Shown here: positions 1-64,000 of the stretch, in pieces | Numbering within the stretch: the stretch's first letter is position 1 | How the letters are laid out: each line of letters opens with the position of its first letter | Origin: a virus | DNA length: 64,000 nt | IMG/VR virus record: IMGVR_UViG_3300047166_000016 | Location: 3,661-67,660 of that record | Reading direction: 5' to 3' (one strand) | Notes under the pieces: model-generated | What the model saw: the letters and a program-made list of their open reading frames with translations, nothing else | What the model was told of the DNA's origin: nothing | Databases searched by the model: none | Position numbers and translations under genes: made by a program

Positions 1-325
1 GCCGCCCATGTAACCGGCCGGTGTGTTGATCGTTACCCCCGAATCTGTCGGCGTCATCGTCAGGCTCGTGATGTTCTGAGACAACACAATCTCCAATGGC
101 CACAGCGTGAACGTGGCGAGCTGCGCGTCGGGGTTTGCGCCACGGCCGATGCGGCTGTCGCCAGCCAAAGGATCGCTGCCTTAAACTTCATCGTCATGGT
201 CCCACCGTGATAACATGGTTGCGCCAGAACCGACGCCTGCTCTTGCTTATGTCCGACGATCTGCACGAACGCGCCATTGTTGATGACGTGCGTGCGGTTG
301 CTCTCGCTGTCCACTCCCCGATTAC
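1..325 (-). pseudogene. Deletion-riddled relic of a paralogous tailspike plus partner gene pair
   Basis: About 195-325 encodes GVDSESNRTHVINNGAFVQIVGHKQEQ, matching GFDSESQGYNNNTHVINNGSFVQIVSQKNEQ of 894..3083. ATG at 191 gives signal peptide MKFKAAILWLATAASAVAQ. A shifted frame gives WPLEIVLSQNITSLTMTPTDSGVTINTP, resembling WEIEVVSDVQINSFALTPVGSGTTVVNP of 322..891. Confidence 0.7.
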
Positions 326-891
326 CTCGGACGCCACTGATTGACGGAGCTACCGGAGCCATTTGGTCCCGTGGTCAAAACATACTGCCACTTCATCGGC
401 GTAAACGGAGCGAGAGAGGCCGGTGGATTGACCACAGTTGTCCCACTCCCGACCGGTGTCAGCGCGAAAGAATTTATCTGCACGTCGGACACGACCTCGA
501 TTTCCCATCGGTCGAGAATGGCCGGTAATACGACGGTATAAGAGAGTATCGTGGAGGTTGCGTGCAGATCGATATATTTCGATCCGGTCGGGACCGTGTA
601 GCTGCCCCCGCTCGTCATGGTGACGTAGTTATAGGGCATGAATGCCCGCCAGATGTCGGAGCAGTTGACGCGCTCCCCATACGACCCTGGGGTCAGGTTG
701 TTGGCGTCGATCAGGAATGCCTCGTCCTGCCCGAGCGGGCTGTTGGCGAAATTGCAGTTCATAAAATTGGTGCCGCTGAGTTCGGGCGGTAGCGTGTTCA
801 GCCGTTGCGGTGTCACCGTTTGCGCGCGACTGGCGAGCGGGGTCAGCAAGGCGATCCCAAGGGCCAGAGCCAGAGAAGCACAGAGTTTCAT
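322..891 (-). CDS. Signal-peptide-bearing tail-module protein (189 aa)
   Basis: Start taken as ATG 891, just after the stop of the upstream gene. N-terminus MKLCASLALALGIALLTPLASRA|QTV; beta-rich mature part. Confidence 0.75.
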   Translation of the reverse strand: MKLCASLALALGIALLTPLASRAQTVTPQRLNTLPPELSGTNFMNCNFANSPLGQDEAFLIDANNLTPGSYGERVNCSDIWRAFMPYNYVTMTSGGSYTVPTGSKYIDLHATSTILSYTVVLPAILDRWEIEVVSDVQINSFALTPVGSGTTVVNPPASLAPFTPMKWQYVLTTGPNGSGSSVNQWRPR

Positions 892-893
892 CT

Positions 894-3083
894 TTATGGT
901 CCTACCGCTATGACTGAGTTTAGGTCTCCGGCTGCCACCCCATAGCCTCCACCCAGGTCGATGTATGTCAGCGACGATGGCAAGGCGACGGTCGCTATCG
1001 CACCGTAGATGGTCGGACCCCCAGGCAACAGTGTCGCGGATGGGTTGCTGCCGAAAGGCACAAGCACCGCGCCCGTGAACGTATTCGATGCCGCCGTAGC
1101 CGGGATCGGCGTGCCTCCACGGTTCGCCGGATAATTCGAAGCGAAAACATAATCGAAATAGACTGTCCCGTAGGACAACCCGAACATCGGCAACGAGCCG
1201 ACCCATTGTTGGTTTTGGATTGTGAACCCGCCGAAATTTATCGTCGTGCCGCCCTTGTTGGTCTGGGCGATCTCCGCGCCCTGTTCGTTCTTCTGGCTGA
1301 CGATCTGAACGAAGGAGCCGTTGTTGATAACGTGCGTGTTGTTGTTGTATCCTTGGCTCTCGGAGTCGAAGCCCCACATATAGACGGTCTGTCCGTTGGC
1401 GATGACCACGCCATTGCAGATATCGATTGCATAGACGGGCGGACTACCGGCCGTCCCGGTCGCGACGATATCGGTGCCCCAGGTATCGATGCTCATGTCG
1501 CGAAGCAGCAGCGAGTTACCGTTGGTGCAGAAGTACGGGATACCAGTCTTGGTCGCACCAAGGCCAGGAACCTGGAAGTCCTCGACTACCAGCAGCGAAG
1601 TTCGATTGGCGATGCTGAAGAAGCACGACGGGGACGTGAACGAGACGTCCGGTAGGACGTTGGCCCCGAACCCGATGATGCGATTGACACACGCTGGAAT
1701 GGTGAGCGTTGTCGGGACATCGTAGGAGACGTCGTTACCGGCGTTGGTCCAGTAGACCGTGGTTCCTGTCCCTGGCGATCCGACGCACGTATTGAGCGTC
1801 GTCTGCATTTGCGCCCCGGTGTAGGTGGCCCCGGTCGTCACCCATTGGCCTATCGGATCGTCGGGCGGAACTGTCTCGCGGACGTTCTGGATCGGGACGG
1901 GGGTGCAGGACTGGTTGACCGTCGTGGTGCCGGTCGGCGATGTCTGAACAATCGTGCACCCAATCTGACTGGCCCCCAACGAGACAGATCCGAAAACACC
2001 GTTCGTTGTCGTCTCAACGGATTGGGTCGATGCCGGGAAATTCGCGCCGATTGTTCCATGATTTAAGTGGACGTTCCCGCCGTAGCAGCCTCCATGCCCG
2101 GAGTTTAAGGCCGCGCAAGTAGCCATAGGCTGGTTGTAAATCGAATTGATGAAGATGGCCGGACTATTCGTTGGATCTGGCGAAACAATGCTAAAATTGT
2201 TGATAACGACAGAGGCGGACTCGTTTATGCAAACGGTCGGCACGGAGTTGACAGAGTATAAGCCGTCCACCACGAATGGGTATCCAGCGGGAGGCCCCTG
2301 GGGCAGCAGCCCGCATCCAGTTTGGCCGACAAGTGTCAAATCTCGAAAAGTCGTTGTATATTGATTGAACGTCATGCAGACGCCAGTGCCGAACCCGACG
2401 ATCCGCACGTTGTCGTAGGTAGTCGGCCCCTGATAGGATGGGGTCAAATCGAGACCGCATCCGGTGCCGCAGTTTCCTGGGCATATGAGATCGATGTTGC
2501 TCCCTCCGCCGTAGTTATTTGTTAGCATCTGCGCGGCTGTCGCGCCTGGGTTATTATAGCCCGTGTTAATCGTTAAATCGCGAATGGCCGTGGTAAACGC
2601 CTGAGCGTCGCCGCCGCATTTTACTTCTGTTAGTATGCACGAAGAGAAAACCGGACGCGGAGCATAGTAGGCATTCTGGAACAGCGGATTGCTGTCGGTT
2701 AGCTTTATTTGAGTGACTCCGCGCCCCATTCCCCGGACCACGAACCGTTTCGATAAGTTCTCGTTTCCGCCGGGGGTGATCGTGTTGGAAACCAGGCAGA
2801 CGCCCACGGGAAGAAACACTTCTGCCCAGGCAGATCGGGGGCTGTTAGCCGCCGCGGCCAGGACATTGTTTAGTGCTGCCGTATCGTCGGTCGCGCCGTC
2901 GCACTTCGCACCGTAAGCGGGGTCGGTGGCACAGAAAGCCGCCGCGCCGATTTGCGGGCACGTCGGATAAACAAGCGGCGTCGGCGTAAATACGGTCTGC
3001 GCGTGCGCTCTGGGCGACAGGCATGCCAGAACGACAATCGTTGACAAGGCAAAGAGAAGCGGAAACAGGAAGCGATTTTTCAC
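894..3083 (-). CDS. Pectate_lyase_3/GH55-like beta-helix tailspike or depolymerase with signal peptide (729 aa)
   Basis: YGAKCDGATDDTAAL, VFLPVGVCLVSNTI and VRGMGRGVTQIKL motifs. GTG 3083 overlaps the upstream TGA (GTGA). Leader MKNRFLFPLLFALSTIVVLACLSPRAHA|Q. Confidence 0.8.
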   Translation of the reverse strand: MKNRFLFPLLFALSTIVVLACLSPRAHAQTVFTPTPLVYPTCPQIGAAAFCATDPAYGAKCDGATDDTAALNNVLAAAANSPRSAWAEVFLPVGVCLVSNTITPGGNENLSKRFVVRGMGRGVTQIKLTDSNPLFQNAYYAPRPVFSSCILTEVKCGGDAQAFTTAIRDLTINTGYNNPGATAAQMLTNNYGGGSNIDLICPGNCGTGCGLDLTPSYQGPTTYDNVRIVGFGTGVCMTFNQYTTTFRDLTLVGQTGCGLLPQGPPAGYPFVVDGLYSVNSVPTVCINESASVVINNFSIVSPDPTNSPAIFINSIYNQPMATCAALNSGHGGCYGGNVHLNHGTIGANFPASTQSVETTTNGVFGSVSLGASQIGCTIVQTSPTGTTTVNQSCTPVPIQNVRETVPPDDPIGQWVTTGATYTGAQMQTTLNTCVGSPGTGTTVYWTNAGNDVSYDVPTTLTIPACVNRIIGFGANVLPDVSFTSPSCFFSIANRTSLLVVEDFQVPGLGATKTGIPYFCTNGNSLLLRDMSIDTWGTDIVATGTAGSPPVYAIDICNGVVIANGQTVYMWGFDSESQGYNNNTHVINNGSFVQIVSQKNEQGAEIAQTNKGGTTINFGGFTIQNQQWVGSLPMFGLSYGTVYFDYVFASNYPANRGGTPIPATAASNTFTGAVLVPFGSNPSATLLPGGPTIYGAIATVALPSSLTYIDLGGGYGVAAGDLNSVIAVGP

Positions 3084-3283
3084 TGAAAATCTTCCGTCAT
3101 GCTGGCCCAAGGTGTGGGAGACGTGTTCTTCCATGAGCCGACCAACTTCAGTTTGGGGTATTTTCGGTGGAGCGGTTCTTCGAGATAAACCGGCGCATTC
3201 GCATCCCCCGCGTTCCACACTGGATCTATAACAGGTCGAGCATCTGCGCTCAGCCAAAACAGGGTCAGCAAAAGGAGGCTCAC
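3080..3283 (-). CDS. Small protein with hydrophobic, signal-like N-terminus
   Basis: GTGA overlaps with both neighbours; MSLLLLTLFWLSADA|R. Confidence 0.6.
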   Translation of the reverse strand: MSLLLLTLFWLSADARPVIDPVWNAGDANAPVYLEEPLHRKYPKLKLVGSWKNTSPTPWASMTEDFQ

Positions 3284-5286
3284 GAGAAGGATTCCGTTAT
3301 CGTCATTTCACCGTTTCCGCCGTTTCCGCCGTTCCCGCAAGTGGAGCCGTTCCGGCAGGCTCCGCCACCGCCGCCGCCACCACCGGCATTCGCGCCGTTA
3401 CCGCCGTTTCCGCCCGCACCAGATGGATTTCCATAACCGCCGCCACCCCCGTTGCCTGGGAAGGAGGCCAACACGGTCGTTCCGTTTTGACCATTCGGCG
3501 ATGAGGACGTGCCGCCCGTCGCGGGTGTTTGGGTGGTGGGACCGCGAGCGCCGCCACCAGGACCGCCGTTGCTACCGGCGTTGAGAGACGTGATGCCGCC
3601 ACCGGCTCCGCCGCCGGACGATCCGAACCACGATACCCCGCCTGTCGAACCGATCCCGCCGTTCGTCGGCGAACCACCGGCACCGCTGCCGCACCAAACC
3701 TGACCGCCAGCGCCACCAGCGGCACCCGTGCTTCCGCCCGATCCGCTGCACGGAGATCCAGCGGCACCGCCGCCCGTTCCCGATGCGTTTCCGCCAGCCG
3801 ACGTACTACCGCCCGCTCCGCCCGCCGATGCGGTGCCGCTCGGATTTCCTGGCGATCCAAACCCGCCTGCTCCGAAAACAGCGAGAGAGCCGAACACGGT
3901 ATTCAGACCGGCGACGCCTGGGCTCCCGGCCGTGTTGTTCGCGACAGCCCCCAATCCGCCCAGTCCGGTCGCGCTGGTGCCCATCGTGATCGCGACGCTA
4001 CCGCCGACCGCGGCAATATCGGCGGCGGTGTATTGGAGGCCCTGATAATTCGCGAAAGCTCCGCCGCCACCCCCGCCGCCTGTCGCCGCGACGCCTGCCG
4101 CGGATTCCCCGCCGCCCGCGCCCCCGCCACCTTGCCCGGCCCCCTGAACCAAGATGCGCACCATGCCAGCGGAGGGCGTGTAGGTGCAGTTGCTGGTGGA
4201 AGCCGTGCACACGACCTGGGTGCAAACCCCAAGCCCGCCCTGGCATGCCACATCGATGCACGACCCGCTGGTTCCGGTGCCGCACGTGACCTGGGTCAGC
4301 GTAATGATATTGATCGGCGTGATGCCGGTCGGGGTGGACCAGTGGCACGTGCTGTCGAGATAAGTGTGCGGCGAAGGCGAAGTGCCGCTGCACATTTGTC
4401 CGACCTGGACATAACCGGAGATCGAAGCGAAGTTAGTGACGGTCGCGAAAGAGTCCTGATAAATGCCGACCCCTTCGGACCAGAATATACCGCTTTGGCC
4501 CTGTCCGGCGACGGGCGGCGACATCTGCCCGGCCGTCGTCGGAGAGACGGTGTAAGGACCGGTCGTATTATTGACGATATCCCATCGTCCACCCGCTAAG
4601 CCCGCGGGAAAAAACAGCGTCGCGTTGCCGCTCAATGTGCCGGTTAAGACGATGGTCTGGTTTTCGTATTGCGCCAGAGTGAGTGTATTCGTTCCGGCCA
4701 CGACGGGCACGGTGACATAACCATACCCGAGAAATTTAGCGAATTTAGGATTATTCAGACCGATGGAAACGCCATCCATCCGCCCTCCCGTGAGCCATAA
4801 ATAATTCGGACTTTGGAATGCCATCCCTCCCAGACCGGCGATCTGTTTCGCTTTATAGTCCGCGTATTGTCCGACGACGTTACCCATACGCCCGAACACG
4901 GACGGCACATTCCCGGACCCGCCGCCGCCACCGGTCGAGTTGATCGTTATCCCGCCTGGGGAATTGTTAATCGTAACGTTCGTGCCCGCTGTCAGCGTTC
5001 CGAGCGTAAAACCGGACCCATTGCCGATAAGCAACTGACCGCTCGCCCCGCCCAGCCATGACGTCGCCGATCCGGTTCCCGTCGCGGCCGGGAGTTGAAG
5101 CGATGCGCCGGGCGCGTATGTCGGAGGCGTGAAAACCGATGCCCCCGATTGATTGAGGATCGACCCTCCGAGCAGGAGATTGTTGACGGGCGCGGATGGG
5201 CAGGCGGTAAGGATCGAGGGGCAGTTCTGCGCGGAGGCTGTCGCGGCCCATAGGACCGCGAACAGAATTAACCCGAGGATACGCAC
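3280..5286 (-). CDS. Gly-rich tail-fibre-like protein with signal peptide (668 aa)
   Basis: Leader MRILGLILFAVLWAATASA|QNC; fibre motif VPSVFGRMGNVVGQYADY; C-terminal Gly-rich domain ending GGNGEMTITE; 14 Cys. Confidence 0.8.
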   Translation of the reverse strand: MRILGLILFAVLWAATASAQNCPSILTACPSAPVNNLLLGGSILNQSGASVFTPPTYAPGASLQLPAATGTGSATSWLGGASGQLLIGNGSGFTLGTLTAGTNVTINNSPGGITINSTGGGGGSGNVPSVFGRMGNVVGQYADYKAKQIAGLGGMAFQSPNYLWLTGGRMDGVSIGLNNPKFAKFLGYGYVTVPVVAGTNTLTLAQYENQTIVLTGTLSGNATLFFPAGLAGGRWDIVNNTTGPYTVSPTTAGQMSPPVAGQGQSGIFWSEGVGIYQDSFATVTNFASISGYVQVGQMCSGTSPSPHTYLDSTCHWSTPTGITPINIITLTQVTCGTGTSGSCIDVACQGGLGVCTQVVCTASTSNCTYTPSAGMVRILVQGAGQGGGGAGGGESAAGVAATGGGGGGGAFANYQGLQYTAADIAAVGGSVAITMGTSATGLGGLGAVANNTAGSPGVAGLNTVFGSLAVFGAGGFGSPGNPSGTASAGGAGGSTSAGGNASGTGGGAAGSPCSGSGGSTGAAGGAGGQVWCGSGAGGSPTNGGIGSTGGVSWFGSSGGGAGGGITSLNAGSNGGPGGGARGPTTQTPATGGTSSSPNGQNGTTVLASFPGNGGGGGYGNPSGAGGNGGNGANAGGGGGGGGACRNGSTCGNGGNGGNGEMTITESFS

Positions 5287-6257
5287 AGAATATTCCCGTT
5301 ATTCCAGATTTGGTTCGGCGTGTGAGGATCGGATTGCGGCAACCCGATGCCGCCGAGCGCGAGCAACGCGCCGGACGTTATCCCGCCGAAATAGACCGCC
5401 GCCGCCGGAACGTAGGTAAAGCCCGGATTGACATAGATAAACGACGGCCCGACCGTTGGCGCGAACAACGTGCCGGCCGTGCCGCCGCCCGCCGTGGGCC
5501 AGCCGGTCGTAACCGGAAGCGCCAGGAAGCCGCCATAGTTTTCCAGGCCGGTCGAAGTCGGACCCGCCGATATGTAAACGACGGCGCCATTCAGCCAGAG
5601 TTGATTGACGACCTGCGGATCGTAAAGCGGAAAATTCCCCGCGCCGATCAAGAGCAATTCGTTTGCCGAGATCGAGCCGAAAAACACGCCGGGAAGAAAC
5701 GGGTTCGGCACCGCGCCCGCCACCGCCGAAACGGTATAGCCGTTGGCCCACACATTGCCCGGCTGCAACCCCGTCGCCGCCTTGGGCCAGCCGTAGGGGT
5801 TCGTCAAGGATAGTATGGGGCCATTGGCGAACAGATTGGTCGGAGCGGTCCAGACCAGCGCCGCGCCGTATCCGGGATTTGCCGGAACCGGAACGGGATA
5901 GCCGCACAGACCTGGCGCGATGCCCTGATAGATAACCCACTCGATTGTCTCGCCGTCCTGTAGCGCGGCGATAAACAAAATCGAGTAAATGCGAGTGGAC
6001 TGTCCACCAGATACTTCCAGCGTCAATGTATTAGCGAACAGATCGACGGTCAGCGTGTTCAGCGTCAGTTCGCCCGACCCGGACGGCGCGACCTCCGCGC
6101 TGAGCGTGGCGATATTCGCCGCCTGTAGCGCGGTCAAAACCGTTAACAGGCTGAAGGTCTGATTAACCTCTGTCGCCGCCGCCTTAAACGGAAACCAGTT
6201 CTGAGCGATCGGCGATGGCGCGAACGCCGGCGGAACGCAGCACAGCGAAGCGGACAT
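5268..6257 (-). CDS. Putative fibre-tail adaptor with two C-terminal repeats
   Basis: GGAGG RBS. N-domain resembles fibre adaptors (WFPFK...VSGG...Y). Two repeats ending LP..DP....Q(L/I)W.NG. Confidence 0.55.
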   Translation of the reverse strand: MSASLCCVPPAFAPSPIAQNWFPFKAAATEVNQTFSLLTVLTALQAANIATLSAEVAPSGSGELTLNTLTVDLFANTLTLEVSGGQSTRIYSILFIAALQDGETIEWVIYQGIAPGLCGYPVPVPANPGYGAALVWTAPTNLFANGPILSLTNPYGWPKAATGLQPGNVWANGYTVSAVAGAVPNPFLPGVFFGSISANELLLIGAGNFPLYDPQVVNQLWLNGAVVYISAGPTSTGLENYGGFLALPVTTGWPTAGGGTAGTLFAPTVGPSFIYVNPGFTYVPAAAVYFGGITSGALLALGGIGLPQSDPHTPNQIWNNGNILCVSSG

Positions 6258-6330
6258 GCGAACCTCCTACCACCAGGTCATTTTGTCTCGCGGCGACGAG
6301 TCCGTCATCGACGCGCGCCGGTCCATTACC

Positions 6331-7254
6331 TCACCATCTCACGATCACGAGGCCGGGATTGCCAGCGCCGCCGGTAAAGAACAATCCGGCGGCGGCACCC
6401 GTTCCGCCGCCTCCAGCTCCGGGACCGCATCCGACTGGCCCCGTAGCACCTTGACCCGTGGAAAATCCGCCGGGTGAGCAAAAAGCATGGCCTCCCGATC
6501 CGCCGCTCAGGCCAACCCCCCCGGCCTGCGTTACAGACCCCCCGCCCCCGGTGCCAGGCTGGTTGTTATAGCCTCCGGTTCCAATTCCATAAGAGCCGCC
6601 GCCCGCAGTGCCGGAGTTGTTGCCGAATGCGCCCCCACCGCCCCCGGTCGCGCTACAGAACGACCCAAACGATGAACTTGTCCCGGCGCTTCCGGCGACG
6701 GCACCAATGCCGCCGGCGCCGCCCGAGCCAACGGTAATGGCGATCGTTGCGCCCGGCGAGACAGTGAAAACCCCGCGGGTGTAACCCGCGCCCCCGCCAC
6801 CGGCGCTGCCTCCATTATTGGCCGCCCCGCCCGCGCCGCCACCACCGCCCCAGACTTCGACATCGGCGCGGATGACACCAAGCGGGACTGTCCAAGTGCC
6901 GGAAGAGGCGAAAACCATTACGCCGAGGTAGTTGGATAGCGATAAAAGACTCGCCATCGTTCCGGCGGTGTTAAGGTTTTGGACCAGATCGCCCGCGTTC
7001 CAAGCCAACGCCGTCGTGCCTTCCTGCGCGCGAACGATGGTGAAAGTATCGGTGGACCGTGCCGTGCAATAAACGATCTCGCGTATCAGAATATTCGTCG
7101 CGGAAATCAGCGTGACCGCGAATTGCTGCCCCGCCGCCGGGCTTGGAAACAACGCGCCCTGCCCAGGACTGACCGCAAGCGTCGTCGCGCCGCTCGATAT
7201 GCCGCCCGCGAGCGTTGAACCGGCGTTGTTCGCGAAAAGGAACTGGCTGCTCAT
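6331..7254 (-). CDS. Baseplate-attached tail fibre protein
   Basis: FANNAGSTLA...EIVYCTARSTDTFTIVRAQEGTTA N-domain typical of Bcep781-like fibres; Gly-rich C-domain; no signal peptide. Confidence 0.8.
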   Translation of the reverse strand: MSSQFLFANNAGSTLAGGISSGATTLAVSPGQGALFPSPAAGQQFAVTLISATNILIREIVYCTARSTDTFTIVRAQEGTTALAWNAGDLVQNLNTAGTMASLLSLSNYLGVMVFASSGTWTVPLGVIRADVEVWGGGGGAGGAANNGGSAGGGGAGYTRGVFTVSPGATIAITVGSGGAGGIGAVAGSAGTSSSFGSFCSATGGGGGAFGNNSGTAGGGSYGIGTGGYNNQPGTGGGGSVTQAGGVGLSGGSGGHAFCSPGGFSTGQGATGPVGCGPGAGGGGTGAAAGLFFTGGAGNPGLVIVRW

Positions 7255-7652
7255 TACTGAATGACCCAGACGTTGTAGACCACGCCGACCGGCGTCGTGG
7301 CGACAATGGCCCCCACGTTAACCGTCACCGTGCCCGTCGATGACACGTATCCCCAGATCGAGAGAGCATGACTGGCATCGACCTGCGGATTTGTCGCCGG
7401 CGAGACGACAACCGCCATGCCTGTCGTCGCTCCGGCCACCGCCACGGTGCCGCTGGCCGATGCCCCGGCGGCCAGCGCGCCGCCGCCTATCGTTCCGGTT
7501 GTCCCGATCAATTCGACCGCCACGGTGCCGGTCTGGGCGGGCAGCGTGACGGTATGCGTGCCGACCGTCGCGATGGCTTGCACCGTGATGGTGCCGCTGG
7601 TCGATCCGAGGAAGAGTCCTTGATTGAGCGACGGTGTAATAGTGCCAGACAT
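7254..7652 (-). CDS. Small tail or fibre-associated structural protein
   Basis: Thr/Gly/Val beta-rich; coupled to its neighbours in the tail operon. Confidence 0.6.
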   Translation of the reverse strand: MSGTITPSLNQGLFLGSTSGTITVQAIATVGTHTVTLPAQTGTVAVELIGTTGTIGGGALAAGASASGTVAVAGATTGMAVVVSPATNPQVDASHALSIWGYVSSTGTVTVNVGAIVATTPVGVVYNVWVIQ

Positions 7653-8603
7653 TCACGCTATCCCTACCACGCCGCCGTTGTTCCAAAGTTGCCCGCTGCC
7701 CGCCGCCGGAGCCGTCAAAGGCAGGTTCCCGCCGCCCAACATGAGCAACGATCCCGACGTGACCAGTCCGAAATAAAGCGGTGCGGCGAACGGGTTAGGC
7801 GTAACGCCTGGAACCACCGTCACAATCCCGCCGTTATCCCATACCGCGCCCGCGACAAGCCCGGACGGCGAGGTGGGCCAACCCGTCGCGAGCGTGAGAT
7901 TGAGCCACCCGCCGTCGTTCAGGAAATTGGTGGGTCCGATATTGTTGACAATCGCGACCGAAAACGAAAACTGAAACGGCAATGGGATAATCGCCGATTG
8001 CACCGCCGCCTGGAATATCTGCGCGTTCTGTAGCGTGATCGACCCAGAGGACGTGAGCGTGATCGTTATCGTGACGGCGTAGTTATTCCCGAATGCGACG
8101 CCAATTTGATAGGTGTTATCGATGTTCGGCGCGGTGCCGTTCGTGCCGATCAGAAACCGGACGATGCGGCGCTTCAGCCACTGAATGGTAAACTGCTGCC
8201 CATCGCCCTTGAAAAACGACCACGTTATGACCCTGCGAAAGATATCGTCCGTTACGATATATGAATTGATCGCGCCCGATATCTGGATCGCGTTGTATTC
8301 GAGCGTGTTAAATTCGATCGTATCGAACAGACCGAAGGCGACAATCGTCCCGTCTGGGATAGAGGGGCGACCGATCCCGTATAGCCCTTCCGCGACCCAA
8401 TCGAGCAACGGTCCCGACACGTTCGAGTTGGTGTAGTCGCCGAGCGGTGTCGCGTTGAACCAGTTCAGGTAATTCTGCGAGACCTGATTATACGCGGTAA
8501 AAAAAGCCGCGATGTTATCGTCATCGTTGTATTGTTGATAGGGATACGAAGGAACAATCATCCGCGTCGATGTTGTCGAAGATGGAGGCCACGTGCCGCT
8601 CAT
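7653..8603 (-). CDS. Baseplate wedge protein (DUF2612-like) with C-terminal extension
   Basis: YQQYNDDDNIAAFF, LLDWVAEGLYG and DDIFRRVITW motifs; follows baseplate J. Confidence 0.75.
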   Translation of the reverse strand: MSGTWPPSSTTSTRMIVPSYPYQQYNDDDNIAAFFTAYNQVSQNYLNWFNATPLGDYTNSNVSGPLLDWVAEGLYGIGRPSIPDGTIVAFGLFDTIEFNTLEYNAIQISGAINSYIVTDDIFRRVITWSFFKGDGQQFTIQWLKRRIVRFLIGTNGTAPNIDNTYQIGVAFGNNYAVTITITLTSSGSITLQNAQIFQAAVQSAIIPLPFQFSFSVAIVNNIGPTNFLNDGGWLNLTLATGWPTSPSGLVAGAVWDNGGIVTVVPGVTPNPFAAPLYFGLVTSGSLLMLGGGNLPLTAPAAGSGQLWNNGGVVGIA

Positions 8604-10033
8604 CCTTGGACAATCGTAACGGCGGACGCGGTGCAGGAGAAGTAGCTTTCCGGATCGCCGTAGATCGCCTCCGAACCGGCGCCTGGATTTGTCAGAATGC
8701 TATTGATGTAAACAGCGAACACAATCCGCGTTATCAGCACCGTCGAGATGATCGAAACAATCGACGCCACGAATACATCCTGCAACTCGAACACGTTGAT
8801 CGGTGCCCCGACCGGTATCGAATTGATGTAAGCGGCGATGGCCGGTTGCGCCAACGCGGAAACCGCCGTCGGAGATACGTAGTTAGGCGATGGCGTGTTC
8901 CATGTCAGATTGACCGTCACGGTCTGAACTGGCGGGACCACGAACGGAACGGTGTAGGTATCCGGGTAATTATTCAGATTGATACTCTGGTTTCTGAAGT
9001 TCGGCGTGACAACGCCTCCGCTCGTCCAGGCCCCTGAGCTTGTCGTGTCGATGCCGATGCTGAATGTTTTGTTCGTTATGACGGTAATGGTCAACGGCGT
9101 TCCGTTGATACCCGAGATGCCGACCGCCCCGGCGATGTTGACGATCTGGCCGCTTGTGTAACCATGATTGAGGCCGGTCGTGACCACGCCTGGATTGGCG
9201 TTCGTAATGCCGGTCACGTTCAGGATCGACCCGACCAGCGTCGAGACATCGAACAACGAATCGAGGATCGCCGCCGCGATGGCATAGGGATCGGCTGTTC
9301 CGCCGACGATAACTTCCCATCCGCCGCCGACCTGTTGCCGAACCGATACGAGGTTCGGCTGCACCCCGGAGACCTGACCCAGATACGCTTTGAGATAGGC
9401 TGTCATGCCGGTGGAAGCCACCAGACCGGCTTGCAGCACGCGGGCGGCGAATTGTGCCTGCGTTTCCGCCGCGCCGCCCGGAGTGCCCGCGAGCGGGTTC
9501 GTGGCGGTAAGCGTGACACCGCTCGGAGCCGACGTGACCAGCGTCGTGACGGTGTTCGCCGGCACGGCCCACGACCCGCTGAGCGTGGCCTGACAGAACA
9601 GCGGAACCGATGCCCCGCCCGAGGCGATAACGCCGCCGTCGATCACCGCATACTGGTAGGTGCCGTCGCTGACCAGAAATCCGGGATTGACCAGAAACCC
9701 GACCGTGCCGCTGAACACGACATAAACTGCCGTATTGGTGGCGGGGAGATTGGTCGATCCCTGTCCGAGATAAATCTGCCCGAGCGCCAAAAGCGTGAAC
9801 GGATTAGCGCCATATGGCGTTAACGAGTTTATCGCATCGACCTGAGCCTGATCGATTTGCAGCGCGGCACCGGTCGCGGTGCTGCTCATATCCTCGATCA
9901 GCCCGGCCGGGAGAATGGTCAGACCGGGCGATTGCGCCGTCGCGGCGGCGACGATGGCGGCATTGATCGCTTCCGGCGTCTGCGGAACCGCGCCGATACT
10001 CGTTACGGTCGGCGTGCCTATCGAACCGCTCAT
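8600..10033 (-). CDS. Baseplate J/gp47-like protein with inserted beta domain
   Basis: LPAGLIEDMSST, GWEVIVGG and DPYAIAAAI motifs; insert ITNANPGVVTTGLNHGYTSGQIVNI. Confidence 0.85.
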   Translation of the reverse strand: MSGSIGTPTVTSIGAVPQTPEAINAAIVAAATAQSPGLTILPAGLIEDMSSTATGAALQIDQAQVDAINSLTPYGANPFTLLALGQIYLGQGSTNLPATNTAVYVVFSGTVGFLVNPGFLVSDGTYQYAVIDGGVIASGGASVPLFCQATLSGSWAVPANTVTTLVTSAPSGVTLTATNPLAGTPGGAAETQAQFAARVLQAGLVASTGMTAYLKAYLGQVSGVQPNLVSVRQQVGGGWEVIVGGTADPYAIAAAILDSLFDVSTLVGSILNVTGITNANPGVVTTGLNHGYTSGQIVNIAGAVGISGINGTPLTITVITNKTFSIGIDTTSSGAWTSGGVVTPNFRNQSINLNNYPDTYTVPFVVPPVQTVTVNLTWNTPSPNYVSPTAVSALAQPAIAAYINSIPVGAPINVFELQDVFVASIVSIISTVLITRIVFAVYINSILTNPGAGSEAIYGDPESYFSCTASAVTIVQG

Positions 10034-10368
10034 GACGGGATCGGCACCGTATCGAACAGCGCGGCCCCGGTTTGCGCCAGGGCGCGCACGTTATAGACCG
10101 GGTTGCGTCCCGGCTCCCGCGCCACGCTGAGATTGGCGAAATACGGCGCGAATTGCTGCTGCGTCATCGCGACATAGAAATCCGGGTAAATTTGCTGCAT
10201 CACCGATTGCTGAGCAGGAATGCCGTAATTGGCGAAAAATGGAGATTCTCCGAGATTGAGCAACAACGTCTGGCAAAGCGTAACGAACCAAACGAGGTCG
10301 TTATAGCCTTTCGCGTCGGTCGTGACCTCGTGCCATGTGCCATCCGGTGTGCGCCCCCACGTCCTCAC
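10030..10368 (-). CDS. Baseplate wedge / sheath initiator subunit
   Basis: MRTWGR...LNLGESPFFANYGIPA; lies between the spike and J genes. Confidence 0.7.
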   Translation of the reverse strand: MRTWGRTPDGTWHEVTTDAKGYNDLVWFVTLCQTLLLNLGESPFFANYGIPAQQSVMQQIYPDFYVAMTQQQFAPYFANLSVAREPGRNPVYNVRALAQTGAALFDTVPIPS

Positions 10369-10967
10369 GGGACCACCGGCCCGGTATCGCCGCTGCCCGT
10401 CGAAACGCCACTATGGACGTGCGGCAGGAACGCCACCCCATCGATCGTCACGCCCGATCCGTTTATGACCACGCTATGCCCCCCGACCGCGAGCGTAATC
10501 GCGGTGGACGTGATCGTGAGGGACGACGATCCGGCCGCGGCTTTCGCGAGAATGCCGTTCGGGCCGCCCGTAAGCGTGAGTTGGTTCGGATCGACCGAAT
10601 CCCATCCCGTGTTGCCGATCGGTGACCACACCAGCGGCGTAAGATTGCCCCGGATCGTCCCATCCGCCACACCGCCCCCGAGGCCCGACATGCCGCCCAG
10701 GTATGTGTCGGCGGCGATTGTGACGCCCTTTTCGCCGGGCTGGATCGGCACCCGGACATACTGCGAGCCGAGAGTCGGAACCGTGGCCTGCGGAATTGTC
10801 TGAGTGCCGGTCAACTCGAAATTGATTTGCACGATGGCCCCCACGATTTTGACCACCGAAGCTGGAAGCGATCGCCCCAAAACCTGTATCGCATCTTGAG
10901 CCGCGCCGCGCACGAACCGATTGATCGAGCGGCCGAACGGAATGGTCTGCGGGTTTATTATGGTCAT
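10365..10967 (-). CDS. Baseplate central spike (gpV/gp138-like)
   Basis: C-terminal H-x-H metal tip (HVHSGVSTG..TGP); ATG 10967 in ATGA overlap. Confidence 0.85.
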   Translation of the reverse strand: MTIINPQTIPFGRSINRFVRGAAQDAIQVLGRSLPASVVKIVGAIVQINFELTGTQTIPQATVPTLGSQYVRVPIQPGEKGVTIAADTYLGGMSGLGGGVADGTIRGNLTPLVWSPIGNTGWDSVDPNQLTLTGGPNGILAKAAAGSSSLTITSTAITLAVGGHSVVINGSGVTIDGVAFLPHVHSGVSTGSGDTGPVVP

Positions 10968-11971
10968 GCGTTCGGCGCCGTCCCCGCTTCGACCGTCGTG
11001 TTCCACGACGCCGCGTCGGATTGGCGAAAATTACCGAAGTGCTGCACGGTCTGAACCACGAAGTTGCCCGTCTGCGCCGATTTGTCGCGAAAACTGAGTT
11101 GCGAGTTGGCTGACGTCGTCGCGAACGATGGCGGAATGTTGATCGTGTCGTTTACCGCCAGGTCGCCGCGCAACACGAACTTCACCTGTATCCGCCCTTG
11201 CCCGATCCAGATCGGTTGCCCGATCATATCCTGAAACGCGATCTTCTTGATCGCCGATTTCTGTGGCGCGACGGTGCCGTCGTATGCCGTGACGGTATCG
11301 CCGATGGTGGCGATTTTGACGCCCTGGTATGTCCCGCCGATGATCGTCTTCGAGATGCTGTTGACGTAATCGGTCAGTTGCGTGAGCGAGTCGTAATGAC
11401 CGATCTCATCGTTCCCTAGCACCAGATTTGGGCTTATCGCTATGTTCTGCTTGATGCCAGGATAAGCCGTCGAAAGGGTCTGCGCCAAGGCGTCTTTGAG
11501 TTGCGTTCCTTTCAACCAGACAAACGGGAAATTGTCTACCCCGTCGTTTATTCCTGCTCCTACGCCGTTCGCGGTAAACCAAAAATTGAGCGTCTGTTCG
11601 GTCCCGATCCAGTTGCCCCATGCCTGGAATATCCGGCCCGACATGATAAGGCCCTGTTGCGACGGATTGGCGAGCGGCAACCCCTTCGACATGCCCGCGC
11701 TAATTTTGACATTGACCGTGTTATTCGGCGGCGAAAGATCGATTGCGCTGGTGATCGCCTGAAGCCCGAGGCCGTAGATGCACAGCATCGCCGCCTGGTT
11801 TTGATTTCCTGGCGTCGTATTCACGACCGGGATATCGAACTCGATGTTGAGCGCGGCGGGATTCGGCTTGCCATTCGGCAACAGGCTCGTGATGCCAACC
11901 CCGCCGAGACTGGCCGGAAGAACGGGTTTCCCGGTTGTGCCATCCGTCAGCGCGATATTGTAATACCGCAT
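10964..11971 (-). CDS. Baseplate hub protein
   Basis: MRYYNIAL start (TGATG overlap); GMSKGLPLANP, GNWIGT and HFGNFR motifs; synteny. Confidence 0.75.
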   Translation of the reverse strand: MRYYNIALTDGTTGKPVLPASLGGVGITSLLPNGKPNPAALNIEFDIPVVNTTPGNQNQAAMLCIYGLGLQAITSAIDLSPPNNTVNVKISAGMSKGLPLANPSQQGLIMSGRIFQAWGNWIGTEQTLNFWFTANGVGAGINDGVDNFPFVWLKGTQLKDALAQTLSTAYPGIKQNIAISPNLVLGNDEIGHYDSLTQLTDYVNSISKTIIGGTYQGVKIATIGDTVTAYDGTVAPQKSAIKKIAFQDMIGQPIWIGQGRIQVKFVLRGDLAVNDTINIPPSFATTSANSQLSFRDKSAQTGNFVVQTVQHFGNFRQSDAASWNTTVEAGTAPNA

Positions 11972-12240
11972 CAGCCGACCTCGAACGTCTGTGTCGTGTC
12001 GCGATAGATTATCGCCGTCGTGAAATAGCCCCCGGTCAAAGAGATATCGTAATCCGGCGGCGAGGCGATCAACGCGCGGCAGAATATCTGCACGAAGTTC
12101 TGAGTATAGACGTTCAGATACCAGCGCTGCCCGTAAATGTTCCACGTTACGGTGCAGTTATACGTTTCGCCCGCGTCCAGCGTGGCCGAAAACTGAAACG
12201 GCCCCTCTGGCGTTGGTGCGAATTGAACGTAGACCGTCAC
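11971..12240 (-). CDS. Small baseplate (plug-like) protein
   Basis: WNIYGQRWYL motif; position between initiator and hub. Confidence 0.65.
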   Translation of the reverse strand: MTVYVQFAPTPEGPFQFSATLDAGETYNCTVTWNIYGQRWYLNVYTQNFVQIFCRALIASPPDYDISLTGGYFTTAIIYRDTTQTFEVG

Positions 12241-12284
12241 AGGATCCTCTTGAAGCTGTCGGCTTTAGCGGGTCTGGCGGTCCA

Positions 12285-13025
12285 TTACATATTGCCTATC
12301 GTGTAAGGCGAATTGACCGAGGCCGCGCCCGCCGATGGGATCAGGTTCGGCGTTTGCGCGCTGTTCGGACTGCCGAGGCCGCTCGATAGCCCGGACCAGA
12401 ACGGCGGATCGCCATTGAGTTGTGTTCCGTTGGCGATGCTGCTCATCAGGTTATTGAGCAAGCCGCCCTGCGACTGTTCGAGCGTGAGAAGCGGCTGCTC
12501 GAAATCCCATTGCCACGCCGACTGGCGCTGCTTGCTTGCCCCGCTGGTCACGTCGCGGATCGCCTTGAGTATGGCATACCGCCAGAATGCCATCGGTGTT
12601 ATGACGATATAAGTCCCGCCTAGCGCGGCGTGCTGCGCCACGGCGGCCTGTAACGCCATCATGACCGCCAGGTTGCCGGCGAACCCGCCCGATACGGGAC
12701 GCGAGGGACACCGCATCAGCATGGAAACCGTCAACGGTTGCGCGATGATGGCGTTGGCCGCGATTTTTTGATTTGCGAACGGATACTTGCCCAACTCGTA
12801 ATCCGCGATTGTCGCACCGGGCAATGGCTCGAACGCGGCGAAAAAGTCGTCCAGTCCTGGCGTGATCGCACCCCCGAGCAAACCGGCCACGAAGCTGATT
12901 GTTTGCGTAATCGAGATAATCGGCAGCATCCCGAACGGCATATTCGTCGCGATCCCGTTCACGAACACGATAGGGCTGCACTGGAACGCCAGCTCGAACG
13001 CTTGCTGACCCGCCGTCCCGCTCAT
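12285..13025 (-). CDS. Tail tube initiator / Dit-like baseplate protein
   Basis: Directly after the tape measure gene; YPFANQ..AANA and WQWDFEQPL motifs. Confidence 0.65.
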   Translation of the reverse strand: MSGTAGQQAFELAFQCSPIVFVNGIATNMPFGMLPIISITQTISFVAGLLGGAITPGLDDFFAAFEPLPGATIADYELGKYPFANQKIAANAIIAQPLTVSMLMRCPSRPVSGGFAGNLAVMMALQAAVAQHAALGGTYIVITPMAFWRYAILKAIRDVTSGASKQRQSAWQWDFEQPLLTLEQSQGGLLNNLMSSIANGTQLNGDPPFWSGLSSGLGSPNSAQTPNLIPSAGAASVNSPYTIGNM

Positions 13026-14863
13026 CCTGGCAAAGCCGCCGCCGAAGCAATCGCGGAGCCGCCCGTGTTGTTATAGATTTCCACGCGCACCCCGCCGAAC
13101 CGCCCGTTGAACTGCCGCGCCAGTCCGCCGCGTTCGGCGGCGATGGTATCGATCCGGTTCGGGTCTGGCCGTTCGTAATCGCGCGCCACGGATACCCCCG
13201 CCGCATAGTCGGTTGTGGTGGCCCTCAGACGGTTGCCCGCAGCCCGCTCGCCGCCCTCGGTCAGTTCCCATTGCGCGAACCATAACTGCTCGCCTAGCGT
13301 GCCCTGGTCCGGCGTGTGGCCAAAAAAAGCGGCGAACTGTCGCGCCCGCGCGCCGCGCCATTGGAACAGTCCGGCATCGCCGCCGACTTTGTTGACGCGG
13401 TGCGGATCGAAGCCGCTCTCGGCCTGCGCGTTGGCGAGAAGTCCGGCGGTTTGCGCCTCGGTCCAGTCGTGGCCTCGGAAGAAATCGTGCGCGATGCGGG
13501 CGTTGCTGCCGGTGTCGGCATTGTCGGGCGGCGAATAAGAGGTCGGAACCACAAGGCCGGAATAACCGCCGCCGCGATAGGACGTTGGATTCGGCCCGAG
13601 AAGCGAACCTTGCGCGTTATCCTTTAACCACTTGAAAAACCTTCCCAGAGGGGTTTGACCCAAATAATCGCCTAAATCGGTATCGTCCTGTTTGCTGCGA
13701 TTGAAACTACGAAACCGAGGATCGAGTTCTTCAGACGATTTATCGCCAAATAGGAATTGTATCGCTTTGTGAACACTTTCGGCAAGAAGGACGATATCGT
13801 CCACGAACGTATGAACGGCTTTCTGAAAAGTCCCGTCATTGATTGATTCGGCGAGAGAATTTATGCCAGAGGCAAGGCCGCCCACGACATTCTCTCCGGT
13901 CTTACTGCCCAGAACCGTTTCGACCAGTTTTACAAACGCTTTCGACAAGTTCTCCAATGGCTTTTCTAAAGGTTTGAGTTGTTCGACCAATACCTTTTCG
14001 ATCGTTTCACCAGCCAGCGTTAGTTGGTTCGTGAACCTCTGCCATGCCGTGGCATCGAAATCGAGCGACTTACGATTGGCCTCGAACCCGCGCCCCGCAC
14101 CGGCGACATCCCCACTTCGCGCACGTCGCGCCGCGTCCAGGTCTAATCCGAGTGTGCCGAACCCTTCATTTTGAACCAGGTTCCCGAGGAAACGGGGATC
14201 TGTCTGTTGCGCGCGGAGTTTAAGCCGCTCTTCCAACATGACCGCGACTTCTGCCGCGTTTTTGCCTTGGAGTTGTTGCGGAGAAAGCCCGGCCTGTAGC
14301 AGCGCGCCGTATTCCGGCGATCCGGCATTGCCAAGGCCGGTGCTGACCGCGCCCAACACCCGATCCGGGTCGAGAAGATACCGATAATTCAGCTCGAACG
14401 CCCGCTGATCTCCGACCGAAACGCCAAGGCCAGATGCGCTCCGTTGCGCCCCGGCCGCGTTCTGCGCCAGCCGCGAAAGGCCGAACAGGCCGCCCGCCCC
14501 CAATAATCCCGTGAATACCGATGTCAGTTCGGCCCACCGCAACAACTGCCGCGTGGCGCTGACGATGTTCCCGGCGACATCCTTCGTGCTGCGTGCCATG
14601 TCGCGCCAGGACCGCGATTGCCGGTCCACTGCCTTCTGCGCCACGTCCTCTGCTTCCGCGATGGTCTTTTCGTATCCGAGGCGCGCGATTTGCGCCGCGA
14701 CCAACGCATCGAAAGACTTCCGCGAGGCGTCGATGCCCTTCGTTACCTTGTCCCACGCGGCGGGCGTTTTGGAGAGCATGTCCTGATAGGATTTGAAAGC
14801 CGACTGATACCGCTTGAACGCGGCATCGTTGACCTCGATATCCAACACGGATTTCAATGCCAA
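13022..14863 (-). CDS. Tape measure protein with C-terminal tail-tip lysozyme domain
   Basis: Helical Ala-rich body; AGLLANAQAESGFDP...GLFQW...YERP (Phage_lysozyme2-like). Probable TTG start at 14863 after GGAGG. Confidence 0.85.
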   Translation of the reverse strand: MALKSVLDIEVNDAAFKRYQSAFKSYQDMLSKTPAAWDKVTKGIDASRKSFDALVAAQIARLGYEKTIAEAEDVAQKAVDRQSRSWRDMARSTKDVAGNIVSATRQLLRWAELTSVFTGLLGAGGLFGLSRLAQNAAGAQRSASGLGVSVGDQRAFELNYRYLLDPDRVLGAVSTGLGNAGSPEYGALLQAGLSPQQLQGKNAAEVAVMLEERLKLRAQQTDPRFLGNLVQNEGFGTLGLDLDAARRARSGDVAGAGRGFEANRKSLDFDATAWQRFTNQLTLAGETIEKVLVEQLKPLEKPLENLSKAFVKLVETVLGSKTGENVVGGLASGINSLAESINDGTFQKAVHTFVDDIVLLAESVHKAIQFLFGDKSSEELDPRFRSFNRSKQDDTDLGDYLGQTPLGRFFKWLKDNAQGSLLGPNPTSYRGGGYSGLVVPTSYSPPDNADTGSNARIAHDFFRGHDWTEAQTAGLLANAQAESGFDPHRVNKVGGDAGLFQWRGARARQFAAFFGHTPDQGTLGEQLWFAQWELTEGGERAAGNRLRATTTDYAAGVSVARDYERPDPNRIDTIAAERGGLARQFNGRFGGVRVEIYNNTGGSAIASAAALPG

Positions 14864-14864
14864 G

Positions 14865-15040
14865 TCAGAACCTCCGCTCGGCAATAACCTTCATGAACGC
14901 CATCTCGAACCGCTTGCGATACGCCGCCGCGCTGTTCCACTCGAAATTGTAAGGCTCGCGACCGAAGAACTCCTCGAAACCCGCGCCCGCTATCCAGTCC
15001 AGAACCGTCGCGACTACGCCGCCGCCCTCGCGCCAAAACT
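14865..15040 (-). CDS. Probable -1 frameshift extension of the tail assembly chaperone (gpGT-like)
   Basis: Open -1 frame overlapping the chaperone end at AGT TTT G and running up to the tape measure RBS. Confidence 0.5.
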
Positions 15041-15556
15041 GACGATCTCGGTCGATGTCTTCAACGATGCGGAAAAGTCCGTAAGACTGAGCGACGTAAT
15101 CTCCGCATTCCAGGCCGGGGCCGCTCCATCGAGCAACGCGAGCCGTAGGTTGAGCGGATACATCAACCAACCCACAGTAAAAAACACGATGGCGGAATCG
15201 ACCTCCCGCGCATCGTCCATGTCGATCATCTTCCGGTCCACCGCCGCCTGATACGGCGCCGTGGTCCAACCGTCGTCGGTCGCCACGATGGCATTGGAAA
15301 GCCGCGTGATTTCCGCCAGAAACGCGGTGCAACTTTCTTCGGCCCGTTCTTTTTTGGCAACGTCCTTCAGGACGAAAACCGCGACTTTCGTTCCGGCGAT
15401 CCGGTCCAGTTCCACCAGCTTATTGTGCGTCTTCGCAATCAGCCAGTAATGCGCCTCGAAAACCTCGCGCGAAACCGGCGTCGAATAGACATAGGCGTAA
15501 ATCTTCTCGTCCCTATAGAGCGGGACTACCAAATTCATGCGCTCGTCGATACGCAT
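15014..15556 (-). CDS. Tail assembly chaperone
   Basis: Between tube and tape measure genes; helical. Confidence 0.7.
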   Translation of the reverse strand: MRIDERMNLVVPLYRDEKIYAYVYSTPVSREVFEAHYWLIAKTHNKLVELDRIAGTKVAVFVLKDVAKKERAEESCTAFLAEITRLSNAIVATDDGWTTAPYQAAVDRKMIDMDDAREVDSAIVFFTVGWLMYPLNLRLALLDGAAPAWNAEITSLSLTDFSASLKTSTEIVSFGARAAA

Positions 15557-15999
15557 CAGTTCGGATACAGGTTGGCGTTGATGAGGTAATAACCTCGGAT
15601 CGTCACGGCAACCAATGGGTCCGAACCGTCGAACGGAAGATCGCGAACGTTGTAGATCGCGCAGTTCGTAAGCGCGAACGGAGATAGCGTGGTGCTATCT
15701 GGCCAGACCGTGCCATTGCCGAGTTGGGTCGCGTCCGCCTCCCATTGGAGTTTCCAGGTATTGGCGAACGGTTGCGATTTGATAAGAGACGCCACCAGCG
15801 TGAACATCACGTAAGGCTCCGGCGATGTCACCGCGCCGGTCAGCGTCTCCAAATACTCGACCATGTTCCCGTCGAGCGTGAAACGAATACCGGGCTTGCC
15901 GAGATAGGACGCGGAGATATTGAGCGAGGGGTTCGCCGGCCAGTTTACCGATGCGACAAGGCGGTTAATCGTGCCTTGCGGCACCAAGGGGAACGCCAT
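15556..15999 (-). CDS. Tail tube protein
   Basis: 147 aa after the sheath; PQGTINRL and GAVTSPEPY motifs. Confidence 0.75.
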   Translation of the reverse strand: MAFPLVPQGTINRLVASVNWPANPSLNISASYLGKPGIRFTLDGNMVEYLETLTGAVTSPEPYVMFTLVASLIKSQPFANTWKLQWEADATQLGNGTVWPDSTTLSPFALTNCAIYNVRDLPFDGSDPLVAVTIRGYYLINANLYPN

Positions 16000-16014
16000 T
16001 TAACCCGACCTCCT

Positions 16015-17646
16015 TTATATCGCGAAGCTGCTGATCGTGATGTTGAACTGGATCGAGTTGAAGCCCTGCAACGGCGTGAAGATCACGGAGTAACCGTTGT
16101 AAGTCCCGGTTTTATACTGTCCCGGATTGGCGGTGTAGTATGGCGCGAACGGTATCGCGTTGATGGCGCACTGGCCGGCGAATGTGCCGTTTCCGAGCGC
16201 CGTCGCATACGCCGCGCCGGTCAATCCGGTCTGCACCACCGATCCGAGCGCCAGGCCGAACGTGATCATGTTCTGCAACACGCCGGCCGCCACGCCCTGG
16301 CCCGCCGTGATGCCGGCCTGATTGAGATAGACCGGATTGCCGGGAAGGTTCGCGCCGTTGATGACGAAATTCGTCACGCTGAGCGCGATATTGATTTGCG
16401 CGTAATCGGCGGAATACCAGTAGTTCGCCGAGTTACCGTCCAGCATCTTGCCGAATTGCAGAATGGTGTTGCTGATCCCGCCCTGATAGCCGGTGCCGAT
16501 CAGCGAGATATTCGCGGTGTTCAGCGTGACGATTAAGGCCGCGTTGCCGCGCACCGGGAACGGTGTCACGCCGTAGACGAAACGGTTCGCCATCGGCGCG
16601 ACTTTGTTCGCCGACGACGGGTTGTTGCTTATCCACTGCCACATAGAAGCGGCTTGCGAAAACTCGGTCGATGGCAGGCCGCTCGCCGCGGCGGCGTTCA
16701 GCGTGCCGAGCACGCTTTCCGCCCCGAGCGTGGCCGCCGATGTCGCGCCGATCAGCGTCGATGCCTGCGTGCCGGGTTGCGCCACGAACGTTCCGTTGTA
16801 ACCGGATGGCGTCATGCCGGTGACGACAAAGGTTTGCCCAACGGCGACCCCGTGCGCCGTCGTCGTCGTGAACGTGATGTTCGGCGCGGAAAATGTCGCC
16901 GCCGTCATAACGTTCGCGGACCACGTTCCGAACGTCGGACACTCGATCAGTGCGTTTACGCACTTCATCAGGACCGTATAAAATCCGTATGTGGCCTGGC
17001 TTGTCGTGACCCAGAAATAGGTCTGCGCCGTCGTCCCTTCCTTCGTGGCGATGAGCGCGAGGAAGGTCGAATTGCCGTCCCAGAGCCGGGGCACGAGATA
17101 GGTATAGACAATGCCTGGATTGGCCGTGATCCAGGTGCCGAGATACGTCGCGCCGTCGGTCGCGTTGCCCGCCCCAAGCTCCAATACATAAGCCGACGTG
17201 ATCGACCCCTGCGCGAACCATGTCGTTGCCATCGCGACAAGCTCGCCAACATCCTCGGGAGTATAGGTGCCCTGCACGCTGGCGCTGGCCGGCGAGCCGG
17301 ATACGGAATAGGTAAACGTCGAGGCCCCGGTTATGGTGCAGGTAAACGTGCCGTTATAGGCGGCAGGCGTAAACCCGGCCATCGTCAGCACGATCGTATC
17401 GGATACAGTAAAGCCGTGCGCCACGGTGGTCGTAATCGTCGCGGTCCCGGCGCTCTGGGTGGCGCTGGTAACGGCCTTCCCGCCCGTCAGGAGCGGCGTC
17501 AAGTCGGACAGTTGGGTAAGCAGGGACAGAGTGCCTTGCGCCGTGTTGGTGGCGCCCTGGCTTAGCAGCGCTCCGGTCCCTTGGAGGGTGGACGGGGTAG
17601 GACCGACCTGTTGGGTGACGTTCTCGGTGACAATCGAATAGGCCAT
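16015..17646 (-). CDS. Tail sheath protein (DUF3383-like) with two inserted beta domains
   Basis: YWYSADYAQIN...NGAN..NPVYLNQAGI sheath C-terminus; two TT.AHG...YNGTF inserts. Confidence 0.85.
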   Translation of the reverse strand: MAYSIVTENVTQQVGPTPSTLQGTGALLSQGATNTAQGTLSLLTQLSDLTPLLTGGKAVTSATQSAGTATITTTVAHGFTVSDTIVLTMAGFTPAAYNGTFTCTITGASTFTYSVSGSPASASVQGTYTPEDVGELVAMATTWFAQGSITSAYVLELGAGNATDGATYLGTWITANPGIVYTYLVPRLWDGNSTFLALIATKEGTTAQTYFWVTTSQATYGFYTVLMKCVNALIECPTFGTWSANVMTAATFSAPNITFTTTTAHGVAVGQTFVVTGMTPSGYNGTFVAQPGTQASTLIGATSAATLGAESVLGTLNAAAASGLPSTEFSQAASMWQWISNNPSSANKVAPMANRFVYGVTPFPVRGNAALIVTLNTANISLIGTGYQGGISNTILQFGKMLDGNSANYWYSADYAQINIALSVTNFVINGANLPGNPVYLNQAGITAGQGVAAGVLQNMITFGLALGSVVQTGLTGAAYATALGNGTFAGQCAINAIPFAPYYTANPGQYKTGTYNGYSVIFTPLQGFNSIQFNITISSFAI

Positions 17647-18572
17647 TACAGGGGCACCCCATTGGGATTGACGGTCGCCGTCGCCGCTTTAATCAGTTGC
17701 AATGCCAAATCGTTTATCCGGGTTTGGTTGTATGACACGTTGAACTCGACGGTCTTTTTCATCGCGAGAATGTCCAATCCGACCTGGCCGCGCTTTTCGT
17801 CGCGCAACGTCGGAGAGTTCATTAAGCCGATAACGTTTTGATCCCGCATATAAGCCAAAGCCGTATCGAACCAATCGGACGCCTGCGAGTTGGTAAGGCC
17901 GTAGAGCGTGACCCGGACCCGATCCGTCGCGGCCTGCTGATGCGAGGCCGTGCCTTGGTCCAGGATCGGCACTGCCTGCAACGCCTCGGTGCCCTCTGGA
18001 AAGATATGCACGCTGCCATAGGGCGGACGGAGGTTCGCCGACACCGCCATCGATGGGTAGAGCGTCACGGCGGGATTGGCCGGCACGAGCCAGACCGGAT
18101 CGTATGTCGCGATAGTCAGCCATGCCGGGAGGCTATTCGACACAACCAGCGTCGATGGCGATAGCTGCGATCCGACATCCACCAGTTGCGATTGCATGGC
18201 GGGATAAACCGCCTCGCCGCCGTAGTGATAGATGCCGGCGTTTTCGTAATACGAGCCGCGCTGCGAAAACGCGAATTTCAGGTTGGAATATTCCGCGACC
18301 CATATTGCGTTCGGCGCGATATCGTTCAAAACATCGACTTGCTGAGAAGTCGAAAACGTCACCCGGTTGATCGCGAGGTTTTCGTCCTCGTTCTGCGCCT
18401 CGTAAGCCGCGACGTGCAGCGAACCGAATACCGTTGTCGATGCGGTCGCAAGCCAAAATACATATCCGTCGAGAGGCAGCACGTAGCGAACGTATTGCCG
18501 GAACTGGATTTGCTGCTGGCCGGAGAGTTGCCGAAGCCCGTCGTCGAGCGCGGGATTGAGTTCGCCCGACAA
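17646..18572 (-). CDS. Head-closure / tail-completion protein
   Basis: YVLPLDGYVFW, VSNSLPAW and DEKR.Q motifs; precedes the sheath gene. Confidence 0.65.
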   Translation of the reverse strand: MSGELNPALDDGLRQLSGQQQIQFRQYVRYVLPLDGYVFWLATASTTVFGSLHVAAYEAQNEDENLAINRVTFSTSQQVDVLNDIAPNAIWVAEYSNLKFAFSQRGSYYENAGIYHYGGEAVYPAMQSQLVDVGSQLSPSTLVVSNSLPAWLTIATYDPVWLVPANPAVTLYPSMAVSANLRPPYGSVHIFPEGTEALQAVPILDQGTASHQQAATDRVRVTLYGLTNSQASDWFDTALAYMRDQNVIGLMNSPTLRDEKRGQVGLDILAMKKTVEFNVSYNQTRINDLALQLIKAATATVNPNGVPL

Positions 18573-19079
18573 TCAATCCACCCAGGCGCGGAAACTGGTC
18601 TGATACAAGCCCGTATCGCGAAACGACGGACGAGCCGGGTTTCCCTTGGCGTAAGGATGAAGGAACCGATGGTTGACGCCGCGTTGCGCCGCTTGTGTCG
18701 GAACGCCAGGGACGATGCCGTTCATGAGTTCCTGGTCGATGAACTGGCGAAACGCGGCCTCGATCTTTTGTTCCGCATCGTGCGTCGGGGATATCGAGGC
18801 AGGCGCGCCAGCCGCGATGTCCTTTAGCGCGTTCTCCATCGAGGTTCCGATCATGCCGAAAATCGATTCAAGGCCGGTTTCCTCCGCGAACACTTCCATA
18901 ACGTGATATTTCGCTTCGAGAATATCCGCGACGTCGCCGGTTGTCTCGAAGCCCGATGGCGCGATGCTGCGCCGAACCGATTTACCGCCGCGCGAGGTTT
19001 TGACGGAAACGCGGCGTTGCGCGGCTGGCACGGGTTTCCGATACGGCACGTCCAGCACGCCAAGGTGGAGCGTGGTCAC
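18573..19079 (-). CDS. Neck protein
   Basis: LHLGVLDVPY, TTGDVADILEAKYHVM and RPSFRDTGLY motifs; GTGA overlap. Confidence 0.65.
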   Translation of the reverse strand: MTTLHLGVLDVPYRKPVPAAQRRVSVKTSRGGKSVRRSIAPSGFETTGDVADILEAKYHVMEVFAEETGLESIFGMIGTSMENALKDIAAGAPASISPTHDAEQKIEAAFRQFIDQELMNGIVPGVPTQAAQRGVNHRFLHPYAKGNPARPSFRDTGLYQTSFRAWVD

Positions 19080-19864
19080 GACAACCCCCAGACCGACTGG
19101 CCGTAATCCTGAGCATACGCCAGATAAGCCCGGCCCCACTTGCTCTTAAAGAAACCCAAATCCCCAATCGTGAGTTGCGATATCGCATCGGTCACGGCCA
19201 GCGTCGAAGCTGTTCCGGTATCCGAGGCGGACGCCACAACCCCCGCCGACGGAGCGTCCAGTTTGAGCGCGGCGCGTTGCGTCTCGAAATAGGTGTATCC
19301 CGGATTGTCCGGCGTGATCGCGAGTTGGGTGTGGCCCGCGCAGTTGTAGACCGCGAGCACGTAATCGGTCGTGCCGCCCGCCACGTTCAGCACGAGGTTC
19401 ATCGCACGGTTGAACGCCCACGACAACCAAGGGGAATTGGCCGTGTTTACTGTTGGAGGCACCACACCGCTTAGCAACAGACCGATAACGACGTTTGTCC
19501 CGATAGCGACCGGAGAGAAGGTTTGCAACTGCTCGGCGCCTGCCGAGTTGCTCGCATAGACGTTGTATCCGACGATCCCCGTCGCCGCTGGCGGCGACGT
19601 TACCGTCACCTGGCTGTTCGGCACCGTAATCGTAACGGATGCCTCCACGGAGGCCGTCGTCTCACCATTGGCCGAGATATACGTGGTTCGCACGTAAACC
19701 GTTTCGAGCGGCAATATGCCGCCGGTCGATGCCGCCAACACCGGCATCGGCGGGGGCGCCGTATTCGACAAGAGGTAAAGCGGATCGATCCCCATGGCCT
19801 GCTGCACGAACAAGCAATAATCGGGCAAGTTCGGCGTCGTGGGGTTCGACCATGCCTGGACCAC
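19076..19864 (-). CDS. Head-tail adaptor (DUF4054-like) with FN3/Ig-like insertion
   Basis: YVLAVYNCAGH and KSKWGRAYL motifs; insert YVRTTYISANGET...GYNVY. Confidence 0.7.
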   Translation of the reverse strand: MVQAWSNPTTPNLPDYCLFVQQAMGIDPLYLLSNTAPPPMPVLAASTGGILPLETVYVRTTYISANGETTASVEASVTITVPNSQVTVTSPPAATGIVGYNVYASNSAGAEQLQTFSPVAIGTNVVIGLLLSGVVPPTVNTANSPWLSWAFNRAMNLVLNVAGGTTDYVLAVYNCAGHTQLAITPDNPGYTYFETQRAALKLDAPSAGVVASASDTGTASTLAVTDAISQLTIGDLGFFKSKWGRAYLAYAQDYGQSVWGLS

Positions 19865-19870
19865 GATAGA

Positions 19871-20194
19871 TCAGCGAAACGAAACCGTCGTGTCGATGGT
19901 GCCGGTCACGACCGCGACAAGCCCCGTCTTAAAGTTGAGGCCGGCATAGCTTGGCCCGATATCGAGTTTGGACGGCAACACGTTCGCCGTGCCGAAGTTC
20001 ATCACGGCAATACCGACGGTGCCGGTCGCCGTCGTGGCCTGATCGAAAAAACTGACCGAAGCGACTGTCCCGGTCAAAGCATTCGAGTTGATCGAGAACA
20101 ACTGCCCCGGTGCGGCCTTTACCACGAACGTTCCGGGTGCCGTGATATGGTAATAAGTGACCGCGACGGGCGCGTTGTAAGGTGTCTGAGGCAT
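19871..20194 (-). CDS. Small virion structural or decoration protein
   Basis: Beta-rich 107 aa in the head-neck operon. Confidence 0.55.
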   Translation of the reverse strand: MPQTPYNAPVAVTYYHITAPGTFVVKAAPGQLFSINSNALTGTVASVSFFDQATTATGTVGIAVMNFGTANVLPSKLDIGPSYAGLNFKTGLVAVVTGTIDTTVSFR

Positions 20195-20206
20195 CGTTTC
20201 GGTCCC

Positions 20207-20713
20207 TTACGTCGGAAGTTGAATGTCGGAGCGGCCGTTCGGATCGATCGACATGCTGAAATCGACCATCCCGTTCGGGGCCTTGATGCCGGGCGCGGTT
20301 TCCTGCCTCACCGTCGTTTCGGTAACACGCGCGGGCGGCCGGTCCCGTGTTTTGGCCCGCGCCGTGCGATCGAACGCCAGCGCACCGATGGTGGCGGCCT
20401 TCACGCTGCGTTCCTCGCGGGTTTGCAATTCGGCCTCGTGCGCCATTTCGATTTCCGCGGCCTCGATTTGGCCCATGTCGCGATAGATCAACCCGGAAAA
20501 TTTCCGCATCGAGCCGTGCGCCTCGGCCGCATCGCGCGCGCCGAACCGTTCGAGCTGCTTGATGACCAGGGCCTGCTGCGCGGGCGTCCAGCCGTGGCCG
20601 ATCTCGACCTGTCCGCCTTGCGCGATCTCGATCATATTGACCAGATTGTTGACCGGCTCGCGGAAGTGGAAGTGATGGTTCTGGAACGATGGATTGGCGA
20701 GATGAAGTGTCAT
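20207..20713 (-). CDS. Conserved head-region protein
   Basis: Directly after the capsid gene, as in Bcep781-like phages. Confidence 0.6.
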   Translation of the reverse strand: MTLHLANPSFQNHHFHFREPVNNLVNMIEIAQGGQVEIGHGWTPAQQALVIKQLERFGARDAAEAHGSMRKFSGLIYRDMGQIEAAEIEMAHEAELQTREERSVKAATIGALAFDRTARAKTRDRPPARVTETTVRQETAPGIKAPNGMVDFSMSIDPNGRSDIQLPT

Positions 20714-20720
20714 GCGCGCC

Positions 20721-21752
20721 TCAATAAGTCATCGTCAAAATGTAGATGCCCGCCGAACGAATGCCCCATCCCGACGTGATACGCAGTTCGTGAACTTCGG
20801 TGATCGCGCCATCGGGGATCGGCGTCGGGATTTTTAACGGGGCGGCCATGTCGGCATACATCAGATTGACCGCCTTCAACTGCGGGCGAATGTCGGACCC
20901 GAAGATGTTGGTATTAATGACGCCAGGGAGATCGGGAGCCTCGATTTCCGGCATGGTAAGCAATACAACGTCCGTGCCGCCCGCGCCCTGTCCGATCAGC
21001 GTATCGTCGAAATGCCATTCGAACGTATCGCCGTTCTCCCGCATCGTGACCTTGACCACATCGGCGGTTGTCGATGTGCCGGCGCCGGGCCGCTGATACG
21101 ATGTGACCTGGACAATGTTCGCAATCGCGAACTGCAAGAAAATCCGCTGCGGAGAAATGACCACGATCTTGTTATGGATGTTGCCGCCGGACTGATACAT
21201 GCCGGATTTAAGCGCGACGATCTCGCCAAGCAGCCAAAGCGCCATCTGGCCATTGTCGTAGGTGCGAACAGTCGTGTTGCCGTAGCTGTCCGGCGGAAGC
21301 GAAACGGTCGTCGCGCCAACGGTATTGAGCAAGCCCTCGCCGTTCGCCGCGTTGTAGCCATAGAGCAGCGCGGTTCGCATCTGCTGAAAAATGCCCTGGC
21401 GCGCGCCAAGATCGAGCGCGGCCGGAACGGACAGGCCGAAATCGCCGCCGCGTGCCGTGTCGTGATGATCCCAGATGGCGCGGGTGCGCGCCAGATAGGT
21501 CGGCGTGCCGGCGAACGAAACAACCAACGATGCCGATGGCAACAGGTTCATCGGCGATTGGCCCGATTGAACCTCGGTGCGGATATCGAGTTGGTTGATG
21601 TAAACCGCCATGTCCTCGGAGCCGAGCTTCACCCGTGGTTTCCCTTCGGGGAGCACGGCGAACGCACCGGAAGCCTGAGCGTAAGTGACGACAAACTCCG
21701 GCTCGGAGAAGCTCGGAGTGATCTTCGCCTCGGAAGGGAAAAGAACGGGCAT
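20721..21752 (-). CDS. Major capsid protein
   Basis: 343 aa; QASGAF, LLYG...GEGLLN and ELRITSGW motifs; synteny. Confidence 0.85.
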   Translation of the reverse strand: MPVLFPSEAKITPSFSEPEFVVTYAQASGAFAVLPEGKPRVKLGSEDMAVYINQLDIRTEVQSGQSPMNLLPSASLVVSFAGTPTYLARTRAIWDHHDTARGGDFGLSVPAALDLGARQGIFQQMRTALLYGYNAANGEGLLNTVGATTVSLPPDSYGNTTVRTYDNGQMALWLLGEIVALKSGMYQSGGNIHNKIVVISPQRIFLQFAIANIVQVTSYQRPGAGTSTTADVVKVTMRENGDTFEWHFDDTLIGQGAGGTDVVLLTMPEIEAPDLPGVINTNIFGSDIRPQLKAVNLMYADMAAPLKIPTPIPDGAITEVHELRITSGWGIRSAGIYILTMTY

Positions 21753-21764
21753 CTGCTTGTGTCC

Positions 21765-22388
21765 TTAAATCTGGATGATGGCGGTGTCGCCAGTCGTCCA
21801 AGTCACGGAACTGGCAGAGGCGTAGTTGACGATTTTCGAGTTGCTGTTGACCGAACGAAGCACGGTCGTGGTCGGAAGCGCGAAGTTGGAACCGGTAGTA
21901 ACCAGCGTCACCCAGTAGAGCGTTACGCTCCAATACAATGCCGCCGCGTTGATAAATTCGCCCGCCGTCAGCGCGGCAACCAGAGCCGGATCGCAGTTGA
22001 CCGGAATACGCGCGTTCGATCCGTTGCGGTAGAACGAAACGTAGTTTCCGGTCGCGGCCTGCGGCACGTTGTTGCCCGGCGCGATAACCATCGACGATGC
22101 CTGATTGAACACGGACCAGCCGAGCGTGTTGCCCTGCGACGTGGACCGCTTCACCGTTGGCCCGAGACCTTCGGAAAAGCCGGTCGCGGGCTGATTGATC
22201 GCGACGGAAAGCGGCACGCCACCCCACATCGTAACGGTTTCGGTTGTGGCGAGCGTCGCGCCCTCCAACCACATACGCGACGACGGATCGTCAAGCGCCA
22301 AACCTTGAGTATAACCCTGGGTCGGATTGACGAACGTGCCGGTCGGAGTTTGCGTGGCATAAGGATTGAAAGATAGCGTCCCGGACAT
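21765..22388 (-). CDS. Capsid cement / decoration protein
   Basis: GYTQGLALDDP, MWGGVP and GSNARI motifs; between scaffold and capsid genes. Confidence 0.7.
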   Translation of the reverse strand: MSGTLSFNPYATQTPTGTFVNPTQGYTQGLALDDPSSRMWLEGATLATTETVTMWGGVPLSVAINQPATGFSEGLGPTVKRSTSQGNTLGWSVFNQASSMVIAPGNNVPQAATGNYVSFYRNGSNARIPVNCDPALVAALTAGEFINAAALYWSVTLYWVTLVTTGSNFALPTTTVLRSVNSNSKIVNYASASSVTWTTGDTAIIQI

Positions 22389-22392
22389 TTAC

Positions 22393-23940
22393 TTAAATCC
22401 CTTCGTTCGAGTTCGGGTTGCGACGGATGCGCCCCGATGCGCCCTGCGACATAAAGGGAGCCATCCATGCCATCGGATCGCCCACGTATTCCGTGATCCG
22501 GCGCCCGGCGCGGTCGGTTCGCACCATCTCCATGAGCAGACCGGGCCGTGCCAGCGCGGGCGTTTTCGCCGCCTCGACCGCATCGTTGTAGACAATGGCC
22601 TCGATCGGTTCGAGCATCGCGGCGTCCGCGCTGTCGAAGCGAGTGTCGCGAAACTTCGCCGAATGCTTCTTGAAGTGCTCCATCAGGCGGCGGCGGTATG
22701 GCAGCGACACTTCGCCGGCGATAGGCCGTGGCGCTTCGTTGCCGAACATCGCGGCCACCCCGTCGGCACGGGCCTGAGCACGCGCCAGGGCATCACGCTC
22801 ACTCTGCGGCACTTCGGTCGTCAGGGTGCGGAGCGTGGCTTGCATGGCATCCAGTTGCCTGCGGAGATCGGCGTTTTCGCGCGCGTGTGCCGCATCGTGC
22901 CGAGCCGCGTCTTTGCGGTCCTTTTCCTCGCGCTCCATCTTTTCCTTTTCCTCGGCGTCCTTTTTGGCCTTGTCCTCTTTGTGCTCAGGCTCCTCGGCCT
23001 CCTCGGATGCCCACTTCTCGAAGGACTCGTCGTCCTTCTTTTCGGATTCCTCCGCGTCCATGCGGCAATCCTTGGCGTCCTTGCGGGCCTTGTCCTTCTC
23101 GACGCCACCCTTTTCGAGCGCATCGCACATCGCCGCTTCGTCCGCATCGTGGCGCGACTTCCAATCCTTGTAAGCCTCGCCATCCTTGCGCTTGCCAAAA
23201 CGGTCCTTACGCGCCGCGTCGTGGCGGGCGCGATCCTTTTCGGCGGCCTTCTCGGCTTCCATCGCATCCATCCGCGCATCCATGCGCTTCAGGCCGTCCA
23301 TGATCGCATCCAGTCTTTCGCTGTCCTTACGGGCCTGCTCTTCGCTGGCCTTTTTTTCGTCTGCCTCATCGGCCATGTTTGCAAGCCCTTCGTTAAGTGT
23401 ATCGTTTTGCACGCCGGTCGGATCGCCGCCTTTATCCCAAACGCCGCCATCCCCAACGTCGAGGACTGCGATGTGATCGAGTAAGGACGGATTGCCTTCG
23501 ATCAGAAAGGTTTCGCCATTTAACTCGACCGTTTCGTTCCCATCGGTCGGAAGAAATACAACACCGGGCGATGTAGAGAGTTTGCCTTTGCTCATCTTTT
23601 CGATGGCTTCGGCGTCGTAGATGCGCGCGATCCCCCACGTCTCGTCGCCCTTTAGGTAGGGCAACATGATCGTTCCGATTGCGCGTTTATTAAATTCTTT
23701 GGAATCCAGTCCCGGCTTGTTTTCCGGGTGAACCCAGATCACCGGCAATCCGTTACACCGCGCCAGAAACTCGGGAGACTGGAATATCGAACTATCGCGC
23801 CAGACATATTCGTCGTGTCCGGCTCTGTAACTAAGCCCGGTCCCGGTGATGCGAATGGCGAAAAGCGTCATTCCGCCAAGTTGCCACGGCGACGGCAACA
23901 GACCGGCGACGATCTGGCGTGCCGCGTCTAACTCCGTCAT
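22393..23940 (-). CDS. DUF2213 prohead protease / scaffold
   Basis: RITGTG, LPVIWVHP, STSPGV and LDHIAV motifs, then a K/E/D-rich scaffold region. Confidence 0.85.
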   Translation of the reverse strand: MTELDAARQIVAGLLPSPWQLGGMTLFAIRITGTGLSYRAGHDEYVWRDSSIFQSPEFLARCNGLPVIWVHPENKPGLDSKEFNKRAIGTIMLPYLKGDETWGIARIYDAEAIEKMSKGKLSTSPGVVFLPTDGNETVELNGETFLIEGNPSLLDHIAVLDVGDGGVWDKGGDPTGVQNDTLNEGLANMADEADEKKASEEQARKDSERLDAIMDGLKRMDARMDAMEAEKAAEKDRARHDAARKDRFGKRKDGEAYKDWKSRHDADEAAMCDALEKGGVEKDKARKDAKDCRMDAEESEKKDDESFEKWASEEAEEPEHKEDKAKKDAEEKEKMEREEKDRKDAARHDAAHARENADLRRQLDAMQATLRTLTTEVPQSERDALARAQARADGVAAMFGNEAPRPIAGEVSLPYRRRLMEHFKKHSAKFRDTRFDSADAAMLEPIEAIVYNDAVEAAKTPALARPGLLMEMVRTDRAGRRITEYVGDPMAWMAPFMSQGASGRIRRNPNSNEGI

Positions 23941-23952
23941 CGCGGCATTTTC

Positions 23953-24573
23953 CTATGGCTTATAGAGCCGACATTTCGCGTTCTCAGCCTCGAACCCGAT
24001 ATGCGGCGTTCGCATCCGAAAATGATCGACGACCCGCGTGACTTCCGGCCACGCATTCGATCCGTAATCGTCCGCGATCAGAACGCCGCCCTTGGCGAGC
24101 AATCCCCACCAGCGGATCAGGTCGCTCATAACAGACAGGTAATCGTGCGCCGCGTCGATATGCACCGCGCCAGGATGCACACCAGCCCGCGCCAGAACTT
24201 CGCACGCGGAGGCGGAATCGAGCGGAACCGGCACGATCCAGCCCCGCAGTTGCAATACCGCGACGTTGTTCGCGAACGTGCCGTAAAGCCCTTCGACCGG
24301 CCAATGTTCCGCCGATCCGCACCATGTATCGATCGCGACAATCACGCCGTCGCATCCATTGTCTCGCATCCGTTCGGCCATGGTGACGGTCGATCCGCCC
24401 TTCCATACCCCAACATCCACCGCGACGGCCGAACGCGCGTCTATGGCCTCGGTCAGATAACGGTGCCCAGAGTTCCATCCCTGCGTATCGAGAGGTTGCG
24501 ACGGTTCTATGGCGGCGAAAGGATCGTGTCCTCGCCAGATTGTGGCGATGATTTCGTCTCGGGCCAATGTCAT
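23953..24573 (-). CDS. Class I SAM-dependent methyltransferase (Methyltransf_24-like)
   Basis: [23 protein letters not shown] and GGVLIADDY motifs. Confidence 0.85.
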
Positions 24574-24788
24574 CGGCGCGGAGACGTTGCCTTCTCTTGC
24601 GGATCGCTTGTCAAAGCATCGAACCGCTCGATCATCCGGTCGAACGCCGTCGCGATCTCGCCGATCCGGTCCTGCCGTGCCATGCGTTCCGCCGCCGCTT
24701 CGGCCTGCTTGGGCGGATGCCCGGCGCGGATCATTTCGGCGATGTTGGCGCTTATCGTTTCCTGCGACGATCCGCGTTCAAGCGGCAT
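24570..24788 (-). CDS. Small head-associated protein
   Basis: [29 protein letters not shown], a motif recurrent in phage head operons. Confidence 0.65.
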
Positions 24789-25719
24789 CGATCGTCGCCA
24801 TCCCGATCCGCCCCACATTCAGATCGAGCGCACCCATATAGGCCGCCGCATCGCTCAGAGCCGCGTCCTGCGCCGCCCGCGTTCCGGCCTCTTGCTCTGC
24901 CTTGCGCTGGCGATACGCCGCCACGCGCGCCGTGAAGGCCGCCGCATAGTCGCTATCGGTCATCTCTGCCTCCGCGTAGTTTCGGTCGCACCAGATCAGC
25001 CGTTGGGCGTGCATCGGATCGGTTTCGCGCATCGCGTAATAGGCTGTCGCCTCGCCCGTGCCGCGCCAGGTGTGCATCTCGGTCAGAAACGACGATACGG
25101 TGCAATCCGCGCTCATCGGATCGTTTTCGAGGAACGGAAATGTCCAGCATTGCGGCACGGATCGGCACAACGCCTTGTCGATCATCAAACAGGACGTATC
25201 GACAAAACCGGTCGCCGGCCAGGCACGGATGCCATGATGCGGTCCGCAGCTCTCCCATTCGTCGATTGCGACCGGGAGCGACGTCTCGGGATGCACGAAC
25301 CACCGTTGCGAAAATGCCCAATCGACACCGGCAATCGCGGCCTTGAGCGTCGAAAGGTGATGCGGTGCCCACCAGTTATCGTCGTCGAGATAGGCCACGT
25401 GCGCCGAATTGGCGAGATACGTGAGGATGGTCCTCAGCGCCCCGCCGTCGCCCGATGGCGTAGTGCCGCCATGTCGCGTCGATGTCGAATAGCCCGGCCA
25501 GAACGTTTGCACCGTTACGTTCTCAGGCCGATCCGCGAAGCTAGGCCAATCGCGGCCCGGCACGTCCATGCCAACCAAGACATGTATCCGGCCCGGCAAG
25601 TCCTGCGCGAATACGCTCTCGATGGCGCGGCGCAATGTCGGACGCAGCACGGTCGGGATGACAACGGCGGCATCGTATGGCGTTTGGAGATTATCGCCGA
25701 ACGTGGTCAGGTAACTCAT
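24778..25719 (-). CDS. GT-A fold (family 2-like) glycosyltransferase
   Basis: AVVIPT...[17 protein letters not shown] (DxD) and FVDTSC motifs; ATGA overlap. Confidence 0.85.
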
Positions 25720-25910
25720 GCGTTCCACGCCTTGGCGCGGATGATGGTTCGCACCGTGTCCATCACGGACTTTCGCGCCTCGCGGATGGTGCCGGTTTGC
25801 GTCACACGGGCCAATTCGATGTCCAGGTCGAGTGCCTGCGCCATGAGGCGATCCGAGATTATTTTGTCCGCGTAGGTCGGATCGGATTGCTTCGGTTTGC
25901 GAAACGTCAT
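25716..25910 (-). CDS. Hypothetical protein
   Basis: ATGA-coupled at both ends; MTFRKPKQ start. Confidence 0.55.
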   Translation of the reverse strand: MTFRKPKQSDPTYADKIISDRLMAQALDLDIELARVTQTGTIREARKSVMDTVRTIIRAKAWNA

Positions 25911-26731
25911 GCCGCTAACCTCCCCGCGACAAACTCCTGGCCCTTGGCCGTGAGAAACTGGTCCGATAGCGCGCGTGGCGAAGTCACATATTCCAACCAG
26001 CAGCGGCAATTCACCGGTTGTCCTGGCCTGTCGATCTCATCGGTATAGCCATGCACCGGCTGCACCAAACCCATCTTATCGGCCCACGATCCGCGAATGA
26101 TAAAAGTCTTTTTCGCCCATGCCATGTGCTGCTTGCGCGCGGCGTAATTCTTATCGTGCTCGCCGTGATCGTGCCACGTGCCAGCGATGGCCCCGGCATC
26201 GGTCGCGACGATATCCGCGATATTGGCGATCAGCTTGTGGCCCTGATCGTTCAATACCAAACGGCGGCGGTAGCTTTGGTGCGCGACGGACTTCGCGATA
26301 TCGGTTTTGGTCGCGCGCTTGTCTATCGCGCCGTCGCCGCCGGGCGGAATCGAGGTCGACCATCCCCTGAACCGCGATAGCGTCGTTTCGATTGCCTCGC
26401 GGCGGTTAAGTTTGATCAGATCGGCGCTGGCGATAATCCGCCGATCCAGTTCGGCCCGTAACTGGGGCTTGATCTGAGCGATGGTGTATCGCGACACGCC
26501 CGGCACGTAATCGGCGACCTTCCCTCGAGCCGCGAGCCGTTCGTAAATCGCGCCCAATCGCCGCGCCGTGTCCTGGTCGATGACCTGTTCCGAGCCGATA
26601 TCGCGTTCGGCGGCGTTGCGGAGCGCCATTGCCCAATAATCGACCCGATCCGGGCTGACGTAGCCGGTGCGCGCCAGTTCCGCGATGGCATCGGCCAGGA
26701 CTTCGCGAAAGGTCGGTTGCGCTACGCTCAC
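25907..26731 (-). CDS. Head morphogenesis protein (SPP1 gp7 / Mu gpF-like)
   Basis: DQGHKL, WH...R..H and PGQPVNCRC motifs. Confidence 0.85.
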   Translation of the reverse strand: MSVAQPTFREVLADAIAELARTGYVSPDRVDYWAMALRNAAERDIGSEQVIDQDTARRLGAIYERLAARGKVADYVPGVSRYTIAQIKPQLRAELDRRIIASADLIKLNRREAIETTLSRFRGWSTSIPPGGDGAIDKRATKTDIAKSVAHQSYRRRLVLNDQGHKLIANIADIVATDAGAIAGTWHDHGEHDKNYAARKQHMAWAKKTFIIRGSWADKMGLVQPVHGYTDEIDRPGQPVNCRCWLEYVTSPRALSDQFLTAKGQEFVAGRLAA

Positions 26732-28209
26732 GTTTCGGCCGAGAACGGCGCCGGTTCGTGTTCCTTTTCCTCGCCGCCGCCCATCGTCGGGGCCGGCGGA
26801 ACGTAATTTGCCAGCGCATCCTCGTCGATTTCCAGCGGCGCGGAAAACAGTTTCCGGCGCGAATTAATTTCATCGGCGGCCCATGCGATGACGCGCGCCT
26901 TGTTTACCGGATCGATCCCGGCATTGATAAGGCTCTCGACCAGCGCGGTGACGGCCTCGAAACGGGTTTTTTCGACCTGAATCGCATCGCTTTCCGGTTC
27001 GGCCAGTAGGTTCGGCCACGTCGCGGAGAACGAATTGGACCAGGTATAAAACGCCGTCTCGTAAGGTATCTTGCGATACTCTGGAACGTCCTGCTTCAAC
27101 GCCTCATAGAACTGCGGCGACCACGCCCGGCGCATCACGATCTTGTCGAACCACTTATAGAGCGGGTCCATGCCGATGCGCTCCGTCGCGATATAATCCG
27201 CGATCTGCTTGGCGTCCTCGGACCCTTCGGCCATTCCGCCGACCATTTCCTCTTGTTCGAGGAGCTTCGATGGCATCCCCACGCCCATCGCCACATCCTT
27301 TAGTGCGTTCTCGCGGCAAAGCCGGGCTGGGCCTTCCAGGTTTTGGAAATTGAGGCTCTCGATGCTGTCCTTCTCGCCGATGGTCAGCACGTTGCCTGTC
27401 ACGCCGGCTTTCAGCGCGGAACGCTTGATCCCGAAAAAGTTCAGGATGCGATTGTTGATTACCGGACCAGGCGCGGCCATTTTCGCCACGAGCAAGCCGA
27501 CCTTGAACGTAACCAACTGGTCCGTTATCATGGCCTGGATCAGCGTTTTCAACGGATACAACGCACGCTGATAAACCGAGCGGCCCACGAAACCGAATGC
27601 CGAATTGGTCCATTCGATGTAGATCGGCTGTTCGTTCATCGTAATGACGGTGCGCGACGGGTGGTAAATCCGATTGCCGACACGGACTTCGCGAGCCTTT
27701 TGAAACTCAGGACTGTTCGGGTCCTGGTCGAGCACAAGCGAGCCGGCTGTATTGAGCGGATCGAGCACGTTGAAATACGGCTCGATCTCGTGCAGTTTCA
27801 GCACGTCCAGCGGTTGATCGCTTCGCATCGGATAGCGTCGATCCCCGACGACGATGCTGGAAATACCGTAGATGCGCGCCGTGACTTTCGCGGACTTGAT
27901 CCATCCGTCCGCACCTATTCCACTCCATTCGCGCCGAAACGCTTCGACAAGCCGCTCCTCGGGACCGGCGGGAATCGTGATGATGCGCTCTTGCGACTGC
28001 GCCAGAACGATCGGCTTTTCGGCGATCTTCGCACCCAACTGATGATACGCAAAAATCGTTTTGCATAACTGGTATCCGACCGGCGAACCCGGAACGATAT
28101 CCTCTGCGTTCAGCAGTTGCGTCAGTTGGCTACCGCACCCGCCCTGAACGCCAAGCCCGGCGAACCCAATTCCGCCTTCGACCGTGTTCGCGCTATTCGA
28201 TCCGCTCAC
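26728..28209 (-). CDS. Portal protein (DUF1073 family)
   Basis: 493 aa; ARIYG, DPLNTAGS, GRSVYQR and WPNL motifs; position upstream of the head genes. Confidence 0.85.
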   Translation of the reverse strand: MSGSNSANTVEGGIGFAGLGVQGGCGSQLTQLLNAEDIVPGSPVGYQLCKTIFAYHQLGAKIAEKPIVLAQSQERIITIPAGPEERLVEAFRREWSGIGADGWIKSAKVTARIYGISSIVVGDRRYPMRSDQPLDVLKLHEIEPYFNVLDPLNTAGSLVLDQDPNSPEFQKAREVRVGNRIYHPSRTVITMNEQPIYIEWTNSAFGFVGRSVYQRALYPLKTLIQAMITDQLVTFKVGLLVAKMAAPGPVINNRILNFFGIKRSALKAGVTGNVLTIGEKDSIESLNFQNLEGPARLCRENALKDVAMGVGMPSKLLEQEEMVGGMAEGSEDAKQIADYIATERIGMDPLYKWFDKIVMRRAWSPQFYEALKQDVPEYRKIPYETAFYTWSNSFSATWPNLLAEPESDAIQVEKTRFEAVTALVESLINAGIDPVNKARVIAWAADEINSRRKLFSAPLEIDEDALANYVPPAPTMGGGEEKEHEPAPFSAET

Positions 28210-28421
28210 GTTTTAACGATCCGCTCCGATAGCGTTCCGTTGCGGAGCCGCAACTCCCAATCGCGGTGCGCCGCATCGTGCGCGGGATCGGTCAGCACGA
28301 GGCCGCATTTCGCCACGGCGGCCTCGATCTCCCCCGGACTGGCGACGGACGTGCCACGGTCGGACAGTTCGGCGGCGAGACGTTCGGCGGGCGTTGGCAT
28401 GGCGTTACGGCTTTGCGACAT
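28206..28421 (-). CDS. Hypothetical protein
   Basis: ORF coupled to the portal start. Confidence 0.45.
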   Translation of the reverse strand: MSQSRNAMPTPAERLAAELSDRGTSVASPGEIEAAVAKCGLVLTDPAHDAAHRDWELRLRNGTLSERIVKT

Positions 28422-28638
28422 GCGGCGCGGTTGGCACCGCGGGAATAGCCGGCACGGGCGGTGTGACCGGCGTCGACGGAAATACCGTCATCAGGCCGCC
28501 CGGCAAGACCGGAAGCGCGATAACCAACGATGCGAGGACGGACCCGGACGGTGCCAGGACCGTGACGGTCAGCGTTTCGCCGACTGTTATAGTTGACGTG
28601 GCACCCGGCATGTCCGTATGATCCTCGGTTATGAGCAA
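28405..28638 (-). CDS. Hypothetical Pro/Thr/Val-rich protein
   Basis: ORF with a GAGG RBS before an internal ATG; start uncertain. Confidence 0.4.
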   Translation of the reverse strand: MLITEDHTDMPGATSTITVGETLTVTVLAPSGSVLASLVIALPVLPGGLMTVFPSTPVTPPVPAIPAVPTAPHVAKP

Positions 28639-28891
28639 GGTTTACGCCAACATCCCGGACGCCAAGATCGCGCCCGCACCCAAGCCACGACTGCGGTTCC
28701 ATCGCGGTCGATGGTGGGCTTATCACGCTGGCATATGTCTATTCGCGAGCGGCGAAACGGCTGGAACAGCATATGCCGCATTGGAAGCCAAGATTAACGC
28801 ATCCCTATGCGCCGCACGGGCAAGGGATGCCCGCTACAACGATAGCGACGATCTGGAAAGCGAAGACTTCGATTGGATCGACGAATATTGA
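28631..28891 (+). CDS. Hypothetical protein
   Basis: First gene of a plus-strand cluster. Confidence 0.5.
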   Translation: MSKVYANIPDAKIAPAPKPRLRFHRGRWWAYHAGICLFASGETAGTAYAALEAKINASLCAARARDARYNDSDDLESEDFDWIDEY

Positions 28892-28907
28892 ACCGGACGA
28901 TGAACCG

Positions 28908-29084
28908 ATGAGCGAGCGTTTCGAGATGCGGGTCACGCCGAAATGGATGGCCATGCTGGACGCCTGGCGGGCCAAGCAACGGCCGATCCCGTCCAGGACC
29001 GCCGTGCTGAGGCAAGCTGCGGTCGATTTCTGCGAAAAGCAACCGATGCCTTCCGACTTGCCAGAAAAGGACGAACCGCGATGA
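28908..29084 (+). CDS. Ribbon-helix-helix DNA-binding protein
   Basis: ERFEMRV...LDAWRAKQRPIPSRTAVLRQ. Confidence 0.7.
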   Translation: MSERFEMRVTPKWMAMLDAWRAKQRPIPSRTAVLRQAAVDFCEKQPMPSDLPEKDEPR

Positions 29085-29266
29085 TCGAAGACTGGACCGT
29101 TACGTTTACCGAACAGACAGGAAAAACAACTGTATTGCCTGGCGTATCGGTCGAACCATTCGATAGCGAGATCGATGAGATCGTGCGATTGCGCGCCCGG
29201 ATCGCGAAACTCGAAACGAAACTCGCGGAAGCCGAGGCGAAACTCGAACAAGGAAGCTTCTATTGA
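29081..29266 (+). CDS. Small coiled-coil protein
   Basis: ATGA overlap; EIVRLRARIAKLETKL. Confidence 0.5.
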   Translation: MIEDWTVTFTEQTGKTTVLPGVSVEPFDSEIDEIVRLRARIAKLETKLAEAEAKLEQGSFY

Positions 29267-29551
29267 CCAAACCCGCCGCACCTGTTCCGCACATGCGCCG
29301 CGCCTTCACCGTCGTATTGCTTGGCCCTGTATCCGAGCTTCGCGCCGCTTCGGTAACGGAGATCGTCGAGGCCGTAACAAAACAATTTAACTTTTCGCGG
29401 CACGTCACCGTCGCGTGCCAGGACGAAATGCCATGATAATCGTCGCAATCGCCGGAACGCTCGCCGCCCTCGTGCTGTTTCGCTGGGTGCGTGCCGTATT
29501 CGGCCTTACCCTCATGGTCGCGGCGGCGTGGTTCGCGATGATCTGCGCGGG

Positions 29552-29794
29552 ATGGGTAACTTGAGCATCGAACCGGTAGACTACCTTCCTTCTTATCGAA
29601 AGTGTCAAACATGCGATGCTGACTGCGGATTGCAATGGACAGACGGCGAACCCTGTTGGGGATCGGTCGAAGTCATCGATGAAATCGGATCGGTAGACTT
29701 AGACGGCAATCGCGAATACGAGTGGGTTCACGCTTGCAAAGGTCATCGCGAAGGCTACGGATCGTATAAGCCAGAAACGCTGCCAATAACCTAA
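29552..29794 (+). CDS. Small Cys-containing (Zn-binding) protein
   Basis: CQTC...PCWG...HACKGH. Confidence 0.5.
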   Translation: MGNLSIEPVDYLPSYRKCQTCDADCGLQWTDGEPCWGSVEVIDEIGSVDLDGNREYEWVHACKGHREGYGSYKPETLPIT

Positions 29795-29870
29795 CGGGAT
29801 GGGTGATATGAGCATAGTGCCGGATGGCGAGCCTTGTTCCGGCGCAAAGCAAAGACGATTGGAGAATGGA

Positions 29871-31157
29871 TTAAGCGATACCCTCCGAGTTGCCGAGCGT
29901 GATCGCTATCGCATAGCAAAATGTGTCGAGCAGATCGTCGGCCCGTGTCGCCGCCGCCTTATCCCCAACCCGAAACCCCGTAATCTGCGATACGAGGTGA
30001 TTGCGGCGCGACCCCTTAAACATTACGTCGTTTTTATCGTAAGCATATTCGGAAAACTTAACCTCGCCGCGATAGACCGGCCCGCTGGCGTTTATCGCCC
30101 GAATGTCCTTTCCCGCCGATGTCAACGCCGCCGGTAGCGGCTGAGCCGGCAAACCGCGCAACGCGCATTGCTGCAACAGGATAGACCCGCTCTGAGCATC
30201 TTCTATCCATGCCCCGCCAGAACCGGAACGAGCGTTGCACATCGCGGCCAGTTCGGCGCACCTATCGAACACCTGCGGTATCCAGGTCTCCAACAACGCA
30301 CCGTCGATGCTGACGATATCGTAATCGAGGATGACCAGCGGATGACCGGCACGCGGCGAAAACGAACAATACAAAACCGCCGTGCCATCGTGTTCCCGGC
30401 CGCCCTTAACCGCGCTGTCGATGACGGCGAACACCGTCTCGCACATAGTCGGACGCGGCACCGGCTTGCCGTCGACCAGCAGTTTGTCCGGCGAAAAGAA
30501 CGCCTCGCCGCTGAAATCGACAAATTCGGCGAGAAACTCCTGCCGAAACACAAGCGGGTGATTGCGCTCGCGTTCCCGCGCCAACTCATCGGGCGGAACA
30601 TACGGGCTGCTACTGGTCGGAGCGTAATGCTCCTTAAACCCGAAACTCGGATCGTTGCACAACTGCCAGAAAAAGTTCTCTGGGTCGTTGCCGTTCGGCG
30701 TGGAAAACGCCCATGCACGCGAACCAGGACGGGTGATCATCGTCGGCTTGATCGAGCGTTCCCATATGCCCATCATCTGCTTGGGCTTGGTAAACGCCGC
30801 CTCGTCGATCAGGACGAGATCGTATTCGCGCCCGCGTCCGGCCAGTTCGTTATCGTTAAGCGTCCAAAAGTCTATCTGACCGCCATTGTTAGTGCGGATC
30901 GTGCCTTCGTTCTTATTCGCGCTCAGCCGGATCGGCGATAGAATGTGCAGAATTTCGGCATACGGTTCGTGGAGTTGCTTATGCTCCGGCGTGAACAATC
31001 CGACCTTCTGCCGCCTCGCTGCTCCGTTGGAGGCGAGCGTGACAAGCTGCTTGGTCTTCCCCCACCTCCGTCCGCACCGAACCGCGTTCAGGCGGGTGCG
31101 GGCATGGAATATCTCGATCTGTTTTTCGTGAAAGAGCGGGAGGGATATGGTCGGCAT
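29871..31157 (-). CDS. terL: Terminase large subunit
   Basis: Walker A CGRRWGKT, Walker B LIDEAAF, STP motif, nuclease D residues (IDSA, DDLLD). Confidence 0.93.
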   Translation of the reverse strand: MPTISLPLFHEKQIEIFHARTRLNAVRCGRRWGKTKQLVTLASNGAARRQKVGLFTPEHKQLHEPYAEILHILSPIRLSANKNEGTIRTNNGGQIDFWTLNDNELAGRGREYDLVLIDEAAFTKPKQMMGIWERSIKPTMITRPGSRAWAFSTPNGNDPENFFWQLCNDPSFGFKEHYAPTSSSPYVPPDELARERERNHPLVFRQEFLAEFVDFSGEAFFSPDKLLVDGKPVPRPTMCETVFAVIDSAVKGGREHDGTAVLYCSFSPRAGHPLVILDYDIVSIDGALLETWIPQVFDRCAELAAMCNARSGSGGAWIEDAQSGSILLQQCALRGLPAQPLPAALTSAGKDIRAINASGPVYRGEVKFSEYAYDKNDVMFKGSRRNHLVSQITGFRVGDKAAATRADDLLDTFCYAIAITLGNSEGIA

Positions 31158-31607
31158 TTAATCGGGGAGGCCGCCGGTAATCTTTGTTTCGTCTCCATCG
31201 TCGTCACCCGGCATGTTATCGCGCGACTTACGCCACTTCCCAGGCTGACGGTTCCAAAGCCACATCGCGGCGGCGTGGGTATCCGGCGGGTAATGTTCGA
31301 CATAATCAACGATAACCGGTTCTCTCGACCCGGCCGGCATAAAGATTTTCACGGCCGGATGCGAATATCCGAGTGCCCGTTGCCTCAGACTGACCGCGAC
31401 TTCGGCATCGGCGGGTGTGCCGCCGCGCGCGATGGCTTCCGAAAATTTCGGATGTTCCACCTTCCAAAGACTGACCGTGGAGACGGAAACCTCGAAAAAC
31501 GTCGCCATTTCTTCGAGTGTTAGACCCAAAAGGGCTAACTTATAGACCTGATCCGCGTATTCTTCCCGGTATTTGGTCGGCCTGCCAACGGGGTTGGATT
31601 CCTCCAT
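31158..31607 (-). CDS. terS: Terminase small subunit
   Basis: GRPTKY, HTH, RALGYSH and YPPDT..A..WL.NRQP..WR motifs. Confidence 0.9.
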   Translation of the reverse strand: MEESNPVGRPTKYREEYADQVYKLALLGLTLEEMATFFEVSVSTVSLWKVEHPKFSEAIARGGTPADAEVAVSLRQRALGYSHPAVKIFMPAGSREPVIVDYVEHYPPDTHAAAMWLWNRQPGKWRKSRDNMPGDDDGDETKITGGLPD

Positions 31608-31726
31608 AGAACCTGTCCCTACGGTCGGCTCCGGTCTCCAAAAGCCACGATTTCAGGGGATTTTATCGGCGCCGCCCGCAACCTTGGGCAAGCGTAGCAA
31701 AAAAAGCCCACATCCCGCCGCCGATG

Positions 31727-32350
31727 TCAAGCGGAAACTTTCTCCCGTTTCCATCGTCCGCTGCGTTCGGCGGGCAGGCCGGTGTCCGGGGGTTCCGGTG
31801 CTGGAGGAGCGGCGATTGGAACGAAGGTGCGGCGCGGCCTCATATCGTCGTAATGCTCGCGGAGCCGTTCCAGGCCGGCGGCGAGGTGACCGTGGACCTT
31901 ATCGCGGCGCGTCTCGGCTTTGATTGCGAGGTCTGTGACGGTCCAATTAAGCACACACGCGCGAAAAACATACCAATAGGCGGATTGGCCGATGGCGGCG
32001 CGTGCCGCCTCGCAGTTTATCGCGGCGGCGACCCGCACGTCTTCCGGCCCCATGTCCGATCCGCCATTGCCCCGAGACACGATCGCGCCCTCGCGTCGCT
32101 GGTGGTCGTCAACGAAGCGAGACGCGGCGGCGACGTGGTGCTCCGTGATTTCCGAGGGGCAGATGCGGTGGAGGCTGTCGATGGTCCAGACGCGGCGCCA
32201 ACCCTGGACGCGGCGGACGGCTTTTCGGCGGATGGTGGCGTTGGGATCGTCGAGGTCTGGACGGTCGTCGCGGGCGACGGTCGGTTCCCGGATGACTGCA
32301 CCTAGCGCATCGACGATTTGTTGGCGCTGGATCGAGGGCGGGCCGTCCAT
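31727..32350 (-). CDS. DUF6456-like putative late-gene regulator
   Basis: C-terminal HTH-like segment; occupies the Q-like position before terS; TTGACA overlaps its stop codon. Confidence 0.55.
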   Translation of the reverse strand: MDGPPSIQRQQIVDALGAVIREPTVARDDRPDLDDPNATIRRKAVRRVQGWRRVWTIDSLHRICPSEITEHHVAAASRFVDDHQRREGAIVSRGNGGSDMGPEDVRVAAAINCEAARAAIGQSAYWYVFRACVLNWTVTDLAIKAETRRDKVHGHLAAGLERLREHYDDMRPRRTFVPIAAPPAPEPPDTGLPAERSGRWKREKVSA

Positions 32351-32435
32351 TGGATCGTCGCAGCAGTCGCGTGGCACCGTGTGGAACTCCTGCAGGGGTT
32401 TCGCTTGATTAAATAACAGGCAGATTCGCGCTGTG

Positions 32436-32651
32436 TCAACGGCCAGAATCCAGCTGCGCCCGCGCATCGACGATCCGATCCGCGATGGCAGTTTCGGCTG
32501 CGTTAGGCTCCGGCATATCCCATGCCTTTCGCAAGGCGGCGACGATGGCCTGGGTGCGTGGCATACCGGCGGCGTCGATGGCATCGACCAGCTCGCGCGG
32601 GACGCGGGCACCGATGAAGATCGTGCGCGATGTTTTATGGGCGTTGCTCAT
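32436..32651 (-). CDS. Ribbon-helix-helix protein
   Basis: IFIGARVPRELVDAIDAAGMPRTQAIVAALR. Confidence 0.7.
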   Translation of the reverse strand: MSNAHKTSRTIFIGARVPRELVDAIDAAGMPRTQAIVAALRKAWDMPEPNAAETAIADRIVDARAQLDSGR

Positions 32652-32688
32652 GCGGAACCCTACCACGGCACCCATACGGTTCCGCATA

Positions 32689-32741
32689 GCGTTAAACGCT
32701 ACTCTGCCATGCGTTAAACGCTCTGGCGTGGCGTTAAACGC
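32689..32741. promoter_or_regulatory. Three palindromic operators GCGTTAAACGC in a divergent promoter region
   Basis: Exact copies at 32689, 32711 and 32731. Confidence 0.75.
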
Positions 32742-32802
32742 CAGGATAGTCTCTACCTTGTCGAACGGACACACGCAAACGGAGGCGGCGCATACGAGAT
32801 TT

Positions 32803-32852
32803 CCTGAAGCTACCCCATCGGGCGATCCGTCGCCCGATAGAGCGGCATCAGG
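32803..32852 (+). promoter_or_regulatory. Long leader hairpin (possible RNA processing site)
   Basis: CCTGA...ATCGGGCGA-TCCG-TCGCCCGAT...TCAGG. Confidence 0.4.
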
Positions 32853-32883
32853 GCCGGACATGCAACGGATGGAGGACGAAACG

Positions 32884-33192
32884 ATGCCACGCATAATTCT
32901 GCGACAAGCAGACTACGAGATACTAGCCCGCACGGTGCTGGACTTCATGCCGCAGTCCAACTCGGACGATGCGGAATGGGAACCGCTCGACCGCGAGAGC
33001 GCGGAGGTTGTGCGGATGGCGTTGCAAACGGACCATCCGCCCGTGTTCGGGACGATCGATTTGAACCTGCAGAACGGCGCGATGCAAACCCTGCATATGC
33101 TTTGGGATGTCGCGAGCGAGACAGAAGCGAACTGCTTGGCTTTCGACGATGAAACATGGAAGCGCATCAACGATGCGTTCCCCGCATTTTGA
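32884..33192 (+). CDS. Hypothetical early protein
   Basis: GGAGG RBS. Confidence 0.6.
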   Translation: MPRIILRQADYEILARTVLDFMPQSNSDDAEWEPLDRESAEVVRMALQTDHPPVFGTIDLNLQNGAMQTLHMLWDVASETEANCLAFDDETWKRINDAFPAF

Positions 33193-33419
33193 TGGCGATA
33201 GTCTACACATTCGACAAAGACGGTGCGTTCGTCGCGGGCGATACCGAGACGCGGATCACTGTCTACGCCTATCCGACCTCGATCCATGCCCTGGGTGCGA
33301 AGCGCCATGCGAAAGCGGTCGCGCGTATCATGATCGAGGAAGAGACGCGGCACGGATTGGCGCACGAGATGGAATACGATGCGCGGAACTGGGAACGGCT
33401 TGCGAACAATGGAGGATAA
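33192..33419 (+). CDS. Hypothetical protein
   Basis: TGATG coupling. Confidence 0.55.
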   Translation: MAIVYTFDKDGAFVAGDTETRITVYAYPTSIHALGAKRHAKAVARIMIEEETRHGLAHEMEYDARNWERLANNGG

Positions 33420-33423
33420 ACCG

Positions 33424-33753
33424 ATGGCACAACACAAGGAACAACTGGCGAAAGCGATTTCCCAGGCACGCCGCGACCCGGACATGAAAGCCGGGCTGCT
33501 TGCCCAGAGGCGTCAGTTAAGTCCGCGCCAGTGGCAATGGTTCGTTGCTTTCGACGATAGCGCGGATAGATTTATGACCGTTATCGCGACGGACGACGTT
33601 CGCGGCATGACGAACAAAACTATCATGGATTTGATACTCGGATGTTGGGACCCGGAATGGGACGACATTCTGAACGATAATCCGGTCGGCGACTTTCGCA
33701 TCGGCTCAAGCGATTTCACTCAGCGAGACAAGAAAAAAGCCTCCCATCTCTGA
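33424..33753 (+). CDS. Hypothetical protein
   Basis: GGAGG RBS. Confidence 0.55.
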   Translation: MAQHKEQLAKAISQARRDPDMKAGLLAQRRQLSPRQWQWFVAFDDSADRFMTVIATDDVRGMTNKTIMDLILGCWDPEWDDILNDNPVGDFRIGSSDFTQRDKKKASHL

Positions 33754-34451
33754 ATAACAAAAGGACACACAACCAATGCACCACCATCTGGAAATCGTCA
33801 TGCCGCCCACCGACGGCATCGAGGCGGCGATAACGGAAATTCTCGCGCCGTTCGACGAAAACTGCGAGAACCAGGACATCGCGAGCAAGCATGCATTCTG
33901 GGATTGGTATCGGATCGGCGGTCGATGGAGCGGTGCGAAGTTGGAGGCACTACTCGGGGAACAGCGGATCGCGGACTTTCGCGCCGCGTTGCAGGAAGCG
34001 AATATCACCGTGAGCGGCGTGCAGGCCGGGAAACCCACGCTCTCGCCGGCGGATCAACGCGATAAGGTCGATGCGATGTGGAATGCCATGTTTCCCGATT
34101 CTCCGGTTAAGACATGCCCGCTGTTCAACCATTACAAAGGGGACTTCGGGGATGCGATGCCGCTCGGAGAATGCCCGGAAGGTTTGGCCTGTAGCCATTT
34201 GATCGTGGCCGCCTCCGATTGGCGGGATGAAAAGATCGAGGCCGTGTTCATGATCCAGGAATCGGTCTGGAACGGTGTGAACTACGTCGAAACGAAATGG
34301 GATGGCACACTCGCATCCGGGGTAGCGATGTGTGCCGAGAAGTTTAAGCCCTACAAAGCCGTATATGCCGAAAACCGCACACCGCGCCCGGATTGGCTGG
34401 TTGTCACGGTGGACTATCATTCGTGACAAGAAAAAAGCCGCCCATCGCTGA
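33727..34451 (+). repeat. 27-bp direct repeat flanking one gene
   Basis: 33727-33753 GACAAGAAAAAAGCCTCCCATCTCTGA versus 34425-34451 GACAAGAAAAAAGCCGCCCATCGCTGA (25/27 identical). Confidence 0.85.
33776..34426 (+). CDS. Conserved phage hypothetical protein
   Basis: AAGGA RBS; WDWYRIGGRWSG and WLVVTVDYH motifs. Confidence 0.75.
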   Translation: MHHHLEIVMPPTDGIEAAITEILAPFDENCENQDIASKHAFWDWYRIGGRWSGAKLEALLGEQRIADFRAALQEANITVSGVQAGKPTLSPADQRDKVDAMWNAMFPDSPVKTCPLFNHYKGDFGDAMPLGECPEGLACSHLIVAASDWRDEKIEAVFMIQESVWNGVNYVETKWDGTLASGVAMCAEKFKPYKAVYAENRTPRPDWLVVTVDYHS

Positions 34452-34516
34452 GCGGCCAAGTCTAAGGGAGGTTAGGAAACGTGTCGCGGCGCGAATGACC
34501 GGGGCAGCCGCGACAC
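34431..34516 (-). ncRNA. MmgR/suhB (alpha-r8)-like small RNA
   Basis: 5' hairpin GTGTCGCGGC/GCCGCGACAC; core GTTTCCTAACCTCCCTTAGACTTG; terminator GCCGCTCA-GCGA-TGGGCGGC-T6; upstream CTTGCG-N16-CATACA. Confidence 0.7.
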
Positions 34517-34599
34517 CTCCCTGTATGCCAAGCCGGGAAAATACGCAAGAGTAGACAACGCGGGACGGCAGCGAGCGGTTCCCGGTGGAGGGAAAGAAG

Positions 34600-34854
34600 A
34601 TGCCAGAGTTAACCGAGGCGGAAATGGCGTATCTGGCCGATGTGCGCCGACGGCTCGATCCGGTGCGGCGATATGCTGAGACCCAACGCCTTGCAGCCAC
34701 CGAACGCCGCACCGCCGCCGTGGCCCGCGTCCGGGCTTACATCGCGGCGCGGGAGGCTTCGGCCTGGGAGCCGCGCGACTTCGTGGACCGGGAAGGCGAT
34801 GCGGAACTTACGCTCGCGGACCTGATCGAGATCGTGGGGAGGGACGCGCCGTGA
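34600..34854 (+). CDS. Hypothetical protein
   Basis: ORF coupled to the downstream gene. Confidence 0.55.
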   Translation: MPELTEAEMAYLADVRRRLDPVRRYAETQRLAATERRTAAVARVRAYIAAREASAWEPRDFVDREGDAELTLADLIEIVGRDAP

Positions 34855-35213
34855 CATATCGGTTCGTTATCTCGTCCGATCCGAAAACCGGCGCGGACGT
34901 GGCCCGATGCGGTGAGCATACCGCCCGCAGTTCGCGCGCCTCGGCCGCGCACGATCTGGCCCGCGCCATTATCGGCACCGGACTCCCGGATGCACCAATC
35001 GAGGCGCGCGGCGAGGACGGTCGGTTGCGATACACCGTCCGGTCGCTGGCCGCGTTCGCGCGGTGGACCATAACCGAAACGCCGAAGCTGCGCCGCACGC
35101 GCTGGACGGCTTTCGACGTGTCCCGCTTCCGTCAGGCGCCGGATGCGGAGGAACCGCCTCCCGGCGAACACCTATCGGCGGAAACGGGCGATTGCGCCGA
35201 GAGCGCCCCGTGA
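34851..35213 (+). CDS. Hypothetical protein
   Basis: GTGA overlap. Confidence 0.55.
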   Translation: MTYRFVISSDPKTGADVARCGEHTARSSRASAAHDLARAIIGTGLPDAPIEARGEDGRLRYTVRSLAAFARWTITETPKLRRTRWTAFDVSRFRQAPDAEEPPPGEHLSAETGDCAESAP

Positions 35214-35403
35214 CCGCCGCACCCAGCTCGCGTCCGATCGCCGACGACCTTACGCCGCTGATCGCATACCGCTGGGACCTGGCCGAACTGCGCCGGATGC
35301 AACGAACACCGGAGCAGTCGCGGCGGCTGCGCCTGCGGTGCTGGGTGCGGCGGTGTTTGTGGTGGAGCGCCGCGGTGGCGCGGCGATAGGGATGGAGAGA
35401 TCG

Positions 35404-36618
35404 ATGGCCGAAAAAACGGAGCGCAACGCCGAACTGCGGCGCATGGCCGAGGCGAATATGTCCCGCGCCGATCTATGCCGCCATTTCGGGCTGACCCCGA
35501 AGCGCGTCTCCAAAATTCTGACACGCGACGGCAGGGGCGAGAAACTGGAGGCGGAACGCGCGGCCAGGAATGCGGCGATCGTCGCGGCGGCCAGGGCGGG
35601 CAACGAGACGATGAGCGCCATCGGCGAGCGGTTCGGGGTATCCGGCACGCGCGTCGCGGAAATACTTGCCGCCGCCGGCGTGCCTCCCCCGCGGGGTAAA
35701 AAACGCTACTCGCCGCTTTACAACCGCGACGAGACGCCGTGGACCGACCAGGAAATCGCCATTTTGAGGCGCGAGTGGGATGCCGGGACAACGACCGCCG
35801 CGATCGCGAAATCGATCGGACGAAACAAAAACATGGTGATTTCGAAGGTGCATCGCCTCGCATTGCCGAGCCGCCCGTCGCCGATCCGGCGGTCCGAGGG
35901 GCTGCCCGAACGCAACGCGGCGATACGGGCGGCATACGCGACCGGCGAGACGAAGGCGGCTCTGGCGCGGCGGTTCGCGCTGCACCAGGTGACGGTGTGC
36001 AACCTCGTCGGCGGATCGGATCGGCCCGCGCCACCGCCGGCCGGCTTTTCAACGCTGCCCCCGCTGCCATCGATCGCGGCGATCCCTCGTCCCGCGCCGC
36101 TCGTGGCCTCTCTGCCGCCCTCGCCCGTGCCGCCACGGGCCACGACACCCCCCGCGCCGTTACCCGCTCCACGCCAGCTTGCAACGCCCTACGTGGCACG
36201 TCCGCGCCCCATCGCCCCCGCCAGGCCAGCCGCGCCGCCCATGACGCCTCCCGCGCCCGCCCGGCATATCGCCGCCCCCGCCGAGGTCGAGGTGATGGAC
36301 TGGCGTGCGAAGGGCTGGCCCGAGCCGGGTTCGCCGGAGACGCTAGGCGGCGTCGTCGCGGCGCAGGGCATCGCGGAGCATCCGTTGGCCGGTCGGGATG
36401 CGCGGTGCTGCCAGTGGCCGCTCGGGGAGCCTGGGCGGCCTGGGTTTCGGTATTGCGACGACCCCCAGACGACGGTGCGCCGGCTCGGTCCGCTCGGATT
36501 GCCGGTGTTCGTGGCGTCGCCATACTGCGAGGCGCATAGGGCCGCGTCCGTGACGCGCTACGTGGCGCCGGGCCGAGCCGTGGCGGGATCGGCAGAAGGG
36601 GATCGCGCGGCGGTGTGA
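35404..36618 (+). CDS. GcrA-like transcription factor with three extra HTH domains
   Basis: WTDQEIAILRREWDAG...RNKNMVISKVHRL and CCQWPLGEP...YC...PYCEAH (GcrA N- and C-domains), plus three RNA.(I/L)-HTH units. Confidence 0.85.
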   Translation: MAEKTERNAELRRMAEANMSRADLCRHFGLTPKRVSKILTRDGRGEKLEAERAARNAAIVAAARAGNETMSAIGERFGVSGTRVAEILAAAGVPPPRGKKRYSPLYNRDETPWTDQEIAILRREWDAGTTTAAIAKSIGRNKNMVISKVHRLALPSRPSPIRRSEGLPERNAAIRAAYATGETKAALARRFALHQVTVCNLVGGSDRPAPPPAGFSTLPPLPSIAAIPRPAPLVASLPPSPVPPRATTPPAPLPAPRQLATPYVARPRPIAPARPAAPPMTPPAPARHIAAPAEVEVMDWRAKGWPEPGSPETLGGVVAAQGIAEHPLAGRDARCCQWPLGEPGRPGFRYCDDPQTTVRRLGPLGLPVFVASPYCEAHRAASVTRYVAPGRAVAGSAEGDRAAV

Positions 36619-36646
36619 CACGGGCGGGACATGGCGGGGCGGAGAT

Positions 36647-36668
36647 CGGCACCGGGGGGTGCCGTTTT
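36647..36668 (+). terminator. Intrinsic terminator
   Basis: CGGCACC-GGGG-GGTGCCG-TTTT between convergent genes. Confidence 0.6.
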
Positions 36669-36672
36669 CGCG

Positions 36673-37347
36673 TCAAAACCCGAGATCGCCGGTTAGCGGC
36701 TTATCGAGCGGGTAGCCTTGCCTGACGATATCGGCGGCCGCGCCTTCCTCCATCTGCACCGCCTTCTCGACCGGTTCGCCCTCCCACTTCAACCGGTCCA
36801 CCACGGAGCCGTGTTTCTCGACCAGCCGCGCCAGCTGCGTCATGGTCCACACGTCGAGCCGGCGCCCCTCGTGCTGATCGCGGATCGTCGTGGCGACATC
36901 GACCGGGAGCTTGTCGTCGATGTGCCCCGCGGCCGCGACGTTGCCGTTCGGCGAAAAGCCGGTGAATTGCGAGGCGTGGGAGGCACGCAGGACGGCGGCC
37001 TGTTCTGCCTCGGTCCTCACCACCACCAGGACGGTCCCATCGCCCAGGCGCGTCTCCCACGTCTCGGGCGCGAGGGGTTTGTTCCCGGCCGCCGATGCCT
37101 CGCCGTCCATGAACGCGAGCGCCGCGATCATCTTCGGGCCGATGGCTTGCACCGCGTCGGGATCGCAATCGTCGAGGGCGACGCGATAGGCGTCCCACCC
37201 GCGGCGGTATGACGCCAGGACCTCGGGGCTTTGCAGCCGTTCGAGGCGTCCAACCCCCCATTTCTGTTCCGAGGCCCAGAACGCGGTGTCGATCGGGACG
37301 AGAGCCGCCCGGAGACGGTCGTAGCGTTCGGCGGTCAAAGCGATCAT
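36673..37347 (-). CDS. Conserved alphaproteobacterial phage protein
   Basis: EQKWGVGRL motif; downstream of the replication gene. Confidence 0.65.
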   Translation of the reverse strand: MIALTAERYDRLRAALVPIDTAFWASEQKWGVGRLERLQSPEVLASYRRGWDAYRVALDDCDPDAVQAIGPKMIAALAFMDGEASAAGNKPLAPETWETRLGDGTVLVVVRTEAEQAAVLRASHASQFTGFSPNGNVAAAGHIDDKLPVDVATTIRDQHEGRRLDVWTMTQLARLVEKHGSVVDRLKWEGEPVEKAVQMEEGAAADIVRQGYPLDKPLTGDLGF

Positions 37348-37595
37348 TTCCGCCTCCCCTTATGATCCGGGCAATTTTTCACCATGCGATCCACGTCCGT
37401 AACCCACACAACGGATATGGCGCGGATCGGTGTTCCGCAAACCCGGCACTGAGAGGTCCACACTGAAAGTGTGATATCGTTCCCATCCTGCCGTCGAAAG
37501 TTTTCGAAGCCCGTGCATTCGTAGATCATGCCGCTTTTCCCCTTCACCCGAAGGCCGATAGGCGGTGCGACATCGTAGGGTTCGTTCATCAACAT
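37344..37595 (-). CDS. Small Zn-ribbon protein
   Basis: CRVC...CPDH; AGGA RBS; ATGA overlap. Confidence 0.55.
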   Translation of the reverse strand: MLMNEPYDVAPPIGLRVKGKSGMIYECTGFENFRRQDGNDITLSVWTSQCRVCGTPIRAISVVWVTDVDRMVKNCPDHKGRRK

Positions 37596-37637
37596 TTCCT
37601 GTCTCCATTTTCCAAAATGTCTGGGCTGGACATCAGA

Positions 37638-37745
37638 CCGGACATGTGGTAAGCGACACGTCGCTTTACCACTTATGTCCGGCCCTTCTGTCCGGCTTAG
37701 CCCGGACAAATGTCCGGGTAATGTCCGGTATGTCCGGGTGTCCGG
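37638..37745. repeat. Iteron cluster / putative replication origin
   Basis: Eight TGTCCGG or CCGGACA heptamers in both orientations (37638, 37676, 37689, 37702, 37711, 37722, 37731, 37739), just past the primase-helicase gene. Confidence 0.75.
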
Positions 37746-37755
37746 TTTCATTCTC

Positions 37756-39852
37756 TTATACCAACCAAATCCAGGGATCGCGCACCCCGACCAGTTCCCG
37801 GCCCATGAGTATCTGAACCGAGCGGACGAATGCCTTTTGCCGTGCCTCTTGCGACACGCTAGGCATTCTTTCATAGACTTTCCGCCGCAGCACATCCACC
37901 GCCACGCCCCGGGCATCTCCGGACGGGAGGCCAGACATGGGGGGAAGAATGGCCGATTCCGGGCTTGCCAGGACATCGCGCAGCGCCTGCAACACCAGGC
38001 CGGCGTGGCCGCCGATGTCGCGGCGCGGCCCCGGCTCATCCGCGCCCCCGCCGGCCGCCGCGTCTTCCAGCACCGGCACGAGGCTGGTCCGCGCCAGTCC
38101 GACCTGGACCTCCTCCATCGCGAAATTCAGCACCTGACCGCCTTCCGCGTCTTTCTGGTCCACCACGGACAGCCGCACCTGTTTGCCGTGCGCCGTTATG
38201 CGGTAGGCCGCGTCCCATGCGCCGCGCAGCGCCGACGTGCCCCGCGCGCCGCGTTCCCCGTCTTTGCCCTCGTGATGGATCAGCGCGACGCTGCAGCGCA
38301 TCGCGTCTTTGAGATAATCGCCGGCCGCGATGACGGACCCGACTTCTTGCGCGCTGTTTTCGTCGGCGCCGGGCATGGCACGCGCCAGGGTATCCACGAA
38401 CAGGAGCCGCATCGGAACGGCGCCGATCGTCTCGCGGATCGTGGCTTCGAGGGCGTTGACTTCGGCCGGAACGCGGAAATTGACGGCGCGCGGCACGATC
38501 CAGAACGGCACTTCGACGCCGATTCCGTATCTCGCGCGCATGGCACGGAGCCTGAGCGACAATCCGCCCGTGCCCTCGCCCGCGATGTAGACCACCGCGC
38601 CGGCCTGCACGGCATGGCCGAACCAGTCTCGCCCCGCCGCGACATGCAAACCGAGCGACAACATGATGAACGTCTTGCCTGCCTTGGGTGGCCCGTATGG
38701 CACCACGAGCGAGCGTTCCGGAACCAGTTTGTCCACCAGCCAAACGGGCGCCGGTAGCGCGTCCAGTTCGGCCAGGGACAGGATTTCGGCGCGCTTCGGC
38801 GCGGCTTCCAGGACCAGATCGACCTCTGGCATGTGCCACTTGGCACGCGCGCCTTCTATCGCCTTGGCGACCTCTCGGCGGGTCTGCTCATGAGTATAGC
38901 CGGGCATGGTCCAATCGGGCGCGTGCCCCAATATCTCGGCACTCGACCATCCCCGGCCCACCCAATGCGCCACGAGACGCACCACGTTGTTATGCCACTC
39001 GCGACCGGCCTTGATCGCGGCGAGGTAACTCGAAACGGTGGTGAGGCCGCTTGCCATGCCGAACGGCCCGGACATTGCCCCGGACATGCCGGACATCGGG
39101 CCGGGCGCATGTCCGTTAAGTCCGGCTCCGTGTCCGTTCAGGTGCCCGTTCGGCTTCGGGGTGGCTGCGTCATCGAGTTGTGGAAGTTGGCTTGTCAGCG
39201 CCGCGATGGGGTAATTCGCCGGCCTGGGATCGTCGGGAGACGGACGGACGAATTGCGTCACTTCCGGCTCGCGCCCCGGCTTCCAGGGCCACGCGATGGT
39301 GCCCGGGAGCCGCATGAGGCGGGTTGGGTTCACCACGGCCGGATCGCCGCCGTAGAGCCGGTGCAGCCGGACATTGAGTTGTCTGGTCAGGTCCGGGCTG
39401 GCGATAGGCTCGCTGCACCGGAACCAGTTCTGCACCCGGACATGCGGAACCGTGCCGGTGATGACCGAGGCGTTCGGCCGGACGATGGATTGCACCGTCC
39501 TGGCATGTTCCAGGTCTTCGATCTTGTCGATGTCCGACCAGATGCCGGGCGATTGCTCGAAGTCCAGATCGGTCGTGTATCCCGACGATGTGCCTCGCGG
39601 ATGCACCGTGGCGGCCCGGACGTAGCAGGCCTGGCCCGGCACCAGATTGGCCTGCACCGCGACGGCGGCGAGGGACGAAAGATCGTCGCGCTCGAATTGT
39701 TCGAAGTGGACCAGACCTCGGCCGCCCGCATCTAGCCACCCTATCTCGATTACGCCGCGGTTGGTGTTGCCGAACCACCATTGGCAGAACGCCACGATGG
39801 CGCCGGCATCGGGCGATAAGTCGCTATCCGGGCCGGCGTATGGACCCGGCAC
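37756..39852 (-). CDS. RepB-type primase fused to AAA_25 (RepA/RecA-like) helicase
   Basis: WSDID and GDPAVVNPTRLMRLPGT; Walker A GPPKAGKT; FVDTLAR, IHHEGK and RGTSAL motifs. Confidence 0.9.
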   Translation of the reverse strand: MPGPYAGPDSDLSPDAGAIVAFCQWWFGNTNRGVIEIGWLDAGGRGLVHFEQFERDDLSSLAAVAVQANLVPGQACYVRAATVHPRGTSSGYTTDLDFEQSPGIWSDIDKIEDLEHARTVQSIVRPNASVITGTVPHVRVQNWFRCSEPIASPDLTRQLNVRLHRLYGGDPAVVNPTRLMRLPGTIAWPWKPGREPEVTQFVRPSPDDPRPANYPIAALTSQLPQLDDAATPKPNGHLNGHGAGLNGHAPGPMSGMSGAMSGPFGMASGLTTVSSYLAAIKAGREWHNNVVRLVAHWVGRGWSSAEILGHAPDWTMPGYTHEQTRREVAKAIEGARAKWHMPEVDLVLEAAPKRAEILSLAELDALPAPVWLVDKLVPERSLVVPYGPPKAGKTFIMLSLGLHVAAGRDWFGHAVQAGAVVYIAGEGTGGLSLRLRAMRARYGIGVEVPFWIVPRAVNFRVPAEVNALEATIRETIGAVPMRLLFVDTLARAMPGADENSAQEVGSVIAAGDYLKDAMRCSVALIHHEGKDGERGARGTSALRGAWDAAYRITAHGKQVRLSVVDQKDAEGGQVLNFAMEEVQVGLARTSLVPVLEDAAAGGGADEPGPRRDIGGHAGLVLQALRDVLASPESAILPPMSGLPSGDARGVAVDVLRRKVYERMPSVSQEARQKAFVRSVQILMGRELVGVRDPWIWLV

Positions 39853-39855
39853 CTG

Positions 39856-40017
39856 TCAGGACGCGGAACGGTCGAGTTGCGCCAGCGCGGCCCGCTCCAG
39901 CCATTCGACCAGCTTCTGGCCCTTGGCTTGCCGGTCTTCCTCGATCGCGGCGCGAATCGATGGCCGGAACCGGATGTTGACAGCCTCGGTGCGCCTTTCT
40001 TCCGATCCTTCCCCCAC
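39856..40017 (-). CDS. Ribbon-helix-helix protein (53 aa, below the ORF-track cutoff)
   Basis: Translated by hand: MGEGSEERRTEAVNIRFRPSIRAAIEEDRQAKGQKLVEWLERAALAQLDRSAS. Confidence 0.65.
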   Translation of the reverse strand: MGEGSEERRTEAVNIRFRPSIRAAIEEDRQAKGQKLVEWLERAALAQLDRSAS

Positions 40018-40031
40018 GATTCCCCACCCCA

Positions 40032-40075
40032 CTACAATCGTAGGTTATCTACCGTCATCTACCATTTTCTGTCAA
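40032..40075 (-). promoter_or_regulatory. Promoter/operator for the replication operon
   Basis: TTGACA at 40070-40075; tandem GGTAGAT at 10-bp spacing; CTAC-N4-GTAG palindrome. Confidence 0.5.
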
Positions 40076-40125
40076 ATTCATGGAACCGCCCGGTATGCCG
40101 CGGCGTTATGGCGCGTTTTCGTGGC

Positions 40126-41241
40126 CTAGAACGGCAACGGATCGGGTTTCGGCGGTTCGCGGTAGCCTAGCGGGTAGGGAGTAATGGCGATCTTGTCGGC
40201 GGCTCTACTGATCGCGGTGTAGAGCCACGCCGAACGCTCCTCGCGTCGGAAGTATTCGTCGATCAGGACCACATTGCTCCATTCCGATCCTTGGGCTTTA
40301 TGCACCGTCATGGCATAGCCGAAGTCGAACGAAGTCGTCGGTTCCACGTGATCCGGGACGGCGCTTTTCAGACCTCGGAACACGACGAACGGCACCGCGA
40401 CCGATTTGCCGTCCAAATCGATGTGGATGGTATGATCGCCTTCCAGGAACGGCTGTTCCAGCGTGTAGACCGCGCCGTTGAAAATCCCGAATTGCGGCGC
40501 GTTCCGCGTACACATAACGGGTTCGCCCTCGCGCGGCGCGGGATGGATGTATCCCCGGATCGTCCTGGCGTGCCAGTTCGCCGCGTCCTTGGTCGCGTTG
40601 GTAAAGCAAAGGATGACGTCGACCAGGACAACTTCCTCGTCTGTGAGGGGCCGCTTAAGCACCCGGAACGCATCGCCGTCGTCCAGGTAGTGTTCGCCCC
40701 GCCTGACGCGGTGCGCCTGCCGGATAATCGAGCTTTCCAACGCCTGCCGGTGGATCGTCTTCAGTTCGATATCGGCATCCAGGAAAAATCGTTTGCCCGT
40801 CACGGGCGGGAGTTGCCCCGGATCGCCGCACGCCACGATCTTCGCCCCGGTGTTGATTATGTCCAGCGCCAGTTCGCGGTTGAGCATCGAGGATTCGTCG
40901 AGCAGCACGATCTTGTCCGCGAGCTGACCCCGTTCGTGCTGCACCTTGAATCGCAGCACGTTGCGCCCGCGCTGGTCTTTTCTGGCTTCTTCGAGTTGGT
41001 AGAACGCGGAATGCACGGTGCATGCCGGAAGGCCGGTCTTGCGCCGCAATACCGACGCCGCTTTGCCGGTAAGGGTGCATAAGATCGCGGTCGGAACATC
41101 GGCGGCGATCTCGGCCAGAACAGTGGTCTTGCCCGTTCCGGCCAAGCCCTGCATCGATATGGTTTGGGTGTCGCGCTCGCCCAAAAAGTCGAAAATGCGT
41201 GCCGTCGCGGCTTCCTGTTCGTCGCTCAAGATAACAGACAT
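40126..41241 (-). CDS. RecD/Dda-like SF1B helicase
   Basis: GLAGTGKTT, LDESSM, GDPGQLPPV, YAMTVHKAQGSEW and YTAISRA motifs. Confidence 0.92.
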   Translation of the reverse strand: MSVILSDEQEAATARIFDFLGERDTQTISMQGLAGTGKTTVLAEIAADVPTAILCTLTGKAASVLRRKTGLPACTVHSAFYQLEEARKDQRGRNVLRFKVQHERGQLADKIVLLDESSMLNRELALDIINTGAKIVACGDPGQLPPVTGKRFFLDADIELKTIHRQALESSIIRQAHRVRRGEHYLDDGDAFRVLKRPLTDEEVVLVDVILCFTNATKDAANWHARTIRGYIHPAPREGEPVMCTRNAPQFGIFNGAVYTLEQPFLEGDHTIHIDLDGKSVAVPFVVFRGLKSAVPDHVEPTTSFDFGYAMTVHKAQGSEWSNVVLIDEYFRREERSAWLYTAISRAADKIAITPYPLGYREPPKPDPLPF

Positions 41242-41298
41242 GGCTCCCCCTTCCGGCCCCGCTTGTGGCAGGGCCGGTTCTGGCGGTTAACGATGGTG

Positions 41299-42015
41299 TT
41301 AGAAGGGCATCGCCGCGGGCCTGGCGGCCTGCGGTGCGGCGTTGGAAGCCGCCACGGGTGCGGCGGCGGGTGCCGCAAGCGTCGGCTGCTGCACCGGAAC
41401 CACGACAGGAGCGGCGTGGCCGTTCCCCGCGCCCGGCACGGGCACGGTGCGAGGCCCGAGAACGTCGGGACGATCGACCCACGCCACGACCTGAAATACG
41501 GGTTGGAAGTTGGTCGATTGTCCGGCTTTGACGCCGATCACATTGACCATCTTCACCACCGGTATCTTGCCGGTTCGTGCCTCGGCGGACGCCTCGTAAA
41601 CGGTATGAAGCTCGTTCATTCCGGTAATCATCGCACCGCTGTTGCCGGCCAGTTCGCGCACGCCGCCGATGGCATTGCCGGCCACCGGAACGCGGAAGCC
41701 CTGCCGGAAAGCGAGCGGTTTGCCTTTTTCGTCGTTGCCGGGCGATGGAGGTTGCGCCGGAACCTGCTGGCCGTAAGGCACCATGACCCATTGCGGAGCC
41801 GCGCCCTTGGTAAAGTGCGTCCAGCCGATTTCCAGCCGACCGAAATCCACCGCGAAGGCGGGCTGAGACATGGTGACGTCTTCTTCGCTCGCTTCCCAAT
41901 CGCCGTTGGGCGTTTGGGTGCGGTTTCGCACGAACAGGCGCCCGGCCTTGGCATTGTATGCCAGGATCGGGGTAAAGTCGCCGCTCGCGCTCGGGGGAGG
42001 GTTCATAAAAGCCAT
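41299..42015 (-). CDS. Conserved replication-module protein, possibly ssDNA-binding
   Basis: AAGGA RBS; beta-rich core with Pro/Ala tail ending PF; next to the helicase. Confidence 0.55.
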   Translation of the reverse strand: MAFMNPPPSASGDFTPILAYNAKAGRLFVRNRTQTPNGDWEASEEDVTMSQPAFAVDFGRLEIGWTHFTKGAAPQWVMVPYGQQVPAQPPSPGNDEKGKPLAFRQGFRVPVAGNAIGGVRELAGNSGAMITGMNELHTVYEASAEARTGKIPVVKMVNVIGVKAGQSTNFQPVFQVVAWVDRPDVLGPRTVPVPGAGNGHAAPVVVPVQQPTLAAPAAAPVAASNAAPQAARPAAMPF

Positions 42016-42044
42016 TGTCGTTCGTTCCTTGGTTCGGTTAACGG

Positions 42045-42578
42045 TTAAGTGCGATCGCTCGGAGCGGATCGCCCGTGCTCATGCGGAAAGTTCAACACAG
42101 CGAACTCTCCGTATTTCTTGACGGCGGCGGCATCGTAAGCGCGCGCCGCATCCTCGGGGGAAGAAAAACAATCGATGTAACCGCCGCGCCCGCATTTCGC
42201 GATCCATCTATTGGGCGACGATTGCGACACGCCTCGAAACGGGCTTTTGTTTCTTACTCTCGGAGAATTGGACAGGTTTTGTCCGCGTGTGGCGAGACGC
42301 AGGTTCTCGCGCCGATTATCCAGGGTATCGTCTATGCGGATATGATCCACGTCGATGCCTGGGGGCGCATCCAAGATAACGCGGTGCATGTAAAGCATGA
42401 CATGCCTGCGCGCGCCGTCTATGATTTGGTGAGTTGCGGCCGTAGCGTAGACTTTCTTTTTCTTCTTGCCCACCACGCAACGTCGCCAGGATCGGCCGCA
42501 GACTTTCAGGTAATCGCGGCAATCGACCAGTGCGACACCGCCGTTCGTCAGTTCGACTTCTAGTGGGGGAAATGGCAT
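42045..42578 (-). CDS. HNH endonuclease with AP2 domain
   Basis: MHRVIL...VDHI...LDNRRENLR; EDAARAYDAAA...GEFAVLNFP. Confidence 0.92.
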   Translation of the reverse strand: MPFPPLEVELTNGGVALVDCRDYLKVCGRSWRRCVVGKKKKKVYATAATHQIIDGARRHVMLYMHRVILDAPPGIDVDHIRIDDTLDNRRENLRLATRGQNLSNSPRVRNKSPFRGVSQSSPNRWIAKCGRGGYIDCFSSPEDAARAYDAAAVKKYGEFAVLNFPHEHGRSAPSDRT

Positions 42579-42626
42579 TCGTTCGGTCTTTCAGTTGAGC
42601 ATTCGTTTGGGTGTTGGCCCACGGGA

Positions 42627-42655
42627 TTTATACTTGTTTCGTTCGATTCTGTCTA
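42627..42655 (-). promoter_or_regulatory. Sigma70-like promoter for the HNH gene
   Basis: TAGACA-N17-TATAAA. Confidence 0.55.
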
Positions 42656-42763
42656 CTGCCTCCCTGTCCGAGCCGGGCGGCATCGCTCATGCGGTCCCGT
42701 GGGACCGTATCTTGTTAGCGGGCGTCGTCCACCGCGACCTTCCGAGCCGCGCCGACCGGGCGT

Positions 42764-42955
42764 TTAAGAACCGTGTTCGGCCGGTTCTTTCCCGCGCTCA
42801 TCGCAGACCGATTGCGCGGCATCTATCCAGGAGTGACGGCATCCATCCGCTTCAAGTCGTTCGCGGCACGCTCGCAAAGTGTGGCCCACCATGCGCCATT
42901 CGGCGCATGTTATTTCTTCGGGCGTCATCGAGGCGATCCTTTGTGCGAAAGTCAT
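42764..42955 (-). CDS. Hypothetical protein
   Basis: ATGA overlap. Confidence 0.5.
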   Translation of the reverse strand: MTFAQRIASMTPEEITCAEWRMVGHTLRACRERLEADGCRHSWIDAAQSVCDERGKEPAEHGS

Positions 42956-43710
42956 CTGTTCGACACCTTCGGCGCGTTGTAAACTCTAAGACCGTCGATC
43001 TGCCGCGCGCCTTGTTTGATCGCGAGCTTCACCGCCGCATCGTTGATTTGCAACAGATGACGGGCAACTTTCGAGAGATCGACAACCTCGTATTGCCAGT
43101 TGTCGCGCTGGCTTATCAACGTGCCGGACATCGATCTGGTGCGACTCAGTTCGAGCGTGGAGGCCGTCGCGACCTGCGCCGCCTGTTCCGCCTCGGCGTA
43201 GACCTGAACCGCCGCCTCGATGGTCTCCGGCTCGGCATTCAGCGCCGCTTCGGCCATGAGGCGTTGCGCTTCCAGTTCTTTCGCCGCCGCTTCCGCTTCC
43301 GCCTGTTTCCTGATCCGCTCGGCACGCAGCGTTAGGTATGCGTTCTGACGTGCCGCGATGGAGTTGACCACACCGTTCAGAGAATCGACGATAGATTTCT
43401 TGCCGCCGTCGATCATGCGTTGCGCGGCCAGGACCGGCTTCTTGATCTTCTCGTGCGTCTTATCGAGCGCCTTCAGTTCGTCCGCGACCTGTTTGACCGC
43501 ATCGCCAGCACGGGTCAGCACATCGTCGGACTGTATCCCGTCCGGCGTGGCGGCGAGAAAGCGCGCGTGCATCGCCAGGAAACCGGCTTCCTGCGACTTG
43601 TGCTCGGCATACTCGTAATCGAGATAAGCCTGTAGCTTGTCCGGCGCGAGTGCGGTGTCGAGATCGAGTTGCGGTGTGTTGCCTCCCGGCACGGCGATAA
43701 TTTCGGACAT
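42952..43710 (-). CDS. Coiled-coil Gam/Gp157-like protein
   Basis: Long coiled coil ending W.YEVVDLSKV...IKQGARQIDGLRVY. Confidence 0.65.
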   Translation of the reverse strand: MSEIIAVPGGNTPQLDLDTALAPDKLQAYLDYEYAEHKSQEAGFLAMHARFLAATPDGIQSDDVLTRAGDAVKQVADELKALDKTHEKIKKPVLAAQRMIDGGKKSIVDSLNGVVNSIAARQNAYLTLRAERIRKQAEAEAAAKELEAQRLMAEAALNAEPETIEAAVQVYAEAEQAAQVATASTLELSRTRSMSGTLISQRDNWQYEVVDLSKVARHLLQINDAAVKLAIKQGARQIDGLRVYNAPKVSNR

Positions 43711-43719
43711 TGTTCGCTC

Positions 43720-43992
43720 CTAAAACGGTTTCGCGGCATGACGCCAATCGATCGCGACTTCGGGCGCGGCCGGCGCGTTGGCGAGAAGATCGTTGTATCG
43801 TGCCTCGTCGATCCGTTCGCCCGATTGCCAGATGCGTTCCACGTCGCCGGGCGCCCCGTTGATTTCTCCGATCAGCATTCCCATGCGCCGCACGATCCGG
43901 GCCGCGACTATCGGGCCGCCTTTGACCAGCCGCATCGCGACGTGGCACGGTTCGGGCGCGTCGATGCGCCGCGGCGGTTGTTTACGGTTCAT
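43720..43992 (-). CDS. Hypothetical protein
   Basis: RLVKGGPIVAARI motif. Confidence 0.6.
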   Translation of the reverse strand: MNRKQPPRRIDAPEPCHVAMRLVKGGPIVAARIVRRMGMLIGEINGAPGDVERIWQSGERIDEARYNDLLANAPAAPEVAIDWRHAAKPF

Positions 43993-44073
43993 CGAAATAA
44001 CGCCCCACCGCCCCGATCCCGGCGCACGCGGCGACCGCGAGCGCGACGATGGCCCAGCCGAGGATAAGGTGTG

Positions 44074-44433
44074 TCATGCCACGTAACCCCGCAAATCGAG
44101 CCTCGGCACGCCAATCCTCACGGCCTGGTCGAAGCAATCGTCGGTCCCGACATTGCCGGGAAACGCGACAAGCAAATCGGGCATTCCCTCGGTCAGCATC
44201 CGGCGATTGCGGATCGGCCCGGCCGCTTTGCCTTGCGCGATCCACAACGCCTGATACCGCAGCGTCGGAATGCCGCGTTCCCTGGCCCATTCCCTGGCGT
44301 GCCAGTCCGCGCCTCGCGCGCCTCCCTGGATGACGCACGCGATCTTTTGTTCGGCGTGCAGGTCGTCCAGGACACGGTAGACATGCGCCTTGTCGGCATA
44401 GTCCCGGCCTCCGGTGACGGCGACACGGATCAT
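44074..44433 (-). CDS. DUF2493 / SLOG (YspA-like) protein
   Basis: VTGGRDY, GGARGAD, AGPIRNRRM and AFPG..GT motifs. Confidence 0.88.
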   Translation of the reverse strand: MIRVAVTGGRDYADKAHVYRVLDDLHAEQKIACVIQGGARGADWHAREWARERGIPTLRYQALWIAQGKAAGPIRNRRMLTEGMPDLLVAFPGNVGTDDCFDQAVRIGVPRLDLRGYVA

Positions 44434-44645
44434 GGCTTATTTCTTAACTTCTTCGCCGCATCGCGGAGCAGATGTATTTCGCGCTGCAACAGCGCTATCG
44501 CGACCTCCGCCGCAGCCTCCCCGGCATCGACCGCCATCGCCGCCGTCAGCATCTCCGCGACCATTTGGCCGCATCGACCGTCTTCCACGCGCCGGTCCAG
44601 GTGCCGCATCGCTGCGGTGACGCGCGGGTCGTCGGGTCCGATCAT
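44430..44645 (-). CDS. Hypothetical protein
   Basis: ATGA overlap. Confidence 0.5.
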   Translation of the reverse strand: MIGPDDPRVTAAMRHLDRRVEDGRCGQMVAEMLTAAMAVDAGEAAAEVAIALLQREIHLLRDAAKKLRNKP

Positions 44646-44685
44646 GGCTGGCCGATCCGGGCCAGGAGTTCATCGATTGTCTCGC

Positions 44686-44877
44686 TCATTGTTTCACCCT
44701 CCGATATGACTTCTCGATGCCGAGCGCGGCGAGCAACAACGGCCCCGGCGGCTTATCGATCCGCAGGACTTCGTTGACGTAAGCAAGCGATATACCGTGT
44801 GCCTTTGCCCACGCCGCCTGCGAACCGGCCTTGCGGCATTCGTCGCGAAGCAGTTGTTTGACTTGTTCCTCGGTCAT
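44686..44877 (-). CDS. Cro-like HTH regulator
   Basis: GSQAAWAKAHGISLAYVNEVL; divergent from the ParB-like gene. Confidence 0.75.
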   Translation of the reverse strand: MTEEQVKQLLRDECRKAGSQAAWAKAHGISLAYVNEVLRIDKPPGPLLLAALGIEKSYRRVKQ

Positions 44878-44953
44878 GTTCGCTATATCGCTTATTCGCT
44901 ATTGCGCGTCAACCCCCACGGTGTTATATTTTTTCGGAACGCAGGAGGACGCC

Positions 44954-45730
44954 ATGCCAAACCGCCATAGCGCAGACATTTTCGACATCGCGCCGGAAGA
45001 TATCCGCGTGATTCCCGGTTTCAATTACCGCGACATTTCGACGCCTGCCGTCCAGGCGAAAATTCGCGAGGGCGCGAACACGATGCTTAATCCGGCGGTG
45101 CGGTTCATCCGCTCCAAGCCGCTGACCTTGAAAAAGATCGACGGCGAGATGTGTCTGATAGACGGGCATTGCCGCCTGGAGATGGTGAAACTGGCGAATA
45201 GCGAAGGGGCCGGTATCGTCTCGGTGCCTTACTTGTTGGAGCCGCGCGGCACCGATGAGATCGACCGTGCCTATACCATGTTTAGCACCGGAACGCCTTT
45301 ATCCGTGCTGGATAAGGTTCGCGGCGTCAAAGACCTACTTGGTCGCGGCCAGACCATCGAAGATATCGCGGCACGTCTCGGCGTGTCGGCGACGACGGTC
45401 AATTCCTGGCTCGATCTGGCCGAAGCGCCCGCCGAGATCGTCCAGGCCGTCACGGGCGGCGAAATCAGTGCGACCGAGGCGAACCGGATCGTCAAGGTTA
45501 ACGGCAGTCACGCCGGCGAAGTCTTGGCCGCCGCGCGCGACGTGGCCCGCGCCGATGGCAGGGAGCGCGTCAGGCCGCGCGACGTGGCGAAGGTATCTCA
45601 AGGTAGGGCAGAGCCAGTGAGCGTCCATACACTTGCCCTGGCCGTGGCAGCGGCGTGGCGCGAGGCGAATAACGGGATGACAACCGAATTGCGGTATGCG
45701 TTGTGCGCGTTGGCGGATCGGATCGGGTAA
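44954..45730 (+). CDS. ParB/Srx-like protein with HTH
   Basis: GGAGG RBS; GFNYR and LIDGHCRL motifs; TIEDIAARLGVSATTV. Confidence 0.8.
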   Translation: MPNRHSADIFDIAPEDIRVIPGFNYRDISTPAVQAKIREGANTMLNPAVRFIRSKPLTLKKIDGEMCLIDGHCRLEMVKLANSEGAGIVSVPYLLEPRGTDEIDRAYTMFSTGTPLSVLDKVRGVKDLLGRGQTIEDIAARLGVSATTVNSWLDLAEAPAEIVQAVTGGEISATEANRIVKVNGSHAGEVLAAARDVARADGRERVRPRDVAKVSQGRAEPVSVHTLALAVAAAWREANNGMTTELRYALCALADRIG

Positions 45731-45751
45731 GGTCAACCCCCGCCGCGCGCG

Positions 45752-46552
45752 TCATGGGCGATAGGTGCGGGCGATCCAGCGCGACAGCGGGAGCGGGATT
45801 TTCGCGATCTGCGCAGAGGCGGCTTTGCGGGCCGTGGATTTGCTTGTGTGCTGGCGCATGAGCGACGGGTTATCCGAACCGAACCAGCCGCCGCCGCATT
45901 TCGTGCCCTCCACGCTCGCCGTTTGAAACGAGCGCCCGCTGCCGTCGAAGCGGAAGCCAGGAACCTTCGCGCCGTCCTCCCCTCGATTGGTCCATCTTGG
46001 CGGAGAATTTCCGTTACGGATTGCTTCGTTCACTTCGGGTGGTATCTTGGTCCATTGCCCGCGCCGCCTGATCGGCATGAGCGCGGGCACGTCGCCCCAC
46101 AAAGCGAAACTGCCCCACAGCCAGCGTGCCCGTCCGACCCACGGCTGCGCGCCCCTTACATTCTCCACCACCATCGGAATATGCCGCCCCGCCGCCTCGC
46201 ACGCCTCGCGCTGAATGCGGAAGCAGGCATCGAACAGGCGTGTCAGATCGGCCATCGCCTGGCCCGTCGTATCGGCGCGGATCGCGGCGGCTTTGGCTTT
46301 GGCGCGGGACCAGGGCATCGCCATGTAGCTGTATTCTTGGCAAGGCGGGCTTGCGACGATCAGCGCGGCCTCGCGGAACTGCGAGCCGTGCAACGTCAGC
46401 ACATCCTGGACCACAAGTTGCGCGGGGTAGCATTGATCGCCGTAAACGTGCCGCTCTATGTCGAACCCTATCACGACGTATCCCTCGGCAAGAAATCCTT
46501 CCGTCCAACCGCCAAGCCCAGCATAGAGGTCGATAGCGAGCGGCTTACGCAT
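45752..46552 (-). CDS. DNA cytosine-5 methyltransferase
   Basis: IDLYAGLGG, ASPPCQEYS and VENV motifs. Confidence 0.85.
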   Translation of the reverse strand: MRKPLAIDLYAGLGGWTEGFLAEGYVVIGFDIERHVYGDQCYPAQLVVQDVLTLHGSQFREAALIVASPPCQEYSYMAMPWSRAKAKAAAIRADTTGQAMADLTRLFDACFRIQREACEAAGRHIPMVVENVRGAQPWVGRARWLWGSFALWGDVPALMPIRRRGQWTKIPPEVNEAIRNGNSPPRWTNRGEDGAKVPGFRFDGSGRSFQTASVEGTKCGGGWFGSDNPSLMRQHTSKSTARKAASAQIAKIPLPLSRWIARTYRP

Positions 46553-46745
46553 CCCCCGCCACCCGCTCCACCCGCACCGTCGCGGGCTGATTCGTGGACC
46601 ACGCCGCGTAGCAGGCGGCGAAATCGTCGCACCACCATCGGAACACTTCGGTCGATGCGTCGGGCGGGTTGTGCTCCCATCGCACCGTCGCGGGCCGGCC
46701 GCATCGGGTGCATGGGCGGTAAGGCAACGGATCAATCGGCGGCAT
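46545..46745 (-). CDS. Small Cys-rich protein
   Basis: CTRC...WCDD...C; overlaps both neighbours. Confidence 0.45.
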   Translation of the reverse strand: MPPIDPLPYRPCTRCGRPATVRWEHNPPDASTEVFRWWCDDFAACYAAWSTNQPATVRVERVAGDA

Positions 46746-49356
46746 CGTCCAACGCCGCCAGATATCCGAACAACGTCGGCAGCGATGCTTCCGCTTCCAA
46801 TGCTCGGCAATACCTCACCCCGTCGCGCCAATACGTCGCACTCAGTTCCACGCCCTTGCCGATCCGACCGAGTTTCAGTGCGCGCAACGGCACGGTTCCA
46901 ATTCCCGCGAACGGATCGAACACGACTTCGCCTGGCATGGAAAATTGGGTGATAAGTCGATCCGCGATATCGAATTGCATCGGACATAAATGCGTTTCCC
47001 GACCTGCCGCCGATTGCTGGCTGTTGAGGCTCAGCATCCGTGTGATATCGGTCCAGACATCGCCATGCACAGAATGCGGCGGCCACAGCATGAACGTTGC
47101 CGGAAGGCGCCGTAACTGGTCCATCGTCTCGCATAGCTGCTTATGCTCGGCATAATCGTAGACGCCTTCGAGAGATAATTTCTCCCACCATTTGTAAAGA
47201 TCGGCATGGTCCGTGAACGCCAGTTCTTCGGCGGACAACAGCCTATCGCCGGACGAACGCGCGTAACCGTGGGCATCGAGCTGCCACGCGGAACGCGAGT
47301 AGCCGGTTCCCGGCACGGGTGTTTTCCAGTTGTTTTTCTTATCCCATGGCGAGGCGTTACCATCGTTATCGATGGCGAGCGGTTTGCTTTTCACGACCGG
47401 CTTGTCCGCATAGCCGCTCGATAGATCGCTCGGCGGCTTGCGGAAGATGAGCACGTATTCCGGCACGCCGCACCCCATGCGCGACCCGTCCTTGCATTGC
47501 TCGGTCCACCCCAGGCGATAAGTTTGGTTGTTCTCCCGCACAACGTCCGTGGTGACAGTTTTCATACCGAGAAACGCGAAGCCGTGCTTTTGGTAGTGGT
47601 AGATTGCTTCGGCATGGAATGGGTGCAGCGTTTGAAACCCGAGGCCGTTGATACCACCCGGCACGATCCGATCCTTGACGTGGATGCAGGCATTGCGCCC
47701 CGGAGATAGCATTCGGAACAGCGATGGCGTCAGAAAATCCATTTGCGCCCAAAAATGGTCGTTATCGTCGGTATGCCCGAAATCGTTAAAGGTTGGCGTA
47801 TACTCGTATTGCGTGGCGAACGGGATCGAAGTTACGATCAGATCGACGCTATTTTCTTCCGCCGCAGCGCATTCCGGCACGGTATCGTTGTTGACGATGG
47901 ACCATCCCTGACCCGAAGCCTCGCGCCGCTCCGTTCCCATGGACCGGCTCAGAACGCTGGCGAACGCGATTTCCGACAGCCCGAACTCTTTGACGATCTG
48001 ACGCATCCGCTCGACCATTTCGTTGTGACGCTTCCACTTCTGTTCGAGGTTGCGCCGCACGTTTTGTTCCGCGTCGGTGTATATGATATCGATCCGCACC
48101 TTGCGCGTCTGGCCGAACCGCTGGATACGGTGAACCGCCTGGATGAACTGGAAAAACTTGAACCCAATGCCGAGGAACACGGCGCGGGCACAATGCCTTT
48201 GAAGATTGGTGCCGGCGCCGAGCATCTGAGGCTTGGCCGCGACTTCCTTGATCTCGCCATCCGAAAACGCGACGATTGCCGCTTCCCGATCCGGGATCGT
48301 CTGGCTTCCGTAGATCGCGACCGCGTCAGGAATGGCGCCGCAAATGGCGTGACGTTCCGCTTCCAGGTCGTGCCAGATAATGCGATGCTCGTCCGGTTCC
48401 TCCGCGCGGATTTCCTTTAGTTTCGCTATGCGTGTATCGAGGCTATCGCGCTTTTCGCGGGCGCTTTCCGACACGCCGATAGACGGGTTCGGCAGCAGCA
48501 TACCCTGGCCGTCGCGTTCCTGACCGGCCTTGGAGTAATCGCTCGGCACGCTATGCCAGCGGACTTCCAGTTCCGGCATGACATACCCGGTATCGTCGAA
48601 ACCGAGATCGCTCGGTAGCAACATGAAAATTGCCCATGACGATACCCATAACCAAAACTCTTTTTCCTTATGAGCGTGCAGCGTCAGCTTGTCCGCATTG
48701 GAACTGTCTCGCTTGAAGAAGCGGGTTTTCCCGGCCCCGACATCCATAACTCCAAGGAATGCGGCGTATGACAGGATCTCGATGTATTCGTTCGGGCTTG
48801 GCGTTGCCGTCGCGACAAAGCGGTATTTCGTGCCCTCGAACTGGTTCATCAGCGCCCGGAACGTCGCGGTGCCGCCGAAGCCGCGCAACACCGCCGCCTC
48901 GTCCAGCCACACGGTATCGAACAACCCCATGTCGATCTTTTCGCCGCGCACGCTCTCGTAATTCGTCACATAGACGCCCGGACCATCGACCTCGGATGCG
49001 GACCTGATGAATTCGAGCGGGATGGCGAGGCTCCCGGCATCGCGCCGAAACTCTTGTCGCACACCGAGCGGGGCCACGATCAGTGCGCGCGATGTCGCGG
49101 TTCCGCGCACGGCGATATCCGGGTTCCACGCCATACCGGTCAACACAGCGCACGTTTCCAGGCCGACGCTCGTCTTGTGCAGACCGAAACTCGCGAACGT
49201 CGCGGCGCGTCCTTTTTTCAGGTTCCATTGCACAAGCGCGGCGGCATGCGGCCGAAGCCACGGGTGCAAGTCCGGGACAGCTTCTGTTATGCCGAGGTTC
49301 TTGGAAAACTGGACTTTGGCCGCGAGAAACTTGTTGTAGGCGTCAAGATCGATCAT
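46732..49356 (-). CDS. SNF2-like helicase fused to N4/N6 DNA methyltransferase
   Basis: FGLHKT, LDEA, TATPSPN and QAVHRIQRFGQ; then IVTSIPF, HLCPMQ and DPFAGIGT. Confidence 0.9.
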   Translation of the reverse strand: MIDLDAYNKFLAAKVQFSKNLGITEAVPDLHPWLRPHAAALVQWNLKKGRAATFASFGLHKTSVGLETCAVLTGMAWNPDIAVRGTATSRALIVAPLGVRQEFRRDAGSLAIPLEFIRSASEVDGPGVYVTNYESVRGEKIDMGLFDTVWLDEAAVLRGFGGTATFRALMNQFEGTKYRFVATATPSPNEYIEILSYAAFLGVMDVGAGKTRFFKRDSSNADKLTLHAHKEKEFWLWVSSWAIFMLLPSDLGFDDTGYVMPELEVRWHSVPSDYSKAGQERDGQGMLLPNPSIGVSESAREKRDSLDTRIAKLKEIRAEEPDEHRIIWHDLEAERHAICGAIPDAVAIYGSQTIPDREAAIVAFSDGEIKEVAAKPQMLGAGTNLQRHCARAVFLGIGFKFFQFIQAVHRIQRFGQTRKVRIDIIYTDAEQNVRRNLEQKWKRHNEMVERMRQIVKEFGLSEIAFASVLSRSMGTERREASGQGWSIVNNDTVPECAAAEENSVDLIVTSIPFATQYEYTPTFNDFGHTDDNDHFWAQMDFLTPSLFRMLSPGRNACIHVKDRIVPGGINGLGFQTLHPFHAEAIYHYQKHGFAFLGMKTVTTDVVRENNQTYRLGWTEQCKDGSRMGCGVPEYVLIFRKPPSDLSSGYADKPVVKSKPLAIDNDGNASPWDKKNNWKTPVPGTGYSRSAWQLDAHGYARSSGDRLLSAEELAFTDHADLYKWWEKLSLEGVYDYAEHKQLCETMDQLRRLPATFMLWPPHSVHGDVWTDITRMLSLNSQQSAAGRETHLCPMQFDIADRLITQFSMPGEVVFDPFAGIGTVPLRALKLGRIGKGVELSATYWRDGVRYCRALEAEASLPTLFGYLAALDDAAD

Positions 49357-49372
49357 TTGGATTTCCCCTCAT

Positions 49373-49648
49373 TCAGTCTCGTAAGTTCGGCCATTCCCAC
49401 CCCCTCGCTATCACGCCCCACGACACCGGATGCCCGGCCGGCAGCGGCGCGCGCCACGGGTCTGGCGCTGCTTCGACCGGCTCCGGCACCGCGACGATCC
49501 GCCGTGCGCTTATGTGGCGCGCCCGCTCCACGGCGGTCCATCGCGCCACGCCGATAATCTCCGCTACGTCGTCGAAACTACGACCCGCCGCGAGCATGTC
49601 GCGGATCGTGGCGTCCTCGGCTTCGGTCCATATGCGGGCGATTGGCAT
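49373..49648 (-). CDS. Small GcrA-N/AsnC-like HTH protein
   Basis: WTEAEDATIRDMLAAGRSFDDVAEIIGV; PLPAGHPVSW tail. Confidence 0.7.
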   Translation of the reverse strand: MPIARIWTEAEDATIRDMLAAGRSFDDVAEIIGVARWTAVERARHISARRIVAVPEPVEAAPDPWRAPLPAGHPVSWGVIARGWEWPNLRD

Positions 49649-49651
49649 GGT

Positions 49652-49927
49652 TCACCACTCCACTACGTCTTGTTCCGCTTCGACGCTCGCACGCGGCATA
49701 TCTGCCACCGCCCCGCCCGCCGCGACCCCGACGACATGACCCCACATGCGCTGGTTTTCCCTCACGATCTGCTCGTATTCCGTCAGATACAGGTTTCCGT
49801 GGTACGCGATGTTGGGCTTGCCGATGTCGGCAAATTCCACGGTCGAAATATCGACATATCGCTTGCCGCACGACCGGCACGCGCGCCCATGGATCGTCTC
49901 GATAAAGTCGTGGCCCGCGATTATCAT
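49652..49927 (-). CDS. Hypothetical protein
   Basis: H...CRSC motif; RBS present. Confidence 0.55.
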   Translation of the reverse strand: MIIAGHDFIETIHGRACRSCGKRYVDISTVEFADIGKPNIAYHGNLYLTEYEQIVRENQRMWGHVVGVAAGGAVADMPRASVEAEQDVVEW

Positions 49928-49945
49928 CCCCCTGCTCCCCCTCGA

Positions 49946-50281
49946 TTAACGCCCCATCCGAAACCCGCCCACCGGCACCGGAAACGTCCTCGTCTCAGCG
50001 GCGCGCGGATTGTCGTCGCCGTTGATGCGCCTGTCGCGCGCCAGCGAAGCGGTCAGTAGCCGATCCTCCGCGACAGTCGGCGGCACGAATTTAACAACGG
50101 TCTTGCGCGTCCAGCATCGCCGCCGCGCCAGCCATCGGACGTAATCGGCCGTCATGTCGTAACGCGCGCCGATCTCGACTGTTGACAGCGATGTTTCGCG
50201 ATAGAGCCGCTCGACCTCGGCTTCGTCGGCGGCGGATAGTTTGCGATGGCCGGGTTCGATGCGGTGGCCTGTCATATCCAC
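49946..50281 (-). CDS. Small HTH protein
   Basis: LYRETSLSTVEIGARYDMTADYV. Confidence 0.55.
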   Translation of the reverse strand: MDMTGHRIEPGHRKLSAADEAEVERLYRETSLSTVEIGARYDMTADYVRWLARRRCWTRKTVVKFVPPTVAEDRLLTASLARDRRINGDDNPRAAETRTFPVPVGGFRMGR

Positions 50282-50550
50282 GTCTCCACGATCACCGGAT
50301 CGTCATCATCGTTTCGCGGCATACGATCGACACCGTGCGGCAACTGGCCCCGGAGTTCCTGCAGATCGTCAGCGGCGAGATGCACGTTCATCGGCCCCGC
50401 GCCGCTCCCCCACGGCCTCCACGGACGGCAGATGAACTTGCCTGGGTAATCCCATGGCGATTTGTAAACCACCCAGATCAACATTCCGCCTTCGTTGGCG
50501 ATCTCGACGTGCAGTTTGTTGGCGGCGGCGCGGTCTATTTGGTATCTCAT
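50272..50550 (-). CDS. Conserved hypothetical protein
   Basis: WVVY..P.DYP...DDPVIVETW motif. Confidence 0.6.
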   Translation of the reverse strand: MRYQIDRAAANKLHVEIANEGGMLIWVVYKSPWDYPGKFICRPWRPWGSGAGPMNVHLAADDLQELRGQLPHGVDRMPRNDDDDPVIVETWI

Positions 50551-50611
50551 CTTGGCGTCCACGCGCCCATACGGTGCGCCCGCGCCACCGCGCCCTTCGC
50601 GGCACGGACGC

Positions 50612-51223
50612 TCACAACGGTATCCCCCGTTTCGTTGTCCGCTCAAGCGCCCGCTTACCCACGGTGAAACGCGGCGGCGCTTTCTTTGGCGCGGCCTTCT
50701 TTTTCTTCGAGACTGGCGCGGAACCGGCTTGCTTTAGTTCTTCTTTGGCGATCCGGCTGTCCACCATCCCGTCGTAGTGCAACGCCTGGTAATGTGCATT
50801 GTTCGCGAGTCGCACACCGGACTTCGCATAAAAGCGATACAAGTCCTCGATGGTAACGCCCCATCCGGCGAACACGTTCAGCGAGCGGAGTTTTTCGATC
50901 ATTTGATGTTGGCCGTCACCGTCTTTGACTTTGGTTCCGTGGGTTTTGAACTCAAACCGTAGGCTGGCGAACGATGTAAGAAGCTCCGTATCGAGCGTAT
51001 CGGCCCGCACGCCTCTGCGCCATTGGAACAGGTGCGACTTGTCGCCACGAGGTTGTGCGCGATCGTAGGCAAAGAAAATATGCGGCTCCATCACGGCGTT
51101 GCGAACCCAAACGACCGCCTTTTCCTGCCGCCACGTCTCGCGCGGTATCCATTTGCGCGGCTTCTTTTCCTCCGGCTCGTCCAGCCAAACGGCGGGGATA
51201 TTGATTTCGTCGGTGTCGCTCAA
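50612..51223 (-). CDS. VRR-NUC-like nuclease
   Basis: GVRADTLD...FEFKT...Q, a PD-(D/E)xK-type pattern. Confidence 0.6.
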   Translation of the reverse strand: MSDTDEINIPAVWLDEPEEKKPRKWIPRETWRQEKAVVWVRNAVMEPHIFFAYDRAQPRGDKSHLFQWRRGVRADTLDTELLTSFASLRFEFKTHGTKVKDGDGQHQMIEKLRSLNVFAGWGVTIEDLYRFYAKSGVRLANNAHYQALHYDGMVDSRIAKEELKQAGSAPVSKKKKAAPKKAPPRFTVGKRALERTTKRGIPL

Positions 51224-51393
51224 CGCACGACCTCGAACCGCACATGGCGCACCGCCGCCGCATCGATCCGCATCTGCGCGTCGATCCCCTCCGCGAGCGA
51301 CCAAGCCAGGAACAGCAGCGAGGCGGTAAGCGCGGCGACGGCGATGAGGGGATGGTTCATAACGATAAGTCTCCGTGGCGCGGTCGTTTGTAT

Positions 51394-52609
51394 CTAAACG
51401 CCCACCACTGTTTGCGGACCCAATACGGTTTCAACCCCAGCCTCACCGGATGCCGTTTCGGGTGCGGTTTCCACCGGAACTCGCGCTGGCGCAGTGTCAA
51501 TCGCATGTTGCTCCTCCTGTTCCATGTGGCTTTCCAGCCAATGAATAATCTCCGCTTCCAGGTCGAGCACGTCGCTATACTGGAACAGCGTGCGTTCTTT
51601 CTTAATCGCCAGACCGCTTCGGTTCGCGAGCCTTATCGTGTGTTGTGCGGCATCGCGCGCGATGTTCTCGATGGATCGCGGCGGGAACGGCCTGCCGAGT
51701 GCGTCCTGCGATGCCATCACACTCCTCCACCAGCCAACGCCTCGACATAATCCCGCATCCAGGCGCTGCTCGCGTAGCACCATGCCGCCGGTATCCGGTC
51801 GAATGGCACGTTGTTGAACGCCGCGATCCACCGCGCCCCTGCTTCCGAGTGCGGAAACGCCCGAGCGGCGGCGGTAAACCCCGCGGCGCGGAATTGTGCG
51901 TCGGTCGCGGGCGGAGCGGTCCACATCACGCGGTGTCCTTCGCGAAACATTTCGCGCACTCGAAAGCCGATTCCTCAATGGATCGCCCGCGCCGATCTTT
52001 TACGGTCCACCGTTTCTCGCGCGTAGATAGTTCCTGCGGTGTTTTCCAAAGCCCGCAAACTGGACACTGCACTGGCTTGATCCCCGCCTTGCGCTGGACT
52101 TCGGCCCACTCGTGCCATTGCAAATAGCCCTTCGGCGGCAGATCGCCCGGCTTATAGGTTGGCATAACCAAACGCCGCGCCATCACCCGAACGCCTGCAA
52201 TGCGGCAACTACGACTTCAACACGATGATCTCGGATCGTGACATATTCGCCAGCGCGCCACTCATTAAGTTCGATTTCCTGATAAGCGACCTCCCGCGCC
52301 AGGTCGCGCGCCTCCGTGGCGCTGAAATCGGCGCGGTGGCAGGATGTTAGGTGGAGCGTCATGCTGCTATCCCGCGACCTTGGTAAGCCTTCCACGCGCC
52401 ACCACGACCGGTGCCGTATCGGCCTTCGCCTTCCTGCCGCGCCGCTCCTGGACGCCTTCCTCGGCCCGATACTCGACCTTATGACCTTTCGTATCCATTG
52501 CCATCTGAAACGCCTCGGCGGCGTCCAGAGCGGCACTCAACAGAGGCCCGCGTTCCAATACGCCGTCGGGCAACTCAACTGTAAACGTGATTTTCAGCGG
52601 CGTCGGCAT
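51394..52609 (-). CDS. Cluster of five small hypothetical genes (51394-51720, 51717-51929, 51926-52186, 52183-52362, 52367-52609)
   Basis: Chain of overlapping stop and start codons; no recognisable domains. Confidence 0.5.
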
Positions 52610-52630
52610 GGTTTGTCCCCTTTGTTTGTT

Positions 52631-52795
52631 GGCCGTCTCTCCGGCCTGTCGCGTCCATTATCTCAGACGTTGCAGCCCGTATGCGCCTCGGGCGAGCCTA
52701 CTGAGAGGGTGGCGTTAGCGCACGCCGCATCGGAAACAACCTTTCGGTCTCCGTGTTTCCGGCGATGTCCACGTCTGGACCCCTCTGTTCGCGTG
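52631..52795 (-). ncRNA. Candidate structured RNA (multi-way junction plus pseudoknot)
   Basis: Several nested stems, a GAAA tetraloop, and loop AGACGT complementary to downstream ACGTCT, in a non-coding gap of about 290 nt. Confidence 0.5.
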
Positions 52796-52904
52796 GCATC
52801 CAATCCCCCCCCGCCGCGCCCGCACCCCGAGGGCAACCTGACGCGGCGGTGGGGTAGCGCGACCGGTGCCGAGGCGCGCGACCGCCCGGTTCCGGCCGCG
52901 TTTG

Positions 52905-53399
52905 TCATTCGGCCAACACCGCATCCTCGAAACGCACGATCAGCCAACTCTTGGGCGATTGCTGCACGCAATAGGAATGCGGCGCGTAATCCGAAACCGA
53001 CGTAATCGGCAACGTGCCCTTCGGGGTTTTCACCAAAGCACCGATTGGCAACGGCGGCTCCATCGGATTTTCCGCCGCCCATTGCTTTTCCGCGAACCGT
53101 AATTTCCCATCCACCGCAGCCCAATAATCCGCCAGGATTTCAACCATATCGTCGGCGATCTCCCAATGACACGACCGTTTCAATTCGTATGCCAGTGAGA
53201 AGCCGTCCCCTTTTCCGTAGGACCGAGATGCGGCTTTCAAAATATCGTCGGCAATATCGCCTATATCCTTCGAATCGAAACCGCCGTTTTCGATCAATTC
53301 TTCGGCGGTCTCCAATGCCGCTTCCATCCGCATTGCATTGGTCGCCTCGATCGGGCGTTTGTTCGGCGTCGGACACGTCAGCGGGAGTTGGTCGCTCAT
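52905..53399 (-). CDS. Hypothetical protein
   Basis: AAGGA RBS; DGFSLAYEL motif. Confidence 0.65.
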   Translation of the reverse strand: MSDQLPLTCPTPNKRPIEATNAMRMEAALETAEELIENGGFDSKDIGDIADDILKAASRSYGKGDGFSLAYELKRSCHWEIADDMVEILADYWAAVDGKLRFAEKQWAAENPMEPPLPIGALVKTPKGTLPITSVSDYAPHSYCVQQSPKSWLIVRFEDAVLAE

Positions 53400-53523
53400 C
53401 TACTGTCCTTTCGGTTACGCAATTCCGGACCGGCGGCTTGGCGTCCGCCGGTCTGCCGCGCGGAGGATCGCGGGCACTTTCGCTGGCCGGGGGCAAGCCG
53501 CGCCGGTTCGCGAGTTACGGGGT

Positions 53524-53895
53524 TCATCCCATATCCCCAGGATACGACGGGATCGGCAGCAATTTTGCGGTGTCGGCGAATGAGGCCCATTTGCGCCGCG
53601 CGCCGACCACGATCCGAAGCATGGGCTGGCACGCTTCGGCATGTTCCGCGAAATCCTCCATTTGGTCGCCGTAGATATACCCATTGCAATTTGCAGACAG
53701 CCAATCCGAGACAACGTGGCAATGGTCGCATGTTTTCGCGCTGAAGCCGCGCCGATCCGATACGCCAGACGCATACCAATAGGTCTCTTTAGCCAGAATA
53801 TCGCGACCGCATTCGCCGCAAGTATGCGACTTTCTGGCTGTTCTGTGCCGCTCATGCCACCCGACCGTGCTATCGCAGTCATCTATTCGGCACAT
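53524..53895 (-). CDS. Zn-finger protein
   Basis: ARKSHTCGECGRDI...KTCDHC; GGAGG RBS. Confidence 0.7.
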   Translation of the reverse strand: MCRIDDCDSTVGWHERHRTARKSHTCGECGRDILAKETYWYASGVSDRRGFSAKTCDHCHVVSDWLSANCNGYIYGDQMEDFAEHAEACQPMLRIVVGARRKWASFADTAKLLPIPSYPGDMG

Positions 53896-53989
53896 GACGC
53901 GCCTCCGTTGTGTTCGCCGCCACCCGGCGCATAATGCCGGTTCGGGCACGGCGCGGGCGGCGGCACGGGCGAGGGGATGCGCCCGATGG

Positions 53990-54211
53990 TCATGGCTTAT
54001 GCCTCTCCAATAGTTCGGCCGTCACGTGGCGCGTCTCTGGCTCGATTGTCGCCAGCCGCTCGATCGGAAGCCACCACCTCGCTGGGATGCCATTCGATCG
54101 CCACATATTGACGGCGGACGGTTTGATGCCGAGCGCCGACGCGAGCTGAGTAGGGCCGCCGAACAGGTCGATGATCTGGACAGCGGTAGGTGTTGGCTCA
54201 TGTGCATCCAT
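53990..54211 (-). CDS. Cro/YdaS-like HTH repressor
   Basis: IIDLFGGPTQLASALGIKPSAVNMWRSNGIP. Confidence 0.85.
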   Translation of the reverse strand: MDAHEPTPTAVQIIDLFGGPTQLASALGIKPSAVNMWRSNGIPARWWLPIERLATIEPETRHVTAELLERHKP

Positions 54212-54225
54212 AGCCTCGAACATGC

Positions 54226-54284
54226 CGCAGAAAAATTTCTGGCGCAAGCCTATTCCGCCATTGATCCGCAGAAATTTTTATGCG
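54226..54284. promoter_or_regulatory. Two palindromic operators at the main divergent early promoter
   Basis: CGCAGAAAAATTTCTGGCG (54226) and CGCAGAAATTTTTATGCG (54267). Confidence 0.7.
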
Positions 54285-54331
54285 AACCTTCTCCTGTCGC
54301 CGCAACCCGGCGCCCCGATCAGGAGGCTCGC

Positions 54332-57300
54332 ATGTCCCCGAACCAACTCGCCGCCATCACCGATTACGAAATGCGCCTGCAACGCCCGATGACGCCGGTT
54401 GAGACCGCCGCCATCGCGGAGGAGCGGGCGACAATCGACAAGCGTGCCGCGCGTCACCAGGCGTGGCTGGCGGATCGGGCGCGGCACGCCGCCAACAAAG
54501 CGGCGGAACGGACTCTTATAGAGGCGTTCCGCGCGCTCAGCCCCCGGATGCGGCGCACCTCGTTGCGGTGGGCCAGGGAGTGGGCTGAGTCGGTTAGCGG
54601 ATCGCAAGAGATGTTCGAGTTGGGGCGGGAGTTGCTGGCGCTCGGTCTCCCGATCTGGACGGTGCCGGTCGAATGGCGCGGCACGCTGTTCGCGCAATTT
54701 GCTGTTCTGGCCGCCGCGCCGTGAGCAAGATCGCGGCCACGCAGATGAAGTCGATCCTGACCGATTCGGCCTACATCGCGCATTTGCTCGGCTGTATCCG
54801 CCGCGCGCACGGGCCGATCATGGACCCGTATATCAACGAGGCAATAGACACCAATCGCCGCATGTTCGAGGCGCTGTTGGACGCCTCGCTTGTCGAGGTC
54901 GTCGTCGAAACAAAAAAGGAGAAAGTGCGGTGAACAAACTCAGACCGAACGACGTCAAGACGATCCTCGACCGTCTATCGATCGTAGATCGGATGGCGAT
55001 TTTCGCGACCGAACAGTATCCGGCTCTCAAAGCCACCGCCGATCTGCAAATGGATAATACGGCGCGGATCAGGTCGATCTTGCTCGGTGCCGCGCTGGTC
55101 GAAGTCGAGGTCGAAGCGCCAGCGGAGGCCGCGCCATGAGCGACCCGGACGCGCTGGAACTGCTCGCTAACAACCTGTTCCTCACCCCCGCCGAGGCCGC
55201 CCTCGTGCGACGCGGTGCGGCGGCGCTGCGGGCGGCGGAAGCCCGGCTGGACGAACTCGTGGGGGATGCCTGGGAGCGCGCCCTGGCGGCTATTGGAGCG
55301 CCGAATGTGATAGATTTGCGGGAGTTCTGGCGATGAGTGGCGCCGAACCGCAGATCCAGTCCACGATTGCCCCGCCACATGAGATATACACGACCTGCGC
55401 GGGACAGGGGTGGACCGTAGTGGGTTGGCACCGAACTGGCATTGAAACGCTCTATGAGGTTTGCCCCGAGTGCGAAAACGAACGAGGCAGACAATATCCG
55501 GGATCGTTGCCATGACCGCCGCCGAGACCGACCTCCCCGAACCGCAGACCATCGCCGACGTGAAGGTGGGCGATACGGTAATGGTGTTTGAGTTCGGGCG
55601 ATGGCACCGGACTTACAGCATGGATACGGTCGAGCGGCTGACCGCGACTCAGATTATCTTGCCGGGAGATCGCCATTTTTATCGTGCGGACAAAGGGTGG
55701 CGTCAGAGAGCCGGTTATTGCGTGGGGAAAATGGATTTGCGAATTATCGTCGGTGCCGACGCCATCGAAAGGCGCAGGCAAATCGAAGACGAGAAGGCCA
55801 GAACCCAACACAGCAACGAGTGGTATGCCGACACGGGCCGCTGCGTGTTCGACCGCGATACCGTTTTGAAAGTCCGCGCCGCGTGCGACCGCGCCGAGGC
55901 CGCGCTCCGGCAGTTGGGCGAGTGGAGAGATGAGCCATGAACGATAAGATGTGCATATATTGCAAGAGTTACGGCGACGAAACTCTGCAATGCGGCATAA
56001 CGCTGTGCCGATCGTGCCTGGAACGGTTTAGCGAGCGCGATCCTAAGACGGAACAGCTACCGGCTAAACCGGAAAAGCCGAAGTGACCGCCCTCGATCAA
56101 CGCTGCGGCACCTGCGCGCACTGGCCGGCGACCGATGCACCGGAATACCCCAGGGGGAGCCGATTTTGTCCGCTCAAGCAAGCCGTCCGAACGCAATACC
56201 GTGGCACGATGTGCGACCTGTATGTCGCCGCCCCGGACCCGCGCGACGTGTTGATCGAGCGGTTGGCGGGGGCATTGCGAGCAGTGGACGATGTTTACCC
56301 GTGTTCCGAAGAAGACGACACATCGGCGGAACGTCTGCACAAAGGCTCGATATGGGCCGACGTCGCGATCGCGTTAGCCGCATACGAGACGTGGAAGCGG
56401 GAACCAAAGCCATGAAACTCGCGACATTCGCCGCGCTCGGCCGCCGCGAGATCGGCTTGCTGCCGAAATAACTTAACGCCGTGCCTCCTAAAACAGGAGC
56501 ATCCCATGTCAAATCAAAGGATTAGCCGCGACTTCGCCGACGCGAACACGACCCCCGAGGACCGCGCCAGGGGGAAATTCCTGGCCCGGCCGCTCAAGAT
56601 CGAGCGCAACCGACACTTCGGCGAGCCGATCCCGCTGAGCGATCCGTCGCTGGACGATACGGACCCGGCCAATGCGGACGATTTGCGAACCGCGACTGGC
56701 ATCTTCAACGGCATAATCTGGACCGTGGCGATAATCGGCGGCGGCATCGGATTGTGGTGGCTGGCCGCGCATATGTCGTTGGTGCTGGCGTGGGTTGAGC
56801 GATGAAAACCGTCACACTCGCGATGGAATGGCGCGAAGATGAAGATGGCTACATGAAGTTGTTTATTGGGGAATTAGATGCTGGGTGGATTTCCGTCAGT
56901 CACATGAGATCGCCCGATGGAAAAATAGCGCGCGTTATCGCTGATTTCACCGACGATTTCGATGGAGAGGAACACGAAACCCGCGAAGCCGCGATGGAAG
57001 CCCTCGAAGCGGCGGTGTTGGCGATGGGAGTTAAGGAATGACTCCCCAGGCGAGCATCGATCTGGCTGCTGTTCTCGAACGGTGGCCAGATCTGATGACA
57101 TATAACAAGTCCACTAAACGATATGAACGGAACGGTGATTGAATGCCTGACCGATGGCAGCCGATAGCGACCGCGCCCCGCACCGGAGAACCTATCGACC
57201 TGTGGGTTCCCGGCACGCCGGAGGGCCATCGCCATGCCGACGCCTGGTGGGAGTGCGTTGGCGACGAAGCGGGCTGGTGGTGTCGTCCAGCGGGCCAGCG

Positions 57301-57469
57301 CGAGCCGGTGCGCGTCGATGGCGCGACGCACTGGACGCGGGTTCCGCCGCCGAGGGTGGAAGACAAACCTTGGAGCGTCCCCGAAGTCCGCATGGCATGT
57401 CTTATCAGCTTTATTGGCGGCGTATGGGTGTGTTTGTGGGTATGTTTGATGATCTGGGGGAAGCCATGA
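54332..57469 (+). CDS. Early operon of small hypothetical genes (54332-54724, 54721-54933, 54930-55139, 55136-55336, 55333-55515, 55512-55940, 56083-56415, 56506-56805, 56802-57041, 57143-57469)
   Basis: AGGAGG RBS, then a chain of (A/G)TGA overlaps; the last ORF has WQPIATAP (DUF551-like). Confidence 0.6.
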
Positions 57470-57557
57470 CGTCGGCCGCCACCGCTGAAATGTCCCGCCT
57501 CGCCGCCGCGTTCGACGCCGCCGACCGGGCAAGCGACGTTCGGCTTATGGTCGAGGA

Positions 57558-58097
57558 TCATGCGGCATCGTCCTCGGTCGCCGTGCCAGCCGCAACAGCG
57601 CCGACGATCGGCAGTTTGGTCGATACACCTTGACCTCCCGGCGGATCGTCAGAGCGACGGTTGGCCTTGCGCGGCTTCCCGCCGACATAGGTTTCGTCCA
57701 TTTCGACCAGACCAGTCAGCAGCGCACCGTTGTCCGTCATGGCCTTCCGAACGCGGTGCATCATGGACCAAACGGTCGGCTGGCGGATTTCGATATCTCG
57801 CGCGGCCTGCATGGAGGACAACCCCTTCTTGGCGCTGAGCATCAGGGAGACCAGCAGAAACCAGCGTTGCAGGTCGATATGGGTTTTGTGAAAGATCGTG
57901 CCGACGGTGACGGAAAACGATTTCTTGCAGTCCTGGCATTGCCAGCGATCGTCTCGGGTGACTTCCCGATGGCGCGAGACTTTGCTGGACGCGCAATAAA
58001 CGCACGTGGGGCTTTCGCCCCATCGCACGCTTTCAAGATGCTGGATGCACGCTTCGCGCGTGGGCCAGCGGCGGTATACTTCGACGATGCCGGTCAT
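57558..58097 (-). pseudogene. IS1595-family transposase, C-terminally truncated
   Basis: Zn ribbon CVYC/CQDC, FSVTVGTIF, KKGLSS and VEMDETYVGG; homology stops after PIVGAV, so the later catalytic residues are missing. Confidence 0.9.
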
Positions 58098-58100
58098 TGG

Positions 58101-58334
58101 TCAGATCACCGCCCGAAACCAGCGTGTTCCGTCGCCGTTCGGGTCTCGCCGATGAGAGGCGACCAAGCGCCCCCGTGCGTCAATGATCTCACACCAGTCC
58201 GCCGTCTGGCCATAGGATTCGGCATGCTCGCGGCATTCCCGAACCGTATCAAATTTGACAGGAGCGAATATCGATCTGCTGCCGCCAACGTGAGCAAGGT
58301 AGGGACCGCTGCCGCGAGAAGGGTGATTGACCAT
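58101..58334 (-). CDS. Hypothetical passenger protein
   Basis: GGAGG RBS; directly upstream of the transposase. Confidence 0.6.
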   Translation of the reverse strand: MVNHPSRGSGPYLAHVGGSRSIFAPVKFDTVRECREHAESYGQTADWCEIIDARGRLVASHRRDPNGDGTRWFRAVI

Positions 58335-58337
58335 AGA

Positions 58338-58655
58338 TCAACCCTCCCGCCGAAACGCGTGTTGATCGGTCACGATTTCCTGACGGCCAGCGCTTACGAC
58401 GGTCTGTTTGATGTCCTGATAAGTCCGGTGCTCCAATACGTCGGCCTCGATCGTCACCAGGACGCCCGGCTTGCTGCCAAGCGCCGAATTCCGCCGCAGC
58501 ACGAACAGGTTGCCATCGATATCCTCAATGATGTGCATGACGGGCTTGTTGCCGACCATCCGGCGAATGACGCCCTCGATTCTGATGCGGTCGCCGATCA
58601 CGCCGAAGTGGTTGGATGTCTTGCGAGGCTCGGCGGCTTTAACGATCGTTGCCAT
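58338..58655 (-). CDS. OB-fold-like passenger protein
   Basis: FG..GDRI...EDIDGNLFV...EHRTYQDIKQT. Confidence 0.55.
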   Translation of the reverse strand: MATIVKAAEPRKTSNHFGVIGDRIRIEGVIRRMVGNKPVMHIIEDIDGNLFVLRRNSALGSKPGVLVTIEADVLEHRTYQDIKQTVVSAGRQEIVTDQHAFRREG

Positions 58656-59215
58656 CGTCTGTCTCCGCCCCTGAACCCCGAGGCGCGGGCCGGAAGGGAA
58701 GCCCCGTCCGGTAAGCAGGAATGTAGCCGATCAGGGGATAGCCGTCAAGCCCTAAAGCGTATAGTTCCGGGAAAATCCGATGACCGATGAGCAAGCCAAA
58801 CAGATCGTCTCTGCGATCAGGTGTCTTGCGGTGTGGCTTGGTTTAATCATCGCGGTGATAGGTTGCGCTATCGCCCGTGCAATTATGACGAGGGTGCATT
58901 GACCGCCCTCACCGGCTGGTGCGTCGTTCGCCCGGGCGGATCGGCGCGACCGTGACCGAGGCCGACGCCTGGCAGATAGCGCTGGCGTGGCCTGATGCTG
59001 CGATGATCCGCGATGCCAAACGCGACGGCGCGCGGGCGTTCCGGTGCCGGGTTGTGGAGATCGAGGATGTTTGACGGTCTCGATGACTGGCCGCACTTCG
59101 ATCCCGCCCCCGAACGTCGGCGCGAGCCATCGTCGCGCGCGCCGTGGATCGGAGCGGCGGTGTTTCTGGTGCTCGCCGTCGCGGTTGTCGCGACTTTGTT
59201 TTGAGGGGAAGATAG

Positions 59216-59449
59216 ATGCCTTGCACCGAACTAAAACCGTCCGACTTCGACCTTCTCGACCAACTCAACATCCGGGATTGGTCGCGCGTAGTCTTTTCAT
59301 CGGTCGATCCCGATGCGCCGCGACGGCTTGTCGATGCGCGGATGATCGAGTTGCGGTCGACGGTAAAAGTCGCGGACGGGTATTATCTCATGGCCCGGCT
59401 GTTGCCGGATGGACTGTCCGCGCTGGCAGATTGGGAGGGATTGAAATGA
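59216..59449 (+). CDS. Hypothetical protein
   Basis: GAGG RBS. Confidence 0.5.
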   Translation: MPCTELKPSDFDLLDQLNIRDWSRVVFSSVDPDAPRRLVDARMIELRSTVKVADGYYLMARLLPDGLSALADWEGLK

Positions 59450-59751
59450 CGGACACGAAATCTCATAAGGTCTCTATCGCCGATATGCTTGGGACGAATC
59501 CCGAGCGTATTCATTCTGATGACAGCGCGTTCCTGCCCTCTCGGCGGCGTCGTGCGCCAGATGCCGAGCGGGAGATCGCGGCGTTAAAGGCCAAAGTGGG
59601 GGCGCTCGAAAAGGACGATTCCGAAGGGGAGGCATTCTACAAGAATAAAGCCGAAGATCTGGCGCATGAGATTGCCGCGTTGAAGGCGGATATTTCTCGC
59701 ATGACGGCCGAAATCGCGCGGCTTAAATTGCGTAAAGGATCGTTCTGGTGA
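59446..59751 (+). CDS. Coiled-coil hypothetical protein
   Basis: ATGA overlap; EIAALKA repeated. Confidence 0.55.
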   Translation: MTDTKSHKVSIADMLGTNPERIHSDDSAFLPSRRRRAPDAEREIAALKAKVGALEKDDSEGEAFYKNKAEDLAHEIAALKADISRMTAEIARLKLRKGSFW

Positions 59752-59799
59752 CATCCCTCGCCATCGCCCTCGCGCTGTTCGGCGCGGCCTGCATCGCGA

Positions 59800-60477
59800 T
59801 CAGGTGCCTGATGCGGCCCGAAATCGCCTGAGCGTCCGGCTCTGCGGCCCCTTGATCTGGCGCGAGCCGGAAGTGCGCGCCATGATTTGTTGCCACGGGC
59901 CGCCGTTTTTGCGTGCGCCAATGTATCCGCCCGAAGCCAGCCCAAATGGATAAGTAATCGGTGTGGACGTGCGGAACGTGTAAGGCCCCTTGCCGTCAGG
60001 ATCGAACCACGACGGGCGCACGAAATCCGACAAGAAATGACCCCCGACCGGATAAGCAAACTTGTCGTCCTCGCACGCATCGCAGACTTCCCAACAATAC
60101 TCCATCGGCCCGACCGTCACGGTGCGCGTAATCTGCGGATCGGCCAGCATTTCGAGCGTTTCGTGACTGGCCGTGACGTTCCAGTTCAGTCCGTCCCGCA
60201 AACAATCGGCAACATAGACATACCCGTTCGGCTCATTTGGGTCGTCATGCACGCCAAGCTCGCCATCGACCGGCGCATGGTCGCGAAACCACACAATCCA
60301 GCAGTCGAGCGGCAACACGTCGCCGCCTTTGACAAATTCGCATTTGGCATCGAGGCCCCAGATCGGCGCGAAGTCTCGGCTGATCTGGATTTGTTGCGCC
60401 GCGACATAAGCCTCGATCAGCGCGTCGGTCAGAAGCGCGGTGTCGCGGACGTAAGCGATGAGGGGAATGTCGGTCAC
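59800..60477 (-). CDS. Zincin-like metallopeptidase-domain protein
   Basis: [23 protein letters not shown] and LSDFV motifs; GTGA overlap. Confidence 0.6.
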
Positions 60478-60923
60478 TTCGCGTTCCACGGTTTGAACAT
60501 CAACAAAGTGTCTGGGTCCAATTCGTCCGCGTGCCAATGGCCCTGAAACCGAATCGCGCGATCGTCGATCGTCAGCCACGCCGCTGGTTTCTCATGGGCG
60601 AACTCGTATCGCACGATCTCGCCACCGGATACACCGAGTTTCAGCGTGCCATCTACGTCGCTATCGGCAAGTGCCTCGAACCTATGTTCGGCGCACCACC
60701 GCACCCATTCTTTTACAAGCCAGGACCGCATCGCATCGATACCGGCCTGTGTCTTTGACCGCGAGGAATAGATCGTCAGTCGCGCGCGCTTGCTTGCCGG
60801 TGCGGCCCACTCAAAAAAACCCGGCACAACGGAGCCGTATATCTCGCCTCCCTGCCACCCGCGCTCGTAGGAGTGAATTACCCCGTCGAAGTCGATGCAG
60901 ATCGTGGGCTTGAAATCGCTCAC
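60474..60923 (-). CDS. HAD-superfamily phosphatase/nucleotidase
   Basis: [12 protein letters not shown] and KP...IDDRA motifs. Confidence 0.85.
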
Positions 60924-61381
60924 TTCCCGCCACCATGCAACGCCACGAACGCCTGTAGCTTCGCGCGCCCCGGATCGACCGCCAGCGCCGCCGTGACAGG
61001 CGCGGACGATGGAGGCGCGAGGTCCGCCGCGATGTCGGGCAAGATCGCCTGTAGCGCCGCGACGCCAGCCGTAATCGTGGCGTTGGCGTGCAGGTCCGTG
61101 AGGATCGGCCCGGCGGCGAGGCTCTTAATCTCATCCGTCGCGACGGCCACGAAATCGGCCGGCGTGGACGATCCCTTTTGCAGATCGGTCAGCGCGGTGT
61201 GCAGCACGCCATCGACCACCATGATGATCGCGGCATCGCCGGCCGGTATCAGCGGCGTGGCGGCCAACACATCGATGCCCGCGACGATCAACTGGCCGTC
61301 CTGTAGCAGCGTGGGCGAGATTGGCGTGGAACACGCGGCCAGCGCCAGGGCGAGCGCGGCGGTGCGGAAAGTGCGGGTCAT
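60920..61381 (-). CDS. Lipoprotein, possible spanin component
   Basis: Lipobox LALAA|C at residue 17; located in the lysis operon. Confidence 0.65.
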
Positions 61382-61725
61382 ACGTTGTCTCCGTGTGGTG
61401 CGGCGATCTGAGCGGGACGTTTCCAGTGCGCCAGCATCTCGGCCACCGATGTTTCAGGATCGCCGAGCGTGCCGGTGCGACGGCGGTTTCGACACATCGC
61501 GGCGCATTGCTTTACGGTGATTTCCACCGCGCCGAACGATACTGCCAGGGCGCGCTTAGACAACGCGATATCGTAATGGTTGCCGGATGGCTTTTCCTGA
61601 AACCATCGCCGCGCCACGCCGATCCGATCCGCCATCGCATGAAGCTCGGCATCGGTTTCCGCGATCATGTGACACATGACCATGCGGCCATAGGCGGCTT
61701 TCATGTCGTCTACGTAGACGGTCAT
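61378..61725 (-). CDS. DUF4031 protein
   Basis: MTVYVDD...MCHMIA...ELHAMA..IG..RRWFQ...HYDI. Confidence 0.88.
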   Translation of the reverse strand: MTVYVDDMKAAYGRMVMCHMIAETDAELHAMADRIGVARRWFQEKPSGNHYDIALSKRALAVSFGAVEITVKQCAAMCRNRRRTGTLGDPETSVAEMLAHWKRPAQIAAPHGDNV

Positions 61726-61834
61726 GGTCTACCTTTCCGTTCCCGCACTTCGGCAGTCGGTGCCATGCGGTTGATTTCCTCGATTGAAAGCGGCTTGCGC
61801 CATTGTGGTGCGGCGATCTGAATGGGGTAGACGA

Positions 61835-62365
61835 TCAAGAAGCGGCCCCCTTCGGTGTTTGCGTTCCGGTCATCGCCAGCGCCGCCTTCGTGCGTCGTTC
61901 GAGCCGCGCCAGCCATCCGTCGATATCGGCCGGATTGTCGAGGCCGCGATAATAAGCGCGCTGCCGGCCGGCGAGGTTGGCGATCAACCCAACAAGCGAT
62001 TGCGCCGCGATGGCTTTCAACGTCTCTGGCCCGACGATCCAGTCGTCATCGACATCGAGCATCACTTGCAACTGCGCTACGGCGGTTCCGGGTCCGATGT
62101 TCACGCCATTGTCGAACAGCATCAAATCGAGACCGGCCGGAAGCTCATCGCCGTAAACTTCGCGCCAATAACCTGCCTCGTAAATCAGCGAGACTTGCGC
62201 GGCCGTGATCGCCTGCAACTGCGCCACCGTGCCGCGCGGGAAGTAATGGCGGAACGTCCTGAGCGTGATACCTTTTTCGGTCGGGCCGCCGGCGGGATCG
62301 TTATACCAGCCGCCTTCTTGCGCCAGAGTGAAATCGAGGCATGGCTGAAAGTTGGCGGCGGTCAT
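61835..62365 (-). CDS. Endolysin, GH108 lysozyme with peptidoglycan-binding domain
   Basis: EGGW.NDPAGGPT.KGIT, FD.GVN.G, D..VGP.T and GWL.R motifs. Confidence 0.9.
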   Translation of the reverse strand: MTAANFQPCLDFTLAQEGGWYNDPAGGPTEKGITLRTFRHYFPRGTVAQLQAITAAQVSLIYEAGYWREVYGDELPAGLDLMLFDNGVNIGPGTAVAQLQVMLDVDDDWIVGPETLKAIAAQSLVGLIANLAGRQRAYYRGLDNPADIDGWLARLERRTKAALAMTGTQTPKGAAS

Positions 62366-62511
62366 CGCGTCGATACCATCCGCAACGTCTCCATCGTGCC
62401 TCGCATTGTCAGCGAGCAGCGGCGACAATGCCATGTGCCCATGCCGATCGTGGTCGATGGATCGCGGGTCCACACGAACTCGTGCGCGCATGGGCGCCAC
62501 GTGGCGGTCAC
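62362..62511 (-). CDS. Small Zn-ribbon protein
   Basis: CAHEF...HCRRC; coupled at both ends. Confidence 0.45.
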   Translation of the reverse strand: MTATWRPCAHEFVWTRDPSTTIGMGTWHCRRCSLTMRGTMETLRMVSTR

Positions 62512-63017
62512 GAAGCCTGGACCATGACAGGCGGCGTTGCCGGGCTTGCCGCTGCTATCGTCGCCGCCGCGGGCAATCTCGCGGCAAGCGCGGTTGTGAC
62601 AGCCGTATTCTTGTTTGCCGCACTGGCCGCGGAGGTAACGGCACTCGCGGCATCGGGGAAATGTTGGTTCATGTAGTCGGTCGCCTCTTGCAGCGCGAAG
62701 TCGTGAGCAGCCTTGCTGGTCCACCCTTCATTGGCGATAATGTCCTTGGCTTTGGACAAGCCGACACTAAGACACGTCATCGCGGCGGTCTCGAATGCCG
62801 AGGCTTGCCCGGCGGAAACCTCCAATCCCTGCTTTGCCGCCTGAGCACGCAACACGTCGATCACGAATTTACCGATGATCGGAATAGCGACCGTGGCGAC
62901 ACCGATCAGCGTATTCCACATATCGGCAGTCAATTCGTTCGCGGAAGTCGGTGCGGCCTGCGCGAACGCCGCGACCGGGACCGCGAAGGCCGTGCTGGCC
63001 AGGAGGATGGTTTTCAT
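62508..63017 (-). CDS. Holin-like membrane protein with signal peptide
   Basis: MKTILLASTAFAVPVAAFA|Q, one TM segment, helical C-terminus; upstream of the endolysin. Confidence 0.6.
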   Translation of the reverse strand: MKTILLASTAFAVPVAAFAQAAPTSANELTADMWNTLIGVATVAIPIIGKFVIDVLRAQAAKQGLEVSAGQASAFETAAMTCLSVGLSKAKDIIANEGWTSKAAHDFALQEATDYMNQHFPDAASAVTSAASAANKNTAVTTALAARLPAAATIAAASPATPPVMVQAS

Positions 63018-63166
63018 GCTGGTTCCTTTGCACGTTGCTCGATCAGCCACGCATCGACGATCCACCGCACCAGTTCGCTGAGGTTGCGCCCCTGCGACAT
63101 GGCGTGTGCAGCGAGTTCGTCCTTGACCCGCGATTCCATCATGACGTTGACCGGCACCTTTGCCAT
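63014..63166 (-). CDS. Ribbon-helix-helix protein (50 aa, below the ORF-track cutoff)
   Basis: Translated by hand: MAKVPVNVMMESRVKDELAAHAMSQGRNLSELVRWIVDAWL...; ATGA-coupled to the holin-like gene. Confidence 0.7.
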   Translation of the reverse strand: MAKVPVNVMMESRVKDELAAHAMSQGRNLSELVRWIVDAWLIEQRAKEPA

Positions 63167-63249
63167 GCGCGGTTCTCACATGGCCACCGCCCGAAAGTCA
63201 AGACTTCGGCGCAACCGTCATCATAACTAACACTTGCGGAAAATGAAAG

Positions 63250-63662
63250 TCACACCCCGCCCCAGGGCCACCAGAACACATGCCGGAACGGGGTATCGCT
63301 ACCTCCGAGCACATACCACAGCGCCGCGAACGGAGGCACGAGCGCGAGAAACCATAGCGTGCGGCAATACCATTTGCGCGGTTCGTGCCACGCGCAGAGC
63401 CGGTCGAACCACCCGATTAAGGCCCCCAGGTGATCCGAATTTTTAGGTGCTGCCATATCGCGAGCGCCGCCTGCTGCGTCCACCCTATGAGGTCCGACGT
63501 AACGACGGGAGCGATTGCCGCCGCGACCGCGATATAAAGCGAGTTTCGGAACGTGGCGCGCCGCTCCAATAACACCGTATTGACGCTCTTTTCACGGTCA
63601 GCGTCCTGGCGTGCATGGGCATCGGTCGGTATGGCTCCATCGTCCTCAGTTCCTTTTGCCAC
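63250..63662 (-). CDS. Two small membrane proteins (63417-63662 and 63250 to about 63456), possible holin/antiholin
   Basis: Each has one hydrophobic segment; they lie between the tail and lysis genes. Confidence 0.45.
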
Positions 63663-63700
63663 TGCCTGGTCGCACCGTGCCCCATGCGTTCTATACTGGG

Positions 63701-63716
63701 TGTGATCTACCTCACA
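63701..63716. promoter_or_regulatory. CRP-family consensus site
   Basis: TGTGA-TCTACC-TCACA in an AT-rich intergenic region. Confidence 0.5.
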
Positions 63717-63797
63717 CTAACAAGTTTTTGACGGAAAATATACGAAAGACTTACAACCTCATGGGCAACTCACGGTAGCGGCGGTATCGTGCATCCA

Positions 63798-64000
63798 TCA
63801 CAACCCATCCGCCGGAAAACTCAGTATCCGCGTCGGATCGTTCCCGAGGATATTGCATTCGCCAGGAGATAGGACGCGGTTCCACATCGCGCCGATGGAC
63901 ATCCCGCCGTTGGCGAAACTCGTGATATTGCCGGGGTAAATTCCAATCCCTATCGTCGCTGTCGCACCGTAAGTGATCGCCCCCGACGCTGCCGCCCCGG
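63798..64000 (-). CDS. 3' end of a LamG/ConA-like (tail-associated) gene, cut by the window edge
   Basis: Translated by hand: ...IGIG...GGMSIGAMWNRVLSPGEC..., resembling a LamG C-terminus. Confidence 0.5.
   Translation of the reverse strand, partial: GAAASGAITYGATATIGIGIYPGNITSFANGGMSIGAMWNRVLSPGECNILGNDPTRILSFPADGL

What the first reader, a model, noticed from the sequence alone, without database searches (positions are those of the whole stretch)
1..5286. Tail fibre and tailspike genes with Sec signal peptides and many cysteines: candidate periplasm-matured virion appendages
Seen: every gene distal to the putative adaptor in the virion operon starts with a signal-like leader: MRILGLILFAVLWAATASA|Q (5286), MSLLLLTLFWLSADA|R (3283), MKNRFLFPLLFALSTIVVLACLSPRAHA|Q (3083), MKLCASLALALGIALLTPLASRA|Q (891) and the relic MKFKAAILWLATAASAVA|Q (191). 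Starts are supported by overlapping or abutting stop codons. The two large proteins carry 14 and about 21 mature Cys, many closely spaced, versus 4 each in the leaderless fibre (6331) and the sheath. Their bodies look like fibre and spike parts (VPSVFGR motif, Gly-rich domain, pectate-lyase-type beta helix). Established: tailed-phage virions assemble in the reducing cytoplasm and their fibres normally lack signal peptides. Inference: these proteins are exported, disulfide-folded by host Dsb and loaded onto virions at or after lysis, or released as free depolymerase or decoy. I know of no description of such a route.
Basis: partly seen in the sequence, partly recalled or inferred. Interest (0 to 1): 0.88.

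Follow-up and report, generated by a model that had tools for sequence, protein, structure and literature searches.

The report
Phage fibre genes carrying export signals
A 67-kb contractile-tailed phage from moss and peat puts ordinary bacterial secretion signals on a run of genes behind its tail fibre, including a fibre-like protein and a sugar-cutting enzyme, so these proteins probably mature outside the cytoplasm where phage particles are built.

Summary
Observation confirmed and extended. Four fit Sec/signal-peptidase-I rules; the 67-aa one is weak. Three more leader-bearing ORFs lie just beyond the window start, then three leaderless ones.

My rule set fires on 22 of 2146 open start codons in the contig. 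13 of these lie in this block. No trained predictor was available.

Leaders are kept in the only distant homologues found: P0016 for the fibre, P0005 for the enzyme.

The fibre (3280-5286) is a diverged member of a large unnamed family. Members have a leader, a cleavage site AxA|Q, then QTYPSPTF and fibre repeats. There are 484 cluster representatives. The family occurs in at least four phage architectures. In 54 of 62 loci the gene directly follows a leaderless protein ending ...WNNGGVxSxS.

The "tailspike" (894-3083) models as a two-lobed GH55-like glycanase, not a trimeric spike.

Export is well supported. Loading onto virions is untested: my one complex job gave no answer and the RNA contigs did not discriminate. 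Eight literature searches found no description of exported tail fibres.

This scan has noted leader-bearing fibres before on other DNA, in at least 243 genomes.

The parts
7653..8603 (-). Baseplate wedge protein (316 aa). Its last ~84 residues (7656-7907) form a module ending GQLWNNGGVVGIA.
   Evidence: phrog_8212 at E 9e-61. 38 IMG/VR relatives. Module HMM hits.
6331..7254 (-). Leaderless tail fibre (307 aa). It has a conserved N-terminal attachment part and a Gly-rich tip.
   Evidence: PF21722 at E 1e-11 and phrog_863 at E 3e-37. No leader. In relatives the N-terminal ~105 aa are conserved and the C-termini vary.
5268..6257 (-). Leaderless 329-aa protein. It has a weak adaptor-like N-terminus plus two copies of the wedge module. 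It ends ...IWNNGNILCVSSG and overlaps the next start by 19 nt.
   Evidence: PF23148 at E 0.0011, below the cut-off. Module HMM at E 9e-43 and 3e-38. C-terminal motif.
3280..5286 (-). Exported fibre-like protein (668 aa, P0001). It has a leader, a Cys-containing N-terminal stretch, fibre repeats, a 9-10-Cys central domain and a Gly-rich C-terminus.
   Evidence: phrog_12796 'tail fiber' covers residues 187-346 at E 1.5e-11. The 64% homologue P0016 has a leader plus QYPSPT.
5230..5286 (-). 19-residue leader of P0001, predicted cleavage ASA|Q.
   Evidence: Rule-set score 6.74.
3080..3283 (-). 67-aa ORF with a weak hydrophobic N-terminus. Both ends are coupled by GTGA overlaps.
   Evidence: Score 4.5. 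No family hit.
894..3083 (-). Exported two-lobed beta-helix glycanase-like protein (729 aa, P0002), 21 mature Cys.
   Evidence: PF12708. Model and GH55 fold matches. The 44% homologue P0005 has a leader and the same cleavage context.
3000..3083 (-). 28-residue leader of P0002, predicted cleavage AHA|Q. A lipobox-like VLAC inside it is not kept in P0005.
   Evidence: Score 7.71. Sequences.
322..891 (-). Exported 189-aa protein of unknown function (P0003). Its leader spans 823-891.
   Evidence: Score 5.91. No family or PDB hit. Only a 98% identical relative was found.
219..317 (-). Relic of a second glycanase allele.
   Evidence: 33 of 33 residues are identical to P0005 residues 622-654.
138..191 (-). 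Leader of the decayed gene behind the relic (MKFKAAILWLATAASAVA|Q).
   Evidence: Score 5.65.
62508..63017 (-). Another leader-bearing ORF (169 aa from ATG 63017). It lies downstream of the block once the circular contig is closed.
   Evidence: Score 6.38. phrog_17576 at E 3e-4. Contig ends overlap by 261 bp.

Best explanation
The block is a set of genuine Sec-exported proteins, co-transcribed and translationally coupled with the tail genes.

Steps:
1. They are made late.
2. They cross the inner membrane.
3. Signal peptidase I cuts them at AxA|Q.
4. They fold in the periplasm, the Cys-rich ones with disulfides.
5. They are therefore not built into the tail in the cytoplasm.

Two kinds of protein are present.
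- (a) 3280-5286 is an exported fibre. It belongs to a large conserved two-gene cassette: a leaderless protein ending ...WNNGGVxSxS, followed directly by a leader-bearing fibre.
- (b) 894-3083 is a GH55-like glycanase, with small exported partners.

My favoured fate: they work outside the particle. They would act on host envelope or matrix glycans from the periplasm, and as free proteins once lysis opens the cell. Any contact with virions can come only after the holin has opened the inner membrane.

Shown by sequence: the leaders, their conservation, the coupling, the cassette and the fold. Inferred: actual export, disulfides, timing and targets.
For: Leaders, and the background rate of my rule set.

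Homologues keep the leaders although the leader sequence differs.

Family size:
- 484 cluster representatives at E 0.001 or better, 145 at 1e-10 or better.
- Of the best 150, 134 carry the Q..[YFW]P.P motif within the first 45 residues.
- 123 of the 150 also pass my leader score with the motif at the cleavage site.

The -3/-1 residues fit signal peptidase I. The QTYPSPTF codons vary synonymously.

No promoter-like or convincing terminator-like site was found on the coding strand inside the block. Starts are coupled.

The enzyme:
- GH55-like fold.
- Cellular secreted relatives.

The phage and its relatives already have a leaderless fibre with variable tips.

About 7 of 80 family loci sit behind lysis genes or P2-like fibres. 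Three of these seven (L057, L090, L109) are among the 8 of 62 distinct loci where the motif was not found upstream. So the fibre N-terminus does not always travel with a virion partner.
Against: - A fibre shaft with a binding tip makes little sense as a free protein.
- The invariant mature N-terminus and the conserved upstream partner point to a specific docking interaction. That partner's motif also ends a true baseplate protein.
- In 17 of 80 loci the gene sits inside a podovirus-like structural block, between head and tail genes. In the one such locus I annotated (L103) it is the only protein there that matches a tail-fibre family.
- 22 of 27 related myovirus loci keep a QTYPSP-type fibre. 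That is unlike sporadic cargo genes.
- No trained signal-peptide predictor and no experiment was available.
Confidence: 0.5

Rival explanations
1. This is the first reader's main idea, applied to the fibre-type members. They are true virion receptor-binding fibres. They are exported, cleaved and folded in the periplasm. They then plug their new N-terminus (QTYPSPTF, here QNCPS...) into the leaderless WNNGG-ending protein on the finished particle. This would happen once holin holes join cytoplasm and periplasm, before or just after the outer membrane breaks.
For: - Cassette of WNNGG-ending protein plus leader-bearing fibre in 54 of 62 distinct loci, and in the window.
- The same module ends the baseplate wedge.
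- N-terminus conserved, C-terminus variable, as in docked fibres.
- Position inside structural operons in 72 of 80 loci. In the annotated podovirus-like locus L103 it is the only protein matching a tail-fibre family.
- Central and distal domains are shared with leaderless fibres.
- In a peat strain the cassette from about 4981 downstream is 99.4% identical while the flanks are 93-95%. So the leader plus first ~100 residues stay with the backbone.
- Recalled, not from a call: holin lesions are large, outer-membrane rupture by spanins is the last lysis step, and T4 fibres attach to particles in extracts.
Against: - No tailed phage is known to add parts after export. This is recalled knowledge, plus eight searches that found none.
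- Family members behind lysis cassettes: in L057, L090 and L109 the upstream motif was not found.
- These phages already have a leaderless fibre with variable tips.
- The same N-terminus serves at least four tail architectures.
- The enzyme 894-3083 has no particle-binding domain.
Confidence: 0.3
2. Lysogenic-conversion surface proteins. The genes would be expressed from the prophage. The fibres would be exported and held on the host envelope by their conserved N-terminus, as adhesins or receptor masks, like the fibre adhesins of Bdellovibrio.
For: - Bdellovibrio MAT fibres have a signal peptide, then a conserved N-terminal domain, and variable tips (PMC10769870, passages).
- The family N-terminus is shared by unrelated phage types of the same host group, Paraburkholderia and Caballeronia.
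- An O-acyltransferase gene lies beside the fibre gene in L047.
- Some family members sit in cargo-like positions.
Against: - No room for, and no sign of, an own promoter in the window. Spacing to the upstream ORF runs from a 4-nt overlap to 61 nt.
- No outer-membrane export system is encoded nearby.
- RNA contigs cover tail genes and leader genes alike, which does not discriminate.
Confidence: 0.1
3. The hydrophobic N-termini are not export signals. They would be uncleaved membrane anchors, or docking helices buried in a virion partner in the cytoplasm.
For: - The leader is translated next to the coupled upstream partner.
- Only a rule set of my own was used.
Against: - The -3/-1 residues and the short polar c-region are conserved as signal peptidase I requires.
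- Lys-Lys n-regions are present.
- No conserved internal start that could give a leaderless form.
- Cellular relatives of the enzyme are ordinary secreted proteins.
Confidence: 0.05

Closest known systems
Leaderless tail fibres of the same and related phages (PHROG tail-fibre families phrog_12796, phrog_11393, phrog_33320; Gly-rich tips, PF21722)
   Same: - Fibre repeats, central domains and tips are shared.
- Position at the distal end of tail operons.
- Conserved N-terminus with a variable C-terminus.
   Different: The N-terminal attachment domain is replaced by a cleavable leader plus the QTYPSPTF-type start. None of the PHROG matches covers that N-terminus.
Pantoea stewartii WceF, an exported glycan-modifying enzyme with a tailspike-like fold (PMC7949094, passages read)
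   Same: A phage-spike-like beta-helix protein sent across the inner membrane to act on the cell's own exopolysaccharide. The signal is removed.
   Different: - WceF is chromosomal, a trimer, and uses a Tat signal.
- Here the genes are phage-borne and the leaders have no twin arginine.
- The enzyme models as a two-lobed GH55-like chain.
Bdellovibrio MAT fibre adhesins (PMC10769870, passages read)
   Same: Signal peptide, conserved part right behind it, fibre shaft, swappable tips.
   Different: - MATs are cellular proteins with a ~130-aa N-domain, shown on the predator surface.
- Here the conserved part is short and the genes sit in phage tail operons.
- No sequence comparison was made.
GH55 beta-1,3-glucanases (PDB 5m5z, 3eqn, 4pew)
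   Same: Best fold matches of 894-3083: two tandem beta-helix lobes, TM 0.56/0.54. One sequence relative is named GH55 by its source. That these are secreted enzymes is recalled.
   Different: 10-13% identity. Catalytic residues and substrate were not examined. Many extra cysteines. Phage-encoded.
Exported phage accessory proteins next to tail genes (lambda Lom and Bor, T5 Llp; recalled, not from a call) and leader-bearing genes of Porphyromonas phages (PMC10367356, passages)
   Same: Phage genes with export signals placed beside host-recognition genes. In the Porphyromonas paper, cleavage is predicted to expose an N-terminal Gln.
   Different: - Those are small membrane or unknown proteins, not fibre-shaped receptor-binding-type proteins.
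- They have no conserved upstream partner.
- The paper does not mention tail parts in the passages I read.

Membership tests
Sec / signal peptidase I signal peptide | Positive n-region, uncharged hydrophobic h-region of 8 or more residues, small residues at -3 and -1. | tested here: met
   Met for four of the five window leaders and three beyond the window. The 67-aa ORF is weak, score 4.5.
Sec / signal peptidase I signal peptide | Features kept in homologues while the sequence drifts. | tested here: met
   P0005 and P0016. 123 of 150 family representatives.
Sec / signal peptidase I signal peptide | Call by a trained predictor; cleavage and periplasmic location shown by experiment. | not testable with these tools
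   No SignalP or similar tool was on hand. No proteomic data were found.
Tat signal or lipoprotein signal | Twin-arginine motif, or a lipobox Cys at +1. | tested here: not met
   No RR in any n-region. A VLAC in the 3083 leader is not kept in P0005, while AHA|Q / ARA|Q is.
Leader-bearing QTYPSPTF fibre family (unnamed) | Q[TS][YF]P[SA]PTF right after the cleavage site. | tested here: inconclusive
   P0001 has QNCPSIL. Its 64% homologue P0016 has QYPSPTV.
Leader-bearing QTYPSPTF fibre family (unnamed) | Gene directly preceded by a leaderless ORF ending ...WNNGGVxSxS. | tested here: met
   The upstream ORF in the window ends IWNNGNILCVSSG and overlaps the start. 54 of 62 family loci show the motif.
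Trimeric phage tailspike (P22, Sf6 type) | One beta-helix per chain in a trimer, plus an N-terminal particle-binding domain. | tested here: not met
   The model has two lobes. Tailspikes match at TM 0.26 or less. Only ~28 mature residues precede the helix. Oligomeric state was not modelled.
GH55 glycoside hydrolases | Two-lobed beta-helix fold; family catalytic residues; activity on beta-1,3-glucan. | tested here: inconclusive
   The fold matches and PF12708 matches. Residues and activity were not examined.
Gly_rich_2 domain (PF21722) at the fibre tip | Match to the Pfam model. | tested here: not met
   No Pfam hit for P0001 at E 0.1 or better. Proteins carrying PF21722 do match its C-terminus weakly.
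Morons (independently expressed prophage cargo) | Own promoter and terminator; sporadic occurrence. | tested here: not met
   No promoter-like site on the coding strand. Coupled starts. 22 of 27 related loci carry a QTYPSP-type fibre. Expression was not measured.

The most novel reading that the evidence does not exclude
Fibre-type members, including 3280-5286, are real virion receptor-binding fibres whose last assembly step happens outside the cytoplasm.

The proposed steps:
1. They are exported by Sec and cut at AxA|Q.
2. They fold and oxidise in the periplasm.
3. They dock by their new N-terminus onto the WNNGG-ending protein of the finished particle. This happens in the short interval when holin holes have merged cytoplasm and periplasm, or in the lysate.

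This would be a conserved route in several hundred phages of Burkholderiaceae and Alphaproteobacteria, across myovirus-like and podovirus-like tails.
Probability: 0.3. Interest if true: 0.9.

Novelty: new variant of a known kind. Interest (0 to 1): 0.68.

Why it matters
Tailed-phage particles are taken to be built entirely in the cytoplasm. A large, conserved family of fibre-shaped, receptor-binding-type proteins with working export signals does not fit that picture, especially as they are encoded inside tail operons and paired with a leaderless partner.

There are two possibilities.
- Phages routinely send host-recognition-type proteins into the periplasm for jobs of their own, such as receptor destruction, matrix clearing or surface conversion.
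- Or particles receive parts after export.

Either way:
- Host-range prediction from "tail fibre" genes would need a correction.
- Annotation pipelines mis-call these genes. One GenBank phage record truncates the gene and annotates an antisense ORF.
- The cassette gives a directly testable system in culturable Paraburkholderia lysogens.

Tried and rejected
- **Complex prediction:** residues 141-329 of the 329-aa protein (3 copies) with P0001 residues 20-110 (3 copies). Result: no answer, score 0.00, controls not run.
- **AlphaFold model of the wedge** with 24 sequences: pLDDT 49.5, unusable.
- **RNA contigs:** two metatranscriptome rows, X19 and X20, give identical figures. They show short contigs over leader genes and tail genes alike, in 26 of 30 bins. 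This gives no ranking and DNA carry-over is possible.
- **A leaderless isoform from an internal start:** no conserved ATG/GTG/TTG with a ribosome site in 20 family leaders. Rejected.
- **Same tip on the leaderless and the exported fibre:** only E 0.12 similarity. Rejected.
- **Own promoter or terminator in the window:** none convincing. In L009 and L039, but not in the window, an intrinsic terminator lies ~18 nt before the fibre start.
- **Sequence searches that gave nothing useful:**
  - Phage collection with window DNA, no match.
  - Phage collection with P0001, one weak partial hit.
  - Viral contigs with P0001.
  - PDB by sequence, three queries.
  - NCBIfam, 10 proteins.
  - Protein Atlas, scores 0.82 or less.
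  - Pfam and PHROGs on the five ORFs beyond the window; only Laminin_G_3 on the last one.
  - P0003 homologues; only a 98% identical copy.
- **Lysis genes of this phage:** not found among the 20 proteins scanned. The lysis-window step therefore rests on relatives (and ORFs) and on recalled knowledge.
- **Literature:** eight searches found no paper describing exported tail fibres of tailed phages.
  - PMC5567305, PMC9144972, PMC5723332 and PMC7344957 were read as passages only and were irrelevant.
  - PMC10811340 (disulfide network in Agrobacterium phage Milano) and PMC6003464 were seen only as a listing and the start of the abstract. The first warns that virion disulfides need not imply export.
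  - Supplements were not consulted.


Full report
**What the DNA is.**
- The window is bases 3661-67660 of a single 67,660-bp virus contig. The contig ends overlap by 261 bp with 3 mismatches, so it is a circular or terminally redundant genome of about 67.4 kb.
- It holds near-identical copies in moss and peat metagenomes.
- The minus strand carries a contractile-tail late operon in this order: baseplate J (PF04865, phrog_6), a wedge protein (phrog_8212), a 132-aa protein, a leaderless fibre (PF21722, phrog_863), then a 329-aa protein with a weak adaptor-like hit.
- A GcrA-domain protein (PF07750, E 2e-8) fits an alphaproteobacterial host. That GcrA is restricted to that class is recalled knowledge.

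**The observation.**
- My rule set gives these scores:

| Start | Score |
|---|---|
| 5286 | 6.74 |
| 3083 | 7.71 |
| 891 | 5.91 |
| 191 (relic) | 5.65 |
| 3283 (67-aa ORF) | 4.5 |

- Over the whole contig the rules fire on 22 of 2146 start codons followed by 60 or more open codons. 13 of those lie in this block, counting alternative starts. Most of the others are antisense frames inside known genes.
- The block runs on beyond the window. On the contig, C1 3218-3595, 3006-3227 and 1972-3006 also start with leaders. Then come three leaderless ORFs, the last with a Laminin_G_3 domain. One more leader-bearing ORF lies at 62508-63017.
- Starts are coupled to upstream stops. No promoter-like site lies on the coding strand.
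- Cysteine counts are as stated.
- The relic at 219-317 is 33 of 33 residues identical to P0005.

**Are the leaders conserved?**
- The enzyme 894-3083 has one distant homologue, P0005 (44%). Its leader has a different sequence but the same cleavage context, ARA|QTTFAPQPLVYP against AHA|QTVFTPTPLVYP.
- The more distant relatives are cellular "GH28-related" or GH55 proteins. Most have leaders.
- The fibre 3280-5286 has one homologue, P0016. It is 64% identical from residue 83 on, and has the leader MVLLRNVLCFIAALFVATMAHA|QYPSPT.
- 10 of the 14/17 cysteines (fibre pair) and 13 of the 22/17 cysteines (enzyme pair) align.

**A family, not an oddity.**
- The wedge protein found 38 IMG/VR loci. 36 of them were examined (2 were left out). 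27 of the 36 have at least 4 kb after the wedge start. 23 of these carry a leader-bearing ORF of 170 aa or more within 6 kb, and 22 of the 23 begin MKK-hydrophobic-AxA|QTYPSPTF. L026, L027, L030 and L032 have none. L031 has other leaders. Some loci are duplicates.
- A profile of the first 70 residues was run against 1.84 billion cluster representatives. It found 484 proteins at E 0.001 or better, and 145 at 1e-10 or better.
- Of the best 150:
  - 134 carry the motif in the first 45 residues.
  - 123 also pass my leader score with the motif at the cleavage site.
  - Of 133 with the motif at least 10 residues in, position -3 is A in 114 and V in 15, and position -1 is A in 111 and G in 20.
  - Thirteen leaderless fibres match only the generic repeat further in.
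- The eight codons of QTYPSPTF differ synonymously among 20 loci, so the peptide itself is under selection.
- Named hosts are Paraburkholderia (4 loci), Caballeronia and a Rhizobiales genome.
- No Pfam, NCBIfam or PHROG model covers this N-terminus.

**Context of the family.** Eighty IMG/VR loci carry the N-terminus. They fall into these groups:

| Context | Loci |
|---|---|
| Behind this type of baseplate | 45 |
| Behind another baseplate type with a wedge-like module protein | 10 |
| Inside a podovirus-like structural block | 17 |
| Behind lysis genes or P2-like fibres | about 7 |
| Unclear | 1 |

- In the one podovirus-like locus I annotated (L103) the order is: portal, capsid, a 112-aa protein, the leader-bearing fibre, two virion structural proteins, then ejection proteins.
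- In 54 of 62 distinct loci, the reading frame that stops between 61 nt upstream of and 4 nt past the fibre's start codon ends ...LPTxxPxxxGxxW[ND][ND]xGxxSxS.
- The same motif ends the wedge protein and the two modules of the window's 329-aa protein. That protein's stop overlaps the start of 3280-5286.

**The "tailspike".**
- With 11 sequences the model of 894-3083 reaches pLDDT 70 and pTM 0.80. It shows two beta-helix lobes.
- The best matches are GH55 beta-1,3-glucanases: 5m5z at TM 0.56/0.54 and E 2e-10, and 3eqn. Sf6 and CBA120 tailspikes align only in part.
- Only ~28 mature residues precede the helix, so there is no particle-binding domain.
- I read it as an exported glycanase. Its substrate is unknown.

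**What happens after export.** No call settles this.
- For docking onto particles: the cassette, the baseplate-borne module, the invariant new N-terminus, and the position inside structural operons. In addition, in a peat strain the segment 219-4981 is 99.4% identical while neighbouring tail genes are 93-95%. So the leader and the first ~100 residues stay with the phage backbone while the rest moves as a cassette.
- Against docking: the same N-terminus serves at least four tail types. Among the members behind lysis genes, the motif was not found upstream in L057, L090 and L109. These phages already own a leaderless fibre with variable tips. The enzyme and the small exported proteins look like ordinary secreted proteins.
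- My odds:
  - 0.5 that the block works outside the particle.
  - 0.3 that the fibre-type members are loaded after export.
  - 0.1 for conversion-type surface proteins.
  - 0.05 for no export.

**Comparison with what is known.**
- Exported spike-like or fibre-like proteins exist in cells: WceF, which uses Tat, and the Bdellovibrio MAT fibres.
- Leader-bearing phage genes of unknown role were noted in Porphyromonas phages.
- In eight searches I found no paper on exported tail fibres of tailed phages.
- Earlier notes of this scan describe the same theme in at least 243 genomes. One of them concerns the very protein I call P0044. Later checks there kept the observation and priced the bold reading near 10 in 100. 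I did not test those notes beyond what is cited here.

Noticed in passing
L047:10546-12879 (GenBank OK094664.1): The record annotates a 418-aa CDS and an antisense 194-aa ORF. The open frame 10816-12879 in fact encodes a 687-aa leader-bearing QTYPSPTF fibre with a beta-helix. The same protein is named from Burkholderia contaminans by its sources. A second phage record of identical length (OP650936.1, another host name) gives the same hits. The host labels therefore look doubtful.
   Followed up: partly
window 219-4981 against 4981-12250: A peat metagenome contig is 99.4% identical over the exported-protein cassette but only 93-95% over the adjoining tail genes. The break lies near residue 100 of the fibre. 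This points to recent cassette exchange.
   Followed up: partly
contig C1 1-261 and 67400-67660 (window 63740-64000): The contig ends repeat each other over 261 bp with 3 mismatches. This is a circular or terminally redundant genome.
   Followed up: yes
L009:11942-11959 and L039:12410-12427: Strong intrinsic-terminator-like hairpins lie about 18 nt before the start of the leader-bearing fibre gene in these relatives. The window has none.
   Followed up: no
window 60474-60923 and 60920-61381: A phosphoheptose-isomerase-like protein (phrog_1238, E 8e-10) lies next to a 153-aa ORF with a lipoprotein-like start (…ALALAAC). These may be envelope-modifying cargo.
   Followed up: no
window 57558-58097: IS1595-type transposase fragment: zinc ribbon plus the start of the DDE domain.
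   Followed up: no
all leaders in the block and the family: The residue after the predicted cut is almost always Gln, in 7 of the 8 block leaders and throughout the family. This recalls the Q-rule described for Bacteroidetes (PMC10367356), although these hosts are Proteobacteria. N-terminal pyroglutamate is a possibility.
   Followed up: no
L075, L084, L038 (two tandem genes): Some relatives carry two leader-bearing fibres in tandem. A WNNGG-type segment again lies before the second one.
   Followed up: partly
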